Part shown: one piece after another, positions 1 through 64,000 of the stretch
How positions within the stretch are numbered: the stretch's first letter is position 1
How the letters are laid out: every line of letters starts with the position of its first letter
From: Actinomycetota bacterium
GTDB lineage: Bacteria; Actinomycetota; UBA4738; JBJMLN01
Length of the DNA stretch: 64,000 bases
Direction of reading: 5' to 3'
Assembly (NCBI GenBank): GCA_045805285.1
Contig: JBJMLN010000135.1
Coordinates: 5,656-69,655, forward strand
The notes under the pieces: model-generated
What the model saw: only the letters and a program-made list of their open reading frames with translations
Database searches by the model: none
What the model was told of the DNA's origin: nothing
Translations under genes and position numbers: made by a program

Positions 1-15
1 CCGATCGAAGCCGGG

Positions 16-810
16 CTACGCCTCCATGCGGGCGCCGGCGAGCGCGGTCGCGCAAGGGCACGCGCGCTCCTCCGGCAGCGCCGGCACGAGTGTGAACAGC
101 AGATCACGCAGCCGTGCGTTGTTCGCACCGAAGACGCGAACGACGTCCTCGTGCGTTACGGGCGGCGCTCCCTCGACACCGACGTCGTAGTCGGTGATGA
201 GCGAGACGTTCGCGTAGCAGATCTCCAGCTCCCGGGCGAGGAGCGCCTCCGGATATCCGGTCATGTTGATCGTCCGCCACCCGAGACCCGAGAACCACGC
301 CGACTCCGCGCGCGTGGAGAAGCGCGGTCCCTCGATCACGACCATCGTGCCGCCGTCGTGCATCGTGATGCCGAGTTCGCGGCCCTCCTCGAGCGCGACG
401 CTTCGCATCGTCGGGCAGTACGGGTCGGCGAAGGAGATGTGGGTCGTCTCGGGCCCGTCGTAGAAGGTGTGCGGGCGCGTGCGAGTGCGGTCCACGAGCT
501 GGTCGCAGACGACGAAGTCTCCGAGCTCCACGTCAGTCTGCAGCGAACCGGCGGCGCACGGTCCGAGGATCCGCTCCACTCCCAGCTCCTTCATCGCCCA
601 CAGGTTCGCGCGGTACGGGATCCGGTGTGGTGGAAGCTCGTGCTTTCGCCCGTGCCGCGGAAGGAAAGCGACCTCGACGCCACCGACGTCTCCGACGTGC
701 AGCGGGGCGGAGGGATCTCCGTACGGCGTCTCGACGGCGACCTCCTCCACGTCGTCGAGAAACGAGTAGAAGCCGGAGCCTCCGAATATCCCGACGCGGG
801 CGGAGGTCAG
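16..810 (-). CDS. mtnP: S-methyl-5'-thioadenosine phosphorylase (MTAP). The region homologous to the conserved MTAP N-terminus begins at codon VGIFGGSGFY, but no in-frame ATG/GTG/TTG lies upstream. The only candidate start is a CTG at 808-810, which forms a CTGA overlap with the stop codon of the upstream gene.
   Basis: The C-terminal 259 aa of track ORF 16..2574(-) match MTAP motifs: GGSGFY, PYGDPSAP, FLPRHG, YRANLWA, GPRFSTRAES, NMTGYPEA and CYA..TDYD. Confidence 0.8.
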   Translation of the reverse strand: MTSARVGIFGGSGFYSFLDDVEEVAVETPYGDPSAPLHVGDVGGVEVAFLPRHGRKHELPPHRIPYRANLWAMKELGVERILGPCAAGSLQTDVELGDFVVCDQLVDRTRTRPHTFYDGPETTHISFADPYCPTMRSVALEEGRELGITMHDGGTMVVIEGPRFSTRAESAWFSGLGWRTINMTGYPEALLARELEICYANVSLITDYDVGVEGAPPVTHEDVVRVFGANNARLRDLLFTLVPALPEERACPCATALAGARMEA

Positions 811-1265
811 GCCGAACGCTCCTTGGCGCTCCCGGAGGAAGACGAAGGCGAGCTGTCTTTGCTTCCCGAGCCGGAGCTGCCCGAGCCGGAGTTGCCCGAG
901 CCGGAGTTGCCCGAGCCGGAGCTTCCCGAGCCGGAGCTTCCCGAGCCGGAGCTTCCCGAGCCGGAGCTTCCGGAGCCGTCCGAGGAGGACTTCCCGCTGC
1001 CGGAGTCCGACTTCTTCTCGGATGACGACGACTTCTCCGAGCTCGAGCCGTCGCTGCTCTTCTTCGAACCGCCCTCGCCGGAGGACTTCGACCGGTTGTC
1101 GGTCGAGTAGAACCCGGAGCCCTTGAACAGGATGCCCGCGGGATGGAACACCTTCCGCAGCGGTCCGCCGCAGACGCCGCACTCGGTGAGTGGCTCGTCC
1201 GACACCCGCTGGAACACCTCGACGTGCTGGCCGCACTTGGTGCACGCGTACTCGTAGGTAGGCAC
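807..1265 (-). CDS. FmdB-family zinc-ribbon protein (two CxxC pairs) with a GTG start. It carries a ~90-aa Ser/Gly-rich low-complexity C-terminal tail.
   Basis: Track ORF 807..1535(-) contains VPTYEYACTKCGQHVEVFQRVSDEPLTECGVCGGPLRKVFHPAGILFKGSGFYSTD, the FmdB regulatory zinc-ribbon signature. The tail is (SGSGS)n, encoded by 15-bp tandem repeats. Confidence 0.7.
   Translation of the reverse strand: MPTYEYACTKCGQHVEVFQRVSDEPLTECGVCGGPLRKVFHPAGILFKGSGFYSTDNRSKSSGEGGSKKSSDGSSSEKSSSSEKKSDSGSGKSSSDGSGSSGSGSSGSGSSGSGSSGSGNSGSGNSGSGSSGSGSKDSSPSSSSGSAKERSA
861..978. repeat. About eight tandem copies of a 15-bp unit (cccgagccggagntg). The repeat encodes the Ser/Gly tail of the FmdB-like protein on the minus strand.
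   Basis: Direct reading of the sequence: gagctgcccgagccg gagttgcccgagccg ... gagcttccggagccg. Confidence 0.85.
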
Positions 1266-1356
1266 GAATGAGATTGTAGCTACCGTCCCGTGCGTATGGG
1301 CCCGAGAACTCCGGGACGATAGACTTCCCGTCCCCCCACCCGTGAGGGAGCGCACC

Positions 1357-2235
1357 ATGAAGGTCAAGAAGGCCATCGTTCCCGCGGCCGGCCTCGGCAC
1401 CCGATTCCTTCCCGCGACCAAGGCGCAGCCGAAAGAGATGCTCGCGATCGTCGACAAACCGGCGATCCAGTACGTGGTGGAGGAGGCCGTCGGCGTCGGC
1501 ATCAACGACCTCCTGATCATCTCCGGACGCGGCAAGCGAACGATCGAGGACCACTTCGACCGCTCCTTCGAGCTCGAGTACTACCTCGAGAACAAGGGCA
1601 AGTTCGACGAGCTGAAGGAGGTCCGCGAGATCTCCGAGATGGCGTCGATCCATTACATCCGTCAGCGCGATCCGCTCGGCCTCGGGCACGCCGTGCTGAT
1701 CGCAGAGCAGCACGTCGGCAACGAACCGTTCGCGTGTCTCCTCGGCGACGACCTGATCGCGGAGGACACGCCGCTGCTGCAGGAGATGCTCGCCGTCCAC
1801 GAGCGCTACGGAAGAAGCGTGGTCGCCGTCCAGGAGGTCCCCCGCCAGGACATCAACCTCTACGGTTGCATCCAGCCGGAGTGGGCGGAGGACAACCTTG
1901 CGCGCATCGTCTCGATCGTGGAGAAGCCGGAGCCGGACGAGGCGCCGTCGAACCTCGCGGTGATCGGACGCTACGTGCTGACGCCGGAGATCTTCGACGC
2001 GCTCCACCAGATCGACCCCGGCGTCGGCGGAGAGCTCCAGCTCACCGACGCGATCAACGTCCTCGCGCGGGAGCAGGCGGTGTACGCGTACGTGTTCGAG
2101 GGGGGACGCTTCGACATCGGGAACAAGCTCGATTACCTCAAGGCGACCGTGGAGCTCGCACAGCGGCGCGAGGACATGGGCGAAGAGTTCGGGCAGTTCC
2201 TGTCCGACTTCGTCCAGCGCAAACGACTCGTCTAG
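1357..2235 (+). CDS. galU: UTP--glucose-1-phosphate uridylyltransferase.
   Basis: MKVKKAIVPAAGLGTRFLPATKAQPKEMLAIVDKPAIQYVVEEA carries the nucleotidyltransferase G-x-G-T-R motif. The ATG is at 1357 within track ORF 1342..2235. Confidence 0.9.
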   Translation: MKVKKAIVPAAGLGTRFLPATKAQPKEMLAIVDKPAIQYVVEEAVGVGINDLLIISGRGKRTIEDHFDRSFELEYYLENKGKFDELKEVREISEMASIHYIRQRDPLGLGHAVLIAEQHVGNEPFACLLGDDLIAEDTPLLQEMLAVHERYGRSVVAVQEVPRQDINLYGCIQPEWAEDNLARIVSIVEKPEPDEAPSNLAVIGRYVLTPEIFDALHQIDPGVGGELQLTDAINVLAREQAVYAYVFEGGRFDIGNKLDYLKATVELAQRREDMGEEFGQFLSDFVQRKRLV

Positions 2236-2249
2236 GTAGACTGCGCCCC

Positions 2250-3509
2250 ATGGCGCACTCCGCACCGCCCGAGACCGAGCAGCCGGGCGCCGAAGGACTC
2301 CTCTCCGTCGCGCAGGCGCGAGAGCGTGTCCTGCAACGGATCCAACCGCTCGCGCCGATCGCGCTGCCGCTGCAGGAAACTTTCGGCTGCACGCTCGCGG
2401 AGGACATGTTCGCGGAGGGAGACCTTCCGCCGTTCTCCTCCTCCGCGATGGACGGATTCGCGGTGCGCTCGAGCGACGTCGCGGACGCGGGTTCCGGTGG
2501 GGTGGACCTCCGCGTCGTCGGGCGCGCGTTGATCGGCCAGCGGCCGGAAGGAACGGTCGGACGCGGCGAGGCATTCCGCATCGCCACCGGCGCGCCGATC
2601 CCCGCGGGTGCCGACGCGATCGTGCCGGTCGAGAACACGGTCCCGGGCGAGGACGCCGTTCGGGTCCTCGAGTCGGTTCCGCCAGGACGGCACATCCGCC
2701 CGGTGGGAGAGGACGTCAAGGAGGGTTCCGTCCTCGTCCGCGCGGGTCGCAAGCTCGGTGCGCCGGAGATGGGGCTGCTCGCGTCGGCCGGCCACTCCCA
2801 GGTGTTGGCGAACCCGCGCCCGCGCGTGATCGTGCTCTCCACCGGCGACGAGCTGGTGGAGCCTGGCCGGGAGCCGCGCTACGGCCAGATCCCCGACTCG
2901 AACGCCTACACGTTGTTCGGAGCGCTCCGCGAAGCAGGAGCCGTTCCGTACCTCGCCGGCATCGTGCGTGACGACGTCGACCAGCTGCGGGACACGATCT
3001 TCAACCACCTCGTGCAGGCGGACGCCTTCATCTCCTCCGGGGGCGTATCGATGGGGGACCGCGACGTCGTGAAGGCCGCGTTCTTCCGGCGTGGAGATCT
3101 CGATTTCTTCCGCGTCGCGATGCAGCCCGGCATGCCGCAGGCCTTCGGGCTGATTGAGGGGAAGCCGTACTGGGGACTGCCGGGGAACCCGGTCTCCGTG
3201 TTCGCGTCGTTCGAGGTGTTCATCCGTCCCGCGCTCATGAAGATGATGAACCGCCGTGAGCTCTTCCGGCCGGAGATCACCGCGAAGCTCTCGGCCGACA
3301 TCAGCGGGCCGCGCGGAAAGACGCAGTTCGCGCGGGTGCTCGTGCGACGCACGCCGCAGGGAAGGGTGGCCGAGCCGACCGGTGGGAGCGGCTCCAACCT
3401 GATCTCCACGATCGCCAGGGCGAACGGGCTCGCGATCGTGCCGCCCGGTGTCGAGACGCTCCGCGCGGGCGCCGACTGCCGCGTGATGCTCTTCCGCCCG
3501 CCCGAATGA
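2250..3509 (+). CDS. moeA: Molybdopterin molybdotransferase MoeA.
   Basis: The 420-aa tail of track ORF 1734..3509 matches MoeA, including GGVSMGDRD and the PGNPVS C-terminal domain. The ATG is at 2250. Confidence 0.85.
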   Translation: MAHSAPPETEQPGAEGLLSVAQARERVLQRIQPLAPIALPLQETFGCTLAEDMFAEGDLPPFSSSAMDGFAVRSSDVADAGSGGVDLRVVGRALIGQRPEGTVGRGEAFRIATGAPIPAGADAIVPVENTVPGEDAVRVLESVPPGRHIRPVGEDVKEGSVLVRAGRKLGAPEMGLLASAGHSQVLANPRPRVIVLSTGDELVEPGREPRYGQIPDSNAYTLFGALREAGAVPYLAGIVRDDVDQLRDTIFNHLVQADAFISSGGVSMGDRDVVKAAFFRRGDLDFFRVAMQPGMPQAFGLIEGKPYWGLPGNPVSVFASFEVFIRPALMKMMNRRELFRPEITAKLSADISGPRGKTQFARVLVRRTPQGRVAEPTGGSGSNLISTIARANGLAIVPPGVETLRAGADCRVMLFRPPE

Positions 3510-3985
3510 CCGTTCGCGGCGCGCCGGACCCCGCACAGGAGCAGCCGGCAAGGATCGTCGAGGTCGGCGGCAAGGAGGTCACCGACCGGCTCGCCGTCGC
3601 GGAATGCACGCTCTACACGACGCCCGCGGCGGTCGCGCACCTCCTCGAGGGCACGGAGAAGGGAAAGCCGATCGAGGCGGCTCGCATCGCGGGCATCCTC
3701 GGCGTGAAGCGGACGCCCGACCTCCTTCCGTTCTGCCATCCGATTGCCGTGACGGGCGCCGAGCTCGCGATCGAGCCCGACACCGCCGCGGGACGGATCG
3801 TCGTACGTGCGACCGTCCGAGCCCGAGACCGCACGGGGGTCGAGATGGAGGCCCTCACGGGCGCCGCGGTCGCGGCCCTGTCCCTCTACGACACCGCCAA
3901 ACCGTTCGACCGGTCGGCCTCGATCGGGGATCTCCGCCTCCGGGAGAAGCGAGGCGGCAAGAGCGGCGCCTACAACGCGCCGTGA
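3506..3985 (+). CDS. moaC: Cyclic pyranopterin monophosphate synthase accessory protein MoaC.
   Basis: The 159-aa product shows the MoaC fold signature (KGKPIEAARIAGILGVKRT, ALTGAAVAALSLYD). The start overlaps the moeA stop in an ATGA arrangement. Confidence 0.85.
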   Translation: MTVRGAPDPAQEQPARIVEVGGKEVTDRLAVAECTLYTTPAAVAHLLEGTEKGKPIEAARIAGILGVKRTPDLLPFCHPIAVTGAELAIEPDTAAGRIVVRATVRARDRTGVEMEALTGAAVAALSLYDTAKPFDRSASIGDLRLREKRGGKSGAYNAP

Positions 3986-4132
3986 GGGGTCTCCGCGGGA
4001 AAGGCGATATCCGACCCGGGGCCAGCGAATTCCATGCCTGGTATTTGAGGCCCAAGATGTTGGGTGGTAGCCTCGGTTTCCAGCCCAGATGTGGCCGGAC
4101 GAGCACGTCGGGGGCACCGGAGGACATGGGCT

Positions 4133-4741
4133 GTGAGTTGGCTTTTCGTGGCTGCCTTGGGCATCCTGTGGGTGGCCTTCATGGTTCCGGCAGGACGACG
4201 AAGGCATTCCCCAGGAGCGAGCGTCGAGGGGTTCGAGCGCGACATGGAAGTGCTTGCGGAAACTGATTCGCCACGGGGGCGCTGGATCATCGCGCCGAAG
4301 AAGGCCACGCCCTTCCTCGGATCGCACAAGCGCCGGGTTGCCCGCGTGCGTGAGCGCCGCCGCCGCGTTCTCGTCTTCCTCCTCGAGAGCATCGGCATCA
4401 CGTTCCTGATCGGGGCGGTTCCGCCGCTGCGGCCGGTCTGGACGATCACGGCGCTCTTCGCAGGACTCCTGATCGCGTACGTGTTCCTGCTGCTCTCGCT
4501 CAAGAACGTCGAGCATCCGCGCGACCGCACCGTGCACGACGCGGTCGACGAGATGACGCCGTCTCCGGAGAACGCGCGGTACGCGAGCGCGCGTGGATAC
4601 GCGAGCGGGCGCCGCTACGTCGCGGAGGGCCAGAGCCGCTCCGCGCGCCCGACGTACAACGGGCTCGGAGCGCTCGACGAGGGCGATCGCGTGCACGTGG
4701 TCGTACGGTCCGCGCGCGAGTTCAACGTCGCGCGCGCCTGA
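4133..4741 (+). CDS. Hypothetical membrane protein with 3-4 predicted transmembrane segments. Start position is uncertain.
   Basis: High GC3 codon bias in this frame from the GTG at 4133. Hydrophobic helices WLFVAALGILWVAFMV, VLVFLLESIGITFLIGAV and ITALFAGLLIAYVFLLL. No family recognised. Confidence 0.4.
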   Translation: MSWLFVAALGILWVAFMVPAGRRRHSPGASVEGFERDMEVLAETDSPRGRWIIAPKKATPFLGSHKRRVARVRERRRRVLVFLLESIGITFLIGAVPPLRPVWTITALFAGLLIAYVFLLLSLKNVEHPRDRTVHDAVDEMTPSPENARYASARGYASGRRYVAEGQSRSARPTYNGLGALDEGDRVHVVVRSAREFNVARA

Positions 4742-4754
4742 CGGCCCGGCGCGC

Positions 4755-5396
4755 GTGAGCCTGGACGATCTCACCCTCGAGTTCCAGCGCCGCTTCGACG
4801 ACAAGACCGCCGCCCGGGAGCAGGCGCTGATCGCGTCGCGTTCCGCGATCCGCTCGTCGGCGAACGCGATCCGCGCCGTCCATCGCGGAGAAGCAGAGAA
4901 AGCGTCCGAGTTGATGGGCGAGGCGCGCGCCGCCCTCGATCGCGGGCTCGCCGCGGTGGAAAGGCATCAGGACGTTCGCTACGCGGGCTACCTCCAGGAC
5001 GCTCAGAAGGAGTACGCCGAGGCGCGCATCACGGCGGCCTTGGTCGCTGGCGACGAGATCCCGGACCCCGACGACGTCGGCGTCGAGCCCGCTCCCTACC
5101 TGAACGGCATGGCGGAGGCGATCGGAGAGATCCGGCGCCACATCCTCGATCTTCTCCGAGCGGGGGAGACCGAGCGCGGGGAGGAGCTCCTGACCGCGAT
5201 GGAGGACATGTACGCGGTCCTCGTCGCGATCGACTATCCGGACGCGATCACCATGCATCTGCGACGCTCCACCGACATCGCGCGAGGGATCATGGAGAAG
5301 ACGCGCGGTGACCTTTCCCTCTCGCTGGTGCAGAAGGATCTCCGCGACGCGCTGGAGCGTCACGCGGGGCGAGTGCTCGGGTCGGATGATTCCTAG
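4755..5396 (+). CDS. Translin-family (COG2178-like) all-alpha protein.
   Basis: The 214-aa product starts at an in-frame GTG. The VRYAGYLQDAQKEYAEA and YLNGMAEAIGEIRRH segments resemble the translin Y-x-G-L-Q-D/E-A motif. The family call rests on motif recall only. Confidence 0.45.
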   Translation: MSLDDLTLEFQRRFDDKTAAREQALIASRSAIRSSANAIRAVHRGEAEKASELMGEARAALDRGLAAVERHQDVRYAGYLQDAQKEYAEARITAALVAGDEIPDPDDVGVEPAPYLNGMAEAIGEIRRHILDLLRAGETERGEELLTAMEDMYAVLVAIDYPDAITMHLRRSTDIARGIMEKTRGDLSLSLVQKDLRDALERHAGRVLGSDDS

Positions 5397-5411
5397 AAGC
5401 GCGCGCTCCTC

Positions 5412-5430
5412 AGGCCTCGCAGAGGCCTCT
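5412..5430 (+). terminator. GC-rich hairpin (AGGCCTC gca GAGGCCT) downstream of the translin-like gene.
   Basis: Perfect 7-bp inverted repeat lying between the stop at 5396 and the tRNA. Confidence 0.4.
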
Positions 5431-5449
5431 GCTACCCTTCGAACTCCCG

Positions 5450-5523
5450 GGGGGTGTAGCTCAGCCCGGTAGAGCGCTGCCCTCGCACGGCAGAAGTCAG
5501 GGGTTCAAATCCCCTCACCTCCA
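5450..5523 (+). tRNA. tRNA-Ala, anticodon CGC.
   Basis: Manual fold: acceptor GGGGGTG/CACCTCC with a G3:U70 wobble (the alanine identity element). D arm GCTC-AGCCCGGTA-GAGC. Anticodon stem CTGCC/GGCAG with loop CTCGCAC. T arm AGGGG-TTCAAAT-CCCCT. Discriminator A. CCA is not encoded. Confidence 0.85.
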
Positions 5524-5981
5524 CCCGCCGTTCCAGCAGGTCGGGAGCCCGCTCCGTCGGTGTCAGGACGCGGGTCGCTTGTGCCGGTTCCGCCCGCCGC
5601 ATGCTTCTGTCGTTTGAGGTAGTCGCGCATCCGCTGTGGATAGCCGACGCGCGCGGCGTCGAGGATCGGGATCTCGCGCTCTCTAGCCAGCTCGCGGAGG
5701 TACGCGTCGTCCGAGAGCGTGAAGCGTCGATGCTCTCCGTCTCCGGCGACGAGCACCTGGGAGAGCGGGTGCATCACCGTCTTCGGTTCCACGTACGCCT
5801 CGACGCCGCTGCGCGACTCGATGTACTCCGTCATCTCGTCGCGATGCTCGTACGGCCCTTGCACACCCTTGAGTCGCCGTGACATCCGGTCGGCACGCGA
5901 CTCGAACTCGTATTTCCCTCCGGTGCCGTCGTTGCGCTGGAGGTACTTGCCGGCATCCTCGAATCGTTTGCGCCATCCCAC
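5505..5981 (-). CDS. Hypothetical protein with a Gly/Thr/Ala-rich C-terminal tail. Its last ~19 nt overlap the 3' end of tRNA-Ala on the opposite strand.
   Basis: Track ORF with a GTG start. Strong GC3 codon bias throughout. Conserved-looking core: EMTEYIESRSGVEAYVEPKTVMHPLSQVLVAGDGEHRRFTLSDDAYLRELA. Confidence 0.55.
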   Translation of the reverse strand: MGWRKRFEDAGKYLQRNDGTGGKYEFESRADRMSRRLKGVQGPYEHRDEMTEYIESRSGVEAYVEPKTVMHPLSQVLVAGDGEHRRFTLSDDAYLRELAREREIPILDAARVGYPQRMRDYLKRQKHAAGGTGTSDPRPDTDGAGSRPAGTAGGGEGI

Positions 5982-6036
5982 GACGCGGAGCGTATCCCGT
6001 AGGCAGGGCCGGGGAAAATCGGCCCCTTTGCCGGGA

Positions 6037-6753
6037 TCAGATGCGCGGAAGCACCAGCACGCCCCCGATCGCGTAAGTCATCAATACGACCGCGACCGTG
6101 TCGGCCGCGATCCGAACCCCGCGTACGCGAAAGCGTTGTGCCACCGCGATCAGGAACAGAACGGTCGCGAGGAGCACCGTCTGCCGGACGTAGCGGTCCG
6201 CTGTGCCGCGAGCCTTCGTTCCGTCCGCGAACACGTGCTCGGCTTCAGCGCTGACGCGCGCCGCCTCCTCCGTCTTCGAGTTGTGGTACTCGGGCATGTA
6301 GCTCGGTCCCGGCGGGGCCTTCGGGTCGTGGAACGGATCCGTCTTGAGCCAGGCCTCGAAGGCGACGTGGTACTCGGGGCTGAACCGTCGGATGTAGAGC
6401 GCTGCGAGCTTCTCGTCGCCCGACTGTTCCGCCTGGATCCACGTGTTGAAGGTCGAGACGTCGAGGAGCTTCTGCTGGCCGCCGAGCGTCCCGGCGGAGT
6501 CGGCCTGGACGTGCAGCCTGGAGGCCTCTCCGTACTCGAAGGCCTGATGCCCCTCCCACTTCGCTGCCTGGTAGCCGCTCCACGCCGTCGTGACGGCGAC
6601 GATCGCGAGGAGGAACACCTCCACGATCTCCAGGACCTCGACCCAACGTTCGGGCCGCCCGTCATGGTGTTCGGTCAGCTGGTGCGCGGTACCGATGTTC
6701 GGGTTCTCGGCCACGGCACCGAACTCTAGGCGGTCGAGGCGCGCGGTTCGCAC
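6037..6753 (-). CDS. Membrane protein, DUF4337-like. N-terminal transmembrane segment followed by the WSGYQAAKW motif, and a C-terminal transmembrane segment.
   Basis: Track ORF with a GTG at 6753. High GC3. Hydrophobic segments VFLLAIVAVTTAW and VLLATVLFLIAVA. Confidence 0.55.
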   Translation of the reverse strand: MRTARLDRLEFGAVAENPNIGTAHQLTEHHDGRPERWVEVLEIVEVFLLAIVAVTTAWSGYQAAKWEGHQAFEYGEASRLHVQADSAGTLGGQQKLLDVSTFNTWIQAEQSGDEKLAALYIRRFSPEYHVAFEAWLKTDPFHDPKAPPGPSYMPEYHNSKTEEAARVSAEAEHVFADGTKARGTADRYVRQTVLLATVLFLIAVAQRFRVRGVRIAADTVAVVLMTYAIGGVLVLPRI

Positions 6754-6790
6754 GGACGACCTGCGATGTGGGAGCAGGCCCGAGAACGCG

Positions 6791-6822
6791 AAGAGGGCCC
6801 GGGCAACTGCCCGGGCCCTCTT
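6791..6822 (-). terminator. Strong GC hairpin (AAGAGGGCCCGGGC aact GCCCGGGCCCTCTT) immediately 3' of the small lysine-rich ORF.
   Basis: Perfect 14-bp inverted repeat located 16 nt after the TAA at 6838. Confidence 0.6.
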
Positions 6823-6837
6823 CGGAAGCTCTGGGTC

Positions 6838-6960
6838 TTACCTGGCGTTACGCTTCTTCAAGGTCTTCTTCTTGGTCACGCGGGTGGCGGCGGTCTTCGC
6901 ATCGCTCTTCGCGGGCTTGGTCGTCGCCGGCTTCGCCGGAGCAATCTTCTTCTCTGCCAT
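6838..6960 (-). CDS. Unannotated 40-aa lysine-rich basic protein (MAEKKIAPAKPATTKPAKSDAKTAATRVTKKKTLKKRNAR). It falls below the ORF-track length cutoff.
   Basis: ATG preceded by GCAGGAGGTAGGGAA, an AGGAGG Shine-Dalgarno with 7-nt spacing. TAA stop. Followed directly by the hairpin terminator. Confidence 0.55.
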   Translation of the reverse strand: MAEKKIAPAKPATTKPAKSDAKTAATRVTKKKTLKKRNAR

Positions 6961-7063
6961 TTCCCTACCTCCTGCTCGAACGGTGAGGTCATTTTCATGA
7001 CGCGGTCGTCCCGGTGTCTGTGTTGGCCGTCACGAGCCCGGTGTGCTCTTCGTCACGCCGTGG

Positions 7064-7079
7064 ATGTGACGTACGTCAC
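7064..7079. promoter_or_regulatory. CRP/GlxR-type site TGTGAcgtacgTCACc (TGTGA-N6-TCACA, 9/10 match) containing the perfect 14-bp palindrome GTGACGTACGTCAC. It sits in the divergent region between the 40-aa ORF and the sulfite-oxidase-like gene.
   Basis: Seen directly. Flanked by further GTCAC half-sites at ~7030 and ~7052. Confidence 0.4.
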
Positions 7080-7157
7080 CCCGGAACGTCCCCAGCGGGC
7101 GATCCCTCGCGGCCACGGTTGAGGCTCGCCCGCGGTCTGGCGCATCATCCTCGAAGG

Positions 7158-8237
7158 ATGGACCGGCCGGCCGACGACATCTCGAGGGACGAGCTCCAGC
7201 TTGCCGCGCGCAACGCGGGCATGCCGCAGGAGGCGCTGGCCTACGACCTGACGCCGGTCGGCCTGCATTACCTCCTGATCCACTACGACGTCCCCGAGGT
7301 CGACGTCGACGCGTGGCGTCTCCGGGTCGACGGGGGAGTCGGCCGCTCGCTCGAGCTTTCCTTGGACGATCTGCGGAACCGCGAACGGCGAACGGTCGCG
7401 GTCACGATGGAGTGCGCGGGGAACGGCCGCACCCTCTACGACCCACGCGCGATCAGCCAGCCGTGGCTCCTCGACGCGGTCGGAACCGCGGAGTGGACGG
7501 GAACTCCGCTCGTTCCGCTGCTGGAGGAGGCCGGCGTCGACGAGAACGCGACCGAGGTGGTGTTCACGGGCCTCGACCGCGGCATCGAAGGCGGAGAGGT
7601 CCAGACCTACGCGCGGAGTCTCCCGATCGAGGAAGTCCGTCGCGACGAGCTCCTGCTCGCCGACGAGATGAACGGCGCTCCGCTCTTGCCGCAGCACGGC
7701 GCTCCGCTCCGCCTGCTCGTCCCCGGTTGGTACGGGATGGCGTCGGTCAAATGGCTCGCCCGCATCACGCCGGTGCTCGAGCCGTTCGACGGCTACCAGA
7801 ACCGCGCGGGCTACCGGTTCCGGCGTTCCGAAGAGGAGGCCGGTGAATCCGTCACGCGGATCGAGCCACGTTCGCTCATGGTCCCTCCCGGGATCCCGGA
7901 GTTCATGACGCGCGCGCGTCATCTCGCGCCCGGAACGGTCACGCTCCGCGGCCGCGCGTGGTCGGGGTGGGGACACATCGAACGCGTCGAGATAAGTACC
8001 GACGGCGAGACGACGTGGAGTGACGCCCGGGTCGACCGGCGAGGAACCTCCGACCGCGCCTGGGTCGGGTGGTCCTTCGAGTGGAACGCCGAGGAGGGGG
8101 AGCACGTGCTGTGCTCCCGTGCGACGGATGCGACCGGCCGCACCCAGCCGGATCAAGCGAACTGGAACGTCGGCGGCTACGCGAACAACGCTGTCCAACG
8201 CATGCCGGTGACCGTCTCGGCGGCGGTCGACGGCTAG
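7158..8237 (+). CDS. Sulfite-oxidase-family molybdopterin oxidoreductase (Mo-co binding domain plus dimerisation domain).
   Basis: TMECAGNGRT carries the Mo-ligand Cys loop. LLADEMNGAPLLPQHGAPLRLLVPGWYGMASVKWL is the sulfite oxidase / YedY-type signature. ATG at 7158 preceded by GAAGGA. Confidence 0.8.
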   Translation: MDRPADDISRDELQLAARNAGMPQEALAYDLTPVGLHYLLIHYDVPEVDVDAWRLRVDGGVGRSLELSLDDLRNRERRTVAVTMECAGNGRTLYDPRAISQPWLLDAVGTAEWTGTPLVPLLEEAGVDENATEVVFTGLDRGIEGGEVQTYARSLPIEEVRRDELLLADEMNGAPLLPQHGAPLRLLVPGWYGMASVKWLARITPVLEPFDGYQNRAGYRFRRSEEEAGESVTRIEPRSLMVPPGIPEFMTRARHLAPGTVTLRGRAWSGWGHIERVEISTDGETTWSDARVDRRGTSDRAWVGWSFEWNAEEGEHVLCSRATDATGRTQPDQANWNVGGYANNAVQRMPVTVSAAVDG

Positions 8238-8294
8238 GTTCGGGAAGTCCCAGCTGTCACCCTCCGGGAGGGGTGGGGGCATAGGGTTGAGGCG

Positions 8295-9149
8295 ATGACG
8301 CGCTTTCTGGTCCGCACCGTTTTCTCGGTCGCCGTGTCGATCTGCCTGGTCGTCCCCGCGGGCTGGAGCGTGACCGCTGCGGAGCGCTGCACGATCGACG
8401 GAACGTCCGGAGCGGACGTCCTTGTCGGGACCGACGGACGTGACGTCCTGTGCGGCCACGGCGGAGCGGATCTCCTCAAGGCTCGCGCGGGCGACGACCT
8501 TCTCCTCGGCGCCGACGGCCGAGACCGCTTGAACGGCGGCAATGGAAACGACCGCCTCCGGGGCGGCGCCGGAGCGGACAGCGCGGTCGGCGGAAAGGGC
8601 TCCGACCGCGTGGACGGTGGTGCCGGAGCGGACATATGTCTGTCCGCGTTCGACCACACCGTCGGCAACGATGTCATCGTCGGCGGTCCCGGTCGCGACT
8701 CGTACGTTGCGGACCACGGCGACGTCGCGAACGGAGCGAACGCCAGCCGGCCGTGCACGCTGCGAGCCAAGCTCGTCGGCGATCGCAAGGGTCCCTCCGG
8801 GTCGCTCGACGTGAATGGCAAGTCCTCCCCGGGTGCTGCCGAGAGTTGGTGCTGGCGCGAAAGCAGTCGCTCTTCCTACTGCGCCGACACCGGGATCGAC
8901 TTCTCGAACCTTCCGGCGTTCGACGTCCCGCGGGACGCCGCACTCTTCGTCCATGGCAACGCCGATTCGGCCGGAGCGGAGCTGTGGCGACCCACCGACG
9001 GCGTTTTCCCCAGCCACCGGATCGCGACGGTCGATCTGCGAGGCGGCTCGGATGCGCTGCGGGTCCCACCCGGCGCGTATCTCCTCCGCGTCAGCGGTCG
9101 TTGGAGCCGTGGCACCGCGGCGTACTGGTTCGAGCTCGACGTCGCCTGA
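8295..9149 (+). CDS. Secreted protein with an N-terminal signal peptide and six or more hemolysin-type (RTX) calcium-binding nonapeptide repeats (GGxGxDxL).
   Basis: MTRFLVRTVFSVAVSICLVVPAGWSVTAAE is a signal peptide. Repeats: GTDGRDVLCGHGGADLLKARAGDDLLLGADGRDRLNGGNGNDRLRGGAGADSAVGGKGSDRVDGGAGAD. Confidence 0.7.
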   Translation: MTRFLVRTVFSVAVSICLVVPAGWSVTAAERCTIDGTSGADVLVGTDGRDVLCGHGGADLLKARAGDDLLLGADGRDRLNGGNGNDRLRGGAGADSAVGGKGSDRVDGGAGADICLSAFDHTVGNDVIVGGPGRDSYVADHGDVANGANASRPCTLRAKLVGDRKGPSGSLDVNGKSSPGAAESWCWRESSRSSYCADTGIDFSNLPAFDVPRDAALFVHGNADSAGAELWRPTDGVFPSHRIATVDLRGGSDALRVPPGAYLLRVSGRWSRGTAAYWFELDVA

Positions 9150-9156
9150 GACGCTC

Positions 9157-9996
9157 GTGCGGTTCGGGCTGAGCGTCCAGAACTTCGGAACCTACGGCGA
9201 CCCAGCTCTCCTGGCGGATCTCGCTCGTGACGCCGAGGCGGCGGGCTGGGACGGCTTCTTCGTGTGGGATCACCTCCTCCGCGGAGACGCGCCCGTCGCG
9301 GACCCGTGGATCTCTCTCGCCGCCATCGCCGTCGCGACGGAACGCGTGAGGATCGGCCCGATGGTGACGCCGCTTCCTCGCCGCCGGCCGTGGCAGGTCG
9401 CGCGCCAGGCGGTGACGCTCGATCACCTCTCGGACGGAAGGGTGACCCTCGGCGTCGGGCTCGGTTCGTCTCCGCAGATGGAGTTCGCTCCGTTCGGCGA
9501 GGCGACGCAGAACGCGGAACGTGCCGCGGTCGCCGACGAGGCACTTGAGATCATCACGTGCCTGTGGACCGGAGACCCGGTCGACGCCCGTGGCCGATTC
9601 ATGCTCAGAGGAGCGAGGTCACTGCCGCTCCCGGTTCAGCGGCCGCGCATCCCGATCTGGGTCGCGGGCAACTGGCCGAACCGTGGTCCGCTCCGTCGCG
9701 CCGCGCGCTACGACGGCGTGTTCCCGCAGCGCATCGCGACGGATCCGGACGATTGGATGCTCTCTCCGGACGACGTCCGTGCCGTCCTGGCAGTCGTCGG
9801 TGAGTACCGAGAACTGGATGAACCGTTCGACGTCGCGGTCGCGCTTTCCGACGAGGGCGACGCCTCTCGGCGGCCGGATCTGATCGCCGAATACGCCGGT
9901 GCCGGCGTCACCTGGTGGATGGAGGGCGTGCTCGAAGACGCGGGAGACCTCGCCGAGATGCGAGCGCTGATCCGCCGCGGTCCGGTGGCCGCCTGA
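9157..9996 (+). CDS. LLM-class (luciferase-like) F420-dependent oxidoreductase.
   Basis: VRFGLSVQNFG, LGVGLGSSPQMEFAPFG and the IWVAGNWP C-terminal motif match TIGR03619-type LLM proteins. GTG start. Confidence 0.75.
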   Translation: MRFGLSVQNFGTYGDPALLADLARDAEAAGWDGFFVWDHLLRGDAPVADPWISLAAIAVATERVRIGPMVTPLPRRRPWQVARQAVTLDHLSDGRVTLGVGLGSSPQMEFAPFGEATQNAERAAVADEALEIITCLWTGDPVDARGRFMLRGARSLPLPVQRPRIPIWVAGNWPNRGPLRRAARYDGVFPQRIATDPDDWMLSPDDVRAVLAVVGEYRELDEPFDVAVALSDEGDASRRPDLIAEYAGAGVTWWMEGVLEDAGDLAEMRALIRRGPVAA

Positions 9997-10005
9997 CGCG
10001 GACGA

Positions 10006-10404
10006 TCAATACTGCCCGTACGTTCGGTCGACCGTGAACTCGTAGATCAGGCGCTCCTCGCGGACCATCGCCGCGAGGTACTCCTCCACGTCGTCGGGCT
10101 CCCCGGCCAGCGCGCGGTAGAGCTCGAGGTTCTGCTCGGGCGCGTCGGGGCCGTCCAGGATCCGGACGTGCGACTCGATGCCCATCCACGCCTGCCAACG
10201 TCTCGGATCGAACACGAAGAGCGTCGCGCGCGGATCGCGACGGAGGTTCCGGGTGCGCACGCGGTTCCGCGTCCCGGAGCTCCAGACGACGTCACCCATC
10301 AGCCCGATGCCGATGCGGGCGACGTGCGGCGTTCCGTCGGCCTTGATCGTCGCGACGGCGGCGCTGTGATTGTGTTCGAGGAAGGCGCAGACCTTGTCGT
10401 CCAC
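10006..10404 (-). CDS. PPOX-class F420-dependent / pyridoxamine-5'-phosphate-oxidase-family protein.
   Basis: HSAAVATIKADGTPHVARIGIGLMGDVVWSSG and the C-terminal YEFTVDR are typical of the split-barrel PPOX family. Confidence 0.7.
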   Translation of the reverse strand: MDDKVCAFLEHNHSAAVATIKADGTPHVARIGIGLMGDVVWSSGTRNRVRTRNLRRDPRATLFVFDPRRWQAWMGIESHVRILDGPDAPEQNLELYRALAGEPDDVEEYLAAMVREERLIYEFTVDRTYGQY

Positions 10405-10412
10405 GCCGACGA

Positions 10413-10772
10413 TCAGGCGGCAGCCGCGGTCCGACGGCTCGCCGAGCGCTTGCGTCCGGCGCGCTTCGCGGAGGTCCGCTTCGCAGATGAACGCTTCGCC
10501 GTTGAACGCTTCGCCGAGCGGCGCTTCGCGGACGAGCGCTTCGACGTCGACCCCTTCGGCCGGCTGGGTCCGCGACGTTCGCCGATCTCGCTCGGGGCGA
10601 GAACCGTTCCGGGCTTCCTTCCGCGCTTCGGCGCCCGAGCGTTACGGACGAGCGCGCGCGCGTCCTGGTCGCAAAGATCCTTGACCAGATTGCGACCGTT
10701 GATGCGGATCGTCACCGACGTCGTCGCCGGTCGACCGCAGTCGTCGCATACGAGAATCGTTCGTTCGGCCAC
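10413..10772 (-). CDS. Small basic nucleoid-associated-like protein. The N-terminal ~45 aa resemble the Lsr2 dimerisation fold. The C-terminal tail is a KRS(A/T)AKR repeat.
   Basis: GTG start preceded by a perfect SD (CCCCTCAGGAGGAGAAC GTG). Sequence: VAERTILVCDDCGRPATTSVTIRINGRNLVKDLCDQDARAL...KRSSAKRRSAKRSTAKRSSAKRTSAKRAGRKR. The tail is encoded by 15-bp tandem repeats. Confidence 0.6.
   Translation of the reverse strand: MAERTILVCDDCGRPATTSVTIRINGRNLVKDLCDQDARALVRNARAPKRGRKPGTVLAPSEIGERRGPSRPKGSTSKRSSAKRRSAKRSTAKRSSAKRTSAKRAGRKRSASRRTAAAA
10463..10552. repeat. Six tandem 15-bp units (gcttcgcNNNNNNNN) encoding the (AKRS) basic repeat tail.
   Basis: Direct reading. Confidence 0.8.
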
Positions 10773-10965
10773 GTTCTCCTCCTGAGGGGATGGTTGTTCA
10801 CGGGGTGTCGTTCCGCTTCGATGATAAACGACTGGGACGCAAAACGAACGCGAAGTGAATGCGCCGCGCGTTGGCTCTTCAGTCAGCTCTGCATACCGAG
10901 CGACGACATTCCGACCATCGCTACACTGCAGTCGTTCGTTCGCGACCGCATCTGTAGGAGGATCG

Positions 10966-12237
10966 ATGACGACCACGGGAGTTTCCGCGCAGCGAGATGC
11001 GGGGCCTCGAACGTGGTGGACGCGGCCGGGTCTCGAGATCGTCGACGGCCGCCTGCGCATCGCGGGCCGGGACGCGGAGGCCCTTGCGCGGCAACACGGA
11101 ACGCCGCTCTACGTCTACGAGCTCGGCATCATCGGCTCCAACGTGCGCGCGCTGCAGTCGGCGTTCGGGCGGATCGGCGTGACGGGGCGCGTGCGATACG
11201 CGCTCAAGGCGAACCGGGAACCGGAAATCCTGCGTTTCCTCCGCGGCTTAGCCTCCCCGGGAACGCCCGAGAGCGTCGGCATCGACGCCTGCTCTCCGGG
11301 AGAGGTTCTCTATGCGATCGAGCACGGTTGGAAGCCACACGAGATCTCCTTCACCGGCACGAACGTCTCCGAGCGCGATCTCGACGTCCTGCTTTCACAG
11401 CCGATCCTCATCAACGTCGATCTGCTGAGCCAGCTCGATCGCATCGGACGTCGCGCGCCGGGAGGCGCCGTCGGATTGCGATTGAACCCGCGGGCCGGCG
11501 CCGGCTGGAGTGGAGAGGGAGCCACCCTCTACAGCGGCACGAAGCCCGGGAAGTTCGGGATCTACGACGAGAACCTCGACGACGCCCTCGAGATCGCCCG
11601 ACGCCACGATCTCTCGATCGTCCGTGCACACGTCCACGTCGGCGACGGGTTCCTCACACGCGGGCTGCCCAAGTTCGAGGGCGCGATCGAGCGGCTCGCG
11701 GCGATGGTCCGTCGCCTGGTCGACGCCGGCTGTCCGATCGAGGAGATCAACACCGGCGGCGGGCTCGGGGTCCCGCTCCAGGACGGAGACGAGCCGCTGG
11801 ACGTCGACGCCTACGCGGAGGTCCTCGCGCGATACCTCGGGGACTTCGGCGTGACGATCGCGTGTGAGCCCGGCGACTTCATCGTCAAGCAGAGCGGGAC
11901 GCTCCTCGCCGAGATCGTGACGGTGGAGGACCGCCTCGGAACGACCTTCGTCGGCCTCGACGTCGGTTGGAACGTCGTGAGCGACCACTTCGTGTACAAG
12001 ATGCCGATCGAGCAGGTCCTCTGCCGCGCCGCCGACGCGCCGAGGACCGAGCGGCTGACGATGTCCGGCCACATCAACGAGGGGAACGACCTCTTCGCGG
12101 AGGACTATCCGTTCCCCCCGGTGAAGGAGGGCGATGTCGTTGCGATGATGAGCGTGGGCGGTTACAACCAGGCGATGGCGATGCCGCACTGTCTCCGGCC
12201 CGTTCCGCCCGCGATCGTTCTCCGCGATGCCGAATAG
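10966..12237 (+). CDS. PLP-dependent fold-III decarboxylase (diaminopimelate / ornithine / carboxynorspermidine decarboxylase family).
   Basis: Motifs YALKAN (Lys-PLP), HVHVGDG, EINTGGGLGVP and CEPGDFIV. ATG at 10966 preceded by GTAGGAGGA. Confidence 0.8.
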   Translation: MTTTGVSAQRDAGPRTWWTRPGLEIVDGRLRIAGRDAEALARQHGTPLYVYELGIIGSNVRALQSAFGRIGVTGRVRYALKANREPEILRFLRGLASPGTPESVGIDACSPGEVLYAIEHGWKPHEISFTGTNVSERDLDVLLSQPILINVDLLSQLDRIGRRAPGGAVGLRLNPRAGAGWSGEGATLYSGTKPGKFGIYDENLDDALEIARRHDLSIVRAHVHVGDGFLTRGLPKFEGAIERLAAMVRRLVDAGCPIEEINTGGGLGVPLQDGDEPLDVDAYAEVLARYLGDFGVTIACEPGDFIVKQSGTLLAEIVTVEDRLGTTFVGLDVGWNVVSDHFVYKMPIEQVLCRAADAPRTERLTMSGHINEGNDLFAEDYPFPPVKEGDVVAMMSVGGYNQAMAMPHCLRPVPPAIVLRDAE

Positions 12238-13837
12238 GAAACGCCGCTACGACGCCGTCATCGTCGGCGGCGGCCACAACGGCCTCGTCGCCGGCTTCTA
12301 TCTCGCGCGCGCCGGGGTGAAGACGCTGATCCTGGAGCGCCGCGACATCCTCGGCGGCGCCTGCAACACGGAGGAGTTCGCGCCCGGGTTTCGTGCGTCC
12401 ACGGGCGCGTACGTGCTGAGCATGCTGCGGCGCTCCATCTGGAAGGACATGGACCTCGTCCGCCGCGGCATCCGCGTCGACGAGGCGGGTCCGTCGCTCA
12501 ACCTGTTTCCGGACGGGGCGCGGTTCATGCTCCACGATGAGGCGGACCGCGCGGTGGAGGAGATCGCACGGTACTCCCGCCGCGACGCGCGCGAGTTCCC
12601 GGCGTTCGAAGCCGACCTCGCGCGCCTCGCGCAGGGCGTCACCCCTGCGTTCGACTGGACGCCCCCGGACCCGCGGGTGCGGAAGCTCGGCGACCTCCGC
12701 GGTCTCGCGCGCTACGGGTGGCAGGGAGCGAAGCACCGCGGAGACATCCAGGACGCCACGTTCCTGTTCACGACCTCGGTGAGTCAGTATCTGGGCGAGC
12801 GCTTCGAGTCAGAACACGTGAAGGCCGCGCTCGGCTGGCACGCGATCAACGACAGCCTCTCCGGTCCGTCGACGCAGGGGACCGCGTACGTCGTCCTCCA
12901 CGACCACGCGGCGGAGGACGCGGGCGGAGGCGTGCGCCAGTGGGGCTTCGTCCGCGGAGGGATGGGAGAGCTCACCGCTCGCATGGCCGATGCGGCGCGC
13001 GAGGCGGGGGCGGAGATCCGCACGGGCGCGGAGGTCGAGCAGATCACGCTCCGCCGCGGCCGCGCGAGCGGTGTGGTGTTGAACGGCGGCGAGGAGATCC
13101 GCTCGAAGATCGTGCTCTCCAACGCGGACCCAAAGCGGACGTTCCTCGGACTCGTGGAACCGGGCGCGCTCCCGGAGCGGTTCCTGGGCCAGATCCGCGC
13201 GTACCGCTCTGAGGGCACCAGTATGAAGATCAATCTCGGCGTCGCGGAACTTCCGATGGTGCGCGGACTGCCGTCGAACGGCGCGCAGGAGTATCACCGC
13301 GGCATCATGGAGATCAACTCCACGCTCGCCGACATGGACTGGGACCAGGCGCAGGCGCGTCGCGGCCGCTCGGCGGAGAACTCCCACATCGAGGTCTGCT
13401 TCCCGACGGTGCACGACCCGTCGCTCGCGCCGGAGGGAAAGCACGTCGTGACGATCGACGTGAACTCCCAGCCGTACTCGCTCCGCGAGGGCTCGTGGGA
13501 CGAGCGGAAGGACGCCATCGCGGACCGGGCGATCGGCCAGCTCGCGGAGTACTTCCCGAACCTGCCGGGCGCGATCCTCCACCGGCAGGTGCTGTCGCCG
13601 CTCGATCTCGAACGGCTGATCGGCCTGACGGGAGGGCACGCGCTCCACGGCGACATGTCGCCGGATCAGCTGCTGTTCATGCGGCCGGTGCGCGGATACG
13701 GCGACTACCGCACGCCGGTGCCGAACCTCTATCTCTGCGGAGCGGGAACGCACCCGGGAGGCGGCGTCACCGGCGCGAACGGAAGGAACTGCGTCCGGGA
13801 GGTGCTGAAGGACCGGCGCCGCCGCCGCTGGCGCTGA
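12227..13837 (+). CDS. FAD-dependent oxidoreductase of the phytoene-desaturase / CrtI amine-oxidase-like family. Its start overlaps the decarboxylase stop by 11 nt.
   Basis: YDAVIVGGGHNGLVAGFYLARAG is a Rossmann GxGxxG motif. The C-terminal CGAGTHPGGGVTGANGRN is typical of the CrtI family. Confidence 0.8.
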   Translation: MPNRKRRYDAVIVGGGHNGLVAGFYLARAGVKTLILERRDILGGACNTEEFAPGFRASTGAYVLSMLRRSIWKDMDLVRRGIRVDEAGPSLNLFPDGARFMLHDEADRAVEEIARYSRRDAREFPAFEADLARLAQGVTPAFDWTPPDPRVRKLGDLRGLARYGWQGAKHRGDIQDATFLFTTSVSQYLGERFESEHVKAALGWHAINDSLSGPSTQGTAYVVLHDHAAEDAGGGVRQWGFVRGGMGELTARMADAAREAGAEIRTGAEVEQITLRRGRASGVVLNGGEEIRSKIVLSNADPKRTFLGLVEPGALPERFLGQIRAYRSEGTSMKINLGVAELPMVRGLPSNGAQEYHRGIMEINSTLADMDWDQAQARRGRSAENSHIEVCFPTVHDPSLAPEGKHVVTIDVNSQPYSLREGSWDERKDAIADRAIGQLAEYFPNLPGAILHRQVLSPLDLERLIGLTGGHALHGDMSPDQLLFMRPVRGYGDYRTPVPNLYLCGAGTHPGGGVTGANGRNCVREVLKDRRRRRWR

Positions 13838-13843
13838 TCTCTA

Positions 13844-14641
13844 CTACAGCGGCGCGTCCGGAACCGGCGGGGCGTCGTCCCGGTCCCACCAGTCGCCCGT
13901 GAGCTCTCCGCCGTCGACGAGGATCGTCTCTCCGGTCACGAACGCGGCGTCCTCGGAAGCGAGGAACAGCACGACGTTCGCCTGATCCTGGGGTTTTCCG
14001 ACCCGCCTCAGCGGAACGCGTTCGAGGTACGCGCGCTCGCGATCCAGGTCCTCTCCCGAGGCGCTGGCCTGCTCCTCGGGCGTGAGCGTCTCCCCGGGCG
14101 CGATGCAGTTCGCGCGGATGCCGAGGTGGCCGAGCTCGTGTGCGAAGGCGCGGGTGAGCATCACGAGCGCGGCCTTGGAGGCGTTGTACGGCGCCTCGGG
14201 CGACTCCACGCGGAAGGCATTCGCCGACGCGACGTTCACGAACGCGCCGCCGCCGTGCTCGATCATGTGCGCGGCGGCTCGCTGCATCGCGAAGAACGGC
14301 GCTCGCGCATTGACGGAGAAGGCGGCGTCGAACGTCTCCGGTGAGACCTCGAGGATCGCGCCGTCCGGCATGACGCCCGCGTTGTTGACGAGCACGTCGA
14401 GGCCGCCGAGCTCGCGGATGCCGTCGTCGACCACGCGCATGGCTTCGTCCACCGACGACAGATCGGCGACGCCGGTGCGCAGCCGATCGCTGCCGAGCTC
14501 GCTCTCGAGCCGCTCGAGACCAGCGGCGTTTCGATCGACGGCGTAGACGTGCGCGCCCTCACCGAGGAACGCCGTGACGATCGCGCGACCGATGCCGCGC
14601 GCCGCTCCCGTGACGATCACGCGTGTGCCTTCGAACCGCAT
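13844..14641 (-). CDS. SDR-family NAD(P)-dependent oxidoreductase.
   Basis: TGAARGIGRA (TGxxxGxG), NNAG, and the YNASKAA catalytic Y-x3-K. Confidence 0.85.
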   Translation of the reverse strand: MRFEGTRVIVTGAARGIGRAIVTAFLGEGAHVYAVDRNAAGLERLESELGSDRLRTGVADLSSVDEAMRVVDDGIRELGGLDVLVNNAGVMPDGAILEVSPETFDAAFSVNARAPFFAMQRAAAHMIEHGGGAFVNVASANAFRVESPEAPYNASKAALVMLTRAFAHELGHLGIRANCIAPGETLTPEEQASASGEDLDRERAYLERVPLRRVGKPQDQANVVLFLASEDAAFVTGETILVDGGELTGDWWDRDDAPPVPDAPL

Positions 14642-14693
14642 CCTGGAGATCCTTCCGACCGGTGATGCCGGCGAACGCTAGGATTCGGCCCCG

Positions 14694-15491
14694 ATGTCGT
14701 CAAGCGCGGATCTTCCGGTTGCGGATCGCTGGTTCGAGACGGCCGAGGCCGGAAGCGGCGTCACGATGATCACCGAGCCGCACCTGCATCCCTACATCCA
14801 GTCCAACCTCTGGTTGGTCCGCGGAAGCGACCGCGACCTGCTCGTTGACGCTGGGAACGGGCTCGCGAGCCTCAAGGGCGATCTCCCGGAGCTCTTCGAG
14901 CCCGGCCGCGAGATCGTCGCCGTCGTTACGCACGGACACGCCGACCACATGGGCGGGCTGCACGAGTTCGACGAGCGCGTGTGCCATCGCCAGGAGGCCG
15001 GAGACGTCGAGCGTCCGCCGATCTCCTCGCTGCTCGACGCCGACACCTACCCCGAGGAGGAGCGCGCGGCGGCGATCGAGAGCGGGTATGGAGAGCTGCC
15101 GCGTTTCCTGCTCGATGCGCTGCCGTCGCCGGACTTCGATCCGCAGTCCTTCGCGATGGCGCCGACCGCGCCTACGCGGACCGTGCAGGAGGGCGACGTG
15201 ATCGATCTCGGCGACCGATCGTTCGACGTGCTGCATCTCCCGGGGCACACTCCGGGCAGCCTCGCGCTCTGGGAGGCGGAGACGGCGACGCTGTATTCGG
15301 GAGACACGATCTACGCGGGAGAGCCGCTCCTCGACGAGCTTCCGGAATCGAACATCGCCGACTACGTGGACTCGATGCGCCGGCTCCGATCGCTGCCCGT
15401 CAGGATCGTCCACGCCGGCCACGATCCGAGCTTCGGCCGCGAGGAGCTCATCCGCATCGTGGACGCCTACATCGCGAGACGAGAGCAGTAG
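14694..15491 (+). CDS. MBL-fold metallo-hydrolase.
   Basis: THGHADHMGG (HxHxDH), a later HLPGHTPGS, and HAGHD. Confidence 0.85.
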   Translation: MSSSADLPVADRWFETAEAGSGVTMITEPHLHPYIQSNLWLVRGSDRDLLVDAGNGLASLKGDLPELFEPGREIVAVVTHGHADHMGGLHEFDERVCHRQEAGDVERPPISSLLDADTYPEEERAAAIESGYGELPRFLLDALPSPDFDPQSFAMAPTAPTRTVQEGDVIDLGDRSFDVLHLPGHTPGSLALWEAETATLYSGDTIYAGEPLLDELPESNIADYVDSMRRLRSLPVRIVHAGHDPSFGREELIRIVDAYIARREQ

Positions 15492-16922
15492 CTATGTACC
15501 CGGTATGAACACCTTCAGGAGCTGACCGCCCTCTCCGACAGCGGTGTTCGGGCGAAGGCTCGGACCGGGCTGCGGAACGTTCGTGTCGTGCGCCTGCACG
15601 TCCATCAGCCACCAGCCCTTGCCGAAGAAGCTCGACGCGTCGATGACTCCGCTCGACTCCCAGTCTCCGCGGCCCTCGCGCCGGATCACGCTCTCGGTCG
15701 GTTGAGTGCGGGCAACCGTTCGGAGCGTTCCGTCGCCAAGGTCGTAGACGAGCACGCGGTCGAATCCCGACTTCGGGTAGTTCCGATCCTCCTGGATGAC
15801 GAGCGCGTGTTTGGAGACGGCGAGGTTGTCCGGGTTGAACATGTCGTCTCCGTGGCTCCCGTCGAGCACCACCTGCAGCGACGCGCGCGTCGGATGCTCC
15901 GGATCGAGCTGCACCCGGTAGATGCGACCGCGGAACGTCTCCCGGTCCGCCGCGCCGGTGTCGGAGAAGTACACCGTGCCGGGATGCATGGGGTCTGCCT
16001 CCGCGTCCTCGATCCGGACGAAGTCGAACGCGCCCTTGCGCTGCGACGCTGCCTCGAGCGAATCGATGCTCGTGTTGCGGCCCTGGGAGATGCGGACGAG
16101 CTTGCCGTCGAGCGTCTGTCCCTTGGAGATGTGGTCGGGGGAGGGGTTGGCGTCCGTGTGACCGGTCGGAACGAACACGCGGAGCACGCCCTGCCCGCGG
16201 ATCGCTCCCTTGAACGTCGGCGCCGTGTACGCGTAGAGCTGCGAGTGACCGGCGCTGCCGTCCTCGGAGAGGAAGAAGGTCGCTTTCGAGAGGCCCTTGA
16301 CCGGCACGACGTTCTCGTGCAGCAGCATCCCGAACTGCGGCGTTTCCATCCAACGGCCGGTCTCCGCATTGAGCGCGATTGACATGCCGCCGTGACCCTG
16401 CTTGCACTCCTCCCCGGTGAAGTACCACGGCTGTCCTCCGAGGATCCGGAGCGTGCTCGAGCAGAAGCACGTGAAGCTCTCCGTTCCGTCGACGGGATAG
16501 CTCCCGCGGAGCACCGAGCCGTCGTTGTTGAGGGTGAGATGCGAGATCCGCGAGTTCGACGGATCGCCGTCGACCTGCTCGAGCTCGTGGTTCATAAACA
16601 ACTGGATCCGTGCCTTCGAGCTCCGATACGCGCCGAGGCCGTCGGGGATCCCGGTCATCTCATATCCGCCGACGACGTCGCCGGTCGTCAGTAGCGGCTC
16701 GACCCGGACGCCGTTCACGAGCGGAACGACGTACGGGCGACGCGAGGTGAGGAAACCGGCCGGCCTGCCGCCCGGGACGTCGACCGATCCTGCGAACGCT
16801 CCGGACGCTGTCAACAGGCGATCGCGAGCGCGAGTGTGATGGAACGGCGCATATGAAGCTCCCCCTTCTGCATCTCGAGCATCCGTCGAGCCCGAACGCA
16901 CAGCATCGGGGATGCGACGCAT
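15492..16922 (-). CDS. PhoX-like / DUF839-family secreted protein (predicted phosphatase beta-propeller), possibly exported by the Tat pathway.
   Basis: 476-aa track ORF. Motifs GIPDGLGAY, FVRIEDAEADP and IYRVQLDP are characteristic of COG3211/PhoX. An N-terminal RDRLLTASGAFAGS segment resembles a Tat signal. The family call is from recall only. Confidence 0.5.
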   Translation of the reverse strand: MRRIPDAVRSGSTDARDAEGGASYAPFHHTRARDRLLTASGAFAGSVDVPGGRPAGFLTSRRPYVVPLVNGVRVEPLLTTGDVVGGYEMTGIPDGLGAYRSSKARIQLFMNHELEQVDGDPSNSRISHLTLNNDGSVLRGSYPVDGTESFTCFCSSTLRILGGQPWYFTGEECKQGHGGMSIALNAETGRWMETPQFGMLLHENVVPVKGLSKATFFLSEDGSAGHSQLYAYTAPTFKGAIRGQGVLRVFVPTGHTDANPSPDHISKGQTLDGKLVRISQGRNTSIDSLEAASQRKGAFDFVRIEDAEADPMHPGTVYFSDTGAADRETFRGRIYRVQLDPEHPTRASLQVVLDGSHGDDMFNPDNLAVSKHALVIQEDRNYPKSGFDRVLVYDLGDGTLRTVARTQPTESVIRREGRGDWESSGVIDASSFFGKGWWLMDVQAHDTNVPQPGPSLRPNTAVGEGGQLLKVFIPGT

Positions 16923-16945
16923 CGTCGTCGAATCGAACGCGGATA

Positions 16946-16958
16946 GTCAACGGTTGAC
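16946..16958. promoter_or_regulatory. Perfect 13-bp palindrome GTCAACgGTTGAC, a candidate operator in the divergent region between the PhoX-like gene and the ABC operon.
   Basis: Seen directly. Lies 89 nt upstream of the SBP start. Confidence 0.3.
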
Positions 16959-17046
16959 AATCGACCGACCGGCGGATACGGTCGCGCACCGAGTGGCGAG
17001 GCACCGACCCGACGCTCCGAGCCGCTCCGACGCAGGGGGAACGCTG

Positions 17047-18165
17047 ATGAAGCGCCGTGTCCTCGCCCGAGTCGCAGCCGCGTCCGTCGTCCTCGTGATC
17101 GCCGCAGCGTGTTCGAACGGTGGGTCGAGCGCGCCGGAGGCCAGCGGAGGCGGTTCCTCGGCGTCGACGAACCCCGCAGACATCACGGGAACGATCCGGT
17201 TGCTCTCCTACAGCGACGGGTTCGACCCGAAGTACCTCGCGAGCTTCCATCAGGAGTACCCCAACATCAAGCTCGAGACGGCGAGCATGGATTCCAACGA
17301 GGGCGCGATCGCGAAGATCCAGGCCGGGTTCCAGGTCGACGTGATCAACAGCTGCGTCGACGAGGCGACGCTGGAGATGGTCCAGAAGGGCCTCTACATG
17401 CCGCTCGATCCGGCGAAGCTCACGAACTGGCCGGATCTGTTCCCGACGATGAAGGAGCTGCCCGGTGTGCAGGTCGACGGGAAGATCTACATGGTCCCGG
17501 TCGACGCCGGCACTGCCGGTGTGCTCTACAACGCGGACGTCGTGAACCCCCCGCCTGACTCCTGGACCGATCTGTTCAACCCGGAGTGGCAGGGCCGCGT
17601 CGGCATGGAGGACAACGCGACGACCGCGCTGATGATCGGGGCGCTCGCTACCGGCATCACGGATCCGCTCCACATGACGGGCACGCAGCTCGACTCCGTG
17701 AAGAGCTACCTGATCGCCCACAAGGACCAGTTCCGAACGTTCTGGCACGGCGACGCCGAGGTGAAGTCGCTGTTCAAGTCCGGGGAGATCGTCATCTCCT
17801 CCGGCTACCCGGACAACGCGAAGTTCCTCCAGAAGGAGGGCGTGAACGTGAAGTTCGCCGTCGCCAAGGAGGGCCAGTTCCTCTGGGCGTGCGGCTATGG
17901 GATCTCTCCGCAGATCGCACCGGAGAACCTTCCCGCAGCGTACGCGCTGCTGAACTGGTACTCGAGCGTGAAGGCGGAGATGTTCGAGGCGAGCTACTGG
18001 AACTACCAGATCGCGAACGAGAAGGTCCTCGACGTCGCGCCGAAGAGCCTGATCGAGGAGGCGGGGCTCGACGCGCCGTTCCACATGGAGAATGCGATCC
18101 CCGCGAGCCCGCCCGAGAACCGGGATGCCTGGGTCGCCGCGTGGACCGAGGTGAAGGCGTCCTAG
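17047..18165 (+). CDS. ABC transporter substrate-binding lipoprotein, PotD/PotF (polyamine/amine) family.
   Basis: MKRRVLARVAAASVVLVIAAACSNGG gives a lipobox (IAAAC). PotD-like fold segments are present. Confidence 0.75.
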   Translation: MKRRVLARVAAASVVLVIAAACSNGGSSAPEASGGGSSASTNPADITGTIRLLSYSDGFDPKYLASFHQEYPNIKLETASMDSNEGAIAKIQAGFQVDVINSCVDEATLEMVQKGLYMPLDPAKLTNWPDLFPTMKELPGVQVDGKIYMVPVDAGTAGVLYNADVVNPPPDSWTDLFNPEWQGRVGMEDNATTALMIGALATGITDPLHMTGTQLDSVKSYLIAHKDQFRTFWHGDAEVKSLFKSGEIVISSGYPDNAKFLQKEGVNVKFAVAKEGQFLWACGYGISPQIAPENLPAAYALLNWYSSVKAEMFEASYWNYQIANEKVLDVAPKSLIEEAGLDAPFHMENAIPASPPENRDAWVAAWTEVKAS

Positions 18166-18166
18166 C

Positions 18167-19051
18167 GTGGCCGATCAGGTCATACGGCCGGCGGGCCTCG
18201 GGATCGATCTGCCCTCGCCCGCGCAGGTCCGCACGCGAGCGCTCGTCAACACCACGCTGTGGAGAGCCTTCCTCGCGTTCGTGTTCCTCGCGCTCTTCGG
18301 TCCGCTCCTGATCCTGCTGCTGTTCTCGTTCAACGACTCCTCGATCCTCGCGTTCCCGCTCGCCGGGTTCACGACGCACTGGTACTCCCTCGCGTGGCAG
18401 GACACGCTGCTGCGACAGTCGCTCGTCAACTCCACGACGGTGGCGCTCGTCGTTACGCCGTTCTGTCTGGTGCTGGGAACGCTAACGGCGTTCGGTCTGA
18501 CCCGGTTCCGCTTCCGCGGCCGTGGAGCCGTCGGCGGCCTGGTCGGCGCACCGCTGATCCTGCCGTGGCTGATCATCGGCATCGCCGCGCTGATGGCGTA
18601 CGGACGGCTCCACGTCGCCTTGAACCTGCGGACGGTGATCGCGACGCAGACGATCTGCACGTTCCCGCTGGTCACCGCCATCATCGCGGCGCAGCTTTTC
18701 CGCTTCGAGCGGGAGCAGGAGGAGGCGGCGATCGATCTCGGCTGCTCGCGTCTCCAGGTGCTGCGCCACATCATCCTGCCGCACATCGCCTCGGCGCTCG
18801 CGGCCTCGGCGATCTTCGCGTTCACATGGTCGTTCAACAACTTCGAGATCAGCTTCTTCACGATCGGGTTCCAGCAGACGTTTCCGATCTGGGTGTACTC
18901 CTCCGTACGGAACCCCGACCACACCGCGGTCGTCAACGCGATCTCCGTGGTGATCTCCGTCGTGCAGGTCGCGCTGATCTACCTCGCGGTGCGGCTCCTT
19001 CGACGCGGGAGCGACGACGAGACCGGCGTCATCGTGGCGGTGGCAGCCTGA
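18167..19051 (+). CDS. ABC transporter permease (PotC/PotB-like).
   Basis: Six transmembrane segments. EAA-like loop AIDLGCSRLQVLRHIILP. GTG start 1 nt after the SBP stop. Confidence 0.8.
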   Translation: MADQVIRPAGLGIDLPSPAQVRTRALVNTTLWRAFLAFVFLALFGPLLILLLFSFNDSSILAFPLAGFTTHWYSLAWQDTLLRQSLVNSTTVALVVTPFCLVLGTLTAFGLTRFRFRGRGAVGGLVGAPLILPWLIIGIAALMAYGRLHVALNLRTVIATQTICTFPLVTAIIAAQLFRFEREQEEAAIDLGCSRLQVLRHIILPHIASALAASAIFAFTWSFNNFEISFFTIGFQQTFPIWVYSSVRNPDHTAVVNAISVVISVVQVALIYLAVRLLRRGSDDETGVIVAVAA

Positions 19052-19923
19052 TGGCGGCGGTCTCGGAGGCCGTCGCAGCCGAGCGCCCTCGTCGCCGTTC
19101 CGGACGCGGAGTGTTCGGGATCCTGTTCATCCCGGTCGTGCTGCTGATCGTGCTGTTCCTCGCGCCGATGCTGATCATGGTCGTGATGAGCATCGTCCGG
19201 TTCCCGCCGAACACCTCGAGCGGCTATACGTTGTCGCACTACCAGCAGGTGCTCACCGACCCGATCAACCTCAAGGTCGCGTGGACCACGATGTTCATCG
19301 GCACGACCGCGATGCTGATCATGCTGGCGATCGGACTTCCGCTCGCGTACTACATGGCGTTCAAGGCCGGAAAGCTGGAGCTGTTCCTGCTCCTTGCGCT
19401 CGTTCTCGCCGACGAGCTTGCGCCCGTCGTGAAGGTCTACGCGTGGCAGGTGATCCTCGGCAAGGACGGTCTGGTCAACTGGTTGATCCCGGGGCCGCCG
19501 GTGAACTGGCTGCTGTTCAGCCGGTTCGCGGTCATCGTGACGCTCGCCGCGTCGTACATCACGTACACGACGATCCCGATCTACGCCGCGATGAAGGCGA
19601 TCGACAAACGGATGTTCGAGGCGGCCGTCGATCTCGGCGCCGGCTGGTGGACGCAGGCGCGCCGGATCCTGATCCCGCTCGCCGCGCCCGGCATCTTCAT
19701 CGCGCTGATCCTCGTGTACCTGCCGATGCTCACCGACTTCGTCACCGCGGACATCGTCGGCGGCACCGGCTCCTACATGATGGGGCAGCGCGTCCGCGAT
19801 CTGATCCTCCTGCAGGGAGATTGGGGCGCCGGCGCGGCATTGAACTTCCTGCTGCTCGCGATCACGCTCGTCTTCTCCTGGGTGGCGTACCGCTTCGCGA
19901 AGCTGAATCGGATCGAGGCATGA
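19051..19923 (+). CDS. ABC transporter permease (second membrane subunit).
   Basis: AVDLGAGWWTQARRILIPLAAPG EAA motif. Its ATG overlaps the upstream stop. Confidence 0.8.
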   Translation: MAAVSEAVAAERPRRRSGRGVFGILFIPVVLLIVLFLAPMLIMVVMSIVRFPPNTSSGYTLSHYQQVLTDPINLKVAWTTMFIGTTAMLIMLAIGLPLAYYMAFKAGKLELFLLLALVLADELAPVVKVYAWQVILGKDGLVNWLIPGPPVNWLLFSRFAVIVTLAASYITYTTIPIYAAMKAIDKRMFEAAVDLGAGWWTQARRILIPLAAPGIFIALILVYLPMLTDFVTADIVGGTGSYMMGQRVRDLILLQGDWGAGAALNFLLLAITLVFSWVAYRFAKLNRIEA

Positions 19924-21098
19924 GCGAGAACGGGTCACGGCTCGACGGAGACCGCACGGGGGAGATCCTCGTCCAGTCGGCCACGAAGCGCTTCGGAGAC
20001 GTCACCGCCGTCGACGACGTCTCCATCACGATCCCGGGCGGAGAGTTCTTCTCCATGCTCGGGCCTTCCGGCTGCGGAAAGACGACGACGCTCCGCCTGA
20101 TCGCGGGGTTCGAGCAACCGGACGAGGGGAAGGTCCTGCTCCAGGGCCAGGACGTGACGCACGTTCCGCCCTCGAAACGGAACGTGAACATGGTGTTCCA
20201 GGCCTACGCCCTGTTCCCGCACATGACCGTCGCGGAGAACATCGCGTTCGGCCCGCGCATCAAGAGGCTCGGCTCGGAGGAGATCCGCTCGCGCACGCAG
20301 GAGATCCTCCGCACCGTCCAGCTGGAGGCGATGGCGGACCGGCGCCCCGGACAGCTCTCGGGCGGCCAGCAGCAGCGGGTCGCGCTCGCGCGGGCCTTGG
20401 TGAACCGTCCGGCCGCGCTGCTGCTCGACGAGCCGCTCGGCGCGCTCGACCTGAAGCTCCGCAAGGAGATGCAGCTCGAGCTGAAGGAGCTCCAGTCGCG
20501 TACGAGAACCACGTTCGTCTACGTCACGCACGACCAGGAGGAAGCGATGACGATGTCGGACCGGATCGCCGTGATGAACGGCGGCGTGGTCGAGCAGCTC
20601 GCGACGCCGCGGGAGCTCTACCAGCGTCCCGCGAGCGCCTTCGTCGCGGGCTTCATCGGCACGTCGAACCTGATCTCGGTGCGCGCCGACCGGCGCGACG
20701 ACGGGCTGGTGGTCATGGACCTGGGACCGGAGGAGCGGATCCTCGCTCCGGATCCCGGCGGCTTCGACGAGGCGATCCAGATCACCGTCCGGCCGGAGTG
20801 GATCAAGCTCGGCGCCTCCGCAGACACGCGCGCGTCACAGGTGAGCGCGACCGTCTCGGACGTCGTCTACCTCGGCTCGCTCACCCAGATGATCGTGCAG
20901 CTGAAAACCGGGGAGCGCCTCACCGTCCACCGCCTGAACGACGAGGTCGGCGCGATCGATCCGCGGCCCGGAGACGTGGTCACGCTCCGCTGGGCCGCGG
21001 AGCACAGCTTCGTGATCGGCTCCGACGCGACCAATCCGGCTATCGCGCCCGGCACCGATCGCAAGGAAGGCATCGAGAGGGAGGGACTACCCACATGA
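19920..21098 (+). CDS. ABC transporter ATP-binding protein (PotA-like, with a C-terminal TOBE domain).
   Basis: Walker A GPSGCGKTT, LSGGQQQRVALARAL signature, Walker B LLLDEPLGALD. Confidence 0.9.
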   Translation: MSENGSRLDGDRTGEILVQSATKRFGDVTAVDDVSITIPGGEFFSMLGPSGCGKTTTLRLIAGFEQPDEGKVLLQGQDVTHVPPSKRNVNMVFQAYALFPHMTVAENIAFGPRIKRLGSEEIRSRTQEILRTVQLEAMADRRPGQLSGGQQQRVALARALVNRPAALLLDEPLGALDLKLRKEMQLELKELQSRTRTTFVYVTHDQEEAMTMSDRIAVMNGGVVEQLATPRELYQRPASAFVAGFIGTSNLISVRADRRDDGLVVMDLGPEERILAPDPGGFDEAIQITVRPEWIKLGASADTRASQVSATVSDVVYLGSLTQMIVQLKTGERLTVHRLNDEVGAIDPRPGDVVTLRWAAEHSFVIGSDATNPAIAPGTDRKEGIEREGLPT

Positions 21099-22438
21099 GT
21101 GACGTCGCCGGCAACGAATCCGAGCACCTCTCCGCCGAGGAGATCGTCGAGCTCTCCTTGCGCCACACGCTCTACGACTGGCAGGCGCAGGACGGGCTGA
21201 AGCCGATCCCGGTCGACTCCGCCAGCGGCGCGGAGTTTTTCACGACCGACGGCAAGCGCTATCTCGACTTCAACAGCCAGCTGATGGGCGTCAACGTCGG
21301 CCATGGCGACAAGCGCGTCGTCGACGCGATCGCGCGCCAGGCGGAGAAACTCCCGTACATCTCGCCGTTCATGGCGCACGAGCCACGCGCGCTGCTCGGG
21401 CGGGAGCTCGCGAAGATCCTTCCCGGTGACATCGACAAGGTGTTCTTCACGCTGGGCGGCTCGGAGGCGAACGAAACCGCGATCAAGATCGCCAAGCTCG
21501 TCACCGGGCGGCAGAAGATCCTCGCGCGGTATCGCTCGTACCACGGCGCGACGAGCGGAACGATGACGCTGACGGGAGATCCCCGCCGCTGGGCGAACGA
21601 GCCCGGCATCCCGGGCGTCGTGCACGTCCTCGATCCGTACCACGGCCCGCAGCGCGAGGTGGACTCCGCGGAGGAGTCGCTGCGCTATCTCCGCGAGACG
21701 ATCGAGCTCGAGGGACCGGCAACGATCGCGGCGTTCTTCCTGGAGCCGGTGACCGGGACGAACGGCATCCTGATCCCGCCGGATGGCTATCTCGAAGGAG
21801 TGCGAGAGCTCTGCGACGAGTTCGGCATCCTGATGGTCGCCGACGAGGTGATGTCGGGCTTCGGCCGCACCGGAGAGTGGTTCGCCGTCGACCACTGGGG
21901 TGTTGTTCCCGACATGCTCACGATGGCGAAGGGGCTGACGAGCTCGTACGTGCCGCTCGGCGCCGTCGGGATGCGGCCGCATGTCGCGGATCACTTCCGG
22001 CAGAACGTGTTCTGGGGAGGGCTGACGTACAACTCCCACCCGCTCGCGTGTGCGGCGGCGCTCGCGAACCTCCAGATCTACGAGGAGGACGACCTGATCG
22101 CGAACGCGAAGCGCCTCGGCGGGGTCCTCGCGGAGCATCACGAGCGGATGCTCGCGAACCATGCCTCCGTCGGGCTCGTCCGGAACATCGGACTGTTCGG
22201 CATCCTGGAGCTCGTCCGCGACCGCTCCACGATGGAGCCGCTCGCGCCGTTCGGCGGCACCAGCGAAGAGATGAAACAGATCGCCGCGTACCTCGACGAC
22301 CACGGGCTCTACACGTTCATCCGCTGGCACTCCGTGATGACGAACCCGCCGCTGATGATCTCCGAGGAGCAGCTCGCGGAGGGCTTCGACATCATCGACG
22401 GCGCGCTCTCGCTAGCCGACCGCGCGGTGCGGAGCTGA
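21095..22438 (+). CDS. Class-III (omega) aminotransferase, PLP-dependent.
   Basis: FTLGGSEANETAIKIAK, DEVMSGFGRTGEWFA and TMAKGLTSSY (PLP lysine). ATGA overlap with the ATPase gene. Confidence 0.85.
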   Translation: MSDVAGNESEHLSAEEIVELSLRHTLYDWQAQDGLKPIPVDSASGAEFFTTDGKRYLDFNSQLMGVNVGHGDKRVVDAIARQAEKLPYISPFMAHEPRALLGRELAKILPGDIDKVFFTLGGSEANETAIKIAKLVTGRQKILARYRSYHGATSGTMTLTGDPRRWANEPGIPGVVHVLDPYHGPQREVDSAEESLRYLRETIELEGPATIAAFFLEPVTGTNGILIPPDGYLEGVRELCDEFGILMVADEVMSGFGRTGEWFAVDHWGVVPDMLTMAKGLTSSYVPLGAVGMRPHVADHFRQNVFWGGLTYNSHPLACAAALANLQIYEEDDLIANAKRLGGVLAEHHERMLANHASVGLVRNIGLFGILELVRDRSTMEPLAPFGGTSEEMKQIAAYLDDHGLYTFIRWHSVMTNPPLMISEEQLAEGFDIIDGALSLADRAVRS

Positions 22439-22440
22439 GG

Positions 22441-23322
22441 ATGGGGGAGCGCATCGGCTTCATCGGGCTCGGCATCATGGGGAAGCCCATGGCGCTCAAT
22501 CTGTTGCGTGCGGGCTACCCAATGACGGTGCACTCGCGGTCCGCGCCGCCGGTCGACGAGGTCGTCGACGGGGGAGCGGCGCGCGCGTCGTCTCCGCGCG
22601 AGGTGGCGGAGGCCTCCGACATCGTGATCACGATGCTTCCCGACACGCCCGACGTGGAGCAGGTGCTCTTCGGCGACGACGGCGTCGCTTCAGGGCTCTC
22701 TCCCGGAGCGCTCGTGATCGACATGAGCACGATCTCCCCGATCGCGACGCGGCGGTTCGCGCAGCAGCTCTCCGATAGGGGAGCTTCCCTGCTCGACGCG
22801 CCCGTCTCCGGCGGGGAGAAGGGGGCGATCGACGGAACCCTCTCCATCATGGTCGGCGGAGCGCAGTCCGATTTCGACCGTGCGAAGCCGCTGTTCGACG
22901 TGATGGGCGGAAACATCGTGCTCGTCGGCGACTCCGGGGCGGGTCAGATCGCGAAGGCATGCAACCAGCTCGTCGTCGCGGGAACGATCGAGGCCGTGGC
23001 CGAGGCGCTCACGCTCGCCTCCGCGGCAAACGTGGACGCGGCGCGCGTGCGGGAGGCGCTCCTCGGCGGCTTCGCCGGCTCGAAGATCCTGGAGGTGCAC
23101 GGGCAACGCATGCTCGACCAGGCGTTCACGCCCGGCTTCCGCGCGCGGCTGCACCTCAAGGACGCGCGCATCGTCTCCGACACGGCTCGGGAGCTGGGCG
23201 TTCCGACGCCGGGATTCGCTCCGGTGGAGGAGGAGCTTCAGCGCCTCGTCGACGAAGGGAAGGGAGACCTCGACCACTCCGCACTGATCACGCTGCTCCA
23301 GGAGGACACCGCGAAGGAGTAG
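22441..23322 (+). CDS. NAD(P)-dependent 3-hydroxyacid dehydrogenase (HIBADH / tartronate-semialdehyde reductase family).
   Basis: GFIGLGIMGKPMALNL Rossmann motif, and the GAGQIAKACNQL catalytic region. Confidence 0.85.
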   Translation: MGERIGFIGLGIMGKPMALNLLRAGYPMTVHSRSAPPVDEVVDGGAARASSPREVAEASDIVITMLPDTPDVEQVLFGDDGVASGLSPGALVIDMSTISPIATRRFAQQLSDRGASLLDAPVSGGEKGAIDGTLSIMVGGAQSDFDRAKPLFDVMGGNIVLVGDSGAGQIAKACNQLVVAGTIEAVAEALTLASAANVDAARVREALLGGFAGSKILEVHGQRMLDQAFTPGFRARLHLKDARIVSDTARELGVPTPGFAPVEEELQRLVDEGKGDLDHSALITLLQEDTAKE

Positions 23323-23325
23323 CGC

Positions 23326-23565
23326 TCAGGCCGCGACCGGCGGCTGTGGGCTCGGCGGCGGTTCGGGGTCCGGCCGCTCGGGCTGCGGAATCGGAGGACG
23401 CTCCGGCATGGGCGGCTGCGGAGGCTCCGGCTGTGGGACCGGCGGTGGTTCGGGCTGCGGAACGGGAGGCGGACCCGGAGGACGTTCCGGCGTCGGTACT
23501 GGCGGCTGCGGGGCGGGCGGTTGCGGCTCCGGCTGTGGAACGGGTTGCGGTGTCGGATCTCCCAT
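23326..23565 (-). CDS. Possible 79-aa proline-rich (PQPEP-repeat) peptide.
   Basis: ATG preceded by GAGGAG at -9. Encoded by imperfect short DNA repeats. The mirror ORF on the plus strand is Gly/Cys-rich. Confidence 0.3.
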   Translation of the reverse strand: MGDPTPQPVPQPEPQPPAPQPPVPTPERPPGPPPVPQPEPPPVPQPEPPQPPMPERPPIPQPERPDPEPPPSPQPPVAA

Positions 23566-23629
23566 GCTCGATCTCTCCTCGGTGCGTCGACGACGACTCG
23601 TCTTCTCCCAGACGCGCTTCCCCTAACCG

Positions 23630-23648
23630 CTAGTCTGGCCGAGACTAG
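23630..23648 (-). terminator. Hairpin CTAGTCT ggccg AGACTAG overlapping the mocA stop codon.
   Basis: Perfect 7-bp inverted repeat. Confidence 0.35.
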
Positions 23649-24202
23649 ATCGCGTCAGGAGGCACATCGAGGTCCGGAGGCGCGTCGCGGTCGATCTTCA
23701 CGTCGTCGACCTCGTGAGGGCCGAAAAGAGCACGCGCGCCCGAGTCTCCCGTCAGCGCGAGCGCATCGGGCCAGATCTCTCTCGAGAGGAGCGCCGGACC
23801 GGGCGCGTTCCGGTACCGGAGTCGAACGATCGGTGCGCGGGTCTGGCTGAACCGCTCGACGAGCGCGCGGATCTCCTCCGGATCGACCCCGGGCTGGTCG
23901 GCGAGGAGGACGACAACCCCTTCGCTCGATGGATCGAGTGCTCGGAGGCCAGTCGCGAGCGACGTCGATTGGCCCTGCGCGAAGCGTTCGTTCACCACGA
24001 TGCGCGCGTTCGGGGGGAGCGTGATCGCCGCCTGAACCCGTTCAGCGTCGTGGCCGAGGACGACGACGATCTCGTCGAGTTCCGCCGCCGCAGCTGCGTC
24101 GATCGCGTGTTGGACGAGCGGCTTCCCTTCGAACTCGAAGAGCTGCTTCGTGGAACCGAAGCGTGACGCCGTCCCCGCCGCGAGGACGATCGCGGAGATC
24201 AA
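23645..24202 (-). CDS. mocA: MobA-like nucleotidyltransferase (molybdenum cofactor cytidylyltransferase MocA-like).
   Basis: LISAIVLAAGTASRFGSTKQL matches the GT-A NTP-transferase motif. TTG start with GAAGGA at -5. Forms a TTGA overlap with coxG. Confidence 0.7.
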   Translation of the reverse strand: MISAIVLAAGTASRFGSTKQLFEFEGKPLVQHAIDAAAAAELDEIVVVLGHDAERVQAAITLPPNARIVVNERFAQGQSTSLATGLRALDPSSEGVVVLLADQPGVDPEEIRALVERFSQTRAPIVRLRYRNAPGPALLSREIWPDALALTGDSGARALFGPHEVDDVKIDRDAPPDLDVPPDAI

Positions 24203-24816
24203 CGATCCTTCGCGTCGATCCCGAACAGCTTTCGGAACCAGCGCACGATCGACGACACCAGCGCCGAGAGGCCGAGCCGGAGGCCACCGACGGGAGCGGC
24301 CGCCTGTGGCGGAGCCGGTGCCAGCTCGGGCGACTCCTCCGTCCCCTCCGGAACCGCGGGTGTTGCCGCCTCCGCGGCCATGTTCGTCCGAAGGCAGCTG
24401 GCGAACTGCTGGGTCAGCTTTGCCGAGACGTCGGGCAGCAATCCTCGGGAGAGTTGCGCGACCGCTCCGGTCAGCGTGACGTCGGCCTGCATGCGGACCT
24501 TCGTCGAGTCTCCGTCCCGTTCCAACGTCGATGTGACCGTCGCGTTGGCGGCTCCCTTTCCGCGCTGCTCCATCCCAGACGCATGGAGGACCACACGGTG
24601 CGTCGCGTCGACGCGATCCTGCATCGTCACGGTCCCCGCGAATGCCAGCGCCACGGGCCCGAACTTCATCGTCACTCGGCCTTTCCAGTTGCGGTCGTCG
24701 ATCGTCTCCGTCAGCTGTGCGCCCGGCATGCACGGTGCGACCTTGTCGACGTCGAGGAGATACCGCCAGACGTCGTCGATCGGCGCGGGAACCTCGAACT
24801 CGTTCGTGATCTCCAT
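24199..24816 (-). CDS. coxG: CoxG-family SRPBCC protein (carbon monoxide dehydrogenase subunit G-like).
   Basis: MEITNEFEVPAPIDDVWRYLLDVDKVAPCMPGA is the classic CoxG N-terminus. Confidence 0.8.
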   Translation of the reverse strand: MEITNEFEVPAPIDDVWRYLLDVDKVAPCMPGAQLTETIDDRNWKGRVTMKFGPVALAFAGTVTMQDRVDATHRVVLHASGMEQRGKGAANATVTSTLERDGDSTKVRMQADVTLTGAVAQLSRGLLPDVSAKLTQQFASCLRTNMAAEAATPAVPEGTEESPELAPAPPQAAAPVGGLRLGLSALVSSIVRWFRKLFGIDAKDR

Positions 24817-24818
24817 GG

Positions 24819-25823
24819 TCAGCCTTCCCCGTGGATGGGCCCGCGGCGATCGCGGAGCGAACCTCCGCTGCGGCCCCGATCGACGGCGATGATCTCCGCG
24901 GTGATGGAGCTCGCGATCTCCCGTGGACCCTCCGCGCCGACGTCGAGCCCGGCGGGAGCGAACACGCGATCGAGGCCAGGATGCCCCTCGACCTCGACGA
25001 GGAGACGCTCTGTTCGTCCACGCGGTCCGAGCATGCCGATGTAGGGAACGGACGAGTCGAGCAGCGTGCGAAGTCGTTCGCCATCCGTCAGATAGGCGTG
25101 ATTCATCACGACCGCGAACGTCCGGTCGTCGAGAAGAACATCTGGAACCGGTTCCGACCGCGAGACGCACGCGACGTCCCATCCGAGCGCGCGACCGGCA
25201 TCGGCGAGCGCGGGGGCGTCGGATCGATCTCCGAAGAGCGCGAGCCGGATCGGCCGGCGGAGGAGCTCCACGAACGCCCGCGCACCGGTCGCGAACGAAA
25301 CGATCCGCGGCGCGCTCTGAGAAAGCGCCCGCTCCGCTGTGTCCGCGGCGTCCTCCGGCATCCAGCCGACCTGTGATGCGACGCCGTCCGCAGACAGCGC
25401 TAGGCGCGAGCCGGCGGAGTCGCCGTCCAGGAGCGTCACCAGCGCATGGTCGGAACGCTCACGAGCGACGGCCCGGACGTGATGAGCGAACGTGCGCGCG
25501 CTCGAGGACGGTTCCACGAACACCTCGATGACGCCCTGGCAGCCCATGCCGTAGCCGAGCTCCACCTCGTCGTCTGCGGTGAGATCGAACTCGCGGAGCA
25601 TCGGCATTCCACTCTCGGCGACGGCTCGAGCGTCGTCGACGAGCTCCGCCTCCAGGCAGCCGGGGCTGAGCGAGCCGATCGGATCTCCGCCAACGGGGAG
25701 CATCGCCCGCGCGCCGGGACGCCGGTACGAAGATCCACGGACGCCGACCACGGTCGCCAGCGCGAACGGTGCATCCCGTTCCACGAGAAGCTCGATTGCG
25801 GCGGCGATGTCGGGCGTTGCCAC
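24819..25823 (-). CDS. xdhC: XdhC/CoxI-family molybdoenzyme maturation factor.
   Basis: FALATVVGVRGSSYRRPGARM matches the XdhC_CoxI N-terminal domain, with a C-terminal Rossmann-like domain. GTG start selected by homology. Confidence 0.75.
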   Translation of the reverse strand: MATPDIAAAIELLVERDAPFALATVVGVRGSSYRRPGARAMLPVGGDPIGSLSPGCLEAELVDDARAVAESGMPMLREFDLTADDEVELGYGMGCQGVIEVFVEPSSSARTFAHHVRAVARERSDHALVTLLDGDSAGSRLALSADGVASQVGWMPEDAADTAERALSQSAPRIVSFATGARAFVELLRRPIRLALFGDRSDAPALADAGRALGWDVACVSRSEPVPDVLLDDRTFAVVMNHAYLTDGERLRTLLDSSVPYIGMLGPRGRTERLLVEVEGHPGLDRVFAPAGLDVGAEGPREIASSITAEIIAVDRGRSGGSLRDRRGPIHGEG

Positions 25824-25965
25824 GTTCGGATAGTAGCTATCTCCACCGCCCGCGACCGCCGCACGCTCGCGCTTTGAACGTGCTCGAACCTCCGTGTTAG
25901 AAAGGAGATTCCAGCGCCCGGGTCCCTTTTCCCGGCGCGCGCGTCCCCGTGGAAGGGGTGCTGCA

Positions 25966-26382
25966 ATGGCCTCGCTCAGCACGAAGGACATCAGCCTCGA
26001 TCAGGCGAACGCCGCAGTCGAGGCCGCAACGAAGAAGGCCGAGGAGATCGGCACGACGATGGACATCGCCATCGTCGACGCCGGCGCCAACCTCAAGGCG
26101 TTCGCGCGGATGGACGGCGCCTGGCTCGGCAGCATCGACATCGCGATCAAGAAGGCCAGCACCGCACGGTGGTTCGATATGAACACCGGCGACATCGGCG
26201 GCCTCTCCCAGCCGGGCGGCGCGCTGTACAACATCGAGCACTCGAATGAGGGCCTGATCACGTTCCCCGGCGGCATCCCGATCAAGGACGGCGACACGGT
26301 GATCGGCGCGATCGGCGTCTCGGGCTCGACCGTGGAGAACGACCACACCGTCGCGGCGGCCGGCGCAGCAGCCGTCCAGTAG
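25966..26382 (+). CDS. GlcG / HbpS-like heme-binding protein (DUF336).
   Basis: [43 protein letters not shown] and [20 protein letters not shown]. Confidence 0.75.
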
Positions 26383-26428
26383 GTCCACCCACCCACGCAT
26401 TCGAACACACTCGGGAGGGAGGACGGAC

Positions 26429-27619
26429 ATGCCTGACAACCGCGGCGTTGCCTACATGGGCCCCGGCAAGGTGGAGGTCCAGGACATCGCCTATCCGGAG
26501 CTCGCGCTCGGCAACCGCAAGACCGAGCACGGCGCGATCCTCAAGATCGTGGCGACGAACATCTGCGGGAGCGACCAGCACATGGTGCGCGGCCGCACGA
26601 CCGCTCCGGAGGGACTGATCCTCGGCCACGAGATCACCGGCGAGGTGGTCGAGACCGGCCGGGACGTGGAGTTCGTCAACGTCGGCGACCTCGTATCTGT
26701 TCCGTTCAACATCGCGTGTGGCCGGTGCCGTAACTGCAAGGAGGGCAAGACCGGCGTCTGCCTGAACGTGAACACCTCCCGCCCGGGAGCGGCCTACGGC
26801 TACGTCGACATGGGCGGCTGGATCGGCGGACAGGCGGAGTACGTCATGACGCCGTACGCCGACTGGAACCTGTTGGTGTTCCCGGACCGCGACCAGGCGA
26901 TGGAGAAGATCAAGGATCTGGCGCTGCTCTCGGACATCTTTCCGACGGGCTATCACGGAGCGGTCTCCGCGGGCGTGGGTCCGGGTTCGGTCGTCTACGT
27001 CGCGGGAGCGGGACCCGTCGGTCTCGCGTGCGCCACGGCGTGCCAGCTCCTCGGCGCCGCGGTCGTGATCGTCGGTGACATGATCGACGAGCGCCTTCGT
27101 CAAGCGGCCTCGTTCGGTTGCGAGACGATCGACCTGAAGACCGACGCCTCGCTCGCCGACCAGATCGAGCAGATCACCGGGGTTCCGGAGGTCGACCAGG
27201 CCGTCGACTGCGTGGGGTTCGAGGCGAAGGGCCACGGAGCCGACAGCGGCCACGAGCAGCCGGCGACCGTCCTCAACGCGCTGATGGAGATCACGCGCGC
27301 GGGCGGCGCGATCGGGATCCCGGGCCTGTACGTGACGGGCGACCCGGGCGGCGTCGACGAGAACGCGAAGATCGGCCAGCTCGGGATCCGGATCGGTCTC
27401 GGATGGGCGAAGTCGCACACGTTCACGACCGGTCAGTGCCCGGTGATGCGGTACCACCGGCAGCTGATGCAGGCGATCCTGAACGACAAGACCCACCCGG
27501 CGCGGAACGTCAACGTGGAGACGATCCCGCTCGATCGCGCGCCGGAGGGCTACCGCGACTTCGACCAGGGCGCCGCGAAGAAGTACGTGATCGACCCGCA
27601 CGGGGTCATCGCGAACTGA
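26429..27619 (+). CDS. fdhA: Glutathione-independent formaldehyde dehydrogenase (zinc-dependent).
   Basis: Near-colinear match to Pseudomonas putida FdhA motifs: NRGVAYMGPGKVEVQ, ICGSDQHMVRGRTTA, VPFNIACGRCRNCKE, GYVDMGGWIGGQAEYV. Confidence 0.9.
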   Translation: MPDNRGVAYMGPGKVEVQDIAYPELALGNRKTEHGAILKIVATNICGSDQHMVRGRTTAPEGLILGHEITGEVVETGRDVEFVNVGDLVSVPFNIACGRCRNCKEGKTGVCLNVNTSRPGAAYGYVDMGGWIGGQAEYVMTPYADWNLLVFPDRDQAMEKIKDLALLSDIFPTGYHGAVSAGVGPGSVVYVAGAGPVGLACATACQLLGAAVVIVGDMIDERLRQAASFGCETIDLKTDASLADQIEQITGVPEVDQAVDCVGFEAKGHGADSGHEQPATVLNALMEITRAGGAIGIPGLYVTGDPGGVDENAKIGQLGIRIGLGWAKSHTFTTGQCPVMRYHRQLMQAILNDKTHPARNVNVETIPLDRAPEGYRDFDQGAAKKYVIDPHGVIAN

Positions 27620-27620
27620 G

Positions 27621-28478
27621 TTAGGCCTGCGAGGAGGCGTTCGCGCGCGCGGACGCCTCCTCCAGCGCGCGTCGCACGAGGATCTCGGCCAGCGCTCTTC
27701 GGTACTCCGCGCTGCCCGAGATGTCGCTCGGCGGGCTGGTTCCCTCCGCCGCCGTGGTGGCCGCGGTTCCGGCGTCCGCGCCGTCCGAGAGCGCCTGTTC
27801 GACTCGTGTCGCGCGGATCGGCCGGTCGCCCATGTTCGTGAGGGCGACCCGGGCGGTTCCGTCAGCGTGCGTGAGGGCGGCGACGCCGACCAGCGCCCAG
27901 TCCGCAGCGCGGCGGTGGAACTTGATCGCGCTCCAACCCGTTCCCGGCCGGAGCTTCGGGACGCGGACCTCCGTCAGCATCTCCGTGGGGGAGAGTTCCG
28001 TCTCGAAGAGTCCGGTGAAGAACGTCGTCCCCGGCTGCGTCCGCGTGCTTCCGTCCACGCCGCGGATCCTCAGCTCCGCGTCGAGCGCGACGACGGCCGC
28101 GGGGAGATCCGACGCCGGGTCCGCATGCGAGAGCGAGCCGCCGATCGTTCCGCGATGCCGGACCTGGGGGTCGCCGATGTCCGCCGCGACGGCTTGCAGG
28201 AGCGGACACCAGCGTTCGAGAAGGTCGCTTCGCTCGAGGTCCGCGTGACGCGTGAGCGCGCCGATCGCGATCACGTCGTCCTCCTCGCGGATGTAGCGGA
28301 GCTCGTCGAGACGCCCGATGTCGACGAGAAGAGCAGGCTGCGCAAGCCGGAGCTTCATCAGCGGCAGAAGCGAGTGACCTCCCGCGAGGAGCTTTGCCTC
28401 GTCTCCTCGGTCGGCCAGGATGCCGAGCGCGTCGTCGATCGTCGCCGCGCGCTCGTACTCGAACGCCGCCGGGATCAC
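27621..28478 (-). CDS. coxM: FAD-binding molybdopterin dehydrogenase subunit (CoxM/XdhB family).
   Basis: [18 protein letters not shown] start region, [16 protein letters not shown], and the CO dehydrogenase flavoprotein C-terminal domain. GTGA overlap with coxS. Confidence 0.8.
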
Positions 28479-28954
28479 GTCGAACGCTCCGCGCCGGCGG
28501 CGTCGAGCACTGCGCGGACGATGTTGTGGTAGCCCGTGCAGCGGCAGAGGTTTCCCTCGAGACCGCGCCGGACGTCCTCCTCGGTGGGCGAAGGGTTGTC
28601 CTTCAGGAGGGCGACCGAGGCCATCACCATGCCGGGCGTGCAGAACCCGCATTGAAGCGCGTGGTTGTTCCGGAAGGCCGCCTGAACGGGGTGCATCTCT
28701 TCGAGCTCCGCGCCGGCTGCGAGGCCTTCGATCGTCGTGATCTCCGTCCCGTCCGCTTGGACGGCGAGCACGGTGCAAGACTTCACCGACTCTCCGTCGA
28801 TGAGGACCGTGCACGCACCGCAGGACGTCGTGTCGCACCCGACGTTCGTTCCCGTGAGAGCGAGCGTCTCCCGCAGGAAGGAGACGAGGAGCGTGCGCGG
28901 CTCCACCTCCGCCTCGCGGACCGAATCGTTGACGGTGACGCGGACCGACCGCAC
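28475..28954 (-). CDS. coxS: (2Fe-2S)-binding small subunit (CoxS/XdhC family).
   Basis: [11 protein letters not shown] and [11 protein letters not shown] cysteine clusters. Confidence 0.9.
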
Positions 28955-29062
28955 TCAGGCGCGAGGAGGAGGCATCGACAGACGATAGGGTTCGCCGCGC
29001 CGGAGGGTCAACCTGGCCCGCGCCTCAGTCCGGGCGTGGAGGCGCAGCCGGAGGAGGCGCAC

Positions 29063-29575
29063 TCACCGGCCGATCTCGTCGCTCGCTGCCGGAGTGATCC
29101 GCAGGCTTGGATCGATGCGGCCGTCCACTGCGAGCTGGTTCGGAACGACCACGGTCCTCGCCGCGATGTCGCCGACCCGCTGCCGCAGCGGTGATCGCCA
29201 CATGATGATGGCGCCCACCAGGTAGAAGAAGAGTCCATCGACCGCTCGAAGGACGTTCCGGACCACGGAGGTAAAGAAGTCCATGGGCGTTCCGTCGACC
29301 CTCACGACCCGGACGCCGAGCGCGAACTTGCCGAGCGACGCTCCATATCGACTCTCGAAGACACTCATGTATGCGAGCCACACGAGGGCCGCGAGACCGC
29401 CCGGCACTCCGGTGAGGTTCAGGTGCCAGGATTCGGACGTGCCGTAGCGAGCGTGTTCGACCCCGACGGCGCCCGCGCCGCTGATCTTCAGGACGATCGC
29501 GACGGCCGCTACGAGCAGGACGGAGTCGATCAGGATCGCGACCGCCCTTCGCCCAACTCCGACGTACGTCGTCAC
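29063..29575 (-). CDS. RDD-family membrane protein.
   Basis: RRAVAILIDSVLLVAAVAIV and the FESRYGASLGKFALGVRVV signature. Confidence 0.7.
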   Translation of the reverse strand: MTTYVGVGRRAVAILIDSVLLVAAVAIVLKISGAGAVGVEHARYGTSESWHLNLTGVPGGLAALVWLAYMSVFESRYGASLGKFALGVRVVRVDGTPMDFFTSVVRNVLRAVDGLFFYLVGAIIMWRSPLRQRVGDIAARTVVVPNQLAVDGRIDPSLRITPAASDEIGR

Positions 29576-30207
29576 GCGACGCTGAACGTCGTGACGATCT
29601 GCTCACAGCCTGAATCGAGCGCGTCGTTAGACTCGCCGGTGCTCTGACAGTTCACGAAGTACTCCGTCTTTCCGTTGAACGCCAGCACGATCTTGGTCTT
29701 GACCGAAACGGCCTGCGGGTTGACCGCCGTGCCGCTGTAGCCGAGCGCCGGGAATCCCGCCATCGTGAGCTTCGTCGGCCCCGACTGCATCGAGCCGCCG
29801 GCCTGCGTGAAGAGGTTCTGGATCTGGGTCGTCAGCTCGCTCGTGTGCTGGTCGATGTTGCTCGGCGTGATCGACAGGTTGATCCCGTACTGGGACACGA
29901 GCACGAAGTTCGCGTTGTCGATGCCGAAGGCCTCCGACCAGGCCTGACTCCCCTGAGACGCGCTCGAGCCCGAGGTCTGGATGGGTTTCCAGTCCCCCGG
30001 GTACTGGAACTTCACACCGTGCCCGTCGAAGGTCTGGCTCCCGCTCGCCGATGACGACGGGTTGTTCGTCGGAAGGGTGGCGACGGCGGCCGGCTTCGAG
30101 CTGCTCGTCGAACTGCTGTCGCCGTTGCTGCAGGCGGTAAAGAGCGCCGCCGCGGCAAGGATGACGCACAAAAAGGAACGTTTCGCGAACAGCGTGGACC
30201 TCCTCAT
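29572..30207 (-). CDS. Lipoprotein of unknown function.
   Basis: MRRSTLFAKRSFLCVILAAAALFTACSNG contains a lipobox. The mature region is Ser-rich. Confidence 0.6.
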   Translation of the reverse strand: MRRSTLFAKRSFLCVILAAAALFTACSNGDSSSTSSSKPAAVATLPTNNPSSSASGSQTFDGHGVKFQYPGDWKPIQTSGSSASQGSQAWSEAFGIDNANFVLVSQYGINLSITPSNIDQHTSELTTQIQNLFTQAGGSMQSGPTKLTMAGFPALGYSGTAVNPQAVSVKTKIVLAFNGKTEYFVNCQSTGESNDALDSGCEQIVTTFSVA

Positions 30208-30217
30208 GGCTCGAGTG

Positions 30218-30568
30218 TCAGACAACGTGTCCGGGTGCGCCATCGGGCGTTGTTAGGGGGAGGCCGTCTCGCTCCCAGGCCTCGAGGCCTCCCTCGAGGT
30301 TATGCGCGTCGTAGCCCCGGGCCTGGAGCATGATCGCTGCAAGCTCGCTGCGGTTGCCGACGCGGCAGACGACGACGACGGGGCGTTCTCGGTCGAGATC
30401 GTCGTCGCCCGCGCCTCCCATCACGTCGTTCAACGGCAGGTGCACCGAACCGTCGATGCGGCCGGCATCCCATTCGTACGGCTCGCGAACGTCCACGATC
30501 TGGACGTCGGAGAGGTGGGTCGAGAGACCTTTCGGCTGGCTGAGCTCGTCGATCATCGGTTTCGGCAT
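30218..30568 (-). CDS. Rhodanese-domain sulfurtransferase (single domain).
   Basis: DVREPYEWDAGRIDGSVHLP and the active-site loop CRVGNRS. Confidence 0.75.
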   Translation of the reverse strand: MPKPMIDELSQPKGLSTHLSDVQIVDVREPYEWDAGRIDGSVHLPLNDVMGGAGDDDLDRERPVVVVCRVGNRSELAAIMLQARGYDAHNLEGGLEAWERDGLPLTTPDGAPGHVV

Positions 30569-30606
30569 CCTAGCAGCAGGTTTGCGGCCGCCGGATCCGC
30601 GGTTTG

Positions 30607-31128
30607 TCACGGGCCCGCAGCCTCGAGCGCCTCCGCGAAGACGTCGTGGGCACGCCGGTCGAACAGCACGAAACGCACCTCGTCCAGCGACGACGGCGCG
30701 TCGCGAACGGCATCTAGCGCCACGGGGGCGGCGAGCTCCAGCGGATAGCCGTAGATCCCCGTGGAGATCGCCGGGAACGCGACGGTCCGCGCGCCGAGTT
30801 CCTCCGCAACGCGGAGCGATTCCCGGTGGCAGCTCGCGAGCTTGACCGCGTCGTCCTCGGAGCCGGAGTACACCGGGCCGACCGTGTGGATCACCCACCG
30901 CGCGGGAAGATCGCCCGCGGTCGTCGCGACGGCCTGTCCCGTCGGAAGACCTTGCGGAAAGCGCTCCGCCCGAACACGCTTGCACTCCTGCAGGATGGCC
31001 GGGCCGCCGGCTCGGTGGATCGCGCCGTCGACGCCTCCGCCGCCCATCAGGGAGCCGTTCGCGGCGTTCACGATCGCGTCGACGTCCTGCGTCGTGATGT
31101 CTCCGACGACGACGGCGATGCGGGCCAC
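30607..31128 (-). CDS. Macro-domain protein (O-acetyl-ADP-ribose deacetylase, YmdB/Af1521-like).
   Basis: [39 protein letters not shown] is the canonical macrodomain motif. Confidence 0.85.
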
Positions 31129-31151
31129 AGCGTTATCGTAGCGGCGAGCCG

Positions 31152-32093
31152 ATGCCCGACTTCGACGTCCTCGTCCTCGGCGACTGCAACCCGGACCTGA
31201 TCCTTTCCGGGGGAGACGTCGAGCCCGCGTTCGGGCAGGTGGAGAAGCTCGTCGAACGAGCGAGCCTCGCGGTCGGCGGGTCCGGAGCGATCTTCGCGTG
31301 CGGAGCCGCGCGTCTCGGGCTGAAGACGGCCTTTGCCTCCGTCGTCGGTGACGACGTCTTCGGCCGGTTCATGCTCGACGCTCTGCGAGAGCGAGGAGTC
31401 GACACGCGCGGAGTGCTCGTCGACCCCCACCGGCCGACCGGCGTGACGGTGGTTTTGTCCAAGCCGTCGGACCGGGCGATGATCACCGCTCCCGGAACGA
31501 TCGGCGACATGCGGAGCGGTCTCGTCGATCCCGAGCTCGTCCGCAGCGCCCGTCACGTACACGTGAGCTCCTACTACCTCCAGCGCGGGCTGCACGAGGG
31601 CCTCCGGGACGTCTTCGCGGAGGCTCACGCCGCGGACGCGACGACCTCGCTCGACCCCAACTGGGATCCGCGCGGGGAGTGGAACTCCGGCCTGCTCGGC
31701 CTCCTCGGAGAGACGGACTGGTTCCTCCCGAACTCCGCAGAGGCGAGACAGATCACGGGCGTCGACGACATCGAGATCGCGGCGACGGCCCTCGCGGAGA
31801 ACGGCTGCACGCTCGCGGTGAAGCTCGGCGCCGGCGGAGGGTTGGCCGCGCGCGGAAGCGAGGTCGTCCAGGTTTCCGCCTACAAGGTCCGGGTGGAAGA
31901 CACGACGGGCGCAGGGGACAGCTTCGACGCGGGCCTCGTTGCCGCCGTCCTCGCCGGAGAGTCGCTGCGGCGCGCGCTCGAGGTCGCGATCGTCTGCGGC
32001 TCGCTCTCCACGCGGGCGCGTGGTGGCGTGGACGCGCAGCCGACGATGGAGGAGGTGCGCGCGGCGCTCGAGTCGTTCCGCGCCGCGTCGTGA
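31152..32093 (+). CDS. PfkB-family carbohydrate kinase.
   Basis: N-terminal GG motif ([18 protein letters not shown]) and C-terminal DTTGAGDSF. Confidence 0.8.
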
Positions 32094-32112
32094 CCCCGGC
32101 TCGGGCTGCCGC

Positions 32113-33051
32113 GTGATCGTCTGCGCGTGCGCGCATCCGTCGATCGACAAGCTGTTCGAGGTCGAGCGTCTCACGCTCGGCGCGATCCACCGTCCGTCGT
32201 CGTTCGTCCAGGTGCCGGGCGGAAAGGGACTCAACGCCGCGCGAGCAGCGGCATCGATCGGCGCCGACGTGCGCGCCGTCGCCCTCGTCGGCGGACACGC
32301 GGGAGCTTGGATCGAGGACGCGCTGTCGGAGGAAGGCTTCGACGCGCGGTTCGCGTGGGGCTCGCACGAGACGCGTTCGTGCCTCTCGGTCGCGGACGTG
32401 GCGACGGGCGAGCTGACGGAGTTCTATGAGGAGGGTTCTCCGGTCGACCCCGACGTGTGGGATGCCTTCGAGGCGGAGATCGAGGAGGCGCTCGTCGACG
32501 CGGCGTGGATCGCCATCTCCGGCTCCATCCCGGCCGGCGCTCCGGAAAGCGGTCTCGCGACGATCGCGTCGTCGGCGCGCCGGAGCGGCGTCCGCGTCGC
32601 GATCGACACACGCGGAGTTTTCCTCCAGAACGCGCTGGAGGCAGCGCCCGACGTCGTCAAGGTGAACGCGGGCGAGGCCGCGGAGCTCCTCGGGATCGAG
32701 ATCCGCAACGATGCCGACGCGGCGAAAGCGACCGAAGCGCTCCGGGCGCGCGCGGGCGGAGACGGACACGCCGCGGTCATCACGCTCGGAGTAGAGGGCG
32801 TCGTGGCGGTCGACGCATCCGGCCGCGGGTTGCGGGGAACGCTCGACGCCCGCGGACGCTATCCCGTGGCAAGCGGCGACTCGTTTCTGGCGGGTCTCGT
32901 GGCGACGCTCGATCGAGGAGGAACCTTCGAGGAGGCGCTCTCGAACGGACTCGGAACGGCCGCGGCGAACGCGGAGATGCCGGGCGCGGGCCGCCTGAAC
33001 GCCGAGCGCGCCCGAGCGCTGAGCGCTCGGGCGCGCGTCGAAACGATCTGA
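32113..33051 (+). CDS. PfkB-family kinase (1-phosphofructokinase / tagatose-6-P kinase-like). GTG start.
   Basis: VIVCACAHPSIDKLFEV, QVPGGKGLNAARAAASIG, and the C-terminal SGDSFLAGL. Confidence 0.75.
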   Translation: MIVCACAHPSIDKLFEVERLTLGAIHRPSSFVQVPGGKGLNAARAAASIGADVRAVALVGGHAGAWIEDALSEEGFDARFAWGSHETRSCLSVADVATGELTEFYEEGSPVDPDVWDAFEAEIEEALVDAAWIAISGSIPAGAPESGLATIASSARRSGVRVAIDTRGVFLQNALEAAPDVVKVNAGEAAELLGIEIRNDADAAKATEALRARAGGDGHAAVITLGVEGVVAVDASGRGLRGTLDARGRYPVASGDSFLAGLVATLDRGGTFEEALSNGLGTAAANAEMPGAGRLNAERARALSARARVETI

Positions 33052-33058
33052 GCGGACG

Positions 33059-33433
33059 CTACATCTCGAACACGGCGACGATGTTGCCCTCGGTGTCGGT
33101 GAACCAGGCGCCCTTGAGCCCCTCGATCTCCGCGATGCTGTCCTTGGTCTGGACCGGGCCGGAGTCGTACTCCAGGAACTGCACGCCCTTGGACTTCAGG
33201 TCCTTGACCTCCTGAACCGCGTCATCGACGCGGAACGCCATCGCCGTGTTCTTCGCGGTCCCTGCGAACTCCGTCGGGAACACGAGGAACCGGGTGCCTT
33301 CGCCGGCGGTGAACATGGTGCCGTCCGCGCGCTCCTCCTCGACCGGTAATCCGAGCGTGTCGCGGTAGAACGCGACCGCGCGGTTCAGGTCCTTCGCCGG
33401 GAGCGTCGGTGCGACCATCTTTCCTTGCAGCAT
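33059..33433 (-). CDS. VOC-family (glyoxalase/bleomycin-resistance fold) protein.
   Basis: 124 aa with the paired beta-alpha-beta-beta-beta pattern. NRAVAFYRDTLGL is present. Confidence 0.7.
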   Translation of the reverse strand: MLQGKMVAPTLPAKDLNRAVAFYRDTLGLPVEEERADGTMFTAGEGTRFLVFPTEFAGTAKNTAMAFRVDDAVQEVKDLKSKGVQFLEYDSGPVQTKDSIAEIEGLKGAWFTDTEGNIVAVFEM

Positions 33434-33602
33434 CGTTGCCTCCTCCTGTGTGCGCGGCGCTGTTCGCCGCCGAGGACCGAAACCTATCCCTCAAGGAGCG
33501 ACGTTCGCCAGTCCCCCGCGGACGCGACAGCGGGGCACGGCGGACGCGCCCGACGCTCCGGAAACTTGTTCCGCGAGGCGGAACCGGCATAGCATCGGCC
33601 TC

Positions 33603-34385
33603 GTGGCCCGGGTGGAGACTCCGCCGATCGAGAGCGTTGACCGCGCCCTACGGCTCCTTCAGGAGCTGGGACGGCACGGTTCCGGAGCGATGTTGGAGGA
33701 GCTCGCGGACGCGACCGGTCTTCCGAAGAGCTCCGCGCATCGCACGCTCGCAGCGCTCCGGGGGAGAGGCTTCGCGTTCCAGCAGGAGGACGGCCGGTAC
33801 CTCGCGGGCTCGGAGCTCCTCCGCGTCGCCTTCGACTTCTACGACCGCGTAGACGTGCGAGTGATGCTCCAGCCGCTGCTGCTGCGCCTCCGCGACGACC
33901 TCAACGAGACCGTGCACCTCGGCGTGCTGGAGGGCGCCGACGTGGTGTATCTCGACAAGCTGGAGTCGCGCCACCCGCTTCGGCTCACCTCCACGATCGG
34001 CGGGCGGAACCCGGCGCACTGCACCGCGGTGGGCAAGGCGATGCTCGCGTGGACCTACCCGAGCGACGCGGAGCTCCGCGCGTGGATCGCGCGTTCTCGG
34101 CCGCTCGTTCGCCGCACGCCCTCCTCGATCACCGATCCGCCGGCGCTCGCAAAGGAGATGGCGAGCATCCGTGCGGACGGCTTCGCCCGCGACATGGAGG
34201 AGAGCGAGGTCGGCGTCCGCTGCATCGCGGCGCCCGTCTTCGTCGGAACGTCGCGGCCGCGCGCGGCGGTTTCGATCTCGGCGCCGCGGGACCGGATGTC
34301 CTCCGTCCGGATCCGGGAGGTCGCGCCGCTCCTCATGCGCGGCGCCGCCGATTCCTCCGGGGCGAACGGAGATGCTGCGCGCTGA
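33603..34385 (+). CDS. IclR-family transcriptional regulator.
   Basis: The N-terminal HTH (SVDRALRLLQELGRHGSGAMLEELADATGLPKSSAHRTL) and the C-terminal effector domain match IclR. GTG start chosen; the first GTG is at 33603 and a second lies at 33612. Confidence 0.8.
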   Translation: MARVETPPIESVDRALRLLQELGRHGSGAMLEELADATGLPKSSAHRTLAALRGRGFAFQQEDGRYLAGSELLRVAFDFYDRVDVRVMLQPLLLRLRDDLNETVHLGVLEGADVVYLDKLESRHPLRLTSTIGGRNPAHCTAVGKAMLAWTYPSDAELRAWIARSRPLVRRTPSSITDPPALAKEMASIRADGFARDMEESEVGVRCIAAPVFVGTSRPRAAVSISAPRDRMSSVRIREVAPLLMRGAADSSGANGDAAR

Positions 34386-34387
34386 CG

Positions 34388-35482
34388 ATGTTCCCCGAGC
34401 TCGACACGCCGGCGCTGTTGATCGACCTCGAGGTGATGGAGGCGAACATCACCGAGATGGCGAAGGTCGCGAGCGACGCCGGCGTGCGCCTGCGACCGCA
34501 CACGAAGACGCACAAGTGTCCGGAGATCGCGCAGCTGCAGATCGACGCCGGCGCGACGGGCATCACGGTCGCGAAGGTCGGCGAGGCGGAGGTGATGGCC
34601 GACGCGGGCCAGACGGACCTCCTCGTCGCCTATCCGATCGTGGGGGAGCAGAAGCTTCGCCGGCTGCGCGCGGTGTGCGAGGCGGCGTCGGTTCGTTTGA
34701 GCCTCGACTCCGTCGAGGTCGCGGAGGGGATCGGAGCCGTCGGCCGGGACGTCGGCCGTGACATCCCCGTCCTCGTGGAGGTCGACACCGGCCTGCACCG
34801 GCTCGGCCGTCCGCCGGGCGAAGCGACGGTCGAGCTTGTGGAAGACGTCGCTCGGATCGACGGCGTCGAGGTGATCGGTCTGCTCACCCACGCCGGTCAC
34901 GCGTATCGCTCCACGTCGGTGGAGGAGCTCCGCCTGGCCGCGGAGCGGGAGGTCCTCGACCTCGTGGAGACGGCCGAGGCCTGCGCGCGGAGCGGCATCG
35001 AGCTTCAGGAGATCAGCGCGGGCTCCACGCCGACCGCGCGCGTCGCGGCGACGGTCGCGGGGGCGGCGGAGATCCGCCCCGGCACGTACGTCTTCAACGA
35101 CGTGCAGCAGCTGCGGCTCGGCGTCGCGACGGAGGAGACCTGCGCCGCACGGGTGCTCGTGACGGTCGTCGCCCGCCCGTCCGCGGAGCGCTTCGTCGTC
35201 GACGGCGGGACGAAGACGTTCACTTCCGACGGCGGCGACGGCCCCCCGTTCCCGGGGCGCGGCGTCGTGCTCGGCCGCCCGGATCTCGTTCTCGACTTCA
35301 TGAACGAGGAGCACGGCGTAGGCCACATCGAGGGCGACGGAGACCTCGCGATCGGCGACCGGCTCCAGGTCGTTCCGCTGCACGCGTGCGCCACCGTCAA
35401 CATGTTCGACGTCGCGGTCGGCGTCCGCGACGACGCCGTTGAGCGAGAGCTCGCGATCGCCGGACGCGGGAAGATCCGATGA
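34388..35482 (+). CDS. Alanine-racemase-fold PLP enzyme of the D-serine deaminase / D-threonine aldolase-like (DSD1) family.
   Basis: LLIDLEVMEANI, RPHTKTHKCPEIA (PLP lysine) and the C-terminal EEHG domain. Confidence 0.7.
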   Translation: MFPELDTPALLIDLEVMEANITEMAKVASDAGVRLRPHTKTHKCPEIAQLQIDAGATGITVAKVGEAEVMADAGQTDLLVAYPIVGEQKLRRLRAVCEAASVRLSLDSVEVAEGIGAVGRDVGRDIPVLVEVDTGLHRLGRPPGEATVELVEDVARIDGVEVIGLLTHAGHAYRSTSVEELRLAAEREVLDLVETAEACARSGIELQEISAGSTPTARVAATVAGAAEIRPGTYVFNDVQQLRLGVATEETCAARVLVTVVARPSAERFVVDGGTKTFTSDGGDGPPFPGRGVVLGRPDLVLDFMNEEHGVGHIEGDGDLAIGDRLQVVPLHACATVNMFDVAVGVRDDAVERELAIAGRGKIR

Positions 35483-35492
35483 AGGGTCCCCG

Positions 35493-36245
35493 ATGACGTC
35501 CGGCATCCGCGACAAGGGCGTCCTGATCTCCGGTGGCACGAGCGGCATCGGCCTCGCGACCGCGCGTCGCTTCCTGGAGGAGGGAGCCCGCGTGTTCCTC
35601 TCCGGCGTGACCGAGGAGGAGGTGGAGAAGGCGCTCGCCGACCTCGACGGCGCGGTCGACGGCATGGCTGCCGACGTCGCCGACGAGCGGGCGGTCGCGC
35701 AGCTCCTCGATCGCGCGGAAGAGTTCCTCGGCCGCGTGGACGTCCTGATCAACAACGCGGGCATCGCGCGCAAGTCGGCGTTCCTCGACACCGCCATCGA
35801 GGATTGGGATCACACGATCGCCGTGAACCTCCGCGGGATGTTCCTCGTCGCGCAGGCCGCTGCTCGCGCGATGGTCGCCGATGGCCGCGGAGGCGCCATC
35901 GTGAACATGGCCTCGACGAACGCGCTCGGCGGCGAAGAGGAGTTCGCGGGCTACAACGCCTCCAAGGGCGGGGTGCTCCAGCTCACCCGAACGATGGCCG
36001 TGGAGCTGGGGCCGATGGGCGTCCGCGTGAACTGCGTGTGCCCGGGGTTCATCGACACGCCGCTCAATCGGGCGCTCGCGACCGAGGAGGAGTTCCAGGT
36101 CTACGAGCAGGAGCGGATCCCGCTTCGGCGCCGCGGCCGTCCCGAGGAGGTCGCGAGCGCGTATCTGTTCCTGGCGTCCGACGACGCCTCGTTCGTCCAC
36201 GGCGCGGCGCTGGTCGTCGACGGCGGACAGACGGCGGTCATGTGA
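35493..36245 (+). CDS. SDR-family oxidoreductase.
   Basis: SGGTSGIGLA, NNAG, YNASKGG. Confidence 0.85.
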   Translation: MTSGIRDKGVLISGGTSGIGLATARRFLEEGARVFLSGVTEEEVEKALADLDGAVDGMAADVADERAVAQLLDRAEEFLGRVDVLINNAGIARKSAFLDTAIEDWDHTIAVNLRGMFLVAQAAARAMVADGRGGAIVNMASTNALGGEEEFAGYNASKGGVLQLTRTMAVELGPMGVRVNCVCPGFIDTPLNRALATEEEFQVYEQERIPLRRRGRPEEVASAYLFLASDDASFVHGAALVVDGGQTAVM

Positions 36246-36288
36246 TGGCCGGTCACGCGATCGGGGGGCGAGTGAGGGGAGCCGCCAC

Positions 36289-37290
36289 GTGAAGGCGTTG
36301 GTCTATCTCGGTCCAGGGCGGATGGAGCTCCAGGACCTCGCAGAGCCCGAGCCGGGTCCGAACGAGGCGCGCGTGCGCGTCTCCACGGCGGCGATCTGCG
36401 GCTCGGATCTCCACGGTTTCCGAGAGGCGAGCCCGCGGAGGATCCCGCCGCTCGTGATGGGCCATGAGGTCGTCGGAACGGTGGAGGCCGTCGGGAGCTC
36501 CGTCGACCCGGGCCTCGAGGGAACACGCGTCGTCGTCATGCCGGTCGTCTCGGACGGCACCTGCGCGCGGTGTCTCGAGGGCCGTCCGAACCTGTGCCCG
36601 CAAAGGCAGCTGATGGGGATGAACTTTCCCGGCGGCTTCGCGGAGTCGTACACGATCGGCGCGTCGCAGCTCCTTCCGGTGCCGCCCGGTCTCGAGGACG
36701 AGGAGGGCTCGCTCACCGAGCCGTTCGCGAACTCGATCCACTCCGTGGAGCGAGCGGTGCGGGAGGGCGACGACGTGCTCGTGATCGGAGCGGGCCCGAT
36801 CGGTCTCCTCGCCATCCGCGCGGCGGTTCTGAAAGGCGCCGGCCGCGTGTTCGCGGTCGACACCGTGAAGGACCGGCTGGAGCTCGCGCGGGAACAGGGA
36901 GGCATCCCGATCGATGCGTCGGAAGCCGCCGCGACGCTCGAGGAGGCCACGAGCGGCGCCGGCGTCGACGCCGTGATCGACGCTGCGGGCTATCCGTCGA
37001 CGTGGGAGCTCGGTCTTCGAGCGGTGCGGTGGGGCGGACGGATCGACGTGATCGGACTCGGCGCCGTCGAGGGCCCGGTCAGCTACCACGCCGTCGTCTC
37101 CAAGGGCGCCACCGTCGTCGGCTCCTACGCGTGCGTCCGGAGTGATTTCGACCGCGCGCTGGAGCTCCTAGCGGACGGCTCCGCCGACGTCTCCGGCTGG
37201 ATCACGAGGATGCCGCTCGCCGACGGGCAGGCGGCCTTCGAAGGCCTCGTGGAGAACCCGAGGTTCACGAAGGTGGTGCTGGTGCCGTGA
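36289..37290 (+). CDS. Zinc-dependent medium-chain alcohol dehydrogenase (threonine/sorbitol dehydrogenase-like).
   Basis: ICGSDLHGF, GHEVVGTV, and the GAGPIGLLA Rossmann motif. Confidence 0.85.
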   Translation: MKALVYLGPGRMELQDLAEPEPGPNEARVRVSTAAICGSDLHGFREASPRRIPPLVMGHEVVGTVEAVGSSVDPGLEGTRVVVMPVVSDGTCARCLEGRPNLCPQRQLMGMNFPGGFAESYTIGASQLLPVPPGLEDEEGSLTEPFANSIHSVERAVREGDDVLVIGAGPIGLLAIRAAVLKGAGRVFAVDTVKDRLELAREQGGIPIDASEAAATLEEATSGAGVDAVIDAAGYPSTWELGLRAVRWGGRIDVIGLGAVEGPVSYHAVVSKGATVVGSYACVRSDFDRALELLADGSADVSGWITRMPLADGQAAFEGLVENPRFTKVVLVP

Positions 37291-38108
37291 AGCTCGCGAG
37301 CTGCGACGACGGGTTCGGTCGCGTGGAGGGCAGCACGTTCATCCCCATGGGCCCGGACCTGCTGAGTTACCTCCGGACGGGTGTTTCCGAGGACGCCGAG
37401 GCGCGACTCCTCCGCGACGTGGAGCTCCACGCTCCGATCGCCCGTCCCGGGAAGGTGGTCTGCGTCGGCCTGAACTACCGCGACCACGCGGAGGAGTCCG
37501 GCCAGCCCATCCCGGAGGAGCCGATCCTGTTCCCGAAATTCGCGAACAGCGTCGTCGGTCCGAACGCGGAGATCGAGATCCCGCCGGTCGTGGAGCAGTG
37601 CGACTACGAGGCGGAGCTTCTCGTCGTGATGGGGCGCCGGGCCACTCGCGTGAGTGAAGAGCGGGCGCTCGAGCACGTCGCGGGCTACACGTGCGCGAAC
37701 GACGTCTCGGCGCGCGACCTGCAGTTCCGTTCGCCCCAGTGGATGCTCGGCAAGGCGATCGACACGTTCCTGCCGATCGGGCCGTGGATCGTGACGCCGG
37801 ATGAGCTTGCCGATCCGCAGGACCTCGGGATCCGCTGCGTCGTGGACGGCGAGACGCTGCAGGACTCCTCGACCAAGCAGATGATCTTCGGCGTCGCGGA
37901 GCTGATCGCGTTCATCACGCGGACGCTCACGCTCGAGCCGGGCGACGTCATCGCGACGGGAACCCCGCCCGGCGTCGGCATGGCCCGCAAGCCGCCTCGA
38001 TGGCTCCGGGACGGCGACGAGGTGACCGTGGAGATCGAGCGCATCGGCGCGCTCACGAACCGGGTGCGGGCTCTCGAAGCCCCTGCCCGAGAGGGAGGTT
38101 CGGGATGA
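37287..38108 (+). CDS. Fumarylacetoacetate hydrolase (FAH) family protein.
   Basis: KVVCVGLNYRDHAEE and YEAELLVVMG motifs. Confidence 0.8.
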   Translation: MKLASCDDGFGRVEGSTFIPMGPDLLSYLRTGVSEDAEARLLRDVELHAPIARPGKVVCVGLNYRDHAEESGQPIPEEPILFPKFANSVVGPNAEIEIPPVVEQCDYEAELLVVMGRRATRVSEERALEHVAGYTCANDVSARDLQFRSPQWMLGKAIDTFLPIGPWIVTPDELADPQDLGIRCVVDGETLQDSSTKQMIFGVAELIAFITRTLTLEPGDVIATGTPPGVGMARKPPRWLRDGDEVTVEIERIGALTNRVRALEAPAREGGSG

Positions 38109-39436
38109 GACGGTTGAGGCTCGTGTTGCCGGTGGCGGTGCTCCTGATCGCGGTCGCGTGCACCGGAGGCTCCGACAACGGCGGAAGCACCGGCGGATCG
38201 ACGTCGGGGAGCGCGTCCGGCGGCCAGGTGGAGCTCACGATGTGGATGGGCTACACGCCCCCGCCGCCGGCCAGCCAGTCCTACGAGTACAACTCCATCA
38301 AGCGGATGGTGGACGACTTCGAGAAGCAGAACCCGAACATCTCCATCAACCTCCAGTACGTGAACAGCGACTACGCCCTCCAGAAGGTGACGGTCGCCCT
38401 CCAAGGCGACAAGGCGCCCGACCTGTCCTACCAGTACGGAACGAACATGCCGCAGCTGGCGCAGACGCCGAAGGTCGTCGACCTGACCCAGAAGGTGCAG
38501 GACCCGGGCTTCAACTGGAGCGACTTCTTCGAAGGGGAGCGCACCGCGGCGACGATCGACGGGAAGGTCCTCGGCGTTCCGGCGCTCGTCGACAACCTCT
38601 GCGTCGTCTACAACAAGGACCTGTTCCAGAAGGCTGGCGTTCCGACGCCGACCCCCGACTGGACCTGGGACGACTTCCGAAGCGCTGCGAAGGCCGTCAC
38701 CGACCCCGCGAACAAGGTCTTCGGCCTCGCGTTCCCCGCGGACGCGAGCGAGACCATGGTGTGGCAGTACGAGGCGATGCTGTGGGAGGCGGGTGGCGAC
38801 ATCCTGAACGCCGACAACACGCAGGCGGTGTTCAACTCCGACGCGGGCGTCCGTGCGCTCACGATGCTCAAGGACATCAAGGACGACGGCTCGATGCATC
38901 TTGACTTCCATCCGGACGCCGGCGTGAGCGAGAACCTGTTCAACGCCGGCAAGATCGGCATGATCATCACCGGGCCGTGGGACCTGTCCGCGTTCCCGGA
39001 CGCCAACTACGGCGTGCAGGTCATGCCGTCGTTCGACCCGGGTGGCAGCCATGCCTCGATCGCGGGGCCGGACAACTGGGTGATCTTCGACAACGGCCCC
39101 GAGCGCGTGGACGCGGCGTGGAAGTTCCTGACGTTCATGTCGTCGCCGGACCAGGTGCTGCAGGACTCTCTGGACACCGGCCACCTTCCGACGCGGGCGT
39201 CCGTCGAGAAGATGCCCGAGTTCAAGCAGTTCGACCAGAAGTATCCGGGAGAGGGGACGTTCGCCTCGAACCTCGAGAACGTCACGAAGGCGAGGCCGCA
39301 GATCCCGCAGTACCCGCAGGTTTCCTCGGCGCTCGGTCAGGCGCTCTCGAAGGTGCTGACCTCGGACGCGGATCCGAAGCAGGCGCTCGACGAGGCCGCG
39401 CAGACGGCGAACGGCAAGCTGGCGATCCCGGCCTAG
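38105..39436 (+). CDS. ABC sugar transporter substrate-binding lipoprotein.
   Basis: MRRLRLVLPVAVLLIAVACTGG lipobox. Family-1 SBP layout. Confidence 0.8.
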   Translation: MRRLRLVLPVAVLLIAVACTGGSDNGGSTGGSTSGSASGGQVELTMWMGYTPPPPASQSYEYNSIKRMVDDFEKQNPNISINLQYVNSDYALQKVTVALQGDKAPDLSYQYGTNMPQLAQTPKVVDLTQKVQDPGFNWSDFFEGERTAATIDGKVLGVPALVDNLCVVYNKDLFQKAGVPTPTPDWTWDDFRSAAKAVTDPANKVFGLAFPADASETMVWQYEAMLWEAGGDILNADNTQAVFNSDAGVRALTMLKDIKDDGSMHLDFHPDAGVSENLFNAGKIGMIITGPWDLSAFPDANYGVQVMPSFDPGGSHASIAGPDNWVIFDNGPERVDAAWKFLTFMSSPDQVLQDSLDTGHLPTRASVEKMPEFKQFDQKYPGEGTFASNLENVTKARPQIPQYPQVSSALGQALSKVLTSDADPKQALDEAAQTANGKLAIPA

Positions 39437-39460
39437 AAGCGGAACGAGAGGGGAGACGGC

Positions 39461-40351
39461 GTGGCGAGCGTCCGGAAAGCGCTCCAGTCCGACCACGCGG
39501 CCGGCTGGGCGTTCGCGTTCCCCGCCGTCTTCCTGATCGTCCTGTTCGGGGTCGTGCCGATCATCTGGTCGGCGGTGATCTCGTTCCAGCGCACGAACCT
39601 GCTGTCGCCGCCGGAGTGGATCGGCTTCGGGAACTACAAGGCGCTCGCGAAGGACCCGCTGTTCAAGCAGTCGGTCGTCCACAGCGTGATCTACACGGCC
39701 CTGTTCGTGCCGATCTCCATCACGGGAGGACTGCTCGCCGCGGTCGCGCTGAACCGGAAGGTGCGCGGCATCCGCTGGTACCGGACGGCGGTGTTCGTGC
39801 CGGTCGTCGTCTCCACGATCGCGACCGTGATCATCTTCCTGTGGCTGTTCGATCCGACGTACGGGATCGCGAGCTGGGTCCTCACCAAGCTCGGATTCGG
39901 TCCGGTCGGGTTCCTGGAGAGTTCGAACGGGGCGCTCTACTCGATCGTCGGGCTTACGGTCTGGGGGTGGATCGGCTTCGACGTCATCATCTATCTGGCT
40001 GCGCTGCAAGGGATCCCACACGAACTCGTGGAGGCTGCCGAGATAGACGGGGCGGGAACGTGGGGGATCTTCCGCAACATCACCGTTCCGCTCCTCGGGC
40101 CGGTGACGCTGTTCCTCGTGATCTGGTCGTCGATCAACGCGCTGCAGCTGTTCGACGAGGTCTACCTGGCGACCAACGGCGGGCCCGGGACGTCGACGTA
40201 CGTCATCGTCTTCTACCTGTACGACCTCGCGTTTCGGCAGGGTGTCGCGGGGTACGCCGCCGCGATCGCGTACGTGTTGTTCATCGCGATCCTCGTCCTC
40301 ACGTCGGTGCAGCTGCTCGCCGGCAAGCGATTGGTGCATTACTCCTCATGA
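39461..40351 (+). CDS. ABC sugar permease (MalF/UgpA-like).
   Basis: Six transmembrane segments and the AAEIDGAGTWGIFRNITVPL EAA motif. Confidence 0.85.
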   Translation: MASVRKALQSDHAAGWAFAFPAVFLIVLFGVVPIIWSAVISFQRTNLLSPPEWIGFGNYKALAKDPLFKQSVVHSVIYTALFVPISITGGLLAAVALNRKVRGIRWYRTAVFVPVVVSTIATVIIFLWLFDPTYGIASWVLTKLGFGPVGFLESSNGALYSIVGLTVWGWIGFDVIIYLAALQGIPHELVEAAEIDGAGTWGIFRNITVPLLGPVTLFLVIWSSINALQLFDEVYLATNGGPGTSTYVIVFYLYDLAFRQGVAGYAAAIAYVLFIAILVLTSVQLLAGKRLVHYSS

Positions 40352-41244
40352 GCCGCTCCACGGTCTCCGTCGAGGAAACGCCCGCCGCCGCGGCCCCAGC
40401 GGAGGAGTACGAGGAGCCGAAGCCGCGGCATCGCTTCCTGTTCAGCGGGTGGCACCTCGTCCTGATCCCGATCGCGCTCGTGATGATCCTCCCGCTCCTC
40501 TGGATGGTCGTGACCTCGCTGGAGACGCTGAACGAGACGCGGACGTTCCCGCCGGTGCTATTCCCGCACTCCGCGCAGGTCGGGAACTACTCCGAGGTGC
40601 TCCGCCAGGTTCCGTTCGCGCGGTGGTTCACGAACACGCTGATCGTGACCAGCCTGTCGGTGATCGGGAACCTCGTGTTCTGCTCGCTGGCAGGCTACGC
40701 GTTCGCCCGGATCAAGTTCTTCGGCCGCGACGTGATCTTCCTCATCGTGCTCGCGACGCTGATGATCCCGTTCCAGGTCGTGATCATCCCGACGTTCCTG
40801 ATCGTGAAGGACCTGGGTCTGATCGACACGCTCGGCGCGCTCGTCGTTCCGAACCTCGCCGGGGCGTTCGGCATCTTCATGCTCCGCCAGTTCTTCAAGA
40901 CGCTCCCCGTCGAGCTTGAGGAGGCCGCCCGCATCGATGGTGCCTCGCGTCTGGGAGTCCTGGTCAAGATCGTGCTGCCGCTCTCGGGCCCCGCGCTCGC
41001 GACGCTCGCCGTCATCACGTTCATGTGGACGTGGAACGACTTCCTGTGGCCGCTCGTGGTGATCTTCAGCCCGCAGAACTACACGCTTCAGCTCGGGCTC
41101 GCGACGTTCCAGGGCGCGCATGCGTCGAACACGAATCTCTTGATGGCGGCCAATGTCATGAGCCTGGTGCCGGTGCTCGTGCTGTTCTTCGTGGCGCAGC
41201 GGTACTTCATCCGCGGCATCGCGACGACAGGGCTGAAGGGTTGA
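40348..41244 (+). CDS. ABC sugar permease (MalG/UgpE-like).
   Basis: EAARIDGASRLGVLVKIVLPLSGPA EAA motif. ATGA overlap with the upstream permease. Confidence 0.85.
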   Translation: MSRSTVSVEETPAAAAPAEEYEEPKPRHRFLFSGWHLVLIPIALVMILPLLWMVVTSLETLNETRTFPPVLFPHSAQVGNYSEVLRQVPFARWFTNTLIVTSLSVIGNLVFCSLAGYAFARIKFFGRDVIFLIVLATLMIPFQVVIIPTFLIVKDLGLIDTLGALVVPNLAGAFGIFMLRQFFKTLPVELEEAARIDGASRLGVLVKIVLPLSGPALATLAVITFMWTWNDFLWPLVVIFSPQNYTLQLGLATFQGAHASNTNLLMAANVMSLVPVLVLFFVAQRYFIRGIATTGLKG

Positions 41245-41248
41245 TCGC

Positions 41249-42364
41249 ATGGCGCTCGTGAGGCTGGAGCACGTCACGAAGCGGTTCTCCTCCGACGCGG
41301 TGGCTCTCGACGACCTCTCACTGGAGGTACAGGACGGGGAGTTCCTGATCCTCGTCGGCCCCTCCGGCTGCGGAAAGACGACGGCGCTCCGGATCGTCGC
41401 GGGACTCGAGAAGCCGACGTCGGGGAGGATCTCGATCGGCGAGCGCGTCGTGAATGACGTCTCTCCGCGGGACCGCGACATCGCGATGGTGTTCCAGAAC
41501 TACGCGCTCTATCCGCACATGACGGTGTATCGAAACCTCGCGTTCGGCCTCAAGGAGCGCCGCACGCCGAAGCAGGAGATCGACCGCCGCGTCCGCGAGG
41601 TGAGCTCGATCCTGGGCCTGGACGCGTTGTTGAAGCGGCGGCCGGCGCAGCTCTCCGGTGGGCAGCGGCAGCGGGTCGCGATGGGCCGCGCGCTGGTGCG
41701 CGAGCCGAAGGCGTTCCTGATGGACGAACCGCTCTCGAATCTCGACGCGAAGCTCCGCGTGCAGATGCGGGCGGAGCTGAAGCGGATCCACCATCGTCTC
41801 GGCATCACCACGATCTACGTGACGCACGACCAGGTGGAGGCGATGACGCTCGGCGACCGCATCGTCGTGATGTCGGCGGGGGAGGTCCAGCAGATCGGAC
41901 GACCGCAGGAGGTCTACCGGCAGCCGGCGAACGTGTTCGTCGCCGGGTTCATCGGGTCGCCCCCGATGAATCTCCTGCGCGGGTCGGCGCGCGACGGCGA
42001 GGTGCAGGCGGGGGATCTCCGCTTCTCGCGGAACGGCGTTCCCGACGGCGACGTCGTCGTGGGCGTCCGGCCCGAGGCGCTCACCATGGCGAACGACGGG
42101 CTTGCCTCCTTCGACTTCACCGTCGACGTCGTCGAGCCGCTCGGAGACGAAGCGGTGATCCACGGCACGACCGCGGGATCCGTCGTGGAGAGCGGCGCCG
42201 AGGAGATGGACGAGCTCCCGCTCCTCGCCGCAGGTTCCCGCGCGCCGGTCGTGGCGCGTTTCCAGCCCGAGGATGAGCCGGCGCCGGGCGACACGCTCCG
42301 GCTCGGTCTCCCTGCCGAGCGGATCATGCTGTTCGACGCGCGGAGCGGGGCCGCGATCTCGTGA
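41249..42364 (+). CDS. ABC sugar ATP-binding protein (MalK/MsiK-like).
   Basis: GPSGCGKTT, LSGGQRQRVAMGRAL, FLMDEPLSNLD. Confidence 0.9.
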   Translation: MALVRLEHVTKRFSSDAVALDDLSLEVQDGEFLILVGPSGCGKTTALRIVAGLEKPTSGRISIGERVVNDVSPRDRDIAMVFQNYALYPHMTVYRNLAFGLKERRTPKQEIDRRVREVSSILGLDALLKRRPAQLSGGQRQRVAMGRALVREPKAFLMDEPLSNLDAKLRVQMRAELKRIHHRLGITTIYVTHDQVEAMTLGDRIVVMSAGEVQQIGRPQEVYRQPANVFVAGFIGSPPMNLLRGSARDGEVQAGDLRFSRNGVPDGDVVVGVRPEALTMANDGLASFDFTVDVVEPLGDEAVIHGTTAGSVVESGAEEMDELPLLAAGSRAPVVARFQPEDEPAPGDTLRLGLPAERIMLFDARSGAAIS

Positions 42365-43695
42365 TGCTCGAGAAGCCACGGATCGTGGTCGTCGGTGCGG
42401 GCGGCTGGGTGTTTCCGATGGAGCTGACGCGGGACATCCTCTCGTTCCCGGCGCTCGCGTCCTCGACGCTCGTCTACTACGACATCGACATCGCAGCGTC
42501 GGAGCGAACGGCGGCGTCGGCGCGCGAGTTGATCGGGGTGGCCGGCGCCGACATGGCGCTGGAGATCGCTCCGACTCTCGCGGAGGCTTTGGCCGGTGCC
42601 GACTTCGTCATCACGGTGTTCCAGGTCGGCGGCCTCGAGGCGTACGCGATCGACGTGGAGATCCCGCGCGAGTACGGCGTCGACCAGACGGTCGGGGACA
42701 CGCTGGGGCCGGGCGGGTGCTTCCGGGGGTTGCGGAGCGTCGCGGCGCTCCGCGAGGTCGCGGAGACGATGCTGGAGATCTGTCCGGACGCGCTGCTGTT
42801 GAACTACGCGAACCCGATGTCGGTGAACTGCTGGGCGACGGATCTCCTCGGCGTCCGGGTCGTCGGGCTCTGTCACAGCGTGCAGGGAACCTCGGAACTG
42901 CTGGCGCACGAGCTCGGCGTTCCGTACGAGGACGTCACGTTCGACTGCGCGGGGGTGAACCACACAGCGTGGTTCACGACGTTCCGTCGCGGAGACGAGG
43001 ACCTGATCCCGCGGATCCGCGAGGTGATGAAGGCGCGGTACATCGACGGGACGATGCCGCTCCTGCCGCGCTCGGACGATCCGTACGAGAGCGTGGAGAA
43101 GGTGCGCACCGCGTTGATGCTGCTCACCGGCTATTTCCACACGGAGTCGAGCCATCACGCGAGCGAGTACTGGGCATGGTTCCGCAAGACGCCGGAGCTC
43201 GTGCACAAGTACCTCGACCGGGAGTGGAACTACCTCGAAGTCTCGCGGTCGACCGACGCGAGGGGCTGGAACTCCTCACTGGTGGAGGCGGCGCGACGCG
43301 AGGGAGTGCGCCACGGCGGAGAGTTCGCCGCGCCGATCATGGACAGCGTCATCACCGGTGTTCCGCGCGTGGTCTACGGCAACGTGAGGAACGATGGCCT
43401 GATCGAGAACCTCCCGTTCGACGCGTGCGTGGAGGTGGCGTGCGCGGTGGATCGCAACGGCGCGCGGCCGGTGCGGTACGGGTCGTTGCCATCGGCGTGC
43501 GCGGCGCTGAACGACGTGCAGATCAACGTGCAGCGGCTGACGGTCGAGGCGGCGATGGAGGGCGACCGGTCGCTCGTGCGTGCGGCGGTCGCGCTGGATC
43601 CGCTGACGAGCGCGGTCTGCACGCTGCCTCAGATCTCCGAGATGGTCGAGCGGATGCTGGAGGCGGAGGCGCAGTGGCTTCCGCAGTTTTCATAG
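42361..43695 (+). CDS. Glycoside hydrolase family 4 (NAD+/Mn2+-dependent alpha-glucosidase / alpha-galactosidase).
   Basis: PRIVVVGAGG..., LLNYANPMSVNCWAT, and the GLCHSV catalytic Cys-His region. Confidence 0.85.
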   Translation: MMLEKPRIVVVGAGGWVFPMELTRDILSFPALASSTLVYYDIDIAASERTAASARELIGVAGADMALEIAPTLAEALAGADFVITVFQVGGLEAYAIDVEIPREYGVDQTVGDTLGPGGCFRGLRSVAALREVAETMLEICPDALLLNYANPMSVNCWATDLLGVRVVGLCHSVQGTSELLAHELGVPYEDVTFDCAGVNHTAWFTTFRRGDEDLIPRIREVMKARYIDGTMPLLPRSDDPYESVEKVRTALMLLTGYFHTESSHHASEYWAWFRKTPELVHKYLDREWNYLEVSRSTDARGWNSSLVEAARREGVRHGGEFAAPIMDSVITGVPRVVYGNVRNDGLIENLPFDACVEVACAVDRNGARPVRYGSLPSACAALNDVQINVQRLTVEAAMEGDRSLVRAAVALDPLTSAVCTLPQISEMVERMLEAEAQWLPQFS

Positions 43696-43758
43696 CGAGC
43701 CGCTCCGTAGCTGCGCGGCGTGCCTGCGTGCCGTGCCGCGCCTGCGTGCCACGCCGGA

Positions 43759-43803
43759 GCACTGTCCACTATTTGGACTCGCGTTTCACATGTTGGACAG
43801 TCC
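43759..43803. repeat. Inverted pair of a ~17-bp motif (gcACTGTCCACTATTTGgac ... tCACATGTTGGACAGTcc) in the convergent intergenic region between the GH4 and SIS genes.
   Basis: Seen directly. One arm matches 16 of 17 positions of the motif copy at 47140-47158. Confidence 0.5.
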
Positions 43804-43829
43804 GCCGGCTGACCACCGGTGGCCGCGGG

Positions 43830-44708
43830 TCAGGAAAGAACGACCGAGCGCGTGAGGTTCCGCGGCTTGTCCGGGTCGAGCCCTCGAGCCTCCGCCAGCG
43901 CCACCGCCGTCCGCTGCGCGAGGACCAGATGCGCCATCGGGTCGATGCCGGGCTCGTTGATGACGGTCGCACCGGTGTTGTGGATCTGATCGAGGAGCGA
44001 GCGTTCGACCTCTCCGAACGCCCAGACGACGGTCCGGTCGGTCGCGACGGAGATCGGGCCGTGTCGGTACTCCATCGCCGGGTAGGCCTCCGCCCACGCG
44101 CCGGTCGCCTCACGGATCTTCAAGCCGGCCTCGCTCGCGATCGCTGCGCGCCAACCCGTTCCGAGGAAGACGAACTGTTCGAACGCGCCCGGATCGAACA
44201 GCAGCGGCGCCGTGACCATCCGCTCCGCGTCGGCGATCGCGGCCTCGAGCTGCTCGCCGAGATGGGCGCGGAACAGCGCGAGCGCGCTCGTGGCGAAACG
44301 GGTCTGCACGACCGACTGCTCGTCGGCGAAGCCGAGGACGACGGTCCTGGACGCCTCCTCCACGATGGGCGTCCGGTCCACCGCGGTCACCGCGAGGGTC
44401 GGCGTGCCCTCGATCCCCTCGAGAGCGCGCACCACCTCCGTCGTCGTTCCCGATCTGGAGATCGCGACGATCAGATCATAGTTGCGGCCGCTCGGGAACT
44501 CCGAAGCGGGGAAGGCGTCGGACTCTCCGTCGCCGGAGGACTCCCGCAGCGCAGCGATCGCCTGGCTCATGTAGAGCGACGTTCCGCAGCCGATGAAGGC
44601 GACGCGAGCGCCGAACGCCGGGAGCTTCTCGACCTCGCGGTCGGCGGCCTCGACGGCGAGGCGCCAGGCGTTCGGCTGGTCGGCGATCTCCTCTTCGATA
44701 TAGCTCAT
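43830..44708 (-). CDS. SIS-domain sugar-phosphate isomerase / deaminase-like protein (AgaS/GlmS isomerase-domain type).
   Basis: FIGCGTSLYMSQAIA, VVAISRSGTTTE. Confidence 0.7.
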   Translation of the reverse strand: MSYIEEEIADQPNAWRLAVEAADREVEKLPAFGARVAFIGCGTSLYMSQAIAALRESSGDGESDAFPASEFPSGRNYDLIVAISRSGTTTEVVRALEGIEGTPTLAVTAVDRTPIVEEASRTVVLGFADEQSVVQTRFATSALALFRAHLGEQLEAAIADAERMVTAPLLFDPGAFEQFVFLGTGWRAAIASEAGLKIREATGAWAEAYPAMEYRHGPISVATDRTVVWAFGEVERSLLDQIHNTGATVINEPGIDPMAHLVLAQRTAVALAEARGLDPDKPRNLTRSVVLS

Positions 44709-44735
44709 GGCCGGAGACTGTAGCGAAGAACGCCG

Positions 44736-46034
44736 TCAGCGAGGGCGGCGGATGCCGGTCGGCAGGAGGTTTCCGTGCGCCTCGATCAGCTCGTCGCACA
44801 TCTCCACGATCTGGGAAACGGTGAGCGTCGCGGCGGCGTTCGGGTCGAGCATCGCGGCCTGGTAGACGTGGTCGCGTGACTCCTCGAGGGCGGCGCGCAG
44901 CGTGAGCTCCACGACGTTCAGGAACGTGCGGTTCAGCGCCGTGAGCTGCGGCGGCATCGCGCCGACCGCCTGCGGATGGATGCCCGTCTCGCCGATCTCG
45001 CAGGGGACCTCCACGCAACACGCGTCGGGCAATCCCTCGATCAGGCCGTCGTTGCGGACGTTGCAGTAGACCTCCCGCTCCGTCCCGGTCTCGATGGAGT
45101 GGATCACCTCCGACGCGAGCTCGCTCGTCGGCTCCACGCTGATCGCGCCGCCGGCCGCCAGCTCCTTCTTGATCTCCTCGTACTCGTCGAGGTTCTCGTC
45201 GCTCCGGCGGATGTACTCGTCGACCGGGATCCGGAAGCGCTCGATCTGTTCGTCGCTCTTCATGAACCAGGGCACGTACTCCGCCGAGTGCTCGCTCGAC
45301 TCTGTCGGGAAGTAACCGAAGCGGCGGAAGATCTCCACCCGCACGCGGCGCTGGAGGTCGGGGTCGTTCTCCACGATGCGGCGCAGCATCGGATAGAGGT
45401 CCTCGCCGCCGAGGGAGAACGTCAGCACGAACGCCTGGTGGTTGAACCCCGCGGTGACGAAGGTGAGGTCCTCTTCCCGCTCGTCGACGAGCGAGGCGAG
45501 GAAGTGGTGGGTATCCCGCACGGAATGGCAGAGACCGACGACCTTCCGATGCGGTGTCGCCTCGTACACCGCCCACGGCAGCATCGCCATCGGGTTGGAG
45601 TAATTCAGCAGCCACGCGTCGGGACAGAGCTCGGCCATGTCGTTGCCGATGCCGACGAGGACCGGGATCGTGCGGAGCCCGCGGAAGATGCCGCCGACGC
45701 CGATCGTGTCGGCGATCGTCTGGCGGAGACCGAACCGTTTCGGGATCTCGAAGTCCTTGAGCGTCGCGTCGTAGCCGCCGACCTGGATCTCGTTGACGAC
45801 GTAGTCGGCGCCCTCCACCGCGGGCCGGCGTTCGAGGTGCGCTTCCACGTCGACGACGCGGCCGACGACCTCCGCCGTCGCGTGCGCCATCGCCTCCGCC
45901 GTCTCCAGGCGCTCGGGGCTCACGTCGTGCAGCGCGATCGTCAGCCGCTCCAGGTCGGGGAACGTCAGCAGGTCCGCGAGGACGTTCCGCGTGAACTCCA
46001 CGCTGCCGGCGCCGATGAACGCGATCCGAGGCAC
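44736..46034 (-). CDS. Second glycoside hydrolase family 4 enzyme. Start is uncertain; a GTG at 46034 is chosen by homology to the RIAFIGAGS N-terminus.
   Basis: LLNYSNPMAMLPWAVYE, GLCHSV and C-terminal domain motifs parallel to the first GH4. Confidence 0.75.
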   Translation of the reverse strand: MPRIAFIGAGSVEFTRNVLADLLTFPDLERLTIALHDVSPERLETAEAMAHATAEVVGRVVDVEAHLERRPAVEGADYVVNEIQVGGYDATLKDFEIPKRFGLRQTIADTIGVGGIFRGLRTIPVLVGIGNDMAELCPDAWLLNYSNPMAMLPWAVYEATPHRKVVGLCHSVRDTHHFLASLVDEREEDLTFVTAGFNHQAFVLTFSLGGEDLYPMLRRIVENDPDLQRRVRVEIFRRFGYFPTESSEHSAEYVPWFMKSDEQIERFRIPVDEYIRRSDENLDEYEEIKKELAAGGAISVEPTSELASEVIHSIETGTEREVYCNVRNDGLIEGLPDACCVEVPCEIGETGIHPQAVGAMPPQLTALNRTFLNVVELTLRAALEESRDHVYQAAMLDPNAAATLTVSQIVEMCDELIEAHGNLLPTGIRRPR

Positions 46035-46134
46035 GGCGCGGAGTGTTCCACGCGCCCGCTCGGGCGACAAACCCGCTCCGAGACCGGGACGAGTACGATG
46101 GCGGCTCTCAGCGGCCGGCAGAGGGAGGCGATCG

Positions 46135-46368
46135 GTGGTCAGCGCGTACATCCTCATCCAGGCGGAGGTCGGGAAGGCCACACAGGTCACGAACGAGCTC
46201 AAGAGCATCAAGGGGATCGTCCAGGTCGACGGCGTCACCGGGCCCTACGACGTGATCGCGCGCGCGGAGGCGAACGACCTCGACGACCTCGCGAAGTCGG
46301 TCGTGATGCGTCTCCAGAGCGTGGAGGGCGTCACGCGGACGCTCACCTGTCCGGTCCTTCAGCTCTAG
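46135..46368 (+). CDS. Stand-alone Lrp/AsnC C-terminal (RAM) ligand-binding domain protein of 77 aa, with no HTH.
   Basis: GTG start preceded by GAGGGAGG. VVSAYILIQAEVGKATQVTNELKSIKGIVQVDGVTGPYDVIARAEANDLDDLAKSVV. Confidence 0.65.
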   Translation: MVSAYILIQAEVGKATQVTNELKSIKGIVQVDGVTGPYDVIARAEANDLDDLAKSVVMRLQSVEGVTRTLTCPVLQL

Positions 46369-46372
46369 CCCC

Positions 46373-47098
46373 ATGATCACGGTTCGGCCCGACGCGGAGA
46401 TCTCCGACGTCGAGGGCGACTGGTTCCGCGCGCGCTGGCACTTCTCCTTCGACTCCTACTACGACCCGGACTGGGTGCAGTTCGGAACGCTCCGGGTGTT
46501 CAACGACGACCGGTTGATCCCGGGTGCGATCTGGCCGCTCCATCCGCATCGCGACATCGAAGGGCTGACGTACGTCGTCGAGGGGTCCTTCCGCCACGAG
46601 GACGACCACGGAGGAGCGCCGGGGCCGCTTCCGGCCGGCTCGGTGCAGCGGATGACGCTTGGGTCGGGCGCGTGGCACTCGGAGCAGAACGCGTCGGAGA
46701 CCGAACCGATGCGTTTCATCCAGATGTGGATCATGCCGGCGAAGCGCGGCCTGGAGCCCGGTGTCGAGCAGAAGGTGTTCACGACGGAGGACCGCACCGA
46801 CAAGCTGCTCAAGGTCATCTCCGGCGAAGGTGGAGATGCGGTGCTCGTCCATCAGGATGCGAACGTATACGTCTCCCGGATGTCAGCGGGAACGGAGCTG
46901 CCACACGCGTTCGACAGCGATCAAGGCGCGTACCTCTACGTGATCGGCGGATCGCTCGAGCTGAACGGCGAGAAGCTCGAGACCGGCGATGCCGCGAAGG
47001 TCGAGGGCGAGCGCGAGATCCGTTTGCGTGCGGCGGAGCCGACGGAGCCGTCGGAGCTCATCGTGGCGGAGGTCCGTGTGTCGTCGGACCGCACCTAA
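46373..47098 (+). CDS. Pirin-family cupin protein.
   Basis: FRARWHFSFDSYYDP, HPHRDIEGLTYVVEG (metal-binding His), QMWIMP. Confidence 0.85.
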   Translation: MITVRPDAEISDVEGDWFRARWHFSFDSYYDPDWVQFGTLRVFNDDRLIPGAIWPLHPHRDIEGLTYVVEGSFRHEDDHGGAPGPLPAGSVQRMTLGSGAWHSEQNASETEPMRFIQMWIMPAKRGLEPGVEQKVFTTEDRTDKLLKVISGEGGDAVLVHQDANVYVSRMSAGTELPHAFDSDQGAYLYVIGGSLELNGEKLETGDAAKVEGEREIRLRAAEPTEPSELIVAEVRVSSDRT

Positions 47099-47119
47099 AG
47101 GCTTCGGTCGGCGAGGTGT

Positions 47120-47158
47120 CCACATACTGGACACGCGTCTCACATAGTGGACAGTGCT
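47120..47158. repeat. Two direct copies of the same ~17-bp motif (cCACATACTGGACAcgcg, tCACATAGTGGACAGTGc) in the convergent intergenic region between the pirin and GNAT genes.
   Basis: Seen directly. Consensus is cACAT-nn-TGGACAGTGc. Confidence 0.5.
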
Positions 47159-47186
47159 CCGCACGAGGCTCGATTCCGACACTCCG

Positions 47187-47714
47187 TTATCCGAGGGATC
47201 GGCGATACCGGATCTCCTCGAGGACCACCGGAACCGTCGGATGCATCTCCTGCTTGGCCGATCCGTCGGGAAGCAGGCCTGCCGCCTCGTAGAAGCGGCG
47301 AGCGCGCGCATTCCGCTCCAGGACCCAGAGCGTGAGCTCCCTGAAGCCGGTGCTCCGCGCGAACTCGATCGCTGCGGTCATCAACGCGCGACCGACGCCG
47401 GTGCCGGCAACCTCCTCCTCGACGTAGAGGGAGGAGAGCTCTGCGCTGCCGGCGTGGGCGTCCTCGTCGCGCGAAGGCCCCGTCCCGGCGAAGCCGACGA
47501 TCCGTCCGCGGACTTCGGCTACGAGAACGGCCGCCCCCGGAGGGAGCGATCCGAGGATCTCGTTCCAACCCTGCTCTCGACGTTCGACGGAGAGGGAGTC
47601 GAGCACCTCCGGCGGCAAGATGTCGCGGTAGCCCCACCGCCACCCGCGGACGTGGACCTCCGCGATCTGGCGCGCATCCGAGATGCCGGCTCGCCGAATT
47701 GACGGTTCCGTCAC
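47187..47714 (-). CDS. GNAT-family N-acetyltransferase.
   Basis: Acetyl-CoA-binding motif VGRALMTAAIEFAR. Confidence 0.8.
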   Translation of the reverse strand: MTEPSIRRAGISDARQIAEVHVRGWRWGYRDILPPEVLDSLSVERREQGWNEILGSLPPGAAVLVAEVRGRIVGFAGTGPSRDEDAHAGSAELSSLYVEEEVAGTGVGRALMTAAIEFARSTGFRELTLWVLERNARARRFYEAAGLLPDGSAKQEMHPTVPVVLEEIRYRRSLG

Positions 47715-47990
47715 GGATCGTCGACGGCTGCGTGTCTGCGAACCGCGATGTCATGACGGTTCCAGATCCACGCGAGGACTGCCGCGGCGCAGGCTGCCAA
47801 CAGGCAGCCGACTGCCCACCGGTAGAGGGTCTGCCCCCGTTGGACATACGCCTTGCCCAAAGCGATGCATTCAGTAGGCGTTTCGGTGTCTACCCATCGG
47901 GGCTCGTGGGGGAGCTGAGACGCGTGAACCGCGTGGCCGCAATCGCCGCCACCGTACGCGTAGATCGGATGGAAGAGGTTCATCGGCGCG
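47711..47990 (-). CDS. Possible small membrane protein. Start uncertain; the ORF extends to 48163.
   Basis: GC3 ~75%. C-terminal transmembrane segment WAVGCLLAACAAAVLAWIW. 4-nt overlap with the GNAT start. Confidence 0.3.
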
Positions 47991-48196
47991 ACAACGAAGA
48001 GCACCGCTGCGGCTGCGAGGAAACCAAACCGAGGATTCGCAGGAGGTGCGAGTACGCGTGAAGGACGAGCGTCACAACTACGATGATGCCTGCGACGAAA
48101 GCAAGAGCGGTTCCGACCATCACGAGCGATACCGCGTTTTCCGAGGCGTCCCTGAGAAAGCACCCGCTACAACCGGCCACGCCGAGGACGATCTCC

Positions 48197-49411
48197 TTAC
48201 TTTTCGTCGCCGGTCGAAACGGGATACGGCAGCGCGATCGGATCCGTTGCGAGGTTGCTCCTGCCGTGCTCGTCGAAGCGATCGATCCCCAGATCGGAGA
48301 CGTCGATGAGCTTCGTCTTGCCCTTCACCGCGAGATCCGCCGCGATCTTCGCGACCGCCGGACCCCACATCATCCCGTGGCCAGCGCATCCCGCGATCGT
48401 GGTTCCCTCCACAGGAAGACCGTCCGCGCCGATCACGGGGCCGAGGATCGGCATGTGGTCCGGAGTGAACTCGATCGTTGCCGCCCAGGCCTTCCGGATG
48501 CCGAGGCCCTTCGTCACGGGAACGAGCGCGTTGAGGCGCTCCTCCATCGTGCGGAGATACGGCCAGTCGATCTCCTTCGCCTCGCCCGGTGTCTCGTCCG
48601 GATTGCTCATGCCCCAGAGGAGGCCTCCCTCCTCGAGACGCCAGTAGATGCCCGCACCGACGTCGAAGATCATCGTCTGGCGGTCGACGTCGAAGGCGTC
48701 GTGCGGCGACGTCACGACCACCTGGTGACGCGCGCCGCTCGCGAACACCTTCGCTCCGGCTGCTCTGCCGACGTTCCTGAGCAACGGGCCGCCGGTGAGA
48801 AGAACGCGCTCCGTCGCGATCGGGCCGGCCGAGGTCTCCACGCCGGTCACTCGCTTCCCGTTCCGCGATTTCTTCAGCCCGAGGAACGTGACACCCTCGC
48901 GGAGCTCCACCTTCTTCTGCTGCATCGCGAGGGAGTAGGCGCGCACGTTCCGCGGAGGGTCGATCGCTCCATCGGTCGCAACGTACGAGCCGCCGAGGTG
49001 TCCTTCCTTGGAGAGGGTCGGGTTGAGCTCGACGGCTTCCGCCGGGTCGATCCATCGGACGTCGAGGCCCGCCGCCTGCTGCATCGCGACGCGCTCCTTG
49101 CCCGCGATCACGTCGTCCTCCGTGTCCGCGAGGATCAGGTAGCCATGCTCGCGGAAACCCGAGTCGGTGCCGAGGAGTCCCCGCTGCCGGTTGTAGAAGT
49201 CGATGCTCCACTGCCCGAGCTTGACCGTTCTCGGGTTGCCGCCCTGCGCGCGCACGATCCCGGCGGCGCGGCTGCTCGCGCCCTGTCCGGCGCGCCACTG
49301 TTCGAGGACGACGACACCCTTCGCGCCGTTCCCGCGCGCGAAGTAGGAGCCCCAGCCTCCGAGCGTTCCGGCACCGACGACGACGAGATCGGCAACGTCT
49401 TTCCTCGACAA
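48197..49411 (-). CDS. FAD-dependent oxidoreductase (DAO family; sarcosine / glycine oxidase-like).
   Basis: DLVVVGAGTLGG Rossmann motif and DAO-domain motifs throughout. TTG start preceded by CAGGAGAACGCG is chosen; the alternative ATG at 49546 would add an Arg-rich leader. Confidence 0.75.
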   Translation of the reverse strand: MSRKDVADLVVVGAGTLGGWGSYFARGNGAKGVVVLEQWRAGQGASSRAAGIVRAQGGNPRTVKLGQWSIDFYNRQRGLLGTDSGFREHGYLILADTEDDVIAGKERVAMQQAAGLDVRWIDPAEAVELNPTLSKEGHLGGSYVATDGAIDPPRNVRAYSLAMQQKKVELREGVTFLGLKKSRNGKRVTGVETSAGPIATERVLLTGGPLLRNVGRAAGAKVFASGARHQVVVTSPHDAFDVDRQTMIFDVGAGIYWRLEEGGLLWGMSNPDETPGEAKEIDWPYLRTMEERLNALVPVTKGLGIRKAWAATIEFTPDHMPILGPVIGADGLPVEGTTIAGCAGHGMMWGPAVAKIAADLAVKGKTKLIDVSDLGIDRFDEHGRSNLATDPIALPYPVSTGDEK

Positions 49412-49865
49412 CGCGTTCTCCTGAACGATCGTCCGGGCGGTGGAGTCTAGTCGGGCGAGTCTCGACGTCGCCCGCGTGGGTTCATCCGTCCACCTGTGTC
49501 TCAAGCATCCGGGAGGCAACGTCGATGCTCTCCGTGTCTCTCTCACGGGCTGATGAGGAGAGCGGCGAGATGGTGGGTTCCGGCGCGTTGATCATCGGAG
49601 GACTCCTCCCGCTGCTTCCTGCGAGCGGCTTTCTCTTCGGCGCGGAGGTGACGATCGTTCCGGTGCGAGACCCTGAGAGGCGTGCGCGCATACAGCGGGC
49701 CTCGTCTGTTGCGGGACGGGTCATTCTGGCCCTGGCTGTCCTACTTCTCTTGGTTGGCGGAGTCGGCCTCATCGTGACCGCCGTGATGTGACTGCGCAGG
49801 ACTGCGAGCCCGAACGATAACGCTCCACGCGAAGCCCGGTGACGCTGGTCGCCATCCCGGCGAAA

Positions 49866-50630
49866 ATGCTCGACGTGGAAGAGGTGGAGGTCGTCGTCGC
49901 CCATCGCGAGCGGGTGACCCTGCGCGTCGGCGACGTCTTCCTGAAGATCGACACTGACCAGGCGCGCACGGACCGCGAGGTCGAGGCGATGGGCCTTGCG
50001 CCGATCCCGACTCCGGAGGTCCTCTGGCGGAAGCCGCCCGTGCTCGCACTCTCGGCCCTCCGCGGAACGGCACTCGGCCGCCTCGGTGAGCGCTCGAACG
50101 CGTCCGCGGAGGCTTGGGCCGCTGCCGGCGCCGCCGCACGGATGTTGCACGATGCGCCGCTTCCGCCATGGCCAGGCGAAAGCATCGACGAGATCGCATC
50201 GCAACTCGAGAGGGAATGCGACTGGCTCGTCACGAACGATGTCCTTCCGACCGAGATGGTCACGCGCAACCGCCGGATCGCTGAGACCGCGCTCCAACCG
50301 TGGACGCCAGTATTTGCGCACGGCGACCTGCAGATCACCCACGTGTTCGCCGACGGTGACGAGATCACCGGAGTTATCGACTGGTCAGAAGCGGCCCAAG
50401 GCGATGCCCTCTACGACCTCGCCACGTTGACGCTCGGACACGAGGAGCGCCTTGCCGACGTTGTCGCCGGCTACGGCACCGACGTCGACCTCGACGTCAT
50501 CCGGGCGTGGTGGTCGCTTCGAAGCCTGCTTGCGGCGCGCTGGCTGATCGACCACGGCTTCGATCCGTCCTCGCCAGGTTGCGAGTTCGACGTGTTGAGA
50601 TCTTCGTCAAGCTGGACGACTGAAGCCTGA
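49866..50630 (+). CDS. Aminoglycoside / antibiotic phosphotransferase (APH) family protein.
   Basis: HGDLQITHVF (Brenner HGD) and GVIDWSEAAQGDALYDLA (D-x-x-E). Confidence 0.75.
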   Translation: MLDVEEVEVVVAHRERVTLRVGDVFLKIDTDQARTDREVEAMGLAPIPTPEVLWRKPPVLALSALRGTALGRLGERSNASAEAWAAAGAAARMLHDAPLPPWPGESIDEIASQLERECDWLVTNDVLPTEMVTRNRRIAETALQPWTPVFAHGDLQITHVFADGDEITGVIDWSEAAQGDALYDLATLTLGHEERLADVVAGYGTDVDLDVIRAWWSLRSLLAARWLIDHGFDPSSPGCEFDVLRSSSSWTTEA

Positions 50631-50632
50631 CC

Positions 50633-51022
50633 TCACGACCAGAACTCGTCCGACGTGTAGGCGTCGCTCGGGTGCAGCCACGACTCGGTGACCTTGCCGT
50701 CCTTGAGGTGGAAGACCTGGACGGTGTTGTCGTGCAGCGTCTTTCCGTTCCGCTCGCCCATCGCGGTGAGGAGCGTCACGGCGTGCTCGTCGTCGGCCAG
50801 GATCGCGTGGATGTCGAGGTGGAACGTCCCGTTCGTCAGCTCCATGTTCTTCTGGAGGTTGCCGAACACCTCGTCCTTGCCCCGGAACGTTCCCGAGAGC
50901 TCGTTGCGTCCGGGGGTGTGCCAGACGACGTCGTCGGAGAAGAACTCGTTCAGCGTTGCCATGTCGCCGGCTGCGAACGCGTCGTAGCCCTTGCGGACGA
51001 GATCCTCGTTGGGATGAGCCAT
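50633..51022 (-). CDS. SnoaL/NTF2-like fold protein.
   Basis: LVRKGYDAFAAGDMATLNEFFSDDVVWHTPG is a typical SnoaL_2 N-terminus. Confidence 0.7.
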   Translation of the reverse strand: MAHPNEDLVRKGYDAFAAGDMATLNEFFSDDVVWHTPGRNELSGTFRGKDEVFGNLQKNMELTNGTFHLDIHAILADDEHAVTLLTAMGERNGKTLHDNTVQVFHLKDGKVTESWLHPSDAYTSDEFWS

Positions 51023-51128
51023 GGTTCCTCCTGACGGTGGCTGGAGTGGCGGGACCGCCATCCTGGGGCCCGACACCTCGCTCGTCAAACGGAGTCACCA
51101 GTCCACGGAGCGGACCTAGAGTGAACCC

Positions 51129-51875
51129 ATGCGGACTGAACCCACTCACGTGCCTGCGAGCGGCCCACCCCTTGCGGCGAGGACCCTCCGCGAAGAGCTG
51201 TTGATCGTCCTGTCGCTCTCGCTCCTCGCGAGCGCGGCGTTCGCGGTCGTCAGCCTGCTCTCCGGGCCGGTGAAGGGCGCCACGGTCGCCGTCTATCCAC
51301 AGGTCGGTCTCGCCACACAGCTGCTCGATATCGCGTTCGGTCTGGCACCGGTCTGGCTCGTGATCTATCTCGTCCGCCGGAGCGGTGAGGGCGTGCAAGG
51401 CATCGGCCTCGCGCTCGACCGGCCTCTCGGGGACATCGGAGCGGGCGTCGTCCTCGCGGTCGTCGTCGGCGTCGTCGGCATCCTGATCTACCTCGGAGCG
51501 GTCGCCCTCGGCGTGAACCGATACGTGATCCCGGTTCCGCTCGGATATTGGTGGACGGTTCCCGTGCTGATCCTCGGCGCGGCGCAGACCGCGCTCCTCG
51601 AGGAGGTCATCGTCGTCGGCTATCTGATCACGCGTCTTCGGCAGATCGGATGGAGTCCCGTCGTCGCGCTCGCCGCGAGCGCGGCGCTCCGCGCCTCGTA
51701 CCACCTGTACCAGGGTTGGGGAGGGTTCCTCGGGAACCTCCTCCTCGGCCTCTTCTTCGGATGGAACTTCCTCCGCCGCAAGCGAACGTGGCCGCTCGTC
51801 GTCGCGCATTTCCTCGTGGACGTCGGAGCGGGCCTCGGCTACCTGGCGTTCCGCTCGCATCTCCCCGGCGCCTGA
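51129..51875 (+). CDS. CPBP-family (CAAX / Abi) intramembrane metalloprotease.
   Basis: EEVIVVGY (EExxxR-like), FxxxH and HFLVD motifs across five or more transmembrane segments. Confidence 0.7.
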   Translation: MRTEPTHVPASGPPLAARTLREELLIVLSLSLLASAAFAVVSLLSGPVKGATVAVYPQVGLATQLLDIAFGLAPVWLVIYLVRRSGEGVQGIGLALDRPLGDIGAGVVLAVVVGVVGILIYLGAVALGVNRYVIPVPLGYWWTVPVLILGAAQTALLEEVIVVGYLITRLRQIGWSPVVALAASAALRASYHLYQGWGGFLGNLLLGLFFGWNFLRRKRTWPLVVAHFLVDVGAGLGYLAFRSHLPGA

Positions 51876-51966
51876 CGCGCCCTTTCGACGCCGCCGTTCG
51901 TTGCAACGTGCGAACGGAGTGCCACAATGCCGACGCGGTCCCTTGGAGTGAAGGAGGCGTTCCTCC

Positions 51967-52473
51967 ATGGCAGCCGTCCTCGATTACCTCCAGGGCCGCG
52001 GCGTCACGTTCCAGGTCATCCCGCATGCTTCGGCGTCCTCTGCGGAGGAGGCTGCCACGCTGATCGGCGTCGATCCCGCGGAGATGGCGAACACCGTCGC
52101 GATGATCGAGGGCCTCGACGTCTCCTTGGCCGTGATCCCGGCGAGCGACCGGCTCGACCCACGCGCGGTCGCCGCGGCGATTGGTGATCGAGCCCGGCCC
52201 GCCGACCCCGACGAGATCCGGCACGCGTTCCCCGACATCCAACCGCGCGCCCTTCCTCCGCTCGGTTTGCTGCTGCACGTGCCGATGTACGTCGACCCGG
52301 CGCTGTACGAGCGGGAGACGATCGTGTTCCCGGCCGGGAGGAGCACGCAATCGATCCGCATCCGCACCGAGGACCTGTTCCGTGGAGATCCCATCGTGGT
52401 GACGCCGCTGACCCGCAGGGAACCGGATCAGGTCGTGAAGGTGGAGGAGGCCGTGGAGATCCTCGACCAGTAG
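51967..52473 (+). CDS. YbaK / ProX-family aminoacyl-tRNA deacylase domain protein.
   Basis: VLDYLQGRGVTFQVIPH N-terminus and overall size fit the family. Confidence 0.7.
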   Translation: MAAVLDYLQGRGVTFQVIPHASASSAEEAATLIGVDPAEMANTVAMIEGLDVSLAVIPASDRLDPRAVAAAIGDRARPADPDEIRHAFPDIQPRALPPLGLLLHVPMYVDPALYERETIVFPAGRSTQSIRIRTEDLFRGDPIVVTPLTRREPDQVVKVEEAVEILDQ

Positions 52474-52995
52474 CTACTGGAGCTTTCGGGGGATCGAGCG
52501 CTCCCAGCTCCGCGACCATTTCGGCTCATCGTTCTCGAGCGCGTCGAGCTCCATCTTGAGGTGGTACGTCGATGCGTCGCTCCGGAGCGTCAGCCGCGCC
52601 TCCGTCTTGACGTGCACGTCTCCGTATCGGATGTCGAACGACCCCAGCCCGACCGCGCCGGCGTCGCCGGGATCCTCGGTGGAGACGTCGATCGTTCCCG
52701 CGTAGCGCTCGTGCACGATCGTTCCCGGTCTCGCCTCCGCCGGCTCTCCGCCGTGATCGATCGTCGTGGAGGTCCGATTGCCCATCACGTCGTGGTCGAC
52801 TCGCCAGACGATGCCCTTGCGCGCCTGCGGGTCGGTGTCGGAGCTCGCCGTCGGTCCCTCTCCCATCTCCAGGGTCCGCTCCAACACCGGAGCGAGCTGC
52901 GGCTTCTCCGAAACGGGCGTCGGGCCGTTCAGCACCGGCAGCACGAGCGTCGCGTCTCGGCGCCGGAAAGAGATCCCCGCGGGCGTCGGGGGGGC
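52474..52995 (-). other. Downstream-frame continuation (~150 aa) of the CocE/NonD gene. Codon bias switches from the upstream frame to this frame exactly at a C8 run on the minus strand (G8 on the plus strand, 52988-52995).
   Basis: This frame shows high GC3 from the homopolymer onward: ...PPTPAGISF...GIVWRVDHDVMGN...HLKMELDALENDEPKW. Adding one C yields a single ~650-aa reading frame. Confidence 0.5.
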
Positions 52996-54482
52996 CACGC
53001 GTTCGGCCAGTCCGCTCCGGAGAGATCGAGCCGCACGCGGTGGCCCTTCTCGAAGATCCACGACGTCGCTTCGAGCTCCAGCGTCACGCGATACTCGGCG
53101 CCGGGCTCGAGCGGCGACGGATCCGTGCGCGACTCCCGCTGCGTGAGGTTCAACAGCCCGCGGGTCACGAGCGCGCTCGTTCCGTCCTCGAAGACGTCGC
53201 AGAGCTTCGCGTTCAGGTACGTCACGGGAACCGACGAGCGAAGCGTGATCTCCACGCGTGGATGGCCGAGGATGTCGAGCTCCTCGTCCAAAGGCCCCCA
53301 GTCGTAGACGAGCGAGTACGCCTCGTCCTCGCGCTGGTCGATCGGCTGCCCGAACGGGAGATGTCCGGCGCAGGAGATCCACGCCGTCCACCCGACGTCG
53401 CCGCGAACCTTCAGAGCGTCGAAGCCGTCACGCGCGACGACGTCGGAGTGCGCCTCCGACAACGCGTACGGCGTCTCCCTCATGCGCTCCAGGGGCCATC
53501 CCGGCTCGAACCGCCACTCGCCGCGCATCTCCTCGAGGTCGGCCTTCGGACGAGTGGAGCGTCGCGCGAACAGCACGATCGGCGGCTCCTCGTCGATGCC
53601 GTTGCGATCGTCCCTCAGCCAGCGGTCCCACCAGCGCACCATCTCCGGAACGAGGTCGATGTGCGGACCCGGCAGCGACGTGGCGGGAGACGCGTGCGCC
53701 CACGGGCCGAACAGCAGCCGCTTCGGACACTGCAACCGCTCCATCGTCCGGAAGGAGTTGTTGCGGTACCCGTCGGCCCAGCCGGCGACGATCATCGTGG
53801 CGGCCCAGATGCTCCCGTAGTCGGTGTTGAGCGACCCGTGGTCCCAGTACTCGCCTTTGGTCTGCTCCTCCAGCCAGGTGATCAGCCACGGTTCGTTGCC
53901 CTCGAACCGTTCCCGCCAGCGCTCTCGCCAGTTCTCGCCGGCGAGCGCGGGGACGGGCGGCAGCGCGTTCATCGCGAGCATGTACGTCGGATAGTCGATC
54001 GTGTCGAGCGCCTTGAAGGCGCCGCCGAAGTAGTGGACGTCGTCCATGTAGCGGTCATCCGTCGCGAAGATCGGGATGATCGCCTTCAGCGCCGGCGGCT
54101 GCTCCATCGCCACCTGGATCGAGTTGAAGCCCGAGTACGACGTTCCGAACATCCCGACGTTGCCCGTGGACCACTCCTGGGAGGCCAGCCACTCGATGAC
54201 CTGCACCATGTCCTTCTGCTCTTCCACCGGGTACTCGTCGGTCGCGAGCCCCTCCGAGGAGCCGGTGCCGCGGACGTCGACGCGCGCGACGGCGTAGCCG
54301 AACTCCTCCGCAAGGCGTTCGTACTCGCTCCGGTAGCTCGCGGTGACGTCGTCCTTCCGGTAGGGGAGCGCCTCCAACAGCGCGGGCCACGGGCCTTCGC
54401 GCTCGGGGAGATAGAGCGACGCCGCGAGCCGGACCCCGTCTCGCATCTCGATGAAGACGTCGGATTCGGACAAACCGACCAT
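52929..54482 (-). CDS. CocE/NonD (S15, Xaa-Pro dipeptidyl-peptidase-like) alpha/beta hydrolase, upstream reading frame of 517 aa. It is interrupted near its 3' end by a frameshift.
   Basis: GTSYSGF nucleophile elbow, MRDGVRLAASLYLP, and the C-terminal GHRVRLDLSGADWPNAWP (the CocE SSSNFP-region analogue). Confidence 0.8.
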   Translation of the reverse strand: MVGLSESDVFIEMRDGVRLAASLYLPEREGPWPALLEALPYRKDDVTASYRSEYERLAEEFGYAVARVDVRGTGSSEGLATDEYPVEEQKDMVQVIEWLASQEWSTGNVGMFGTSYSGFNSIQVAMEQPPALKAIIPIFATDDRYMDDVHYFGGAFKALDTIDYPTYMLAMNALPPVPALAGENWRERWRERFEGNEPWLITWLEEQTKGEYWDHGSLNTDYGSIWAATMIVAGWADGYRNNSFRTMERLQCPKRLLFGPWAHASPATSLPGPHIDLVPEMVRWWDRWLRDDRNGIDEEPPIVLFARRSTRPKADLEEMRGEWRFEPGWPLERMRETPYALSEAHSDVVARDGFDALKVRGDVGWTAWISCAGHLPFGQPIDQREDEAYSLVYDWGPLDEELDILGHPRVEITLRSSVPVTYLNAKLCDVFEDGTSALVTRGLLNLTQRESRTDPSPLEPGAEYRVTLELEATSWIFEKGHRVRLDLSGADWPNAWPPRRPRGSLSGAETRRSCCRC

Positions 54483-54521
54483 GGGCAGACGAATCCTACC
54501 TTCACACGGAATGCCCGCAGG

Positions 54522-56072
54522 TCATATCCACGAGCCGAACCACTGGCGCGCCTGCCACGCCTTCTCCGAGAGCGGAACCGCCGCGAGGACCGGATAGAAG
54601 AAGACGAACGCGGCCAGCGCGACGAGGACGAACGCGACGGTGACGGGGAGGTACGGCCTCGCCCGAGATCCCGCCAGATGGACGGTCGCGAGGTCTCGAG
54701 CCATGTACGTCAGCGCGAGGACGAAGAACGGAACGATCGGCAGCACGTAGAAGAAGAACTGCGGCCGCGAGACGAGGAACCACGGAAGGTACTGTCCGAC
54801 GGCGGCGACGATCACGAATCCCGCGACCCAGTCACGCCTCCTCCGCCATTGGAGCGCGACGTAGGGGAGCGCGATCAGGCTCCCCCAAAAGATCGCGGGG
54901 TTGCCGAGGTCGGTGACCTCCGTTCCGGGGCCGGCGAAGTAGTACACGACCGGCCGGCCCACGAAGATCCATTTCCACGCGGGGGAGAGGTACGGGTGGA
55001 TCGGCTGATGCGTCTTCGGATCGATCCCCTGCAGATGGAAATGGAACGACGCCATCGACTCCTGCAGGTTCCAGAAGTGCCCGAGGTCGAACCCGTTCTG
55101 CACCCAGAAGCGCGCGTACGCGACGAGGTAGACCGCGATCGGAACGAGCACCATCCACAGAACGATGCCGAAGCTCTCCTGTTGGATCGCCGCCCAGAGC
55201 GGCCGGCGCGTGCGTCCTTTCCGGCGCGTGCGTTCCCAGATGATCGAGATGAGTCCGGCGGCGAGGATCGCGTTGACGCCGGACCACTTCGTCGCGATCG
55301 CGCAGCCGAACGCCAGTCCGGCCGCGAGCCTCCACGGCCGGAAGATCGGTGACGGCGGGGGCTCCTGAGGAGGCTCCGTCTCGTCGGTGATCGTCGCCGT
55401 CGCGATCGCTCCGTCGGCCTCGAGCGCTCCCTGCGGTTCCGGCGCGACGGAGCTCGGCGCGGCGAAACCGCTCGCGACGTCCGCGGAGACGGGTTCGGAC
55501 GTTCCGAGGTGTCGCGTTCCCTCTTCCGGCGGCGGCCCCGATCGTCGCTCGATCCACCTTCGGTCGAGCAGGAGGAACACGAACGCGAGCAGGATCCACG
55601 TCGTGAGGAAGATGTCGAGCATCGCGGTGCGCGACTGCACGAAGTCGAGTCCCTCGACGGCGAGCAGCAGTCCGGCGACGGACGTCCAGAGCGGTTTCCT
55701 GAAAAGCAGCTGCGCGACGACCGCTGTCAACGCGACCCCTGCGGTTCCTGCCACGGCCGCGGCGAAGCGCCATCCGAACGGTGTGTTGCCGAACGCCATC
55801 ACGCCGAGCGCGACGGCCCACTTTCCGAGCTGCGGGTGCTCCCACGAGCTCTCGCCCCAGACGCCGACCCAGTACTTCTCCGTGTCGCCGTGGATGCCGC
55901 ACTCCGACGGCGGATAGCCCGCGTACATGCAGCCGTCCTTGGAATAGAAATGCTCGTCGAAGATCCGCTCGGCCGGCGTGGAGAGGTGATACAGCCGCAG
56001 GCCTCCCGCGATCGCGGTGACGGCGACGATCGCGACGACGGGGCGGTCGAGCCGGCGAAGGAACTCGTACAT
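54522..56072 (-). CDS. pmt: Protein O-mannosyltransferase (PMT / GT39 family).
   Basis: N-terminal DE motif (IFDEHFY) and multiple transmembrane segments. Sits in conserved synteny with rsmI. Confidence 0.85.
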   Translation of the reverse strand: MYEFLRRLDRPVVAIVAVTAIAGGLRLYHLSTPAERIFDEHFYSKDGCMYAGYPPSECGIHGDTEKYWVGVWGESSWEHPQLGKWAVALGVMAFGNTPFGWRFAAAVAGTAGVALTAVVAQLLFRKPLWTSVAGLLLAVEGLDFVQSRTAMLDIFLTTWILLAFVFLLLDRRWIERRSGPPPEEGTRHLGTSEPVSADVASGFAAPSSVAPEPQGALEADGAIATATITDETEPPQEPPPSPIFRPWRLAAGLAFGCAIATKWSGVNAILAAGLISIIWERTRRKGRTRRPLWAAIQQESFGIVLWMVLVPIAVYLVAYARFWVQNGFDLGHFWNLQESMASFHFHLQGIDPKTHQPIHPYLSPAWKWIFVGRPVVYYFAGPGTEVTDLGNPAIFWGSLIALPYVALQWRRRRDWVAGFVIVAAVGQYLPWFLVSRPQFFFYVLPIVPFFVLALTYMARDLATVHLAGSRARPYLPVTVAFVLVALAAFVFFYPVLAAVPLSEKAWQARQWFGSWI

Positions 56073-56133
56073 CGGACGGTCATGCTAGGGCAGCGGTCGC
56101 CTTCCGGAGGCGGCCCGAGCGCCTCCGGCGGGC

Positions 56134-56553
56134 TCAGCGCGTCGGACGGTCCTCGAGCCGGAAGACGAACCGAACCCCTTGCCAGTCGGCGTCGAGCGCC
56201 GCCGACTTGTTGTCGACGAGACCGGCGGCCAGGCCGAGCCCCTGGACCTCCTCGAACGTCAGGTCCGTCACGATCCCGGACGTCTTCTTGGGCCATCCGA
56301 CCCAGAGCCCGCCGGCCCGATCGAGCGCCCTCACGAGCGGCGGGAAGCGCCTCGCGAGGTCGGAGCGACGCGTCGCGAACAGCACGGCGACGTCGAGCGG
56401 TTTCCTCGCGCGGGGGAAGATCACCGCCTCCGCGGGCCACGGAACGAGGAGATCCGTGAACCCCTCGGGAGCTCCGATGAGGACGACGCGGCCACCCTCC
56501 TTGATGCCGAGCTTCTTCGGCAGCGGTGTTCCCGAATGGTCCTTCTCCGGCAT
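56134..56553 (-). CDS. DUF3052-domain protein.
   Basis: MPEKDHSGTPLPKKLGIKEGGRVVLIGAPEGF is the typical DUF3052 N-terminus. Confidence 0.6.
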   Translation of the reverse strand: MPEKDHSGTPLPKKLGIKEGGRVVLIGAPEGFTDLLVPWPAEAVIFPRARKPLDVAVLFATRRSDLARRFPPLVRALDRAGGLWVGWPKKTSGIVTDLTFEEVQGLGLAAGLVDNKSAALDADWQGVRFVFRLEDRPTR

Positions 56554-56596
56554 CGGGCGACGGTAGCTCTGTCGATGCCGTGCCACCATCTAGAGG

Positions 56597-57424
56597 ATGG
56601 CCGGAACGCTGCACCTCGTCGGAACGCCGATCGGGAACCTCGGCGACATCAGCCAACGCGCGAAGGAGACGCTCGCGCGCGTCGACGTCGTCGCCGCGGA
56701 GGACACCCGCCGTGCCCGGAAGCTCCTGTCCCATCTCCGCGTCCGAGCGGAGCTCACCACGCTCTTCGAGGGCAACGAGCGTTCGCGAACGGAGACGCTG
56801 CTCGACGCGCTCCGCGCGGGGCGCGACGTCGCCGTGATCTCCGATGCGGGGATGCCGGGACTTTCCGATCCGGGGTACCGACTGGTCCGCGCGTGCGCGG
56901 GCGAGGGGATCGAGGTGCGCGTCGTCCCCGGTCCGTCCGCGGCGATCGCGGCGCTCGTCGTGTCCGGGCTCCCGTCCGACCGCTTCGTCTTCGAGGGCTT
57001 CCTTCCGAAGAAGGAGGGAGAGCGGAGCGCCCGCCTGGAGGCGCTCGCCACCGAACGGAGGACGATCGTGCTGTTCGAATCTCCACGGCGCGTGTCCGCT
57101 ACGCTCGACGCGATCGCGTCGGCCCTCGGGCCGGAGCGGCCGGTGGCGGTCGCCCGGGAGCTCACCAAGGTGCACGAGGAAGTGCTCCGCGGAAACGCCT
57201 CGGAGCTGGCGGAGAACCTCCGCGACCAGGAGCTGCGTGGCGAGGTCGTCCTCGTCGTCGGGGGGGCGACGCGAGGCCCGGCCCCGGAGCTCTCGGAGCT
57301 CGTCGATGAGGCGGCGGAGCTGACCCGCGCCGGCAGTAAGAAGCGCGAGGCCGCCGCCGAGATCGCGCGCCGGCATCACGTCTCTGCCAACTCGATCTAT
57401 CGGGCGCTGCTCGAGGAGCGCTGA
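56597..57424 (+). CDS. rsmI: 16S rRNA (cytidine1402-2'-O)-methyltransferase.
   Basis: LHLVGTPIGNLGDISQRAKETLARVDVVAAEDTRRARKLL. Confidence 0.9.
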   Translation: MAGTLHLVGTPIGNLGDISQRAKETLARVDVVAAEDTRRARKLLSHLRVRAELTTLFEGNERSRTETLLDALRAGRDVAVISDAGMPGLSDPGYRLVRACAGEGIEVRVVPGPSAAIAALVVSGLPSDRFVFEGFLPKKEGERSARLEALATERRTIVLFESPRRVSATLDAIASALGPERPVAVARELTKVHEEVLRGNASELAENLRDQELRGEVVLVVGGATRGPAPELSELVDEAAELTRAGSKKREAAAEIARRHHVSANSIYRALLEER

Positions 57425-58239
57425 TGCGGTTCCCCGAGCCGCCGGATGGGCTCCCTTCGCCTCCGCGGCCGGCAGAGATGCCGCCCCCGCCGAATCCGCT
57501 CGGACCGGGTCTCGGCAGCCCACCTCGATCGCCGTGGTTCCTGCGCGGGGCGTGGCTTCCGGCCGTGCTCGTGGTCGTGCTCGTGGCGGTGGTGGGCGCG
57601 GCGATCGCAGGGCCGCTCGTCGCCTCGAGCGACCACTCGGGCGAGTACTCCTTCCTCCAGCGTCGCGCCGACGGCTCGCCCGTGCGATGGGATCCGTGCG
57701 CGCCGATCCACTTCGTCACGAACCTGAGCGGCGCGCCGCAGAACGAGTTCGCCGACGTGCAGGAGGCCCTCCGCCGCATCACGGGGGCGACCGGCATCCG
57801 GTTCGTCTACGACGGTCCGACCCGCGCGCTTCCGCGCGGCGTTCCGAACGCGAGCGAGGTCGCGACTCCGCCGGGAGAGGATGCGCCGCCGGTGCTGATC
57901 GCGTGGCTCGATAGCGAGGAGTTCATCGACGTCGGCGGAAGGAGCTCGCAGGTCGGTCTCGCCGTCACCTCGACCGAGCCCGACGGCTTCTACTACGACA
58001 CCGGCTTCGTCGCGCTCAACGGCGGACAGGACCTGGTCCCCGGTTTCGGCATCGGGCCGACCTGGGGACCGGTGATCCTCCACGAGCTCGGTCACATCAT
58101 GGGACTCGGGCACACTCCGGCGACCGACGAGCTGATGAACCCGCAGGAGAATCCCGTCGTCACGGGCTTCGGCGACGGCGATCTCGCGGGTTTGCGGATC
58201 CTCGGGCGCCACGGGTCCTGCGCCGCCGCGACTCCCTGA
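57424..58239 (+). CDS. Membrane-anchored zinc metalloprotease with a metzincin HExxHxxGxxH motif.
   Basis: HELGHIMGLGH. The N-terminus is Pro-rich and followed by a transmembrane segment LPAVLVVVLVAVVGAAIAG. Confidence 0.75.
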   Translation: MRFPEPPDGLPSPPRPAEMPPPPNPLGPGLGSPPRSPWFLRGAWLPAVLVVVLVAVVGAAIAGPLVASSDHSGEYSFLQRRADGSPVRWDPCAPIHFVTNLSGAPQNEFADVQEALRRITGATGIRFVYDGPTRALPRGVPNASEVATPPGEDAPPVLIAWLDSEEFIDVGGRSSQVGLAVTSTEPDGFYYDTGFVALNGGQDLVPGFGIGPTWGPVILHELGHIMGLGHTPATDELMNPQENPVVTGFGDGDLAGLRILGRHGSCAAATP

Positions 58240-58291
58240 CGCCGTTCCTGCGTGACGCGGCCGCGAAGCGCCGCCTCGTTAGGATGGTCCG

Positions 58292-59824
58292 ATGGGACGC
58301 GAGACCTTCTATGTGACGTCGGCGATCCCCTACGTCAACGCCGAGCCGCACGTCGGAACCGCCTACGGCCACGTCGCCTGTGACGTCATCGCGCGCTATC
58401 ACCGTCTCCGCGGCGACGACACCTTCTTCCTGACGGGAACCGACGAGCACAGCCAGAACGTCGCCCGCTCAGCCGAGGAGCAGGGCATCACGCCCCAGGA
58501 GTGGGTCGACACGATGGTGCCGAAGTGGAAGGACGTCTGGCGTCGGCTCGACATCTCCTTCGACGACTTCATCAGGACCTCCGAGGAGCGCCACGCCGAG
58601 CGCGTCCAGGCGTTCGTCCAGCGTCTCCACGACCGCGGGGAGGTGTACCTGGGCTTCTACGAGGGCCCGTACTGCGTCTCCTGCGAGGAGTTCAAGGTCG
58701 ACAAGGAGCTCGTGGACGGCAAGTGTCCGATCCACCTGATCCCGGTGGAGCAGCTCCGGGAGGAGAACTGGTTCTTCCCGCTCTCGGCCTACCGGGACAA
58801 GCTCCTCGCTCTCTACGAGGACCACCCCGAGTTCGTGGAGCCGGAGACGCGGCGGAACGAGGTCGTCTCGTTCGTGGGAGGCGGGCTCCAGGACCTCTCG
58901 ATCTCGCGATCCGGCTCGAGCTGGGGGATCCCGCTGCCGTGGGACTCCGCCCACGTCATCTACGTCTGGGTCGACGCGCTCCTGAACTACATCACCGCCC
59001 CGGGGTTCGGCACGGACGACCCCCTGTTCGACCGCGTGTGGCCGGCCGACGTCCAGGTGATCGGAAAGGACATCACGCGCTTCCACGCCGTCATCTGGCC
59101 GGCGCTGCTGATGGCGGCCGGGCTGGAGGTGCCGAAGACGATCCTCGCCCACGGCTTCCTCTATCTGTCGGGGGAGAAGATGTCGAAGAGCCGCGGGAAC
59201 GTCGTCCATCCGCTGGAGCTCGTCGACCGCTTCGGCGTCGACTCCTACCGGTACTTCTTCATGCGGGAGGTGCCGTTCGGACAGGACGGGAACTACTCCC
59301 TCGAGGCGATCCTCGACCGGCACAACGCCGATCTCGCCAACGGCCTCGGGAACCTGGCGAGCCGAGTCCTCGCGATGCTCGGCTCGAACTACGACGGCGT
59401 CGTGCCGGACGCGAACGACCCCTCGGAGGCGGGCGCGCTTCCGGGCCTGGTCGCCGACGTGGTGGAGCGTCTCGACGCCGCGATGGAGACGTTCTCGCTC
59501 ACCGCCGCCATCGCCGCCGTATGGGAGGTCGTGTCCGAGGCGAACCGATACCTCGTCGAGCGGGCTCCGTGGAGGCTCGCCAAGGAGGGGGGCCACGACG
59601 AGGAGCTCGCGGCGGTTCTCTACGCGTCCGCGGAGACGTTGCGGATCCTCGCGGTCCTCATCCAGCCCGTCATGCCGTCCGCCGCCGACCGGCTGTGGAA
59701 GCAGCTCGGGATCGCGGAGCCACTCGCCGCCCAGCGGCTGCCGGATGCCGCCCGTTGGGGCGGGCTCGAGGCCGGCACGAAGACGAGCAAGGGCGAGCCG
59801 CTGTTCCCGCGCCTCGACGAGTGA
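58292..59824 (+). CDS. metG: Methionine--tRNA ligase.
   Basis: HVGTAYGH (HIGH), KMSKS, and the zinc knuckle CVSCEEF...GKCPIH. Confidence 0.95.
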   Translation: MGRETFYVTSAIPYVNAEPHVGTAYGHVACDVIARYHRLRGDDTFFLTGTDEHSQNVARSAEEQGITPQEWVDTMVPKWKDVWRRLDISFDDFIRTSEERHAERVQAFVQRLHDRGEVYLGFYEGPYCVSCEEFKVDKELVDGKCPIHLIPVEQLREENWFFPLSAYRDKLLALYEDHPEFVEPETRRNEVVSFVGGGLQDLSISRSGSSWGIPLPWDSAHVIYVWVDALLNYITAPGFGTDDPLFDRVWPADVQVIGKDITRFHAVIWPALLMAAGLEVPKTILAHGFLYLSGEKMSKSRGNVVHPLELVDRFGVDSYRYFFMREVPFGQDGNYSLEAILDRHNADLANGLGNLASRVLAMLGSNYDGVVPDANDPSEAGALPGLVADVVERLDAAMETFSLTAAIAAVWEVVSEANRYLVERAPWRLAKEGGHDEELAAVLYASAETLRILAVLIQPVMPSAADRLWKQLGIAEPLAAQRLPDAARWGGLEAGTKTSKGEPLFPRLDE

Positions 59825-59903
59825 GTGAGACTCCGGCGCGCATGCGCCGCTCCCGTCGCGCCGAGCTTCGAGCGCCGGTCGAGCTTCGAGCAGGATCGCG
59901 CCC

Positions 59904-60698
59904 TTGATGTCGGACAACCCTCGAGAGGCCGTCGAGAGAGGCGTCGTCGACACCCACTGTCACCTCTTCCTCCTCTCCGAAGAGCCCGCTGCGGCGGTCG
60001 AGGCGGCGAACGCCGCGGGCGTCGATTCCCTCGTCTGCGTCGGCATCGACCCCGAGTCGAGCCGTCGCTCCGCCGAGCTTGCGGAGACGTTCCGCGGCGT
60101 CTTCGCCACTGCGGGGATGCATCCGCACACCGCGTCGGAGCTCGACGACGAGGCGGGAGCGTTGCTCGAGGAGCTCCTCTCCAGCCCCCATGTCGTCGGG
60201 GTGGGAGAGACGGGTCTCGACCAGTACCGGAAGCTTTCGCCGCCGGAGGACCAGGAGCGCGCGCTGCGTCTCCACGTGGCGCTGTCGCGGGAACACGCCA
60301 AACCGCTCGTCGTCCACGTCCGCGAGGCATGGCCGCGGATCCTTGAAGTGCTGGATGAGGAACGAGCCGAACAGGTCGTGATCCACTGCTTCTCCGGCGA
60401 CGCGGAGATCGCGCGGGAGTGCGTCGCCCGCGGATACTTCCTGTCGTTCGCCGGGAACCTGACGTACCCCGCGAACAAGCCGATGCGCGAAGCCGTTGCG
60501 TCAGCTCCGATGGATCGACTCCTGGTCGAGACCGACAGCCCGTTCCTCTCTCCACAATCACGTCGCGGTCGAGACAACTCGCCGGCCTTCGTCGTCGCGG
60601 TCGTCGAGGAGATCGCCGCACTCCGCGGCGACACGGTGGAAAACGTCGCGGCCGCCGTGTCGGAGAACGCCGGCCGCGCGTTCCCCGGGCTCCGATAG
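59904..60698 (+). CDS. tatD: TatD-family metal-dependent hydrolase.
   Basis: VDTHCHL, GETGLDQY. Confidence 0.9.
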   Translation: MMSDNPREAVERGVVDTHCHLFLLSEEPAAAVEAANAAGVDSLVCVGIDPESSRRSAELAETFRGVFATAGMHPHTASELDDEAGALLEELLSSPHVVGVGETGLDQYRKLSPPEDQERALRLHVALSREHAKPLVVHVREAWPRILEVLDEERAEQVVIHCFSGDAEIARECVARGYFLSFAGNLTYPANKPMREAVASAPMDRLLVETDSPFLSPQSRRGRDNSPAFVVAVVEEIAALRGDTVENVAAAVSENAGRAFPGLR

Positions 60699-60862
60699 CG
60701 TCTGTGAGCGCCGGTCCGAGGGCTTCCACCGGGGCGAACGGGCGTTCCCGCTCAAGATTGATGTACAGGTTGAGGCTTTGGTAGGGTCCGCCTCGTGAGC
60801 TGGAGGCTTCGGCCCGGCCAACGCCGCTTCCCCCCGGAGCCTTCCTTCGATGAGGAGGAAGG

Positions 60863-62011
60863 TTGGCGGTATCAGCCATGCGGGTGCGCAGACTGCGCGT
60901 CCGGCGCGCGATCGCGCGCGCCTCGCTCGCCGGCATGCTTCTCGCCGCGGGCGTCCTCTACATCGCGCTTCAGAAGAACGTCACCTTGGTGGTCGACGGG
61001 CAGGCTCGCCCCGTCGCCACCTTCGACTCCAACGTGGGGGAGCTCCTCCACGGCATCTCGCTTGAGCCCGGAGACCACGTCATGCCCTCGCCGTCGACGT
61101 CGCTGTCGGACGGCATGGTCGTCGTGGTCTCCCGCGAGACGCCGGCCGCCGCGGCGGCATCGAGCTCTCCGACCGGTGGGGTCTGGGCGGTGGGGGGGGT
61201 GAGCGGGGCGCTCCGCGAGGAGCTCCTTGCTCCAGCCGAGACCGCGCTCTCCGCGGACGCGTCCACTGGGCCGTCCACGATCGTCGAGGAACGAGTCGTC
61301 GTGATGGGGAAGGTTCGCGACGTGCTCACCAACGCCTCGACGGTCGGGACACTCCTCTCGGCCATGGGGATCGAGCCCGACGGCCGCGACCGCGTCCTCC
61401 CATCGCCCAGCACCCCGCTCTCCAAGGCGGCGACGGTTCGCTACGTCGACGTCGACCAGCGCACCCGGAAGGTGACCTCCCCGATCCCGTTCACCACGTA
61501 CACGACGTACTCCTCGTCGATGGCTCCGGGATCCGTCCACGTCGTCCGCGACGGCAAGCCCGGTCGCTTCGAGCGGACGTACCGCGTGCGGACGATCGAC
61601 GGCAAGGTCGTCAGGAAGCATCAGATCGACCAGCACGTCGTCGAGACTCCGGTCGCTGAGCACCGCGTCGTCGGAGGAACCGAACCGTCCGCGCCGGCGC
61701 CGGTATCGCCGCCGGAGTCCTCGCAGCCCGCCCCCGAGGAGCCGAGCGGAACCGCGAGCGGCGACGGCGTGGAGGTCGGTGACGCCTCCTGGTACAGCTT
61801 CGCGCCGGGCTCGGGCTTCACGGCGGCGCATCCGTGGCTTCCGTTCGGGACGCACGTGACCGTCACGAATCTCACGAACGGTCGGAGCGTCACCGTGGTA
61901 ATCAACGACCGTGGACCGTTCGGCGGGCGAAGCATCGACCTCTCCGAGGAGGCGTTCGCCCAGATCGCGCCGCTCAGCCAGGGCGTCGCGCACGTCCGCC
62001 TCACCTGGTAG
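60863..62011 (+). CDS. RpfB/YabE-like cell-wall protein. It has an N-terminal transmembrane segment, DUF348 repeats, a G5 domain, and a C-terminal RlpA-like / 3D double-psi beta-barrel in place of an Rpf lysozyme-like domain.
   Basis: [23 protein letters not shown] (DUF348) and the C-terminal [58 protein letters not shown] (DPBB). Confidence 0.75.
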
Positions 62012-62846
62012 CGGCGGCGTCGGCCGGCTCGGCGCTCGGTCTCTCCGCGAGCTGGCGGAGCGCCATGGAATCTCCCCGAAGGCGGCCCTCGGTCAGCACT
62101 TCCTGATCGATCCGAACCTCGCCGATGCGATCGCCGCTGCCTCAGGGGCGGCTCCCGGGGTCAGCGTCGTGGAGATCGGAGCCGGTCTCGGCTCGCTGAC
62201 CCGCGCGCTCGCGGAACGGCGAGCGTCCGTCCTCGCGCTGGAGTTCGACCGTGCGCTGATCCCGGCGTTGACGGAGGCGGTCGGAGACCTCCCGGATGTC
62301 GCGATCCGTCAGGCGGACGCGACGTCGCTGGCATGGCAGTCGCTGCTCGGGAATGCGAGCTGGCGATGCGCGGCCAACCTTCCGTACAACGTCGGGGTGC
62401 CGATCCTGCTGCGGGCGCTGGAGGAGGCGCCCGCGATCGAGGAGTACGTGGTGATGGTGCAGCGAGAGGTCGCGGAGAGGTTGGTGGCCGGCCCCGGGGA
62501 CGACTCGTACGGAACGACGTCGCTCCGCGTCGCGTACCGAGCCGATGCGGAGATCCTCCGAACCGTTCCGCCGTCGGTGTTCTGGCCGCGGCCACACGTC
62601 GGCTCGGCGGTGGTGCGGCTGAAGCCGCATCCGCCCCGTGTGGCGACGGATCCCGGCGTGCTGTTCCGCGTGATCGACGTCTCCTTCGCCGAGCGACGCA
62701 AGACGATGCGGAGCGCGGCGCGGCGACTCGCCGTTCCAGCGGATCGCGTCGCCGACACGCTTCGCTCCGCGGAGATCGATCCGGACGCGCGGGCGGAGTC
62801 CCTGTCGCTCGATCGCTTCGCCGCGCTCGCGGAGGCGTTGGAGTGA
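61911..62846 (+). CDS. rsmA: 16S rRNA (adenine1518/1519-N6)-dimethyltransferase. The only in-frame canonical start is the ATG at 61911, which overlaps the upstream gene by 101 nt. The conserved region begins at ~62040.
   Basis: [30 protein letters not shown]. Confidence 0.8.
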
Positions 62847-63751
62847 GCGCCGTGACGCGGCGGGCGTACGGAAAGATCAACGTGTTCCTGCGCGTCGTCG
62901 GCAAGCGGCGCGACGGCTATCACGAGATCGAGAGCCTCGTCGTTCCGATCTCCCTCGCCGATCGCGTTTCGGCTCGTCTCGCACCGGCGCTCCGCCTGAA
63001 CGTCTCGGGCAACACGACGACGGGAGTTCCGCAGGGGCCGGCGAACCTCGCGTTGCTGGCCGCGTTGGCTCTCGCGGAGGCATGCGAGCCGTCGGAGGGC
63101 GCGGAGATCTCGATCACGAAGCACGTCCCGGCGGCGGGCGGTCTCGGCGGAGGGAGCTCCGACGCCGCCGCGGTTCTCCACGCGCTGAGCGAACTGTGGG
63201 AGTGCGAGCTGCGCCCTTCCGCTCTCTCGCGGATCGGAGCGGCGCTCGGCTCGGACGTCCCTGCTGCCCTGCGCGCGGCGCCAGTGGTGATGCGGGGGCG
63301 AGGGGAGACGCTTCGCCCAGCCAAGATCGGAGGCACGCAGTGGTGGACGCTCGTCCCGTTCGATTTCCCCGTCCGGTCCCCGGACGCGTACCGGTGGTGG
63401 GACGAGGACCGTGAGCGGAGCGGGCCATCTCCGACTGCGTTACTCCGCGCCGCCGCCGCCGGAAAGCTCCGGCGCCTCGGAGAGCTGCTGTTCAACGATC
63501 TCGAGGGCCCCGTCCTCCGGCGCCATCCGGAGGTCGCAGAGGTGAAGGAGCGCCTCCTGTCCGCGGGCGCCCTCGGGGCGGTCATGAGCGGAAGCGGCCC
63601 GACCGTCGTCGGTCTCGCGGAGGACCGATCGCACGCCCAGCGCCTCGCGCGGAGGTTCGAGGGAGCGAAGGTCGTCTCAGCGCCTCCCGACCGAATGACG
63701 GGCGTCGCCCTACCCGCGCGGGATAATCGAAAGCGGTCCGGGGTCGTCTAA
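62843..63751 (+). CDS. ispE: 4-(cytidine 5'-diphospho)-2-C-methyl-D-erythritol kinase.
   Basis: YGKINVFLRVVGKRRDGYHEIESL and the GHMP motif PAAGGLGGGSSDAAA. GTGA overlap with rsmA. Confidence 0.9.
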   Translation: MSAVTRRAYGKINVFLRVVGKRRDGYHEIESLVVPISLADRVSARLAPALRLNVSGNTTTGVPQGPANLALLAALALAEACEPSEGAEISITKHVPAAGGLGGGSSDAAAVLHALSELWECELRPSALSRIGAALGSDVPAALRAAPVVMRGRGETLRPAKIGGTQWWTLVPFDFPVRSPDAYRWWDEDRERSGPSPTALLRAAAAGKLRRLGELLFNDLEGPVLRRHPEVAEVKERLLSAGALGAVMSGSGPTVVGLAEDRSHAQRLARRFEGAKVVSAPPDRMTGVALPARDNRKRSGVV

Positions 63752-63810
63752 CGGCAAGACGGGGGCCTTTGGAGCCTCAGATGGAGGTTCGATCCCTCCC
63801 CCCGGAGCCA
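63737..63810 (+). tRNA. tRNA-Gln, anticodon TTG, with encoded CCA.
   Basis: Manual fold: acceptor TCCGGGG/CCCCGGA. Anticodon stem GGGGC/GCCTC with loop CTTTGGA. T arm GGAGG-TTCGATC-CCTCC. Discriminator G followed by CCA. Confidence 0.85.
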
Positions 63811-63847
63811 GCGGCTCCTCGCGCCGGCGTCGGGGACGGTGCTCGTC

Positions 63848-64000
63848 TCACCTGACGACGCGGTACCTCAGGTGCGTGACGCCCGGTGCTTCGACGACTC
63901 GCTCCTGTTCCAGCGTGACTCCTGCCAACGCGGCGTCATCGAAGACTCGAAGCCCATCGCCGAGGAACATCGGAACCAGATGGAGATCGATCTGGTCGAG
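63848..64000 (-). CDS. Dihydrofolate-reductase-like / RibD C-terminal-domain family protein. C-terminal fragment; the gene continues beyond the window.
   Basis: Reverse translation gives LDQIDLHLVPMFLGDGLRVFDD...THLRYRV, the typical YwjB / RibD_C C-terminus. Confidence 0.5.
   Translation of the reverse strand, partial: LDQIDLHLVPMFLGDGLRVFDDAALAGVTLEQERVVEAPGVTHLRYRVVR

What the first reader, a model, noticed from the sequence alone, without database searches (positions are those of the whole stretch)
790..812. MTAP gene has no canonical start codon; a CTG start sits inside a CTGA stop/start overlap
The MTAP reading frame must begin upstream of the GGSGFY phosphate loop (VGIFGGSGFY at ~795). 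Scanning upstream in frame, there is no ATG, GTG or TTG for more than 1.7 kb, which is why the track shows an 852-aa artefact ORF. The only plausible initiator is the CTG at 808-810. Its TG overlaps the TGA stop of the upstream fmdB-like gene, giving the classic NTGA coupling geometry. The alternatives are a genuine non-canonical initiation with translational coupling, or a base-call error that converted ATG/GTG to CTG.
Basis: seen in the sequence. Interest (0 to 1): 0.5.

Follow-up and report, generated by a model that had tools for sequence, protein, structure and literature searches.

The report
Conserved CTG start codon on MTAP
A methylthioadenosine phosphorylase gene really does begin with the rare start codon CTG, overlapping the stop codon of the gene before it, and the same arrangement recurs in many related uncultured Actinomycetota, so it is a stable natural feature and not a sequencing error.

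Summary
The core observation holds. The MTAP gene (minus strand, 810..16) has CTG at 810-808 inside a CTGA overlap with the TGA stop (809-807) of an FmdB zinc-ribbon gene. No usable ATG/GTG/TTG exists. One detail is wrong: in-frame GTGs lie 372-744 nt upstream, inside fmdB, not ">1.7 kb" away.

A base-call error is excluded. The same CTGA occurs in 38 of 163 related loci (30 unique contexts) from independent assemblies, including all relatives at 84-95% identity whose DNA I fetched. Several relatives have an in-frame stop 13-23 codons upstream with no canonical start between.

Codons 7-15 (G-[I/V]-F-G-G-S-G-F-Y) keep their amino acids while third positions vary, and dN/dS is 0.12-0.14, so the region after the CTG is translated. 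NCBI already annotates this protein from the CTG.

At least 7 CTG gains or losses occurred in every bootstrap tree. CTG contexts almost always carry AAGGAG exactly 8 nt upstream.

Best reading: CUG initiation by fMet-tRNA, made workable by a strong Shine-Dalgarno and termination-reinitiation coupling in a probably leaderless fmdB-mtaP operon.

It is a known kind of feature, but an unusually well-replicated natural case. Coupling itself is inferred, not shown.

The parts
16..810 (-). MTAP (S-methyl-5'-thioadenosine phosphorylase) coding sequence, 264 codons, CTG start 810-808, TAG stop 18-16
   Evidence: Translation. NF005876 376 bits (cutoff 306) and TIGR01694 308 bits. PF01048. Aligns over residues 4-260 to solved MTAPs 1v4n and 2a8y. 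Identical 264-aa NCBI protein P0001.
808..810 (-). CTG initiation codon of MTAP (inferred to be read by fMet-tRNA)
   Evidence: Sequence. Same codon at the aligned position in 38 of 163 loci. Sister clades carry ATG or GTG at the same position.
807..809 (-). TGA stop codon of the upstream fmdB-like gene, sharing T809 and G808 with the CTG (-4 overlap, CTGA)
   Evidence: the ORF listing 807..1535. Frame translation ...SGSAKERSA*.
819..824 (-). Shine-Dalgarno-like AAGGAG, 8 nt before the CTG, encoded as Lys-Glu in the FmdB tail
   Evidence: AAGGAG in 25 of 30 unique CTG contexts. A core of at least 5 nt with a 5-10 nt spacer in 28 of 30 (26 at exactly 8), against 16 of 68 for ATG/GTG/TTG contexts.
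766..783 (-). Codons for the GGSGFY phosphate-binding loop, which must be translated for a functional enzyme
   Evidence: Invariant amino acids with free synonymous variation among 25 unique CTG-bearing sequences.
748..750 (-). First in-frame canonical start (GTG) downstream of the loop. This is the codon that Prodigal-type callers pick in the relatives, giving truncated 244-aa products.
   Evidence: Truncated JGI/ENA products P0003-P0005 begin VEEVAVETPYG.
1180..1182 (-). Nearest upstream in-frame canonical codon (GTG), inside fmdB in another frame. Not a plausible start.
   Evidence: In relatives the frame is closed by stops 13-46 codons upstream of the CTG.
807..1265 (-). FmdB-family CxxC_CxxC zinc-ribbon gene, GTG start 1265-1263, with a long Ser/Gly-rich tail. 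First gene of the pair.
   Evidence: TIGR02605 65 bits (cutoff 31.3). PF09723. MPTYEYxCxxCG start conserved in 80 of 98 upstream ORFs.
1273..1278 (-). -10-like hexamer TACAAT, 7 nt before the fmdB GTG with no SD between. Inferred promoter of a leaderless fmdB-mtaP mRNA.
   Evidence: A TAnnnT hexamer ending 5-9 nt upstream of the fmdB start (the range scanned) in 68 of 80 loci. The strict two-hexamer sigma-70 scan found nothing, so this rests on the conserved -10 element only.

Best explanation
The C at 810 is real. MTAP translation starts at the CUG (810-808), read by initiator fMet-tRNA as Met, as for the other NUG starts.

Initiation at this intrinsically weak codon is probably made workable by two things:
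- A strong Shine-Dalgarno (AAGGAG, 824-819) sits at a fixed 8-nt spacing inside the end of the upstream fmdB gene.
- The 4-nt stop/start overlap (CUGA) means a ribosome finishing FmdB at UGA is already on the start site and can reinitiate (termination-reinitiation coupling).

The pair is probably transcribed as a leaderless mRNA that begins at the fmdB GTG. MTAP output would then be a fixed, low fraction of FmdB translation.

What is shown: the sequence geometry, conservation and recurrence of CTG, coding constraint right after the CTG, purifying selection on the gene, and the association of CTG with an optimal SD.

What is inferred: that CUG is the codon actually used, that it is read as fMet, that reinitiation rather than free 30S binding delivers the ribosome, and that the mRNA is leaderless.
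For: 1. Not an error.
- CTGA lies at the orthologous junction in 38 of 163 loci, 30 unique contexts.
- These come from contigs whose names follow different assembler conventions, such as k127/k141, NODE_, contig_ and JGI Ga.
- All fetched relatives at 84-95% identity have it.

2. No alternative start.
- L096, L003, L005, L009, L045 and L159 have an in-frame stop 13-23 codons upstream of the CTG with no ATG/GTG/TTG in between.

3. Position fixed by homology.
- Sister clades have ATGA or GTGA at the same aligned codon.
- The NF005876 profile starts 2 residues before it.

4. Translated.
- In 25 unique CTG sequences, codons 7-15 (G-[I/V]-F-G-G-S-G-F-Y) are nearly invariant at the amino-acid level: only I/V at codon 8 and one Y-to-H. 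Codons such as GGA/GGC/GGG/GGT and TCC/TCG vary freely.
- For codons 2-21, pS is 0.32-0.68 against pN 0.07-0.30.
- Whole-gene dN/dS is 0.12-0.14 in CTG clades against 0.115-0.25 in canonical clades.

5. Stable and recurrent.
- Only 7-9% of comparable four-fold sites are invariant in the window clade, yet the C is kept.
- There are at least 7 (median 9) CTG gains or losses in 100 of 100 bootstrap NJ trees, out of about 35 start-codon changes.
- Genome-wide, switches to CUG were 4 of about 800 start-codon switches (PMC5622118).

6. Compensation.
- 28 of 30 CTG contexts have a strong SD at a 5-10 nt spacer, against 16 of 68 for the other NTGA contexts. Fisher p = 4e-11, not corrected for phylogeny.

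7. Context-specific.
- The four other CTGA junctions flagged in the window's survey of coding-on-both-sides junctions all have a canonical start within 2 codons.

8. De novo CUG initiation is poor elsewhere.
- It gives 1-2% of AUG in E. coli (10.1101/063800).
- It made up 0.03% of selected SD-led starts in M. smegmatis (PMC4633059).
- This argues that the overlap context matters.

9. NCBI annotation already uses the CTG in this genome and in two relatives, L161 and L162.
Against: - There is no direct evidence of the protein N-terminus, of ribosome initiation at the CUG, or of dependence on fmdB translation. All organisms are uncultured MAGs.
- The clade-level statistics are not corrected for shared ancestry, and the CTG clades were partly delimited by their state.
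- Sampling is biased towards relatives of a CTG-bearing query.
- A strong SD alone could drive de novo 30S initiation at CUG without reinitiation.
- In mycobacteria, the only Actinomycetota tested, CTG with an SD was essentially inactive. If that holds here, expression could be very low.
- No special RNA structure supports the RNA-unfolding form of coupling (z = -0.41).
Confidence: 0.7

Rival explanations
1. Uncoupled CUG initiation. The CUG is the start, but free 30S subunits are recruited by the strong, optimally spaced SD. The overlap with the fmdB stop is incidental.
For: AAGGAG at 8 nt is near-universal in CTG contexts. There is no inhibitory RNA structure that upstream translation would need to open. 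L054 has a CTG start behind a GAGGGGG SD with a different upstream gene.
Against: CUG with an SD gives only 1-2% of AUG in E. coli. It was not selected at all in M. smegmatis (0.03%). All 38 CTG cases counted sit in the 4-nt overlap. The one separate candidate, L054, has an upstream stop only 11 nt downstream of its CTG. None of the 55 non-overlapping starts is CTG.
Confidence: 0.2
2. Sequencing or assembly error that converted ATG/GTG to CTG in this window.
For: CTG starts are very rare in annotated genomes. A single-base error would be the simplest explanation for one isolated case.
Against: The same C is found in 30 unique sequence contexts from many samples, and contig names follow several assembler conventions. 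Near-identical lineages from three separate JGI metagenomes (L081, L084, L167) share gccaaggagcgttcggcCTGA.
Confidence: 0.01
3. Translation starts elsewhere. Candidates are the downstream GTG 750-748 (a truncated or decaying gene), a near-cognate Ile codon such as ATA 789-787, or the upstream GTG 1182 giving a long N-terminal extension.
For: Prodigal-type callers choose the downstream GTG or ATG in the relatives (244-, 241- and 239-aa products). The frame is open up to 2574 in this window.
Against: - A start at 750 would remove strand beta-1 and the GGSG phosphate loop, yet those codons are under strict purifying selection and the gene is not decaying.
- The Ile codons are not conserved as potential starts. 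Codon 8 is GTC in 19 of 25 sequences, and codon 6 is GTC in the window. They lie 23-29 nt from the SD.
- The upstream extension is closed by in-frame stops in many relatives.
Confidence: 0.05
4. An FmdB-MTAP fusion protein made by a programmed -1 ribosomal frameshift just before the TGA, so that no MTAP start codon is needed.
For: The MTAP frame is -1 relative to fmdB at the junction. An SD-like element close to a stop codon is reminiscent of recoding sites (own knowledge of the prfB site).
Against: There is no X XXY YYZ slippery heptamer: the sequences are ...CGT TCG GCC TGA here and ...AAG AGC GCC TGA in the large clade. There is no stimulatory downstream structure. Sister species have ordinary ATGA or GTGA starts at the same base. 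prfB-type shifting is +1, which is the wrong direction.
Confidence: 0.02

Closest known systems
Translational coupling at -4 (NTGA) stop/start overlaps, by termination-reinitiation
   Same: Co-directional genes, a 4-nt overlap of start and TGA stop, and an SD inside the end of the upstream gene. This is the commonest overlap class in prokaryotes (PMC12548453; PMC10666635).
   Different: N is C, which gives a non-canonical CUG start. The two coupling papers read here treat NTG starts generically or as ATG/GTG/TTG and do not mention CTG. Coupling at this locus is inferred, not measured.
Near-cognate (non-AUG/GUG/UUG) bacterial start codons, such as AUU of infC and rare annotated CTG/ATT/ATC/ATA starts
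   Same: One mismatch to the initiator anticodon. Weak intrinsic efficiency: 1-2% of AUG for CUG, AUA, AUC and AUU in E. coli. Occasionally annotated.
   Different: The infC AUU is an autoregulatory sensor of IF3 (own knowledge). No such logic is evident for MTAP. Here the CUG recurs in several separate clades (at least 7 state changes), persists over saturated synonymous divergence, and always sits next to an upstream stop.
Compensatory SD strengthening for weaker start codons (Belinky, Rogozin and Koonin 2017, PMC5622118)
   Same: The weaker start codon is associated with a better-conserved and stronger SD.
   Different: That study excluded CUG starts as too few. It saw only 4 switches to CUG among about 800. 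Here CTG changes are roughly a quarter of all start-codon changes at one junction.
Leaderless mRNAs of Actinomycetota (Shell et al. 2015, PMC4633059)
   Same: The fmdB start is an A/GTG lying 5-9 nt after a conserved TAnnnT -10 element with no SD, as for mycobacterial leaderless genes.
   Different: The transcription start is not mapped here. The second cistron starting at CUG is not a described feature of such operons.

Membership tests
S-methyl-5'-thioadenosine phosphorylase (NCBIfam NF005876 / TIGR01694; Pfam PF01048) | Full-length profile match above the curated cutoff | tested here: met
   NF005876 376.4 bits against 306, residues 3-262 of 264. TIGR01694 308.4 against 274.85. PF01048 147.5 bits.
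S-methyl-5'-thioadenosine phosphorylase (NCBIfam NF005876 / TIGR01694; Pfam PF01048) | N-terminal beta-strand plus GGSG phosphate-binding loop present in the product | tested here: met
   VGIFGGSGFY at residues 6-15 if translation starts at the CTG. Aligns to ASIGIIGGSGLY of the solved MTAPs 1v4n and 2a8y.
S-methyl-5'-thioadenosine phosphorylase (NCBIfam NF005876 / TIGR01694; Pfam PF01048) | Phosphorolysis of methylthioadenosine | not testable with these tools
   Needs an enzyme assay.
Non-canonical (CUG) bacterial initiation codon | No canonical in-frame start that could yield the complete conserved protein | tested here: met
   In the window, the nearest canonical codons are GTG 750 (after the loop) and GTG 1182 (inside fmdB). 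In six relatives, in-frame stops 13-23 codons upstream leave no canonical start.
Non-canonical (CUG) bacterial initiation codon | Codon conserved among orthologs, and aligned with canonical starts of other orthologs | tested here: met
   38 of 163 loci have CTG. ATG or GTG sits at the same aligned codon in sister clades.
Non-canonical (CUG) bacterial initiation codon | Coding constraint begins immediately downstream of the codon | tested here: met
   amino acids conserved with synonymous variation from codon 2 onward, and pN < pS.
Non-canonical (CUG) bacterial initiation codon | N-terminal Met at that codon shown by proteomics or initiation profiling | not testable with these tools
   Uncultured MAGs. 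No proteomic or Ribo-seq data were available.
Translationally coupled gene pair (termination-reinitiation, -4 overlap) | Co-directional genes with start and stop overlapping as NTGA | tested here: met
   C810-T809-G808-A807. An NTGA overlap occurs in 107 of 163 orthologous loci.
Translationally coupled gene pair (termination-reinitiation, -4 overlap) | Downstream translation depends on translation of the upstream gene | not testable with these tools
   Needs reporter constructs with the fmdB start or stop mutated.
FmdB-family CxxC_CxxC zinc-ribbon protein (TIGR02605 / PF09723), the upstream partner | Profile match above the cutoff with two CxxC pairs | tested here: met
   TIGR02605 65.2 bits against 31.3. 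PF09723 56.3 bits. Sequence reads VPTYEYACTKCG...ECGVCGG.
Programmed -1 ribosomal frameshift site (considered, not adopted) | Slippery heptamer X XXY YYZ at the shift site | tested here: not met
   The sequences before the stop are CGT TCG GCC TGA and AAG AGC GCC TGA. No heptamer is present and none is conserved.
Programmed -1 ribosomal frameshift site (considered, not adopted) | Stable stimulatory structure downstream | tested here: not met
   Fold of 870-750: -46.1 kcal/mol, z = -0.41 against shuffles.
Leaderless actinobacterial mRNA (for the fmdB-mtaP operon) | -10 hexamer TAnnnT a few nt upstream of an A/GTG start, with no SD | tested here: met
   TACAAT 1278-1273, a 7-nt spacer, then GTG 1265. 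The same arrangement occurs in 68 of 80 loci, counting hexamers that end 5-9 nt upstream of the start.
Leaderless actinobacterial mRNA (for the fmdB-mtaP operon) | Transcription start mapped at the first base of the start codon | not testable with these tools
   Needs 5'-end mapping.

The most novel reading that the evidence does not exclude
At a tightly coupled NUGA junction with a strong, optimally spaced Shine-Dalgarno, the identity of the first base of the start codon becomes nearly neutral between G and C. CUG is then an evolutionarily stable and repeatedly evolved start codon. It may even be favoured, because it makes MTAP synthesis strictly dependent on, and sub-stoichiometric to, translation of the leaderless upstream fmdB gene. 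The fmdB-mtaP junction of uncultured Actinomycetota would be a natural, many-times-replicated experiment showing that termination-reinitiation relaxes start-codon selection.
Probability: 0.4. Interest if true: 0.6.

Novelty: new member of a known kind. Interest (0 to 1): 0.4.

Why it matters
**Practical.** Prodigal-type gene callers truncate this enzyme by 20-25 residues in the CTG lineages, which removes its phosphate-binding loop. Functional and structural inference from those truncated entries would be wrong.

**Conceptual.** It is debated how post-termination ribosomes reinitiate at overlapping start codons, and how stringent start-codon selection is in that mode. This junction offers ATGA, GTGA, CTGA and TTGA variants of the same gene pair, already sorted by evolution. 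The CTG variants are kept only where the SD is strong and 8 nt away. That yields a directly testable prediction: CUG works when coupled and fails when uncoupled. It also provides ready-made natural sequences for reporter experiments.

CUG starts and NTGA coupling are both known, and NCBI already annotates this start. It is therefore an instructive case, not a new principle.

Tried and rejected
- **Genome-wide CTG usage.** I built a codon-usage frame classifier from 37 long ORFs of the window. I used it to survey every NTGA junction with coding signal on both sides. Four other CTGA junctions were found, at 19048, 22435, 57421 and 52932. All have a canonical start within 2 codons (CTGATG twice, CTGAGGATG, GTGCTGA). 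It gave no second convincing CTG-only junction with an SD. The classifier missed the MTAP junction in the window itself, because the low-complexity FmdB tail scores poorly.
- **RNA structure at the junction.** The fold is no better than shuffles, z = -0.41.
- **Two-hexamer sigma-70 promoter scan of 1-1500.** It found nothing. Only the -10 element is conserved.
- **Frameshift fusion.** Rejected, because there is no slippery site.
- **The window's own contig.** Looking it up through P0001 failed, as there is no exact-product record.
- **Literature on bacterial CTG starts.** Three searches found no described case of a conserved CTG start in an NTGA overlap. A fourth search was swamped by generic terms.
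- **P0018.** At 84% identity with an ATG start, it turned out to sit in a different, non-overlapping upstream context on a 920-nt contig. It is therefore not a clean recent CTG-to-ATG switch.
Full report
**1. What is in the sequence**

On the minus strand the frame ...GLTSARVGIFGGSGFYSFLDDVEEV... runs to a TAG at 18-16.
- Its product from L(810-808) is 264 residues.
- It is an S-methyl-5'-thioadenosine phosphorylase. NF005876 scores 376 bits against a cutoff of 306, TIGR01694 scores 308 against 275, and PF01048 also matches.
- Residues 4-260 align to solved MTAPs such as 1v4n and 2a8y. Those structures carry 7-11 residues ahead of the equivalent of ARVGIFGGSG.

The upstream ORF is an FmdB-family zinc-ribbon gene (TIGR02605 at 65 bits).
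- It has a long Ser/Gly tail and ends ...SAKERSA* with TGA at 809-807.
- The junction therefore reads C810-T809-G808-A807.
- AAGGAG sits at 824-819, 8 nt before the CTG.
- No ATG/GTG/TTG lies between the CTG and the GGSGFY loop (783-766).
- The next canonical in-frame codon downstream is GTG 750-748.

The claim of no canonical codon for more than 1.7 kb upstream is not.
- In-frame GTGs occur at 1182, 1236, 1245 and 1554.
- The first three lie inside fmdB (1265-807) in another frame; 1554 lies beyond it.
- The 852-aa ORF simply starts at the most upstream candidate.

**2. Error or real**

The best protein hit, P0001, is a 264-aa NCBI entry that is 100% identical and begins MTSARVG. NCBI's pipeline has therefore already placed the start on this CTG.

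Close relatives called by JGI or ENA pipelines are truncated to 244, 241 or 239 residues, starting at VEEVAV..., MAVETPYG... or VETPYG.... That is what a caller limited to ATG/GTG/TTG produces when the true start is non-canonical.

I fetched the DNA of relatives at 84-95% identity: L081, L084, L161-L165 and L167. All read ...AAGGAG-N(5-8)-CTGA at the junction.

I then classified 163 loci from the species-representative genome collection, the metagenome collection and these look-ups.

| Junction type | CTG | GTG | ATG | TTG |
|---|---|---|---|---|
| NTGA overlap with the upstream stop | 38 | 38 | 27 | 4 |
| Non-overlapping start | 0 | 12 | 41 | 2 |

- One further locus, L054, has a CTG near a different upstream stop and was left unclassified.
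- The 38 CTG loci give 30 unique sequence contexts.
- They come from contigs whose names follow several assembler conventions. That these reflect different sequencing technologies is my inference from the names.
- In L096, L003, L005, L009, L045 and L159 the MTAP frame is closed by a stop 13-23 codons upstream of the CTG, with no canonical start in between.

A base-call error is excluded.

**3. Is the region after the CTG translated**

Among 25 unique CTG-bearing sequences with the same N-terminal length:
- Codons 7-15 (G-[I/V]-F-G-G-S-G-F-Y) are nearly invariant at the amino-acid level; only codon 8 varies (I/V) and one sequence has H for Y. Third positions vary freely, for example GGA/GGC/GGG/GGT and TCC/TCG.
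- For codons 2-21, pairwise pS is 0.32-0.68 against pN 0.07-0.30.

Whole-gene dN/dS is 0.12-0.14 in the two large CTG clades. It is 0.115-0.25 in neighbouring clades with canonical starts. The gene is therefore not decaying, and translation cannot begin at the downstream GTG.

The Ile codons near the loop are not conserved as possible near-cognate starts. Codon 8 is GTC in 19 of 25 sequences, and codon 6 is GTC in the window.

**4. Evolutionary pattern**

- On a neighbour-joining tree of MTAP proteins, the CTG state falls in several separate clades, interleaved with ATGA and GTGA clades.
- In 100 of 100 bootstrap trees at least 7 (median 9) gains or losses of CTG are needed, out of about 35 start-codon changes in all. 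Shuffled labels need about 31.
- For comparison, a genome-wide reconstruction found only 4 switches to CUG among roughly 800 start-codon switches (PMC5622118).
- Within the window's clade, only 7-9% of four-fold degenerate sites are invariant, yet the C is retained. The figure is 17-26% in the largest CTG clade. There is a caveat: the clades were partly delimited by their state.
- The variable base is the third position of the last fmdB codon, mostly GCC Ala or TCG Ser, so it is synonymous for FmdB.
- Relative to the third-position usage of such codons in these genes (C 42%, G 50%, A 4%, T 4%), A is about 6-fold enriched at the junction. C and G are about equally represented, both at roughly 0.75 times expectation.
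- By this crude measure, which is not corrected for phylogeny, CTG is tolerated about as well as GTG at this junction.

**5. What accompanies CTG**

- 28 of 30 unique CTG contexts carry an SD core of at least 5 nt (AGGAG or GGAGG) with a 5-10 nt spacer. In 26 the spacer is exactly 8 nt.
- The corresponding figure for ATG/GTG/TTG overlap contexts is 16 of 68. Fisher p = 4e-11, not corrected for shared ancestry.
- Predicted SD/anti-SD pairing energy is uniform in the CTG class (-8.5 with sd 0.6 kcal/mol) and much more variable in the others.
- The junction shows no unusual RNA structure, z = -0.41.
- In the window, the four other CTGA junctions flagged as having coding sequence on both sides all have a canonical start within two codons.
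- A noisy survey of the GC-rich related loci gave no second convincing case.

CTG use is therefore specific to this junction and is not a habit of the genome.

**6. Operon context**

- The fmdB start (MPTYEYxCxxCG, ATG or GTG) is preceded by a TAnnnT hexamer ending 5-9 nt upstream, the range I scanned, with no SD in between. This holds in 68 of 80 loci.
- In the window the elements are TACAAT 1278-1273 and GTG 1265-1263.
- This is the signature of a leaderless actinobacterial mRNA (PMC4633059). The inference rests on sequence only.
- Synteny is conserved: moeA and galU are divergent from fmdB-mtaP.

**7. Mechanism**

The best-supported reading has four parts:
- CUG is decoded by the initiator tRNA, like the other NUG starts.
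- The strong, fixed-distance SD holds the ribosome at the site.
- Ribosomes terminating fmdB at the overlapping UGA reinitiate there.
- MTAP output is therefore tied to FmdB translation.

Two outside results make the overlap context look important. De novo CUG initiation gives only 1-2% of AUG in E. coli (10.1101/063800). It made up 0.03% of selected SD-led starts in M. smegmatis.

All 38 CTG starts's classification lie in the 4-nt overlap. None of the 55 non-overlapping starts is CTG. The one separate candidate, L054, has its upstream stop only 11 nt downstream of the CTG.

Functional coupling, fMet decoding and the expression level are all inferred. An uncoupled, SD-driven CUG start remains a live rival, at about 0.2.

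**8. Comparison with known systems, and verdict**

NTGA coupling is the commonest overlap class in prokaryotes. CUG is a known weak near-cognate start and is occasionally annotated. SD compensation for weak starts has been described.

This locus belongs to those known kinds, and the start is already in NCBI's annotation. What is new is the comparative picture:
- a core metabolic gene whose CUG start recurs in several clades;
- persistence of that start over saturated synonymous divergence;
- a near-obligatory optimal SD and stop overlap alongside it.

I found no such case in the two coupling papers I read or in the literature searches.

It is moderately interesting as a natural test bed for start-codon stringency during reinitiation, and as a systematic gene-calling pitfall.

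Noticed in passing
window 861-978 (minus-strand fmdB tail): A 15-nt tandem repeat, 7.9 copies at 95% match, encodes (G-S-G-S-S/N)n in the FmdB C-terminal tail. FmdB length varies from 89 to 152 aa among relatives, mostly through this low-complexity tail. Only the last residues...KE-x-x-A/S*, are conserved, and these carry the MTAP Shine-Dalgarno.
   Followed up: partly
window 1263-1278 (minus): TACAAT lies 7 nt before the fmdB GTG with no SD. A TAnnnT hexamer ending 5-9 nt upstream of the fmdB start is present in 68 of 80 related loci. This suggests a leaderless fmdB-mtaP transcript, divergent from galU (ORF listed at 1342-2235 on the plus strand).
   Followed up: partly
L054:1000-1180 (Thermoleophilia MAG JACVRM010000162.1): This MTAP also seems to need a CTG start. 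There is no canonical codon between an in-frame stop 28 codons upstream and the GGSG loop. Here the upstream gene is not fmdB, and its TGA lies 11 nt downstream of the CTG. A GAGGGGG SD is present.
   Followed up: partly
window 19048, 57421, 22435 (plus) and 52932 (minus): Other CTGA junctions are ordinary. Two are TGATG (-1) overlaps, one has an ATG two codons downstream, and one is a GTGCTGA (-7) overlap. TTGA overlaps at 24202 and 16814 (minus) appear to use TTG starts.
   Followed up: yes
window 31-54 (minus), MTAP C-terminus: The C-terminal motif ...EERACPCATAL aligns with the Cys-x-Cys region (ERKCSCCQAL) of the Sulfolobus tokodaii MTAP structure 1v4n. This is an archaeal or thermophile-type feature sitting in a soil actinobacterial enzyme.
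   Followed up: no
protein hits P0003-P0021, P0024, P0034, P0037, P0038: Public JGI and ENA gene calls for the CTG lineages are systematically truncated by 20-25 residues and lack the phosphate loop. NCBI entries for the same lineages (P0001, P0002, P0006, P0015) are full length. DNA confirms the CTG for P0006 and P0015 (L161, L162).
   Followed up: yes
L166 (JGI Ga0498937_0385157): An MTAP 84% identical to the query has an ordinary non-overlapping ATG start and a different upstream sequence on a 920-nt contig. It is either a rearranged locus or an assembly chimera.
   Followed up: no

What the first reader, a model, noticed from the sequence alone, without database searches (positions are those of the whole stretch)
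10966..13837. Translationally coupled fold-III PLP decarboxylase plus CrtI-like flavin oxidoreductase: a two-gene unit of unknown pathway
The decarboxylase has every DAP / ornithine / carboxynorspermidine decarboxylase motif: YALKAN, HVHVGDG, GGGLG, CEPGD. The downstream gene is not a lysine-pathway enzyme. It is a 536-aa CrtI / amine-oxidase-family FAD protein, and its ATG lies 11 nt inside the decarboxylase 3' end. Decarboxylase plus flavin amine oxidase is the logic of polyamine or amine-derived natural-product steps, for example carboxy(nor)spermidine routes or aminoacetone/amine oxidation. This is unlikely to be housekeeping lysA. The neighbours on the opposite strand, an SDR and an MBL hydrolase, may belong to the same unit.
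Basis: inference. Interest (0 to 1): 0.5.

Follow-up and report, generated by a model that had tools for sequence, protein, structure and literature searches.

The report
LysA-like decarboxylase coupled to PYROXD2-like flavoenzyme
Two overlapping genes encode a lysine-pathway look-alike decarboxylase that has lost the residues needed to bind its usual substrate, and a bacterial relative of the poorly understood human flavoprotein PYROXD2; together they probably help break down a positively charged amino acid or amine, and are not part of lysine synthesis.

Summary
Both genes are real and overlap by 11 nt: decarboxylase (DC) 10966-12237, flavoprotein (FAD) 12227-13837.

The DC is a fold-III PLP enzyme but not a bona fide LysA.
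- It scores below the LysA equivalog cutoff.
- Both arginines that hold the distal carboxylate of DAP are Asp (EPGR to EPGD; Asp340 on the specificity helix).
- The loop Cys is Asn (CESGD to INEGND).
- It falls in a separate "Asn-loop" clade (97% NJ bootstrap). Distant members of that clade are fused or adjacent to SET or SAM methyltransferases, or sit in PKS/NRPS clusters. One member coexists with a canonical lysA.

The FAD protein is not a carotenoid desaturase. It is 38% identical over its full length to human PYROXD2 (E 5e-115).

The pairing recurs but is often broken.
- FAD directly follows DC in 6 of 64 related loci and lies within about 8 kb in 14 of 56.
- Nine of 16 adjacent pairs overlap.
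- DC's usual partner is the MBL hydrolase, with a Cc2672-like arginine carboxypeptidase.
- FAD's usual partners are a class-III aminotransferase and a PotABCD-type importer.

Best reading (inferred): a modular unit for using a cationic, possibly N-alkylated, amino acid or amine. The substrate is unknown.

The parts
10956..10962 (+). Shine-Dalgarno-like AGGAGGA, 3 nt before the DC start codon
   Evidence: Read directly from the sequence.
10966..12237 (+). DC: 423-aa fold-III PLP decarboxylase of the 'Asn-loop' (INE) clade. Key residues are K81 (PLP lysine), H222/H224, G264-G268, E301, D304 (in place of Arg), D340 (in place of Arg), N371-E372 (in place of Cys-Glu), Y400 and H408-C409.
   Evidence: AF2 model pLDDT 92.6, with DAPDC and D-Orn/D-Lys decarboxylase as best structural matches.
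12227..12237 (+). 11-nt overlap of the FAD start codon with the DC 3' end. No SD-like purine run lies upstream, so termination-reinitiation coupling is likely (inferred).
   Evidence: The same -11 geometry occurs in L081 and L082. Overlaps of -8, -14, -1 and -4 nt occur in L083, L029, L007, L023 and L135.
12227..13837 (+). FAD: 536-aa PYROXD2-family NAD(P)/FAD-dependent oxidoreductase (CrtI/amine-oxidase superfamily)
   Evidence: 38% identity and E 5e-115 over the full length to human PYROXD2.
13844..14641 (-). Classical SDR (TGAARGIG, NNAG, YNASK), convergent with FAD across a 6-nt gap
   Evidence: Present with FAD in L081-L083. An SDR at 56-63% identity recurs in FAD clusters L029, L098, L106, L107 and L153.
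14694..15491 (+). MBL-fold hydrolase with an intact HxHxDH site. It is the most frequent direct partner of DC in relatives.
   Evidence: It directly follows DC in 27 of 64 loci, often with overlapping stop and start codons.
15492..16922 (-). Conserved 476-aa protein with no family match. Its belonging to the unit is uncertain.
   Evidence: No Pfam, NCBIfam or PDB match. Orthologues at 49-54% identity lie near DC in L004, L013, L031 and L035.
16912..21098 (+). PotDCBA-type ABC importer: SBP 16912-18165, permeases 18167-19051 and 19051-19923, ATPase 19920-21098. Probable extended neighbourhood.
   Evidence: the ATPase passes TIGR01187 potA, 394.6 vs 355.6. A PotD/PotC-like SBP and permease sit upstream of FAD in many metagenome loci.
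21095..22438 (+). Class-III omega-aminotransferase whose start overlaps the ATPase stop by 4 nt. It is only 31% identical to the aminotransferase that usually follows FAD elsewhere.
   Evidence: (NF004718, 523 vs 472).
22441..23322 (+). 2-hydroxy-3-oxopropionate (tartronate semialdehyde) reductase-type beta-hydroxyacid dehydrogenase, the last gene of the importer operon
   Evidence: TIGR01505, 368.1 vs 340.75.

Best explanation
DC and FAD are a co-translated pair inside a modular gene neighbourhood for using a cationic amino acid or amine. They are not lysine-biosynthesis genes. DC keeps the whole PLP machinery of a fold-III decarboxylase. Its distal pocket, however, has changed from carboxylate-binding (two Arg in LysA) to acidic (Asp304, Asp340, with Glu372 kept). 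It should therefore take an amino acid whose side chain ends in a positive group. Candidates are lysine, ornithine or arginine, or an N-alkylated derivative. It would release the corresponding amine. The PYROXD2-family flavoprotein, translated from the same mRNA, would then oxidise a C-N bond of that amine or of a related N-alkyl amine, by dealkylation or deamination. The MBL hydrolase, the SDR, a PotABCD-type importer, an omega-aminotransferase and a hydroxyacid dehydrogenase would supply or finish the carbon skeleton. Shown here: the gene anatomy, the residue changes, the clade separation, the PYROXD2 homology and the neighbourhood statistics. Inferred: the substrate class, the order of the steps and a catabolic direction.
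For: Anatomy and overlap.
Not LysA:
- TIGR01048 scores 219.9 against a cutoff of 297.9.
- In TmDAPDC, Arg249 (in EPGR) and Arg285 bind the distal carboxylate and Glu315 binds the distal amine (PMC8277567). Here these positions are D304, D340 and E372.
- On the 3-10 'specificity helix', DAPDC has Arg where the basic-substrate enzymes L/ODC, ADC and CASDC have Asp (PMC7857480). In this family the position is D or E in 23 of 25 aligned members. Residues 340-343 form a short helix in a pLDDT 92.6 model.
- In the NJ tree, 58 Asn-loop sequences plus 2 degenerate ones separate from 42 EPGR/Arg/Cys LysA-type sequences in 58 of 60 bootstraps.
- Rhizobium lusitanum 629 carries both an Asn-loop gene and a canonical EPGR/GPLCESGD gene.
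Pointers to a basic substrate: the amidohydrolase that accompanies DC-MBL in 32 of 56 loci is closest to the L-arginine carboxypeptidase Cc2672 (3MTW, E 2.7e-95).
FAD:
- 38% identity and E 5e-115 to human PYROXD2, against 72 bits in fragments to CrtI.
- Bacterial homologues sit with class-III aminotransferases, polyamine-type ABC importers and GcvT-like aminomethyltransferases.
- The human PYROXD2 locus is the strongest mQTL for N6-methyl- and N6,N6-dimethyl-lysine (PMC9730628).
Linkage:
- FAD lies within about 8 kb of DC in 14 of 56 loci, in several gene orders.
- Nine of 16 adjacent pairs overlap, with different geometries in different lineages.
- Four of five contexts retrieved for relatives whose DC is at least 78% identical keep DC-FAD: P0001, P0003 and P0008 and L140. 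P0009 does not.
Against: - No enzyme of the Asn-loop clade or of the PYROXD2 family has a demonstrated activity, so the substrate class rests on residue logic and context only.
- The pairing is a minority arrangement, directly adjacent in 6 of 64 loci. A relative with a 78%-identical DC has DC-MBL and no FAD within 10 kb.
- The window lacks the Cc2672-like amidohydrolase, the M20 deacylase and the aminotransferase type that usually follows FAD.
- GcvT-like and Rieske genes are absent from the window and from all actinobacterial and metagenome loci. The N-demethylation idea is therefore extrapolated from homologues at about 39% identity.
- With the loop Cys missing, DC might not be a simple decarboxylase.
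- Distant clade members lie in biosynthetic (methyltransferase, PKS, NRPS) contexts rather than catabolic ones.
Confidence: 0.4

Rival explanations
1. The adjacency is fortuitous. DC-MBL is one functional unit and FAD-SDR is another. The FAD-SDR pair was inserted between DC and MBL in this lineage, and DC and FAD share no pathway.
For: The commonest arrangement is DC immediately followed by MBL, in 27 of 64 loci. The contig of P0009, whose DC is 78% identical, has DC-MBL and otherwise the same flanks as the window (Moco enzyme and LLM upstream; MobA-like, XdhC and HbpS-like downstream), but lacks FAD-SDR and the importer block. FAD's own commonest neighbours are a class-III aminotransferase and an ABC importer, not DC.
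Against: FAD lies within about 8 kb of DC in a quarter of loci, across Actinomycetota and Thermoleophilia lineages (loci with FAD listed, organisms), and in at least four gene orders (DC-FAD; DC-MBL-amidohydrolase-FAD; DC-FAD-MBL; DC-DC-FAD). That is far more than one unrelated gene family should reach. Stop/start overlaps of -1, -4, -8, -11 and -14 nt arose in separate lineages.
Confidence: 0.2
2. The pair is biosynthetic. It makes a modified, for example N-methylated, diamine or polyamine, or a small specialised metabolite, as the proteobacterial relatives of DC seem to do.
For: Asn-loop relatives are fused to SET domains, class-I methyltransferases or ADH+SET. Others lie next to a SET methyltransferase (Sphingomonas paeninsulae), a methyltransferase plus PKS (Rhizobium lusitanum), or NRPS/PKS genes (Eleftheria terrae). 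PMC7857480 argues that DAPDC-clade paralogues that are neither DAPDC nor D-ODC are probably specialised-metabolite enzymes.
Against: Those relatives are only 36-42% identical and fall in other sub-branches. No methyltransferase, PKS, NRPS or NIS synthetase was found among the window genes scanned between about 1.3 and 27.6 kb, or among the recurrent neighbour families of the DC loci that were scanned. The recurrent partners are hydrolases, an importer with a substrate-binding protein, aminotransferases and dehydrogenases, which is a catabolic pattern.
Confidence: 0.2
3. DC is the organism's housekeeping meso-DAP decarboxylase, merely divergent, and FAD is an unrelated downstream gene.
For: Source annotations call family members 'diaminopimelate decarboxylase'. 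The best sequence and structure matches among solved structures are DAPDCs. The gene sits in a chromosomal block (GalU, MoeA, MoaC) conserved across two phyla. No second lysA lies in the 64-kb window, though that is uninformative at this scale.
Against: Both carboxylate-binding Arg residues and the loop Cys are replaced in essentially every member. All Asn-loop proteins tested are below the TIGR01048 cutoff. The clade is separate at 97% bootstrap. It coexists with a canonical LysA-type gene in R. lusitanum. A tandem duplicate occurs in L005. No lysine or threonine biosynthesis genes were identified among its neighbours.
Confidence: 0.05
4. DC is a carboxyspermidine or carboxynorspermidine decarboxylase working in a polyamine route.
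For: An acidic distal pocket would also suit carboxyspermidine; CASDC has Asp on the specificity helix (PMC7857480). A PotABCD-type transporter lies nearby.
Against: There is no meaningful similarity to NspC. TIGR01047 does not reach E 0.001 for the window protein and scores 25-67 bits against a 409-bit cutoff for clade relatives. A putative CANSDC structure scores 27.6 bits. No CANSDH gene was seen among the neighbour families scanned.
Confidence: 0.05

Closest known systems
meso-Diaminopimelate decarboxylase LysA (e.g. E. coli 1KNW/1KO0, A. aeolicus 2P3E, T. maritima 2YXX)
   Same: Same two-domain fold-III architecture. Best sequence hit 1KNW, E 3.6e-38. Best structural hit 2P3E, TM 0.81/0.86. 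Shared residues: PLP lysine, HxH, GGGLG, the Glu of EPG, the Glu of the second-subunit loop, and the Tyr of G(A/G)Y.
   Different: Both Arg residues that bind the DAP distal carboxylate are Asp. The loop Cys is Asn. The Ser of HxHxGS is Asp. A new invariant His-Cys appears near the C-terminus. The protein is below the TIGR01048 cutoff and in a separate clade.
D-ornithine/D-lysine decarboxylase DokD/DOKDC (Salmonella; 6N2H, 8D88, 9CPZ)
   Same: A DAPDC-clade paralogue that acts on basic rather than dicarboxylic substrates. Structural match TM 0.84. It shows that this clade can switch to cationic substrates.
   Different: Only 68.5 bits against a 700-bit cutoff for NF052544. DOKDC keeps the catalytic Cys387. 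A C387S variant was deposited with PMP and 4-guanidinobutanal, according to the title of entry 9CPZ. The window enzyme naturally lacks that Cys.
Human PYROXD2 (NP_116098.2, Q8N2H3)
   Same: 38% identity over the full length, E 5e-115. Same length class, and the same GxGHNGL Rossmann start and C-terminal GAGTHPGGGV motif.
   Different: Mitochondrial eukaryotic protein. Its catalytic function is unknown (PMC8777681 abstract). It is linked genetically to methyl-lysine levels (PMC9730628). No decarboxylase partner is known for it.
Carotenoid enzymes CrtI (4DGK) and CrtO ketolase
   Same: Same flavoprotein superfamily (PF01593; TIGR02734 and NF045689 give hits).
   Different: All scores are below cutoff: 136.8 vs 238.1 and 271.6 vs 1000. 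CrtI aligns only in three fragments, 72 bits in total. No carotenoid-pathway gene was identified among the neighbours scanned.
Alphaproteobacterial operons TetR | PYROXD2-like - PYROXD2-like - GcvT-like aminomethyltransferase (+ class-III aminotransferase, polyamine-type ABC importer, Rieske oxygenases); uncharacterised
   Same: FAD homologue at about 39% identity. Association with a class-III aminotransferase and a polyamine-type importer.
   Different: These operons have two FAD paralogues and a folate-type aminomethyltransferase and no decarboxylase. None of those extra genes occurs in the window or in the actinobacterial loci.
E. coli route for N-epsilon-carboxymethyl-lysine: SpeC decarboxylation, then PatA/GabT/IlvE transamination (bioRxiv 10.64898/2026.06.11.731642 and 10.64898/2026.06.15.732455; abstracts only)
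   Same: Same logic: an N-epsilon-modified basic amino acid is first decarboxylated, and the amine is then processed by class-III aminotransferases.
   Different: The decarboxylase there is not this kind of LysA-like paralogue. It works by promiscuity rather than as a dedicated cluster, and no flavoenzyme is involved.

Membership tests
Fold-III (alanine-racemase-fold) PLP decarboxylases (Orn/DAP/Arg decarboxylase family) | N-terminal barrel domain PF02784 plus C-terminal sheet domain PF00278 | tested here: met
   E 3.1e-32 and 4.4e-10. AF2 model pLDDT 92.6, TM about 0.8 to DAPDC and DOKDC structures.
Fold-III (alanine-racemase-fold) PLP decarboxylases (Orn/DAP/Arg decarboxylase family) | PLP-binding residues: Schiff-base Lys, HxH, Gly-rich phosphate loop, Glu of EPG, Tyr of G(A/G)Y | tested here: met
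   K81, H222/H224, G264-G268, E301 and Y400 are invariant or nearly invariant in the family. Roles are taken from TmDAPDC (PMC8277567).
meso-DAP decarboxylase LysA (EC 4.1.1.20) | Score at or above the curated equivalog cutoff of TIGR01048 | tested here: not met
   219.9 vs 297.9 bits. Seven intact Asn-loop relatives score 208-242, and two further relatives (a TetR fusion and an ADH-SET fusion) score 125 and 158.
meso-DAP decarboxylase LysA (EC 4.1.1.20) | Two Arg residues that bind the distal carboxylate of DAP (EPGR, and Arg on the specificity helix) | tested here: not met
   D304 and D340. The first position is D or E in all 25 aligned family members, and the second in 23 of 25. Roles from PMC8277567 and PMC7857480.
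meso-DAP decarboxylase LysA (EC 4.1.1.20) | Cys-Glu of the CE(S/T)GD loop from the second subunit | tested here: not met
   The loop reads INEGND. Cys is replaced by Asn371 and Glu372 is kept.
meso-DAP decarboxylase LysA (EC 4.1.1.20) | Clusters with bona fide LysA sequences | tested here: not met
   The Asn-loop clade separates from 42 LysA-type representatives in 58 of 60 NJ bootstraps. This is a distance tree only.
meso-DAP decarboxylase LysA (EC 4.1.1.20) | Sole LysA of the genome; decarboxylates meso-DAP | not testable with these tools
   Only 64 kb of the genome is available and exact look-ups found no source genome. One attempt to link canonical LysAs to the same contigs failed.
Carboxy(nor)spermidine decarboxylase (NspC/CANSDC) | Match to TIGR01047, and a neighbouring CANSDH gene | tested here: not met
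   No hit at E <= 0.001 for the window protein. A putative CANSDC structure, 3MT1, scores 27.6 bits. No CANSDH-like gene among the neighbour families scanned.
D-Orn/D-Lys decarboxylase DokD | Match to NF052544 at the cutoff; catalytic Cys387 | tested here: not met
   68.5 vs 700 bits. The equivalent Cys is Asn.
BtrK-type carrier-protein-dependent decarboxylase | Close similarity to BtrK and an adjacent small carrier protein | tested here: not met
   BtrK 7RU7 scores 67.6 bits, half the LysA score. No ACP-like gene lies next to DC in the window.
Phytoene desaturase CrtI / ketolase CrtO | Score at or above the TIGR02734 or NF045689 cutoffs; carotenoid genes nearby | tested here: not met
   136.8 vs 238.1 and 271.6 vs 1000 bits. 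No carotenoid-pathway gene identified among the window neighbours scanned.
PYROXD2 family (carotenoid/retinoid-oxidoreductase-like flavoproteins of unknown function) | Full-length collinear homology to PYROXD2 | tested here: met
   38% identity, 554 aligned columns, E 5e-115. The comparison sequence was verified as human PYROXD2, NP_116098.2. A reciprocal best-hit test was not done.
Flavin amine oxidases (MAO/PAO type) | Full-length similarity to characterised amine oxidases | tested here: not met
   PF01593 is matched at superfamily level (74.8 bits). Solved amine oxidases align only over the N-terminal Rossmann part, residues about 7-90.

The most novel reading that the evidence does not exclude
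The Asn-loop decarboxylase and the PYROXD2-like flavoenzyme act in sequence on an N-epsilon-alkylated (for example methylated) lysine-type compound. The flavoenzyme would be an N-alkyl-amine oxidoreductase or demethylase. If so, this bacterial gene pair would give the first direct biochemical handle on what PYROXD2 enzymes do. A variant of the idea: because the catalytic-loop Cys is naturally absent, the decarboxylase may release an aldehyde by decarboxylation-dependent deamination rather than an amine. The deposited C387S variant of D-Orn/D-Lys decarboxylase with bound PMP and 4-guanidinobutanal is a precedent (title of entry 9CPZ).
Probability: 0.15. Interest if true: 0.75.

Novelty: new variant of a known kind. 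Interest (0 to 1): 0.5.

Why it matters
Hundreds of genes in soil Actinomycetota and Chloroflexota genomes are labelled 'diaminopimelate decarboxylase' yet lack the residues that bind DAP. These labels can mislead reconstructions of lysine biosynthesis. They also hide a large, uncharacterised branch of fold-III PLP enzymes with a rebuilt catalytic loop.

The partner gene belongs to the PYROXD2 family. Its human member is reported to cause an infantile mitochondrial disorder (PMC8777681) and is the strongest genetic determinant of circulating methyl-lysines (PMC9730628), but it has no known reaction. Two bacterial contexts turn that open question into concrete enzyme assays:
- a decarboxylase for cationic amino acids, found here;
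- aminotransferase, GcvT-like aminomethyltransferase and polyamine-type importer, found in Alphaproteobacteria.

Tried and rejected
- Exact look-ups of the window DC and FAD proteins found no source genome.
- I tried to test whether genomes with this gene also have a canonical LysA. The method was to search with a LysA-type representative (P0330) and match contig lengths. The hits were Planctomycetota-type LysAs, so the test failed and used the last protein search. One cultured case, Rhizobium lusitanum 629, was found instead through the plasmid collection.
- The afdb50 fold library was not available. The FAD AF2 model was poor (pLDDT 57.6) and was not used. PYROXD2 homology was shown by sequence instead.
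- The promoter and terminator scan gave nothing above shuffles.
- No riboswitch or other Rfam family lies upstream of DC.
- I first counted the window aminotransferase (21095-22438) as the orthologue of the one that follows FAD elsewhere. This was rejected because it is 31% identical and belongs to a different NCBIfam subfamily.
- I considered the 476-aa ORF (15492-16922) to be a PhoX-like protein. The similarity is collinear but not significant (E 0.19).
- I looked for GcvT-like and Rieske genes in the window and in all 164 actinobacterial and metagenome loci and found none.
- A first NJ run produced invalid distances. It was repeated with a cap and gave the same topology.

Full report
**1. 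What is in the sequence**

The window is about 68% G+C. A GC3 frame analysis singles out two consecutive + strand genes at the reported place.

The first gene ends at the TAG at 12235-12237. Its most plausible start is the ATG at 10966, three bases after AGGAGGA. That gives 423 aa, and family conservation begins near residue 14. The second gene starts at the ATG at 12227 and ends at 13837 (536 aa). This ATG is the only start codon between the upstream in-frame stop and the Rossmann motif YDAVIVGGG. The 11-nt overlap is therefore real.

No purine-rich ribosome-binding site precedes the second start (read). Coupling by termination-reinitiation is the likely mode; this is inference.

Two statements need correcting.
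- CEPGD is not the family motif; it is a departure from EPGR.
- The MBL hydrolase (14694-15491) is on the + strand. Only the SDR (13844-14641) is on the opposite strand.

**2. The decarboxylase is a fold-III PLP enzyme but not a LysA**

Pfam finds both domains of the Orn/DAP/Arg decarboxylase family. An AlphaFold model built on a 52-sequence alignment is confident (pLDDT 92.6). [quoted passage not shown] The best sequence match among solved structures is E. coli LysA (E 3.6e-38, about 30% identity).

Against the curated LysA equivalog TIGR01048 it scores 219.9 bits, where the cutoff is 297.9. No other curated decarboxylase family comes close: DokD 68.5 vs 700, exosortase-associated 122 vs 478, and no hit for NspC.

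Residue comparison explains why. [quoted passage not shown] Glu315 of the other subunit holds the distal amine (PMC8277567). The second Arg lies on the 3-10 'specificity helix'. At that position DAPDC has Arg, whereas the ornithine/lysine, arginine and carboxyspermidine decarboxylases have Asp (PMC7857480).

In the window protein these positions are Asp304, Asp340 and Glu372. The first is D or E in all 25 aligned family members and the second in 23 of 25. Residues 340-343 form a short helix in the model.

Other changes:
- The Cys of the CE(S/T)GD loop is Asn371 (HINEGND). From my own knowledge, this Cys is the counterpart of ODC Cys360, the C-alpha proton donor. By the PDB entry titles it also corresponds to Cys387 of DOKDC.
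- The Ser of HxHxGS is Asp.
- A new invariant His408-Cys409 replaces the LysA 'YN' near the C-terminus.

The PLP apparatus is intact (K81, H222/H224, GGGLG, E301, Y400). This is an active-looking enzyme whose distal pocket has changed from cationic to acidic.

**3. It belongs to a separate, large clade**

A full scan of 1.84 billion representative proteins gave 335 hits at E <= 1e-30. The full-length hits, aligned together with 25 family members and two LysA structure sequences, fall into two motif classes.
- 42 sequences have EPGR, the helix Arg and the loop Cys. This is the LysA type.
- 58 sequences have Asn in the loop. This group, called the Asn-loop or INE clade here, usually also has EPGD, no helix Arg, and 'HC(L/M)R' near the C-terminus.

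In a neighbour-joining tree, the Asn-loop sequences plus two degenerate TetR-fused relatives form one side of a split in 58 of 60 bootstraps. The window family with its nearest representatives is recovered in 60 of 60. This is a distance tree and should be repeated with maximum likelihood.

All Asn-loop representatives tested are below the LysA cutoff. Several are fused to SET domains, class-I SAM methyltransferases, ADH+SET or TetR domains.

Four members at 36-42% identity lie on plasmids of cultured Proteobacteria:
- overlapping a SET-domain methyltransferase gene in Sphingomonas paeninsulae;
- with a methyltransferase and a PKS in Rhizobium lusitanum;
- inside an NRPS/PKS cluster in Eleftheria terrae;
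- beside an aminotransferase in Rhodovulum sp. P5.

All four carry EPGD and GN(I/V)NEALD. Rhizobium lusitanum 629 also has an EPGR/GPLCESGD LysA-type gene on another replicon. The Asn-loop type therefore exists in addition to a true lysA in at least one organism. Whether that holds for the window's own genome could not be tested.

**4. The flavoprotein is a PYROXD2-family enzyme**

It matches PF01593 at superfamily level. It is far below the cutoffs for CrtI (136.8 vs 238.1) and CrtO (271.6 vs 1000). The only solved structure that aligns beyond the Rossmann fold is CrtI, in three fragments totalling 72 bits.

In contrast, it aligns end to end with human PYROXD2 at 38% identity, E 5e-115.

The reaction catalysed by PYROXD2 is unknown (PMC8777681 abstract). 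Its locus is the strongest and repeatedly replicated mQTL for N6-methyl- and N6,N6-dimethyl-lysine (PMC9730628).

Bacterial homologues at about 39% identity were examined on seven alphaproteobacterial plasmids.
- Four lie in the arrangement TetR | FAD - FAD - GcvT-like aminomethyltransferase, with a class-III aminotransferase and an ABC importer (annotated as polyamine-binding in one case) nearby. Rieske oxygenases accompany two of them.
- One sits between an aminotransferase, a PuuC-type aldehyde dehydrogenase and an acetylpolyamine aminohydrolase.
- Two were uninformative.

These contexts point to amine, possibly N-methyl-amine, catabolism rather than carotenoid chemistry. No GcvT-like or Rieske gene occurs in the window or in any actinobacterial or metagenome locus. 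This part is therefore extrapolation.

**5. How conserved is the pairing?**

DC-centred sample. The best 80 loci are all MAGs, of Actinomycetota (including Thermoleophilia), Chloroflexota (Limnocylindria, Anaerolineaceae) or unclassified bacteria.

| Loci considered | Feature | Count |
|---|---|---|
| 64 with at least 2.5 kb downstream of DC | next gene is MBL | 27 |
| same | next gene is the amidohydrolase | 7 |
| same | next gene is FAD | 6 |
| 56 with at least 7 kb downstream of DC | MBL present | 27 |
| same | amidohydrolase present | 32 |
| same | FAD present | 14 |

(All counts.) That amidohydrolase is near the cutoff of the 'Xaa-Pro dipeptidase' model NF051886 (489.7 vs 500). Its closest solved structure is the L-arginine carboxypeptidase Cc2672 (3MTW, E 2.7e-95).

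FAD-centred sample. Among metagenome loci with at least 55% identity to the window FAD:
- the gene immediately upstream is DC in 4 of 39 and the amidohydrolase in 6 of 39;
- the gene immediately downstream is a class-III aminotransferase in 15 of 40;
- PotD/PotC-like importer genes, an SMP-30/gluconolactonase-like gene, an SDR, a GrdB-like gene, an M20 deacylase and a PhoX-like gene recur.

Gene orders vary: DC-FAD; DC-FAD-MBL; DC-MBL-amidohydrolase-FAD; DC-DC-FAD. L029 has an eight-gene run, DC-FAD-M20-aminotransferase-SGL-SDR-MBL-GrdB-like.

Among 16 adjacent DC-FAD pairs, nine overlap, by -1, -4, -8, -11 or -14 nt in different lineages.

Five contexts were retrieved for close relatives:

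| Relative | DC identity | Arrangement |
|---|---|---|
| P0001 | 89% | same order as the window, same 11-nt overlap |
| L140 | 86% | DC-FAD, overlapping |
| P0003 | 85% | DC-FAD-SDR, with FAD split in two frames |
| P0008 | 79% | DC-FAD-GrdB-like |
| P0009 | 78% | DC-MBL, no FAD within 10 kb |

P0009 shares flanking genes with the window: a Moco enzyme and an LLM upstream, and MobA-like, XdhC and HbpS-like downstream. Relative to it, the window carries two extra blocks at this locus: FAD-SDR, and the 476-aa ORF followed by the importer operon.

The conclusion is that proximity of DC and FAD is far more frequent than chance and has been tightened into overlaps repeatedly. This supports a functional link. 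But the pair is neither obligate nor the core unit.

**6. The rest of the window neighbourhood**

Downstream of the MBL gene lie:
- a conserved 476-aa ORF with no family match;
- an operon with overlapping or abutting junctions: a PotD-like binding protein, PotC- and PotB-like permeases, and a PotA-type ATPase that passes TIGR01187;
- an omega-aminotransferase that passes NF004718;
- a tartronate-semialdehyde-reductase-type dehydrogenase that passes TIGR01505.

This aminotransferase is only 31% identical to the one that usually follows FAD. The window lacks the Cc2672-like amidohydrolase, M20, SGL, GrdB-like and PhoX-like genes. No riboswitch precedes DC.

**7. Most likely mechanism**

The following points are shown:
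- an intact PLP site with an acidic distal pocket;
- a partner hydrolase in relatives that resembles an arginine/lysine-releasing carboxypeptidase;
- a flavoprotein family tied, in other bacteria and in humans, to amine and methyl-lysine metabolism;
- an importer of the polyamine type, an aminotransferase and a hydroxyacid dehydrogenase.

The inference is that the neighbourhood takes up or liberates a cationic amino acid or amine. DC removes the alpha-carboxylate of a substrate whose side chain is basic and possibly N-alkylated. The PYROXD2-like enzyme oxidises a C-N bond of the product or of a related N-alkyl amine. Transamination and reduction then finish the skeleton.

E. coli offers a precedent for the logic. 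N-epsilon-carboxymethyl-lysine is first decarboxylated by SpeC and then transaminated by PatA, GabT or IlvE (abstracts listed).

I give this reading about 0.4. The main rivals:
- DC-MBL and FAD-SDR are independent units brought together by insertion (0.2).
- The pair is biosynthetic, like the methyltransferase- and PKS-linked relatives (0.2).
- Housekeeping LysA (0.05).
- A carboxy(nor)spermidine route (0.05).

**8. Comparison with known systems, and novelty**

The DC works like, and is related to, DAPDC and DOKDC, but it fails every LysA-specific test that could be run. The FAD protein is a PYROXD2-family member, not CrtI or CrtO. I found no paper describing the Asn-loop clade, its SET or methyltransferase fusions, or a PYROXD2-decarboxylase pairing. 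The library does not cover all journals.

I rate it a new variant of a known kind, with moderate interest (0.5). The anatomy is ordinary operon biology. However, the catalytic-loop change in a large mis-annotated clade and the link to PYROXD2 are both unexpected and testable.

Noticed in passing
P0249, P0264, P0278, P0298 (SET-DC); P0254, P0261 (DC-methyltransferase); P0355 (ADH-SET-DC); L168:8471-10209: Distant members of the Asn-loop decarboxylase clade are fused to SET domains, class-I SAM methyltransferases or ADH+SET. In Sphingomonas paeninsulae a separate SET-domain gene overlaps the decarboxylase gene by 4 nt. This suggests N-methylated amine products or substrates.
   Followed up: partly
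P0253, P0258: Two relatives fused to TetR-type domains have lost the EPG, loop and C-terminal motifs, yet they branch inside the window family's clade. They may be ligand-sensing regulators derived from the enzyme.
   Followed up: no
L170:6641-12284; L172:7998-12380; L173:6007-10398; L175:5986-10384: Alphaproteobacterial plasmids carry a recurrent, uncharacterised operon: two PYROXD2-like flavoproteins followed by a GcvT-like aminomethyltransferase, with a TetR regulator, a class-III aminotransferase, an ABC importer and sometimes Rieske oxygenases. It looks like an N-methyl-amine catabolic unit.
   Followed up: partly
window 15492-16922 (-): A 476-aa ORF with strong coding bias has no Pfam, NCBIfam or PDB match. 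Orthologues at 49-54% identity lie beside the aminotransferase in L004, L013, L031 and L035. It shows a weak collinear resemblance (E 0.19) to the PhoX-like protein that occupies a similar place in other loci.
   Followed up: partly
window 5450-5525 and 5505-10404: A tRNA-Ala gene sits exactly at the end of the conserved GalU...HAD-like block. The following 5 kb is found only in the window's close relatives and may be an insertion next to the tRNA. It holds two unannotated minus-strand ORFs, a sulfite-oxidase-like Moco enzyme, an RTX-repeat protein, an F420-type LLM and an F420 PPOX-class enzyme.
   Followed up: no
window 8295-9149 and 8815-9996: The mechanical ORF 8815-9996 (393 aa) overlaps the RTX-repeat gene. 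In relatives the LLM gene is about 280 aa, so its true start is probably near 9150.
   Followed up: no
L083:4394-5966: In the relative whose DC is 85% identical, the FAD gene is split into two frames (4394-5065 and 5061-5966). This is either a frameshifted pseudogene or an assembly error.
   Followed up: no
L005:8001-10526: Two Asn-loop-family decarboxylase genes lie in tandem (61% and 57% identity to the window DC), directly followed by the FAD gene.
   Followed up: no
L148:2977-5608; L151:6348-8965; L152:2551-5077: More distant FAD homologues (48-50% identity) are immediately preceded by a sulfite-oxidase-like Moco gene that is 36-38% identical to the one at window 7014-8237.
   Followed up: no
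L004:11252-13624 (-); L101:438-2744; L104:1549-3846: A 790-aa fusion of an APH-type kinase domain with a class-III aminotransferase-fold domain recurs near DC or directly upstream of FAD. From my own knowledge, this domain pair resembles hydroxylysine-kinase plus phospho-lyase systems.
   Followed up: no
L165:8688-8942; L166:8667-8933: In two proteobacterial plasmids a small ORF of about 85 aa containing 'IDCRGL' overlaps the start of the Asn-loop decarboxylase gene. By eye it looks TusA-like, but this was not tested.
   Followed up: no

Follow-up and report, generated by a model that had tools for sequence, protein, structure and literature searches.

Gene content and organisation of the locus

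The window, that is, the whole 64-kb stretch of DNA analysed here, carries on its minus strand the genes for the small and medium subunits of a molybdoenzyme of the XOR family (coxS and coxM) and an accessory trio (xdhC, coxG and mocA). The two groups are split by the plus-strand genes glcG and fdhA, and a gene for an RDD-family membrane protein lies upstream of coxS. A preliminary description made from the sequence had proposed this layout together with the names of the eight genes; the layout is as described, and Pfam confirms every one of the names. The features of the locus are as follows.

23,645–24,202, minus strand: mocA, 185 amino acids, TTG start overlapping the coxG stop (Pfam NTP_transf_3, E 2e-36)
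24,199–24,816, minus strand: coxG, SRPBCC protein with a hydrophobic C-terminal tail (Pfam COXG, E 9e-18)
24,819–25,823, minus strand: xdhC, 334 amino acids (Pfam XdhC_CoxI and XdhC_C)
25,824–25,965, no strand: divergent xdhC/glcG intergenic region, 142 nt if glcG starts at 25,966
25,966–26,382, plus strand: glcG/HbpS-like gene (DUF336), 138 amino acids (Pfam HbpS-like, E 2e-38)
26,429–27,619, plus strand: fdhA, Zn-ADH, convergent with coxM (NCBIfam TIGR02819)
27,621–28,478, minus strand: coxM, FAD-binding medium subunit, 285 amino acids, GTG start (Pfam FAD_binding_5 and CO_deh_flav_C, E 6e-50)
28,475–28,954, minus strand: coxS, small subunit with two [2Fe-2S] clusters, 159 amino acids (Pfam Fer2 and Fer2_2, E 6e-33)
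29,063–29,575, minus strand: RDD-family membrane protein, upstream of coxS (Pfam RDD, E 1e-22)
29,572–30,243, minus strand: PsbP_2-like protein (Pfam), co-directional upstream gene
within 30,218–30,985, minus strand: rhodanese (Pfam), co-directional upstream gene
30,607–31,128, minus strand: macro domain protein (Pfam), co-directional upstream gene

The GTG start codon of coxM overlaps the stop codon of coxS (GTGA), and 1 nt separates the coxM stop codon from that of fdhA. The glcG reading frame is open from 25,894, with the ATG at 25,966 as its most likely start, and the xdhC–glcG intergenic region matches no Rfam family. ORFs at 23,645–25,084, 24,199–25,182, 24,819–25,991 and 27,621–28,838 were rejected as genes, being high-GC read-through frames, and the ORF at 29,025–29,606 was rejected as the RDD gene, which lies in another frame. 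The NCBI proteins MFL5738267.1, MFL5738266.1, MFL5738265.1 and MFL5738262.1, encoded on a 77,078-bp contig of an Actinomycetota MAG, match CoxS, CoxM, FdhA and CoxG of the window exactly, in that order.

CoxS combines the Fer2 and Fer2_2 domains of an XOR-family small subunit with all eight cluster-ligand cysteines (C40, C45, C48, C60, C102, C105, C137 and C139), and keeps 50 of the 51 columns in which conservation reaches 95% or more across L-containing relatives. CoxM has the FAD_binding_5 and CO_deh_flav_C domains of the medium subunit and the two FAD motifs defined for it, AGG(x)S and TIGG (PMC8305194), here as 32-AGGHS-36 and 111-TIGG-114, and keeps 41 of the 43 columns conserved at that level. 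The integrity of the cofactor-binding residues, which the preliminary description had left as a question, is thereby answered for both subunits, all ligands and FAD motifs being intact. The best NCBIfam matches of CoxM (NF041019, 281 bits, cutoff 350) and CoxS (NF041020, 241 bits, cutoff 290) lie below their cutoffs, and no substrate is therefore assigned.

Among the accessory proteins, XdhC is a putative chaperone for insertion of the molybdenum cofactor into an XOR-family large subunit. MocA resembles a molybdenum cofactor cytidylyltransferase and would make the MCD form of the cofactor; its best NCBIfam match, TIGR03310 (MocA/YgfJ; E 3e-39, 135 bits), is under the 186-bit equivalog cutoff, so that its specificity for CTP is presumed. 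Intact and conserved, XdhC and the MocA-type protein constitute a maturation set for an MCD cofactor. CoxG is presumed to be a quinone-binding membrane coupler by analogy with CoxG of Mycobacterium smegmatis (bioRxiv 10.1101/2024.01.09.574806). The GC3 of xdhC-coxG-mocA is somewhat below that of neighbouring genes. FdhA scores 735.7 bits against the TIGR02819 cutoff of 636.95, which places it among the glutathione-independent formaldehyde dehydrogenases.

Absence of coxL and the ancestral gene order

The preliminary description had reported no molybdopterin-binding large subunit in the window, and three kinds of search agree with it. In the 64 kb, tblastn with CoxL of two relatives gave a best E of 0.42, and hmmsearch --max over all six frames, with a profile of 70 relatives' CoxL sequences (29–100% identical to the reference), gave a best E of 6.6 at 0.4 bits. 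In addition, Pfam scans of some 60 window ORFs revealed no Ald_Xan_dh_C or MoCoBD domain, and no relic of the gene was detected either. The window holds no second coxS or coxM, and no coxD, coxE or coxF was seen in it; CoxD/CoxE-like AAA and vWA genes, which lie near the S-L-M clusters of relatives, did not appear among its scanned ORFs, a point that speaks against a functional module here. The locus is consequently not a complete L+M+S locus, the distance searched for a large-subunit gene being at least 23 kb upstream and 35 kb downstream.

The ancestral order was coxS-coxL-coxM. It occurs in 51 of 68 scorable relatives and in the nearest outgroup by protein search (67% identity in CoxM), and a neighbour-joining tree of CoxS and CoxM places the window as sister to an S-L-M clade. 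In the window, coxS is followed directly by coxM, departing from the form II order, while both proteins belong phylogenetically with the form II S-L-M group. It follows from this sister position and from the order in most relatives that coxL was lost between coxS and coxM, and not after coxM on the fdhA side, where the preliminary description had implied that the missing gene should be sought. The trio xdhC-coxG-mocA runs divergently from coxS in the closest relatives and is not downstream of coxM there.

Loss and rearrangement of the large subunit gene are seen elsewhere among the relatives. Pairs of coxS and coxM without coxL arose several times, and two of the resulting junctions are consistent with coxL having been cleanly deleted at short repeats; one clade (L021/L035/L054) has such a pair beside secDF-relA. 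In relative L024 the only large subunit lies 5 kb upstream of S-M, and five loci are ordered L2-S-L1-M, with two large subunits to one S/M pair. AYRGAGR, the motif of form II, is present in the large subunit of relative L004.

Conservation of the layout and its explanation

The layout without coxL recurs in five other independent assemblies, giving six with the window, with CoxM 71–82% identical: L081 (NCBI GCA_045805245.1), two JGI contigs carrying P0005 and P0022, L085 and L086. The common order is macro, rhodanese, PsbP2, RDD, coxS, coxM, opposite-strand ADH and HbpS, xdhC, coxG and mocA. The whole of it is seen in the P0005 and P0022 contigs, in both of which mocA is kept (its product in the P0005 contig also has 185 amino acids), while L085 shows it up to xdhC, and the L081 and L086 contigs reach no further than the ADH gene; the position of RDD and the gene order upstream of it are common to all five.

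After the loss of coxL, the genes coxS, coxM, xdhC and coxG are under purifying selection. Among the window, L081 and L085, dN/dS is 0.13–0.16 for coxS and 0.20–0.21 for coxM; xdhC gives 0.20 against relative L082 and 0.27 against L085, and coxG 0.17 against L082. Neighbouring genes range from 0.07 to 0.28 at dS 0.3–0.8, and relative-rate comparison found no acceleration. The intervening genes fdhA and glcG are ordinary neighbours and not replacements of coxL. For fdhA, dN/dS is 0.07–0.10 against L081 and L085, to whose products FdhA is 95–96% identical, and its place in the P0022 contig is taken by two hypothetical genes; glcG (dN/dS 0.10) also occupies this place in the P0005, P0022 and L085 contigs, with products of 138–139 amino acids.

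Our preferred explanation, to which we give a probability of roughly 0.7, is that the S/M pair and the maturation module are functional, that coxL was deleted and that the gene for the large subunit lies at another place in the genome. The locus would have originated from a form-II-like coxS-coxL-coxM operon, deletion of coxL leaving coxS and coxM translationally coupled through the GTGA overlap. A large subunit encoded in trans, separated from the locus by no less than 23 kb in one direction or 35 kb in the other and possibly a paralogue without its own S/M pair, would receive from XdhC the cytosine-dinucleotide cofactor made by MocA and would pair with CoxS and CoxM. These, with two [2Fe-2S] clusters and FAD, would pass electrons from the molybdopterin subunit towards the quinone pool, presumably in that direction, with the membrane-tethered CoxG as quinone coupler. 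Selection on the remaining genes makes it most likely that they work for a catalytic subunit from another locus. We know of no client of MocA and XdhC besides an MCD-containing large subunit, and selection on xdhC together with retention of mocA argues that an MCD-dependent large subunit is needed. The XdhC of the window is 48% identical to that of the sister clade, within which identity is 78%; this disproportionate divergence could fit a change of partner, or could have another cause. A large subunit encoded elsewhere and shared had been one of three explanations offered in the preliminary description, and it is favoured by the six-assembly layout, the low dN/dS and the relatives with two large subunits to one S/M pair, with L024 and the kdhL/kdhMS genes of pAO1 as precedents for a separated large subunit; these do not tell it apart from a second, in which the pair serves a different partner.

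One form of that second explanation is that CoxS and CoxM, perhaps with RDD and CoxG, make up a free-standing FAD/[2Fe-2S] oxidoreductase or act with a non-XOR partner. In five related contigs RDD overlaps the start of coxS and is translationally coupled to it, and several lineages, such as the clade beside secDF-relA, have retained an S-M pair with no large subunit. RDD, however, evolves fast (51% identity, dN/dS 0.3–0.5), is separated from coxS by 108 nt in the window and does not adjoin coxS in S-L-M relatives, and the purifying selection on xdhC and the retained mocA make sense only with an MCD-dependent large subunit. No CoxS/CoxM-type pair working without a large subunit is known to us. 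Solved structures, moreover, place the small subunit between L and M, with L helping to shield the clusters (PMC8305194). We regard such a module as unlikely.

The third explanation offered earlier was a decayed remnant whose former neighbours had been replaced by fdhA and glcG, coxL and the function of the enzyme being lost and coxS, coxM, xdhC, coxG and mocA persisting as non-functional leftovers. The absence of the catalytic subunit from 64 kb would be in keeping with decay, as would the somewhat low GC3 of xdhC-coxG-mocA and the repeated appearance of L-less S-M pairs, which is expected if coxL is easily lost. Nevertheless, the five genes are intact, as far as the contigs extend, in six assemblies that diverged after the loss, their dN/dS of 0.13–0.27 is inside the range of neighbouring genes, and a branch-specific value of about 0.1 (hand-derived from pairwise values) was obtained for the independently L-less relative L016. 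No relaxation is apparent in dN/dS, conserved columns or relative rates, and the intact ligands, low dN/dS and conserved layout together make a decaying relic very improbable. Misassembly or faulty binning, conceivable where the source is a MAG, is barely credible as the origin of the deletion, given that the coxS-stop/coxM-start junction is a clean overlap and recurs in NCBI and JGI assemblies that are independent and derive from separate samples, at 71–89% protein identity.

Returning to a functional module with its large subunit elsewhere, a bolder extension, which we put forward tentatively and hold to be possible rather than probable, is that the S/M pair with CoxG, XdhC and MocA forms a stand-alone 'socket' for interchangeable or distant large subunits. 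In this enzyme clade coxL would be gained and lost as a cassette, its repeated loss taking place by clean deletion between flanking short G-rich ribosome-binding sequences, with S and M remaining under selection. If so, substrate specificity would evolve through the exchange of large subunits on an electron-transfer module that is itself conserved.

Significance and comparison with known systems

The gene usually counted by annotation pipelines, and by surveys of CO oxidation or of the metabolism of purines and aldehydes, is coxL, on the assumption that M and S accompany L. The existence of a lineage that keeps S, M and maturation genes under selection with no L nearby, alongside relatives that have two L per S/M pair or have lost coxL, suggests that subunits of the form II clade, which is large and mostly uncharacterised, can be mixed across loci. 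If this is true, it bears on the inference of enzyme numbers and partners from MAGs. These cases also offer a tractable test of whether several catalytic subunits can use a single S/M pair. The locus alone is a modest curiosity and not a new kind of system.

Closest to the window are the form II CODH-like S-L-M operons of uncultured Actinomycetota, whose CoxS and CoxM are 60–75% identical to those of the window and which have the same trio xdhC-coxG-mocA. The window differs in lacking coxL and in having RDD before coxS; its trio follows coxM in the same orientation, with two opposite-strand genes in between, whereas that of the relatives is divergent from coxS. Archaeal glyceraldehyde dehydrogenase, a molybdenum aldehyde oxidoreductase, provides through its beta and gamma subunits the best NCBIfam matches of CoxM and CoxS, both below the curated cutoffs; no NCBIfam cutoff is reached by the relatives' large subunit or by S and M of the window.

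Form I Mo-Cu CODH (coxMSL with coxDEFG, as in Oligotropha carboxidovorans and Mycobacterium smegmatis) shares the three-subunit architecture and cofactors, and its CoxG is a quinone coupler, as presumed here. Form I is marked by the order coxMSL, an AYxCSFR loop and coxD, coxE and coxF; the window has the order S-M, derived from S-L-M, no AAA/MoxR or VWA_CoxE gene occurs among its scanned ORFs, and the large subunit of the relatives, at 653 bits, falls short of the TIGR02416 cutoff of 991.

An actinobacterial XOR-family enzyme whose large-subunit gene stands apart from M and S is the ketone dehydrogenase KdhL/KdhMS encoded on pAO1 of Paenarthrobacter nicotinovorans, where the order is kdhL-pnh-kdhMS and kdhL is not contiguous with kdhMS (PMC10494377). 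The separation there amounts to a single gene in one catabolic cluster, in contrast to the window, where at least 23 kb on the upstream side and 35 kb on the downstream side are free of any L. KdhMS has its FAD motifs, 32-AGGxS-36 and 111-TIGG-114, at the same positions as CoxM of the window (PMC8305194).

Gene layout and absence of the large subunit

The genes of the locus are listed below, where coxS, coxL and coxM (S, L and M in gene orders) encode the small Fe-S, large catalytic and medium FAD subunits, and xdhC, coxG and mocA are accessory or maturation genes.

Genes of the locus (window coordinates, strand, gene), assigned by Pfam/NCBIfam models
23645-24202, minus, mocA; TTG start overlapping the coxG stop
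24199-24816, minus, coxG
24819-25823, minus, xdhC; 334 aa
25966-26382, plus, glcG/HbpS-like
26429-27619, plus, fdhA; above the TIGR02819 equivalog cutoff
27621-28478, minus, coxM
28475-28954, minus, coxS
29063-29575, minus, RDD-family gene

As the window has a G+C content of approximately 68%, mechanically predicted ORFs far overrun the real genes; four of the predicted products match NCBI entries within MFL5738262.1 to MFL5738267.1 exactly, which derive from a 77,078-bp contig of an 'Actinomycetota bacterium' MAG. The coxS stop and coxM start overlap as GTGA, while the convergent fdhA and coxM have stop codons 1 nt apart (27617-27623), leaving no space for a terminator between them. Rfam searches found no Moco riboswitch or other regulatory RNA family near the locus, and their sole matches in the window are two tRNA genes (5450-5523 and 63737-63807, both plus strand). 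The remainder of the window is ordinary chromosome, with metG, tatD, rsmA, rsmI, a polyamine-type ABC transporter, sugar genes, moaC (3506-3985, plus) and a sulfite-oxidase-family molybdoenzyme (7014-8237, plus; Oxidored_molyb and Mo-co_dimer domains) followed by an RTX-repeat protein (8295-9149). A 476-aa ORF at 15492-16922 (minus), with good coding signal (GC3 0.84) and without a Pfam match at E 1e-4, sits between genes for a metallo-beta-lactamase-fold protein and an ABC-transporter solute-binding protein.

The preliminary description had reported no large subunit in the window, and the searches confirm this. The best tblastn match with large subunits of relatives has an E-value of 0.42, and a profile HMM of 70 sequences (29-100% identity to the reference), run with filters off on six-frame stop-to-stop segments, gave a best E-value of 6.6 (0.4 bits). 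Not even a relic of coxL remains in the window, which also contains no second coxS or coxM. The sulfite-oxidase-family enzyme was rejected as a partner of the S/M pair, being 20 kb away and unsuited on cofactor and partner grounds: this family carries Mo-MPT, does not use XdhC or MocA, and is not known to have S/M partners. A homologue lies approximately 5 kb past mocA in one related contig (that of the CoxM relative P0022), so this enzyme is a loosely conserved neighbour.

Ancestral gene order and recurrent loss of coxL

The window belongs to a sparse L-less lineage, for which a protein search returned 22 clusters with 71-100% CoxM identity; a metagenome scan with XdhC found a single close relative (L082, a 1.5-kb contig) and one distant match. 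Five contigs from independent assemblies (L081 from NCBI GCA_045805245.1, the JGI contigs carrying CoxM relatives P0005 and P0022, L085 and L086) share the order macro, rhodanese, PsbP2-like, RDD, coxS, coxM, followed by ADH and HbpS-like genes on the opposite strand and then xdhC, coxG and mocA. L081 and L086 stop at the ADH gene, and the downstream part is visible only in the P0005 and P0022 contigs and, up to xdhC, in L085. Because this order is common to all five, the loss of coxL is older than the split of these organisms. At locus coordinates 10866-12082 of the P0022 contig (JGI 3300041965), which is the most distant member, the ADH (fdhA) gene has given way to a pair of hypothetical genes coding for 179 and 226 aa (Pfam negative). 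The HbpS-like gene stays there, and fdhA is thus no fixed component of the layout. Both fdhA and glcG can be described only as conserved neighbours of the enzyme genes.

A wider scan with CoxM, sampling one genome per species, gave 80 loci. Identity reached only 65% in the best of them, and almost all belong to MAGs of uncultured Actinomycetota, Acidimicrobiia and related groups. Mapping the window proteins and the CoxL of a relative onto these loci made 68 scorable. The order coxS-coxL-coxM is present in 51 and coxL-coxS-coxM in 7, coxS is followed directly by coxM with coxL absent from the examined flanks in 9, and the remaining locus (L024) has coxS-coxM with its only large subunit approximately 5 kb upstream. 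In the S-L-M relative L004, the large subunit has a form-II-type loop, AYRGAGR, and falls below the NCBIfam cutoffs for CO dehydrogenase and glyceraldehyde dehydrogenase. Many S-L-M relatives (L006, L011, L013, L015, L017, L023 and L084) also carry a second, divergently oriented M-S-L cluster belonging to this enzyme family (CoxM identity approximately 41-45%), directly adjoining the first and sometimes linked to it via xdhC.

A neighbour-joining tree of CoxS and CoxM places the window as sister to a clade in which all loci except L016 are S-L-M, and a protein search showed the nearest relatives beyond its own lineage (67% CoxM identity) to be S-L-M too. The lost gene thus sat between coxS and coxM, and not beyond coxM where fdhA now adjoins. 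The accessory genes have shifted position relative to coxS as well, since the xdhC-coxG-mocA set of the sister clade runs divergently from it. A single inversion of the coxS to glcG segment would account for their orientation, yet this remains speculative because fdhA and glcG lie downstream of coxM in none of the relatives compared.

L-less loci are spread over the tree. At five positions the upstream flank extends for 7 kb or more: the window lineage, L016, L020, the L021/L035/L054 clade (where S-M adjoins secDF-relA) and L043. Three further loci (L025, L037, L051) are on short contigs, where a nearby large subunit is possible. A divergent large subunit after coxM was ruled out in L016, L020 and L054, where the ORFs belong to other families (methyltransferase, beta-eliminating lyase, MscS, CoxD-like AAA protein, CoxE, SecDF and RelA). 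Deletion junctions are readable in two close pairs of sibling species. Compared with L012 (87-92% nucleotide identity), L016 has lost precisely the coxL ORF, with breakpoints in the G-runs after the coxS stop and before the coxM start, two ribosome-binding-site-like sequences (L016 8300-8400; L012 7570-7680 and 9950-10030). The junction of L025 against L032 (88-90% identity; L025 630-720, L032 7550-7660 and 9950-10030) is consistent with fusion of the coxS end to the last few coxL codons at an ACAAG-like microhomology, and retains the overlapping stop/start with coxM. In both comparisons coxS and coxM are intact (pairwise omega, dN/dS, approximately 0.05-0.13), and branch-specific values for L016, derived by hand from pairwise values (coxS approximately 0.10, coxM approximately 0.11), are near those of its S-L-M sisters. 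The window junction has the same form, with the CoxS tail shortened after LDAAG and the stop overlapping the coxM start; it has diverged too far for breakpoints to be placed. Of moderate interest is that S-L-M operons have shed coxL cleanly and more than once, with selection maintained on the S/M pair and the maturation genes.

Selection on the remaining genes and the missing partner

Omega was calculated by the Nei-Gojobori method within the L-less lineage, where dS is 0.3-0.8 for all genes but RDD.

Omega within the L-less lineage
coxS, 0.13-0.16
coxM, 0.20-0.21
xdhC, 0.20-0.27
coxG, 0.17
glcG, 0.10
fdhA, 0.07-0.10
RDD, 0.3-0.5
other flanking genes, 0.11-0.28

The RDD gene evolves far quicker than its neighbours (51% amino acid identity to L081, versus 76-96% for flanking genes, with omega 0.4-0.5). 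Five related contigs show it overlapping the start of coxS, from which it is separated by 108 nt in the window. The cofactor-binding residues of CoxS and CoxM, singled out for checking in the preliminary description, are intact: all 8 cluster ligands are present in CoxS, which matches the highly conserved columns at 50 of 51 positions, and CoxM has its two FAD motifs and keeps 41 of 43 such columns, with conservative changes only. Distances of the window pair to three outgroup sets fall within or just past the range of the S-L-M sister clade, showing no clear acceleration.

A large subunit that is encoded elsewhere or shared, one of three explanations originally offered, is supported by the conserved L-less layout, by selection on the S/M and maturation genes and by relatives with two large-subunit genes per S/M pair. 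This coxL2-coxS-coxL1-coxM arrangement occurs in five loci and points to a single S/M pair being able to pass on electrons for two catalytic subunits.

Loci with the order coxL2-coxS-coxL1-coxM
L019, 4925-10819
L022, 4633-10819
L027, 2161-10816
L032, 2279-10819
L042, 4796-10825

The large subunit of the L-S-M loci is 38-41% identical to L1, as is L2 (approximately 40%), and these loci look like the same arrangement minus L1. A weak hint of a changed partner comes from XdhC, which has 334 aa in the window versus 377 aa in the sister clade and approximately 48% identity to that clade, within which identity is approximately 78%; its distance ratio is 2.3 versus 1.35-1.9 for the other four proteins. 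Such divergence may reflect adaptation to another large subunit or a non-orthologous copy. Another of the three explanations, a decaying remnant whose former neighbours were replaced by fdhA and glcG, is very unlikely given the low omega, the retained ligands, motifs and conserved columns and the lack of clear acceleration.

Proposed mechanism and comparison with known systems

With a large subunit encoded elsewhere, the following steps can be proposed from the enzyme family. MocA would convert Mo-MPT to the cytosine dinucleotide cofactor, which XdhC, a chaperone specific to the large subunit, would hold and insert into that subunit. Assembly with CoxS and CoxM would yield an (LMS)2 enzyme, in which electrons would pass from Mo through two [2Fe-2S] clusters to FAD. 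From FAD they would reach menaquinone by way of CoxG, as shown for CoxG of M. smegmatis (bioRxiv 10.1101/2024.01.09.574806); the CoxG of the window has a hydrophobic C-terminal tail.

No description of conserved orphan coxSM loci was found in the literature searched, whose partial coverage makes this weak evidence of novelty. Overall, a known enzyme family is present here in a variant arrangement. Large-subunit genes set apart from the S/M genes also occur in L024 and on pAO1, where pnh lies between kdhL and kdhMS (PMC10494377), and add to the evidence that S/M pairs can serve more than one large subunit.
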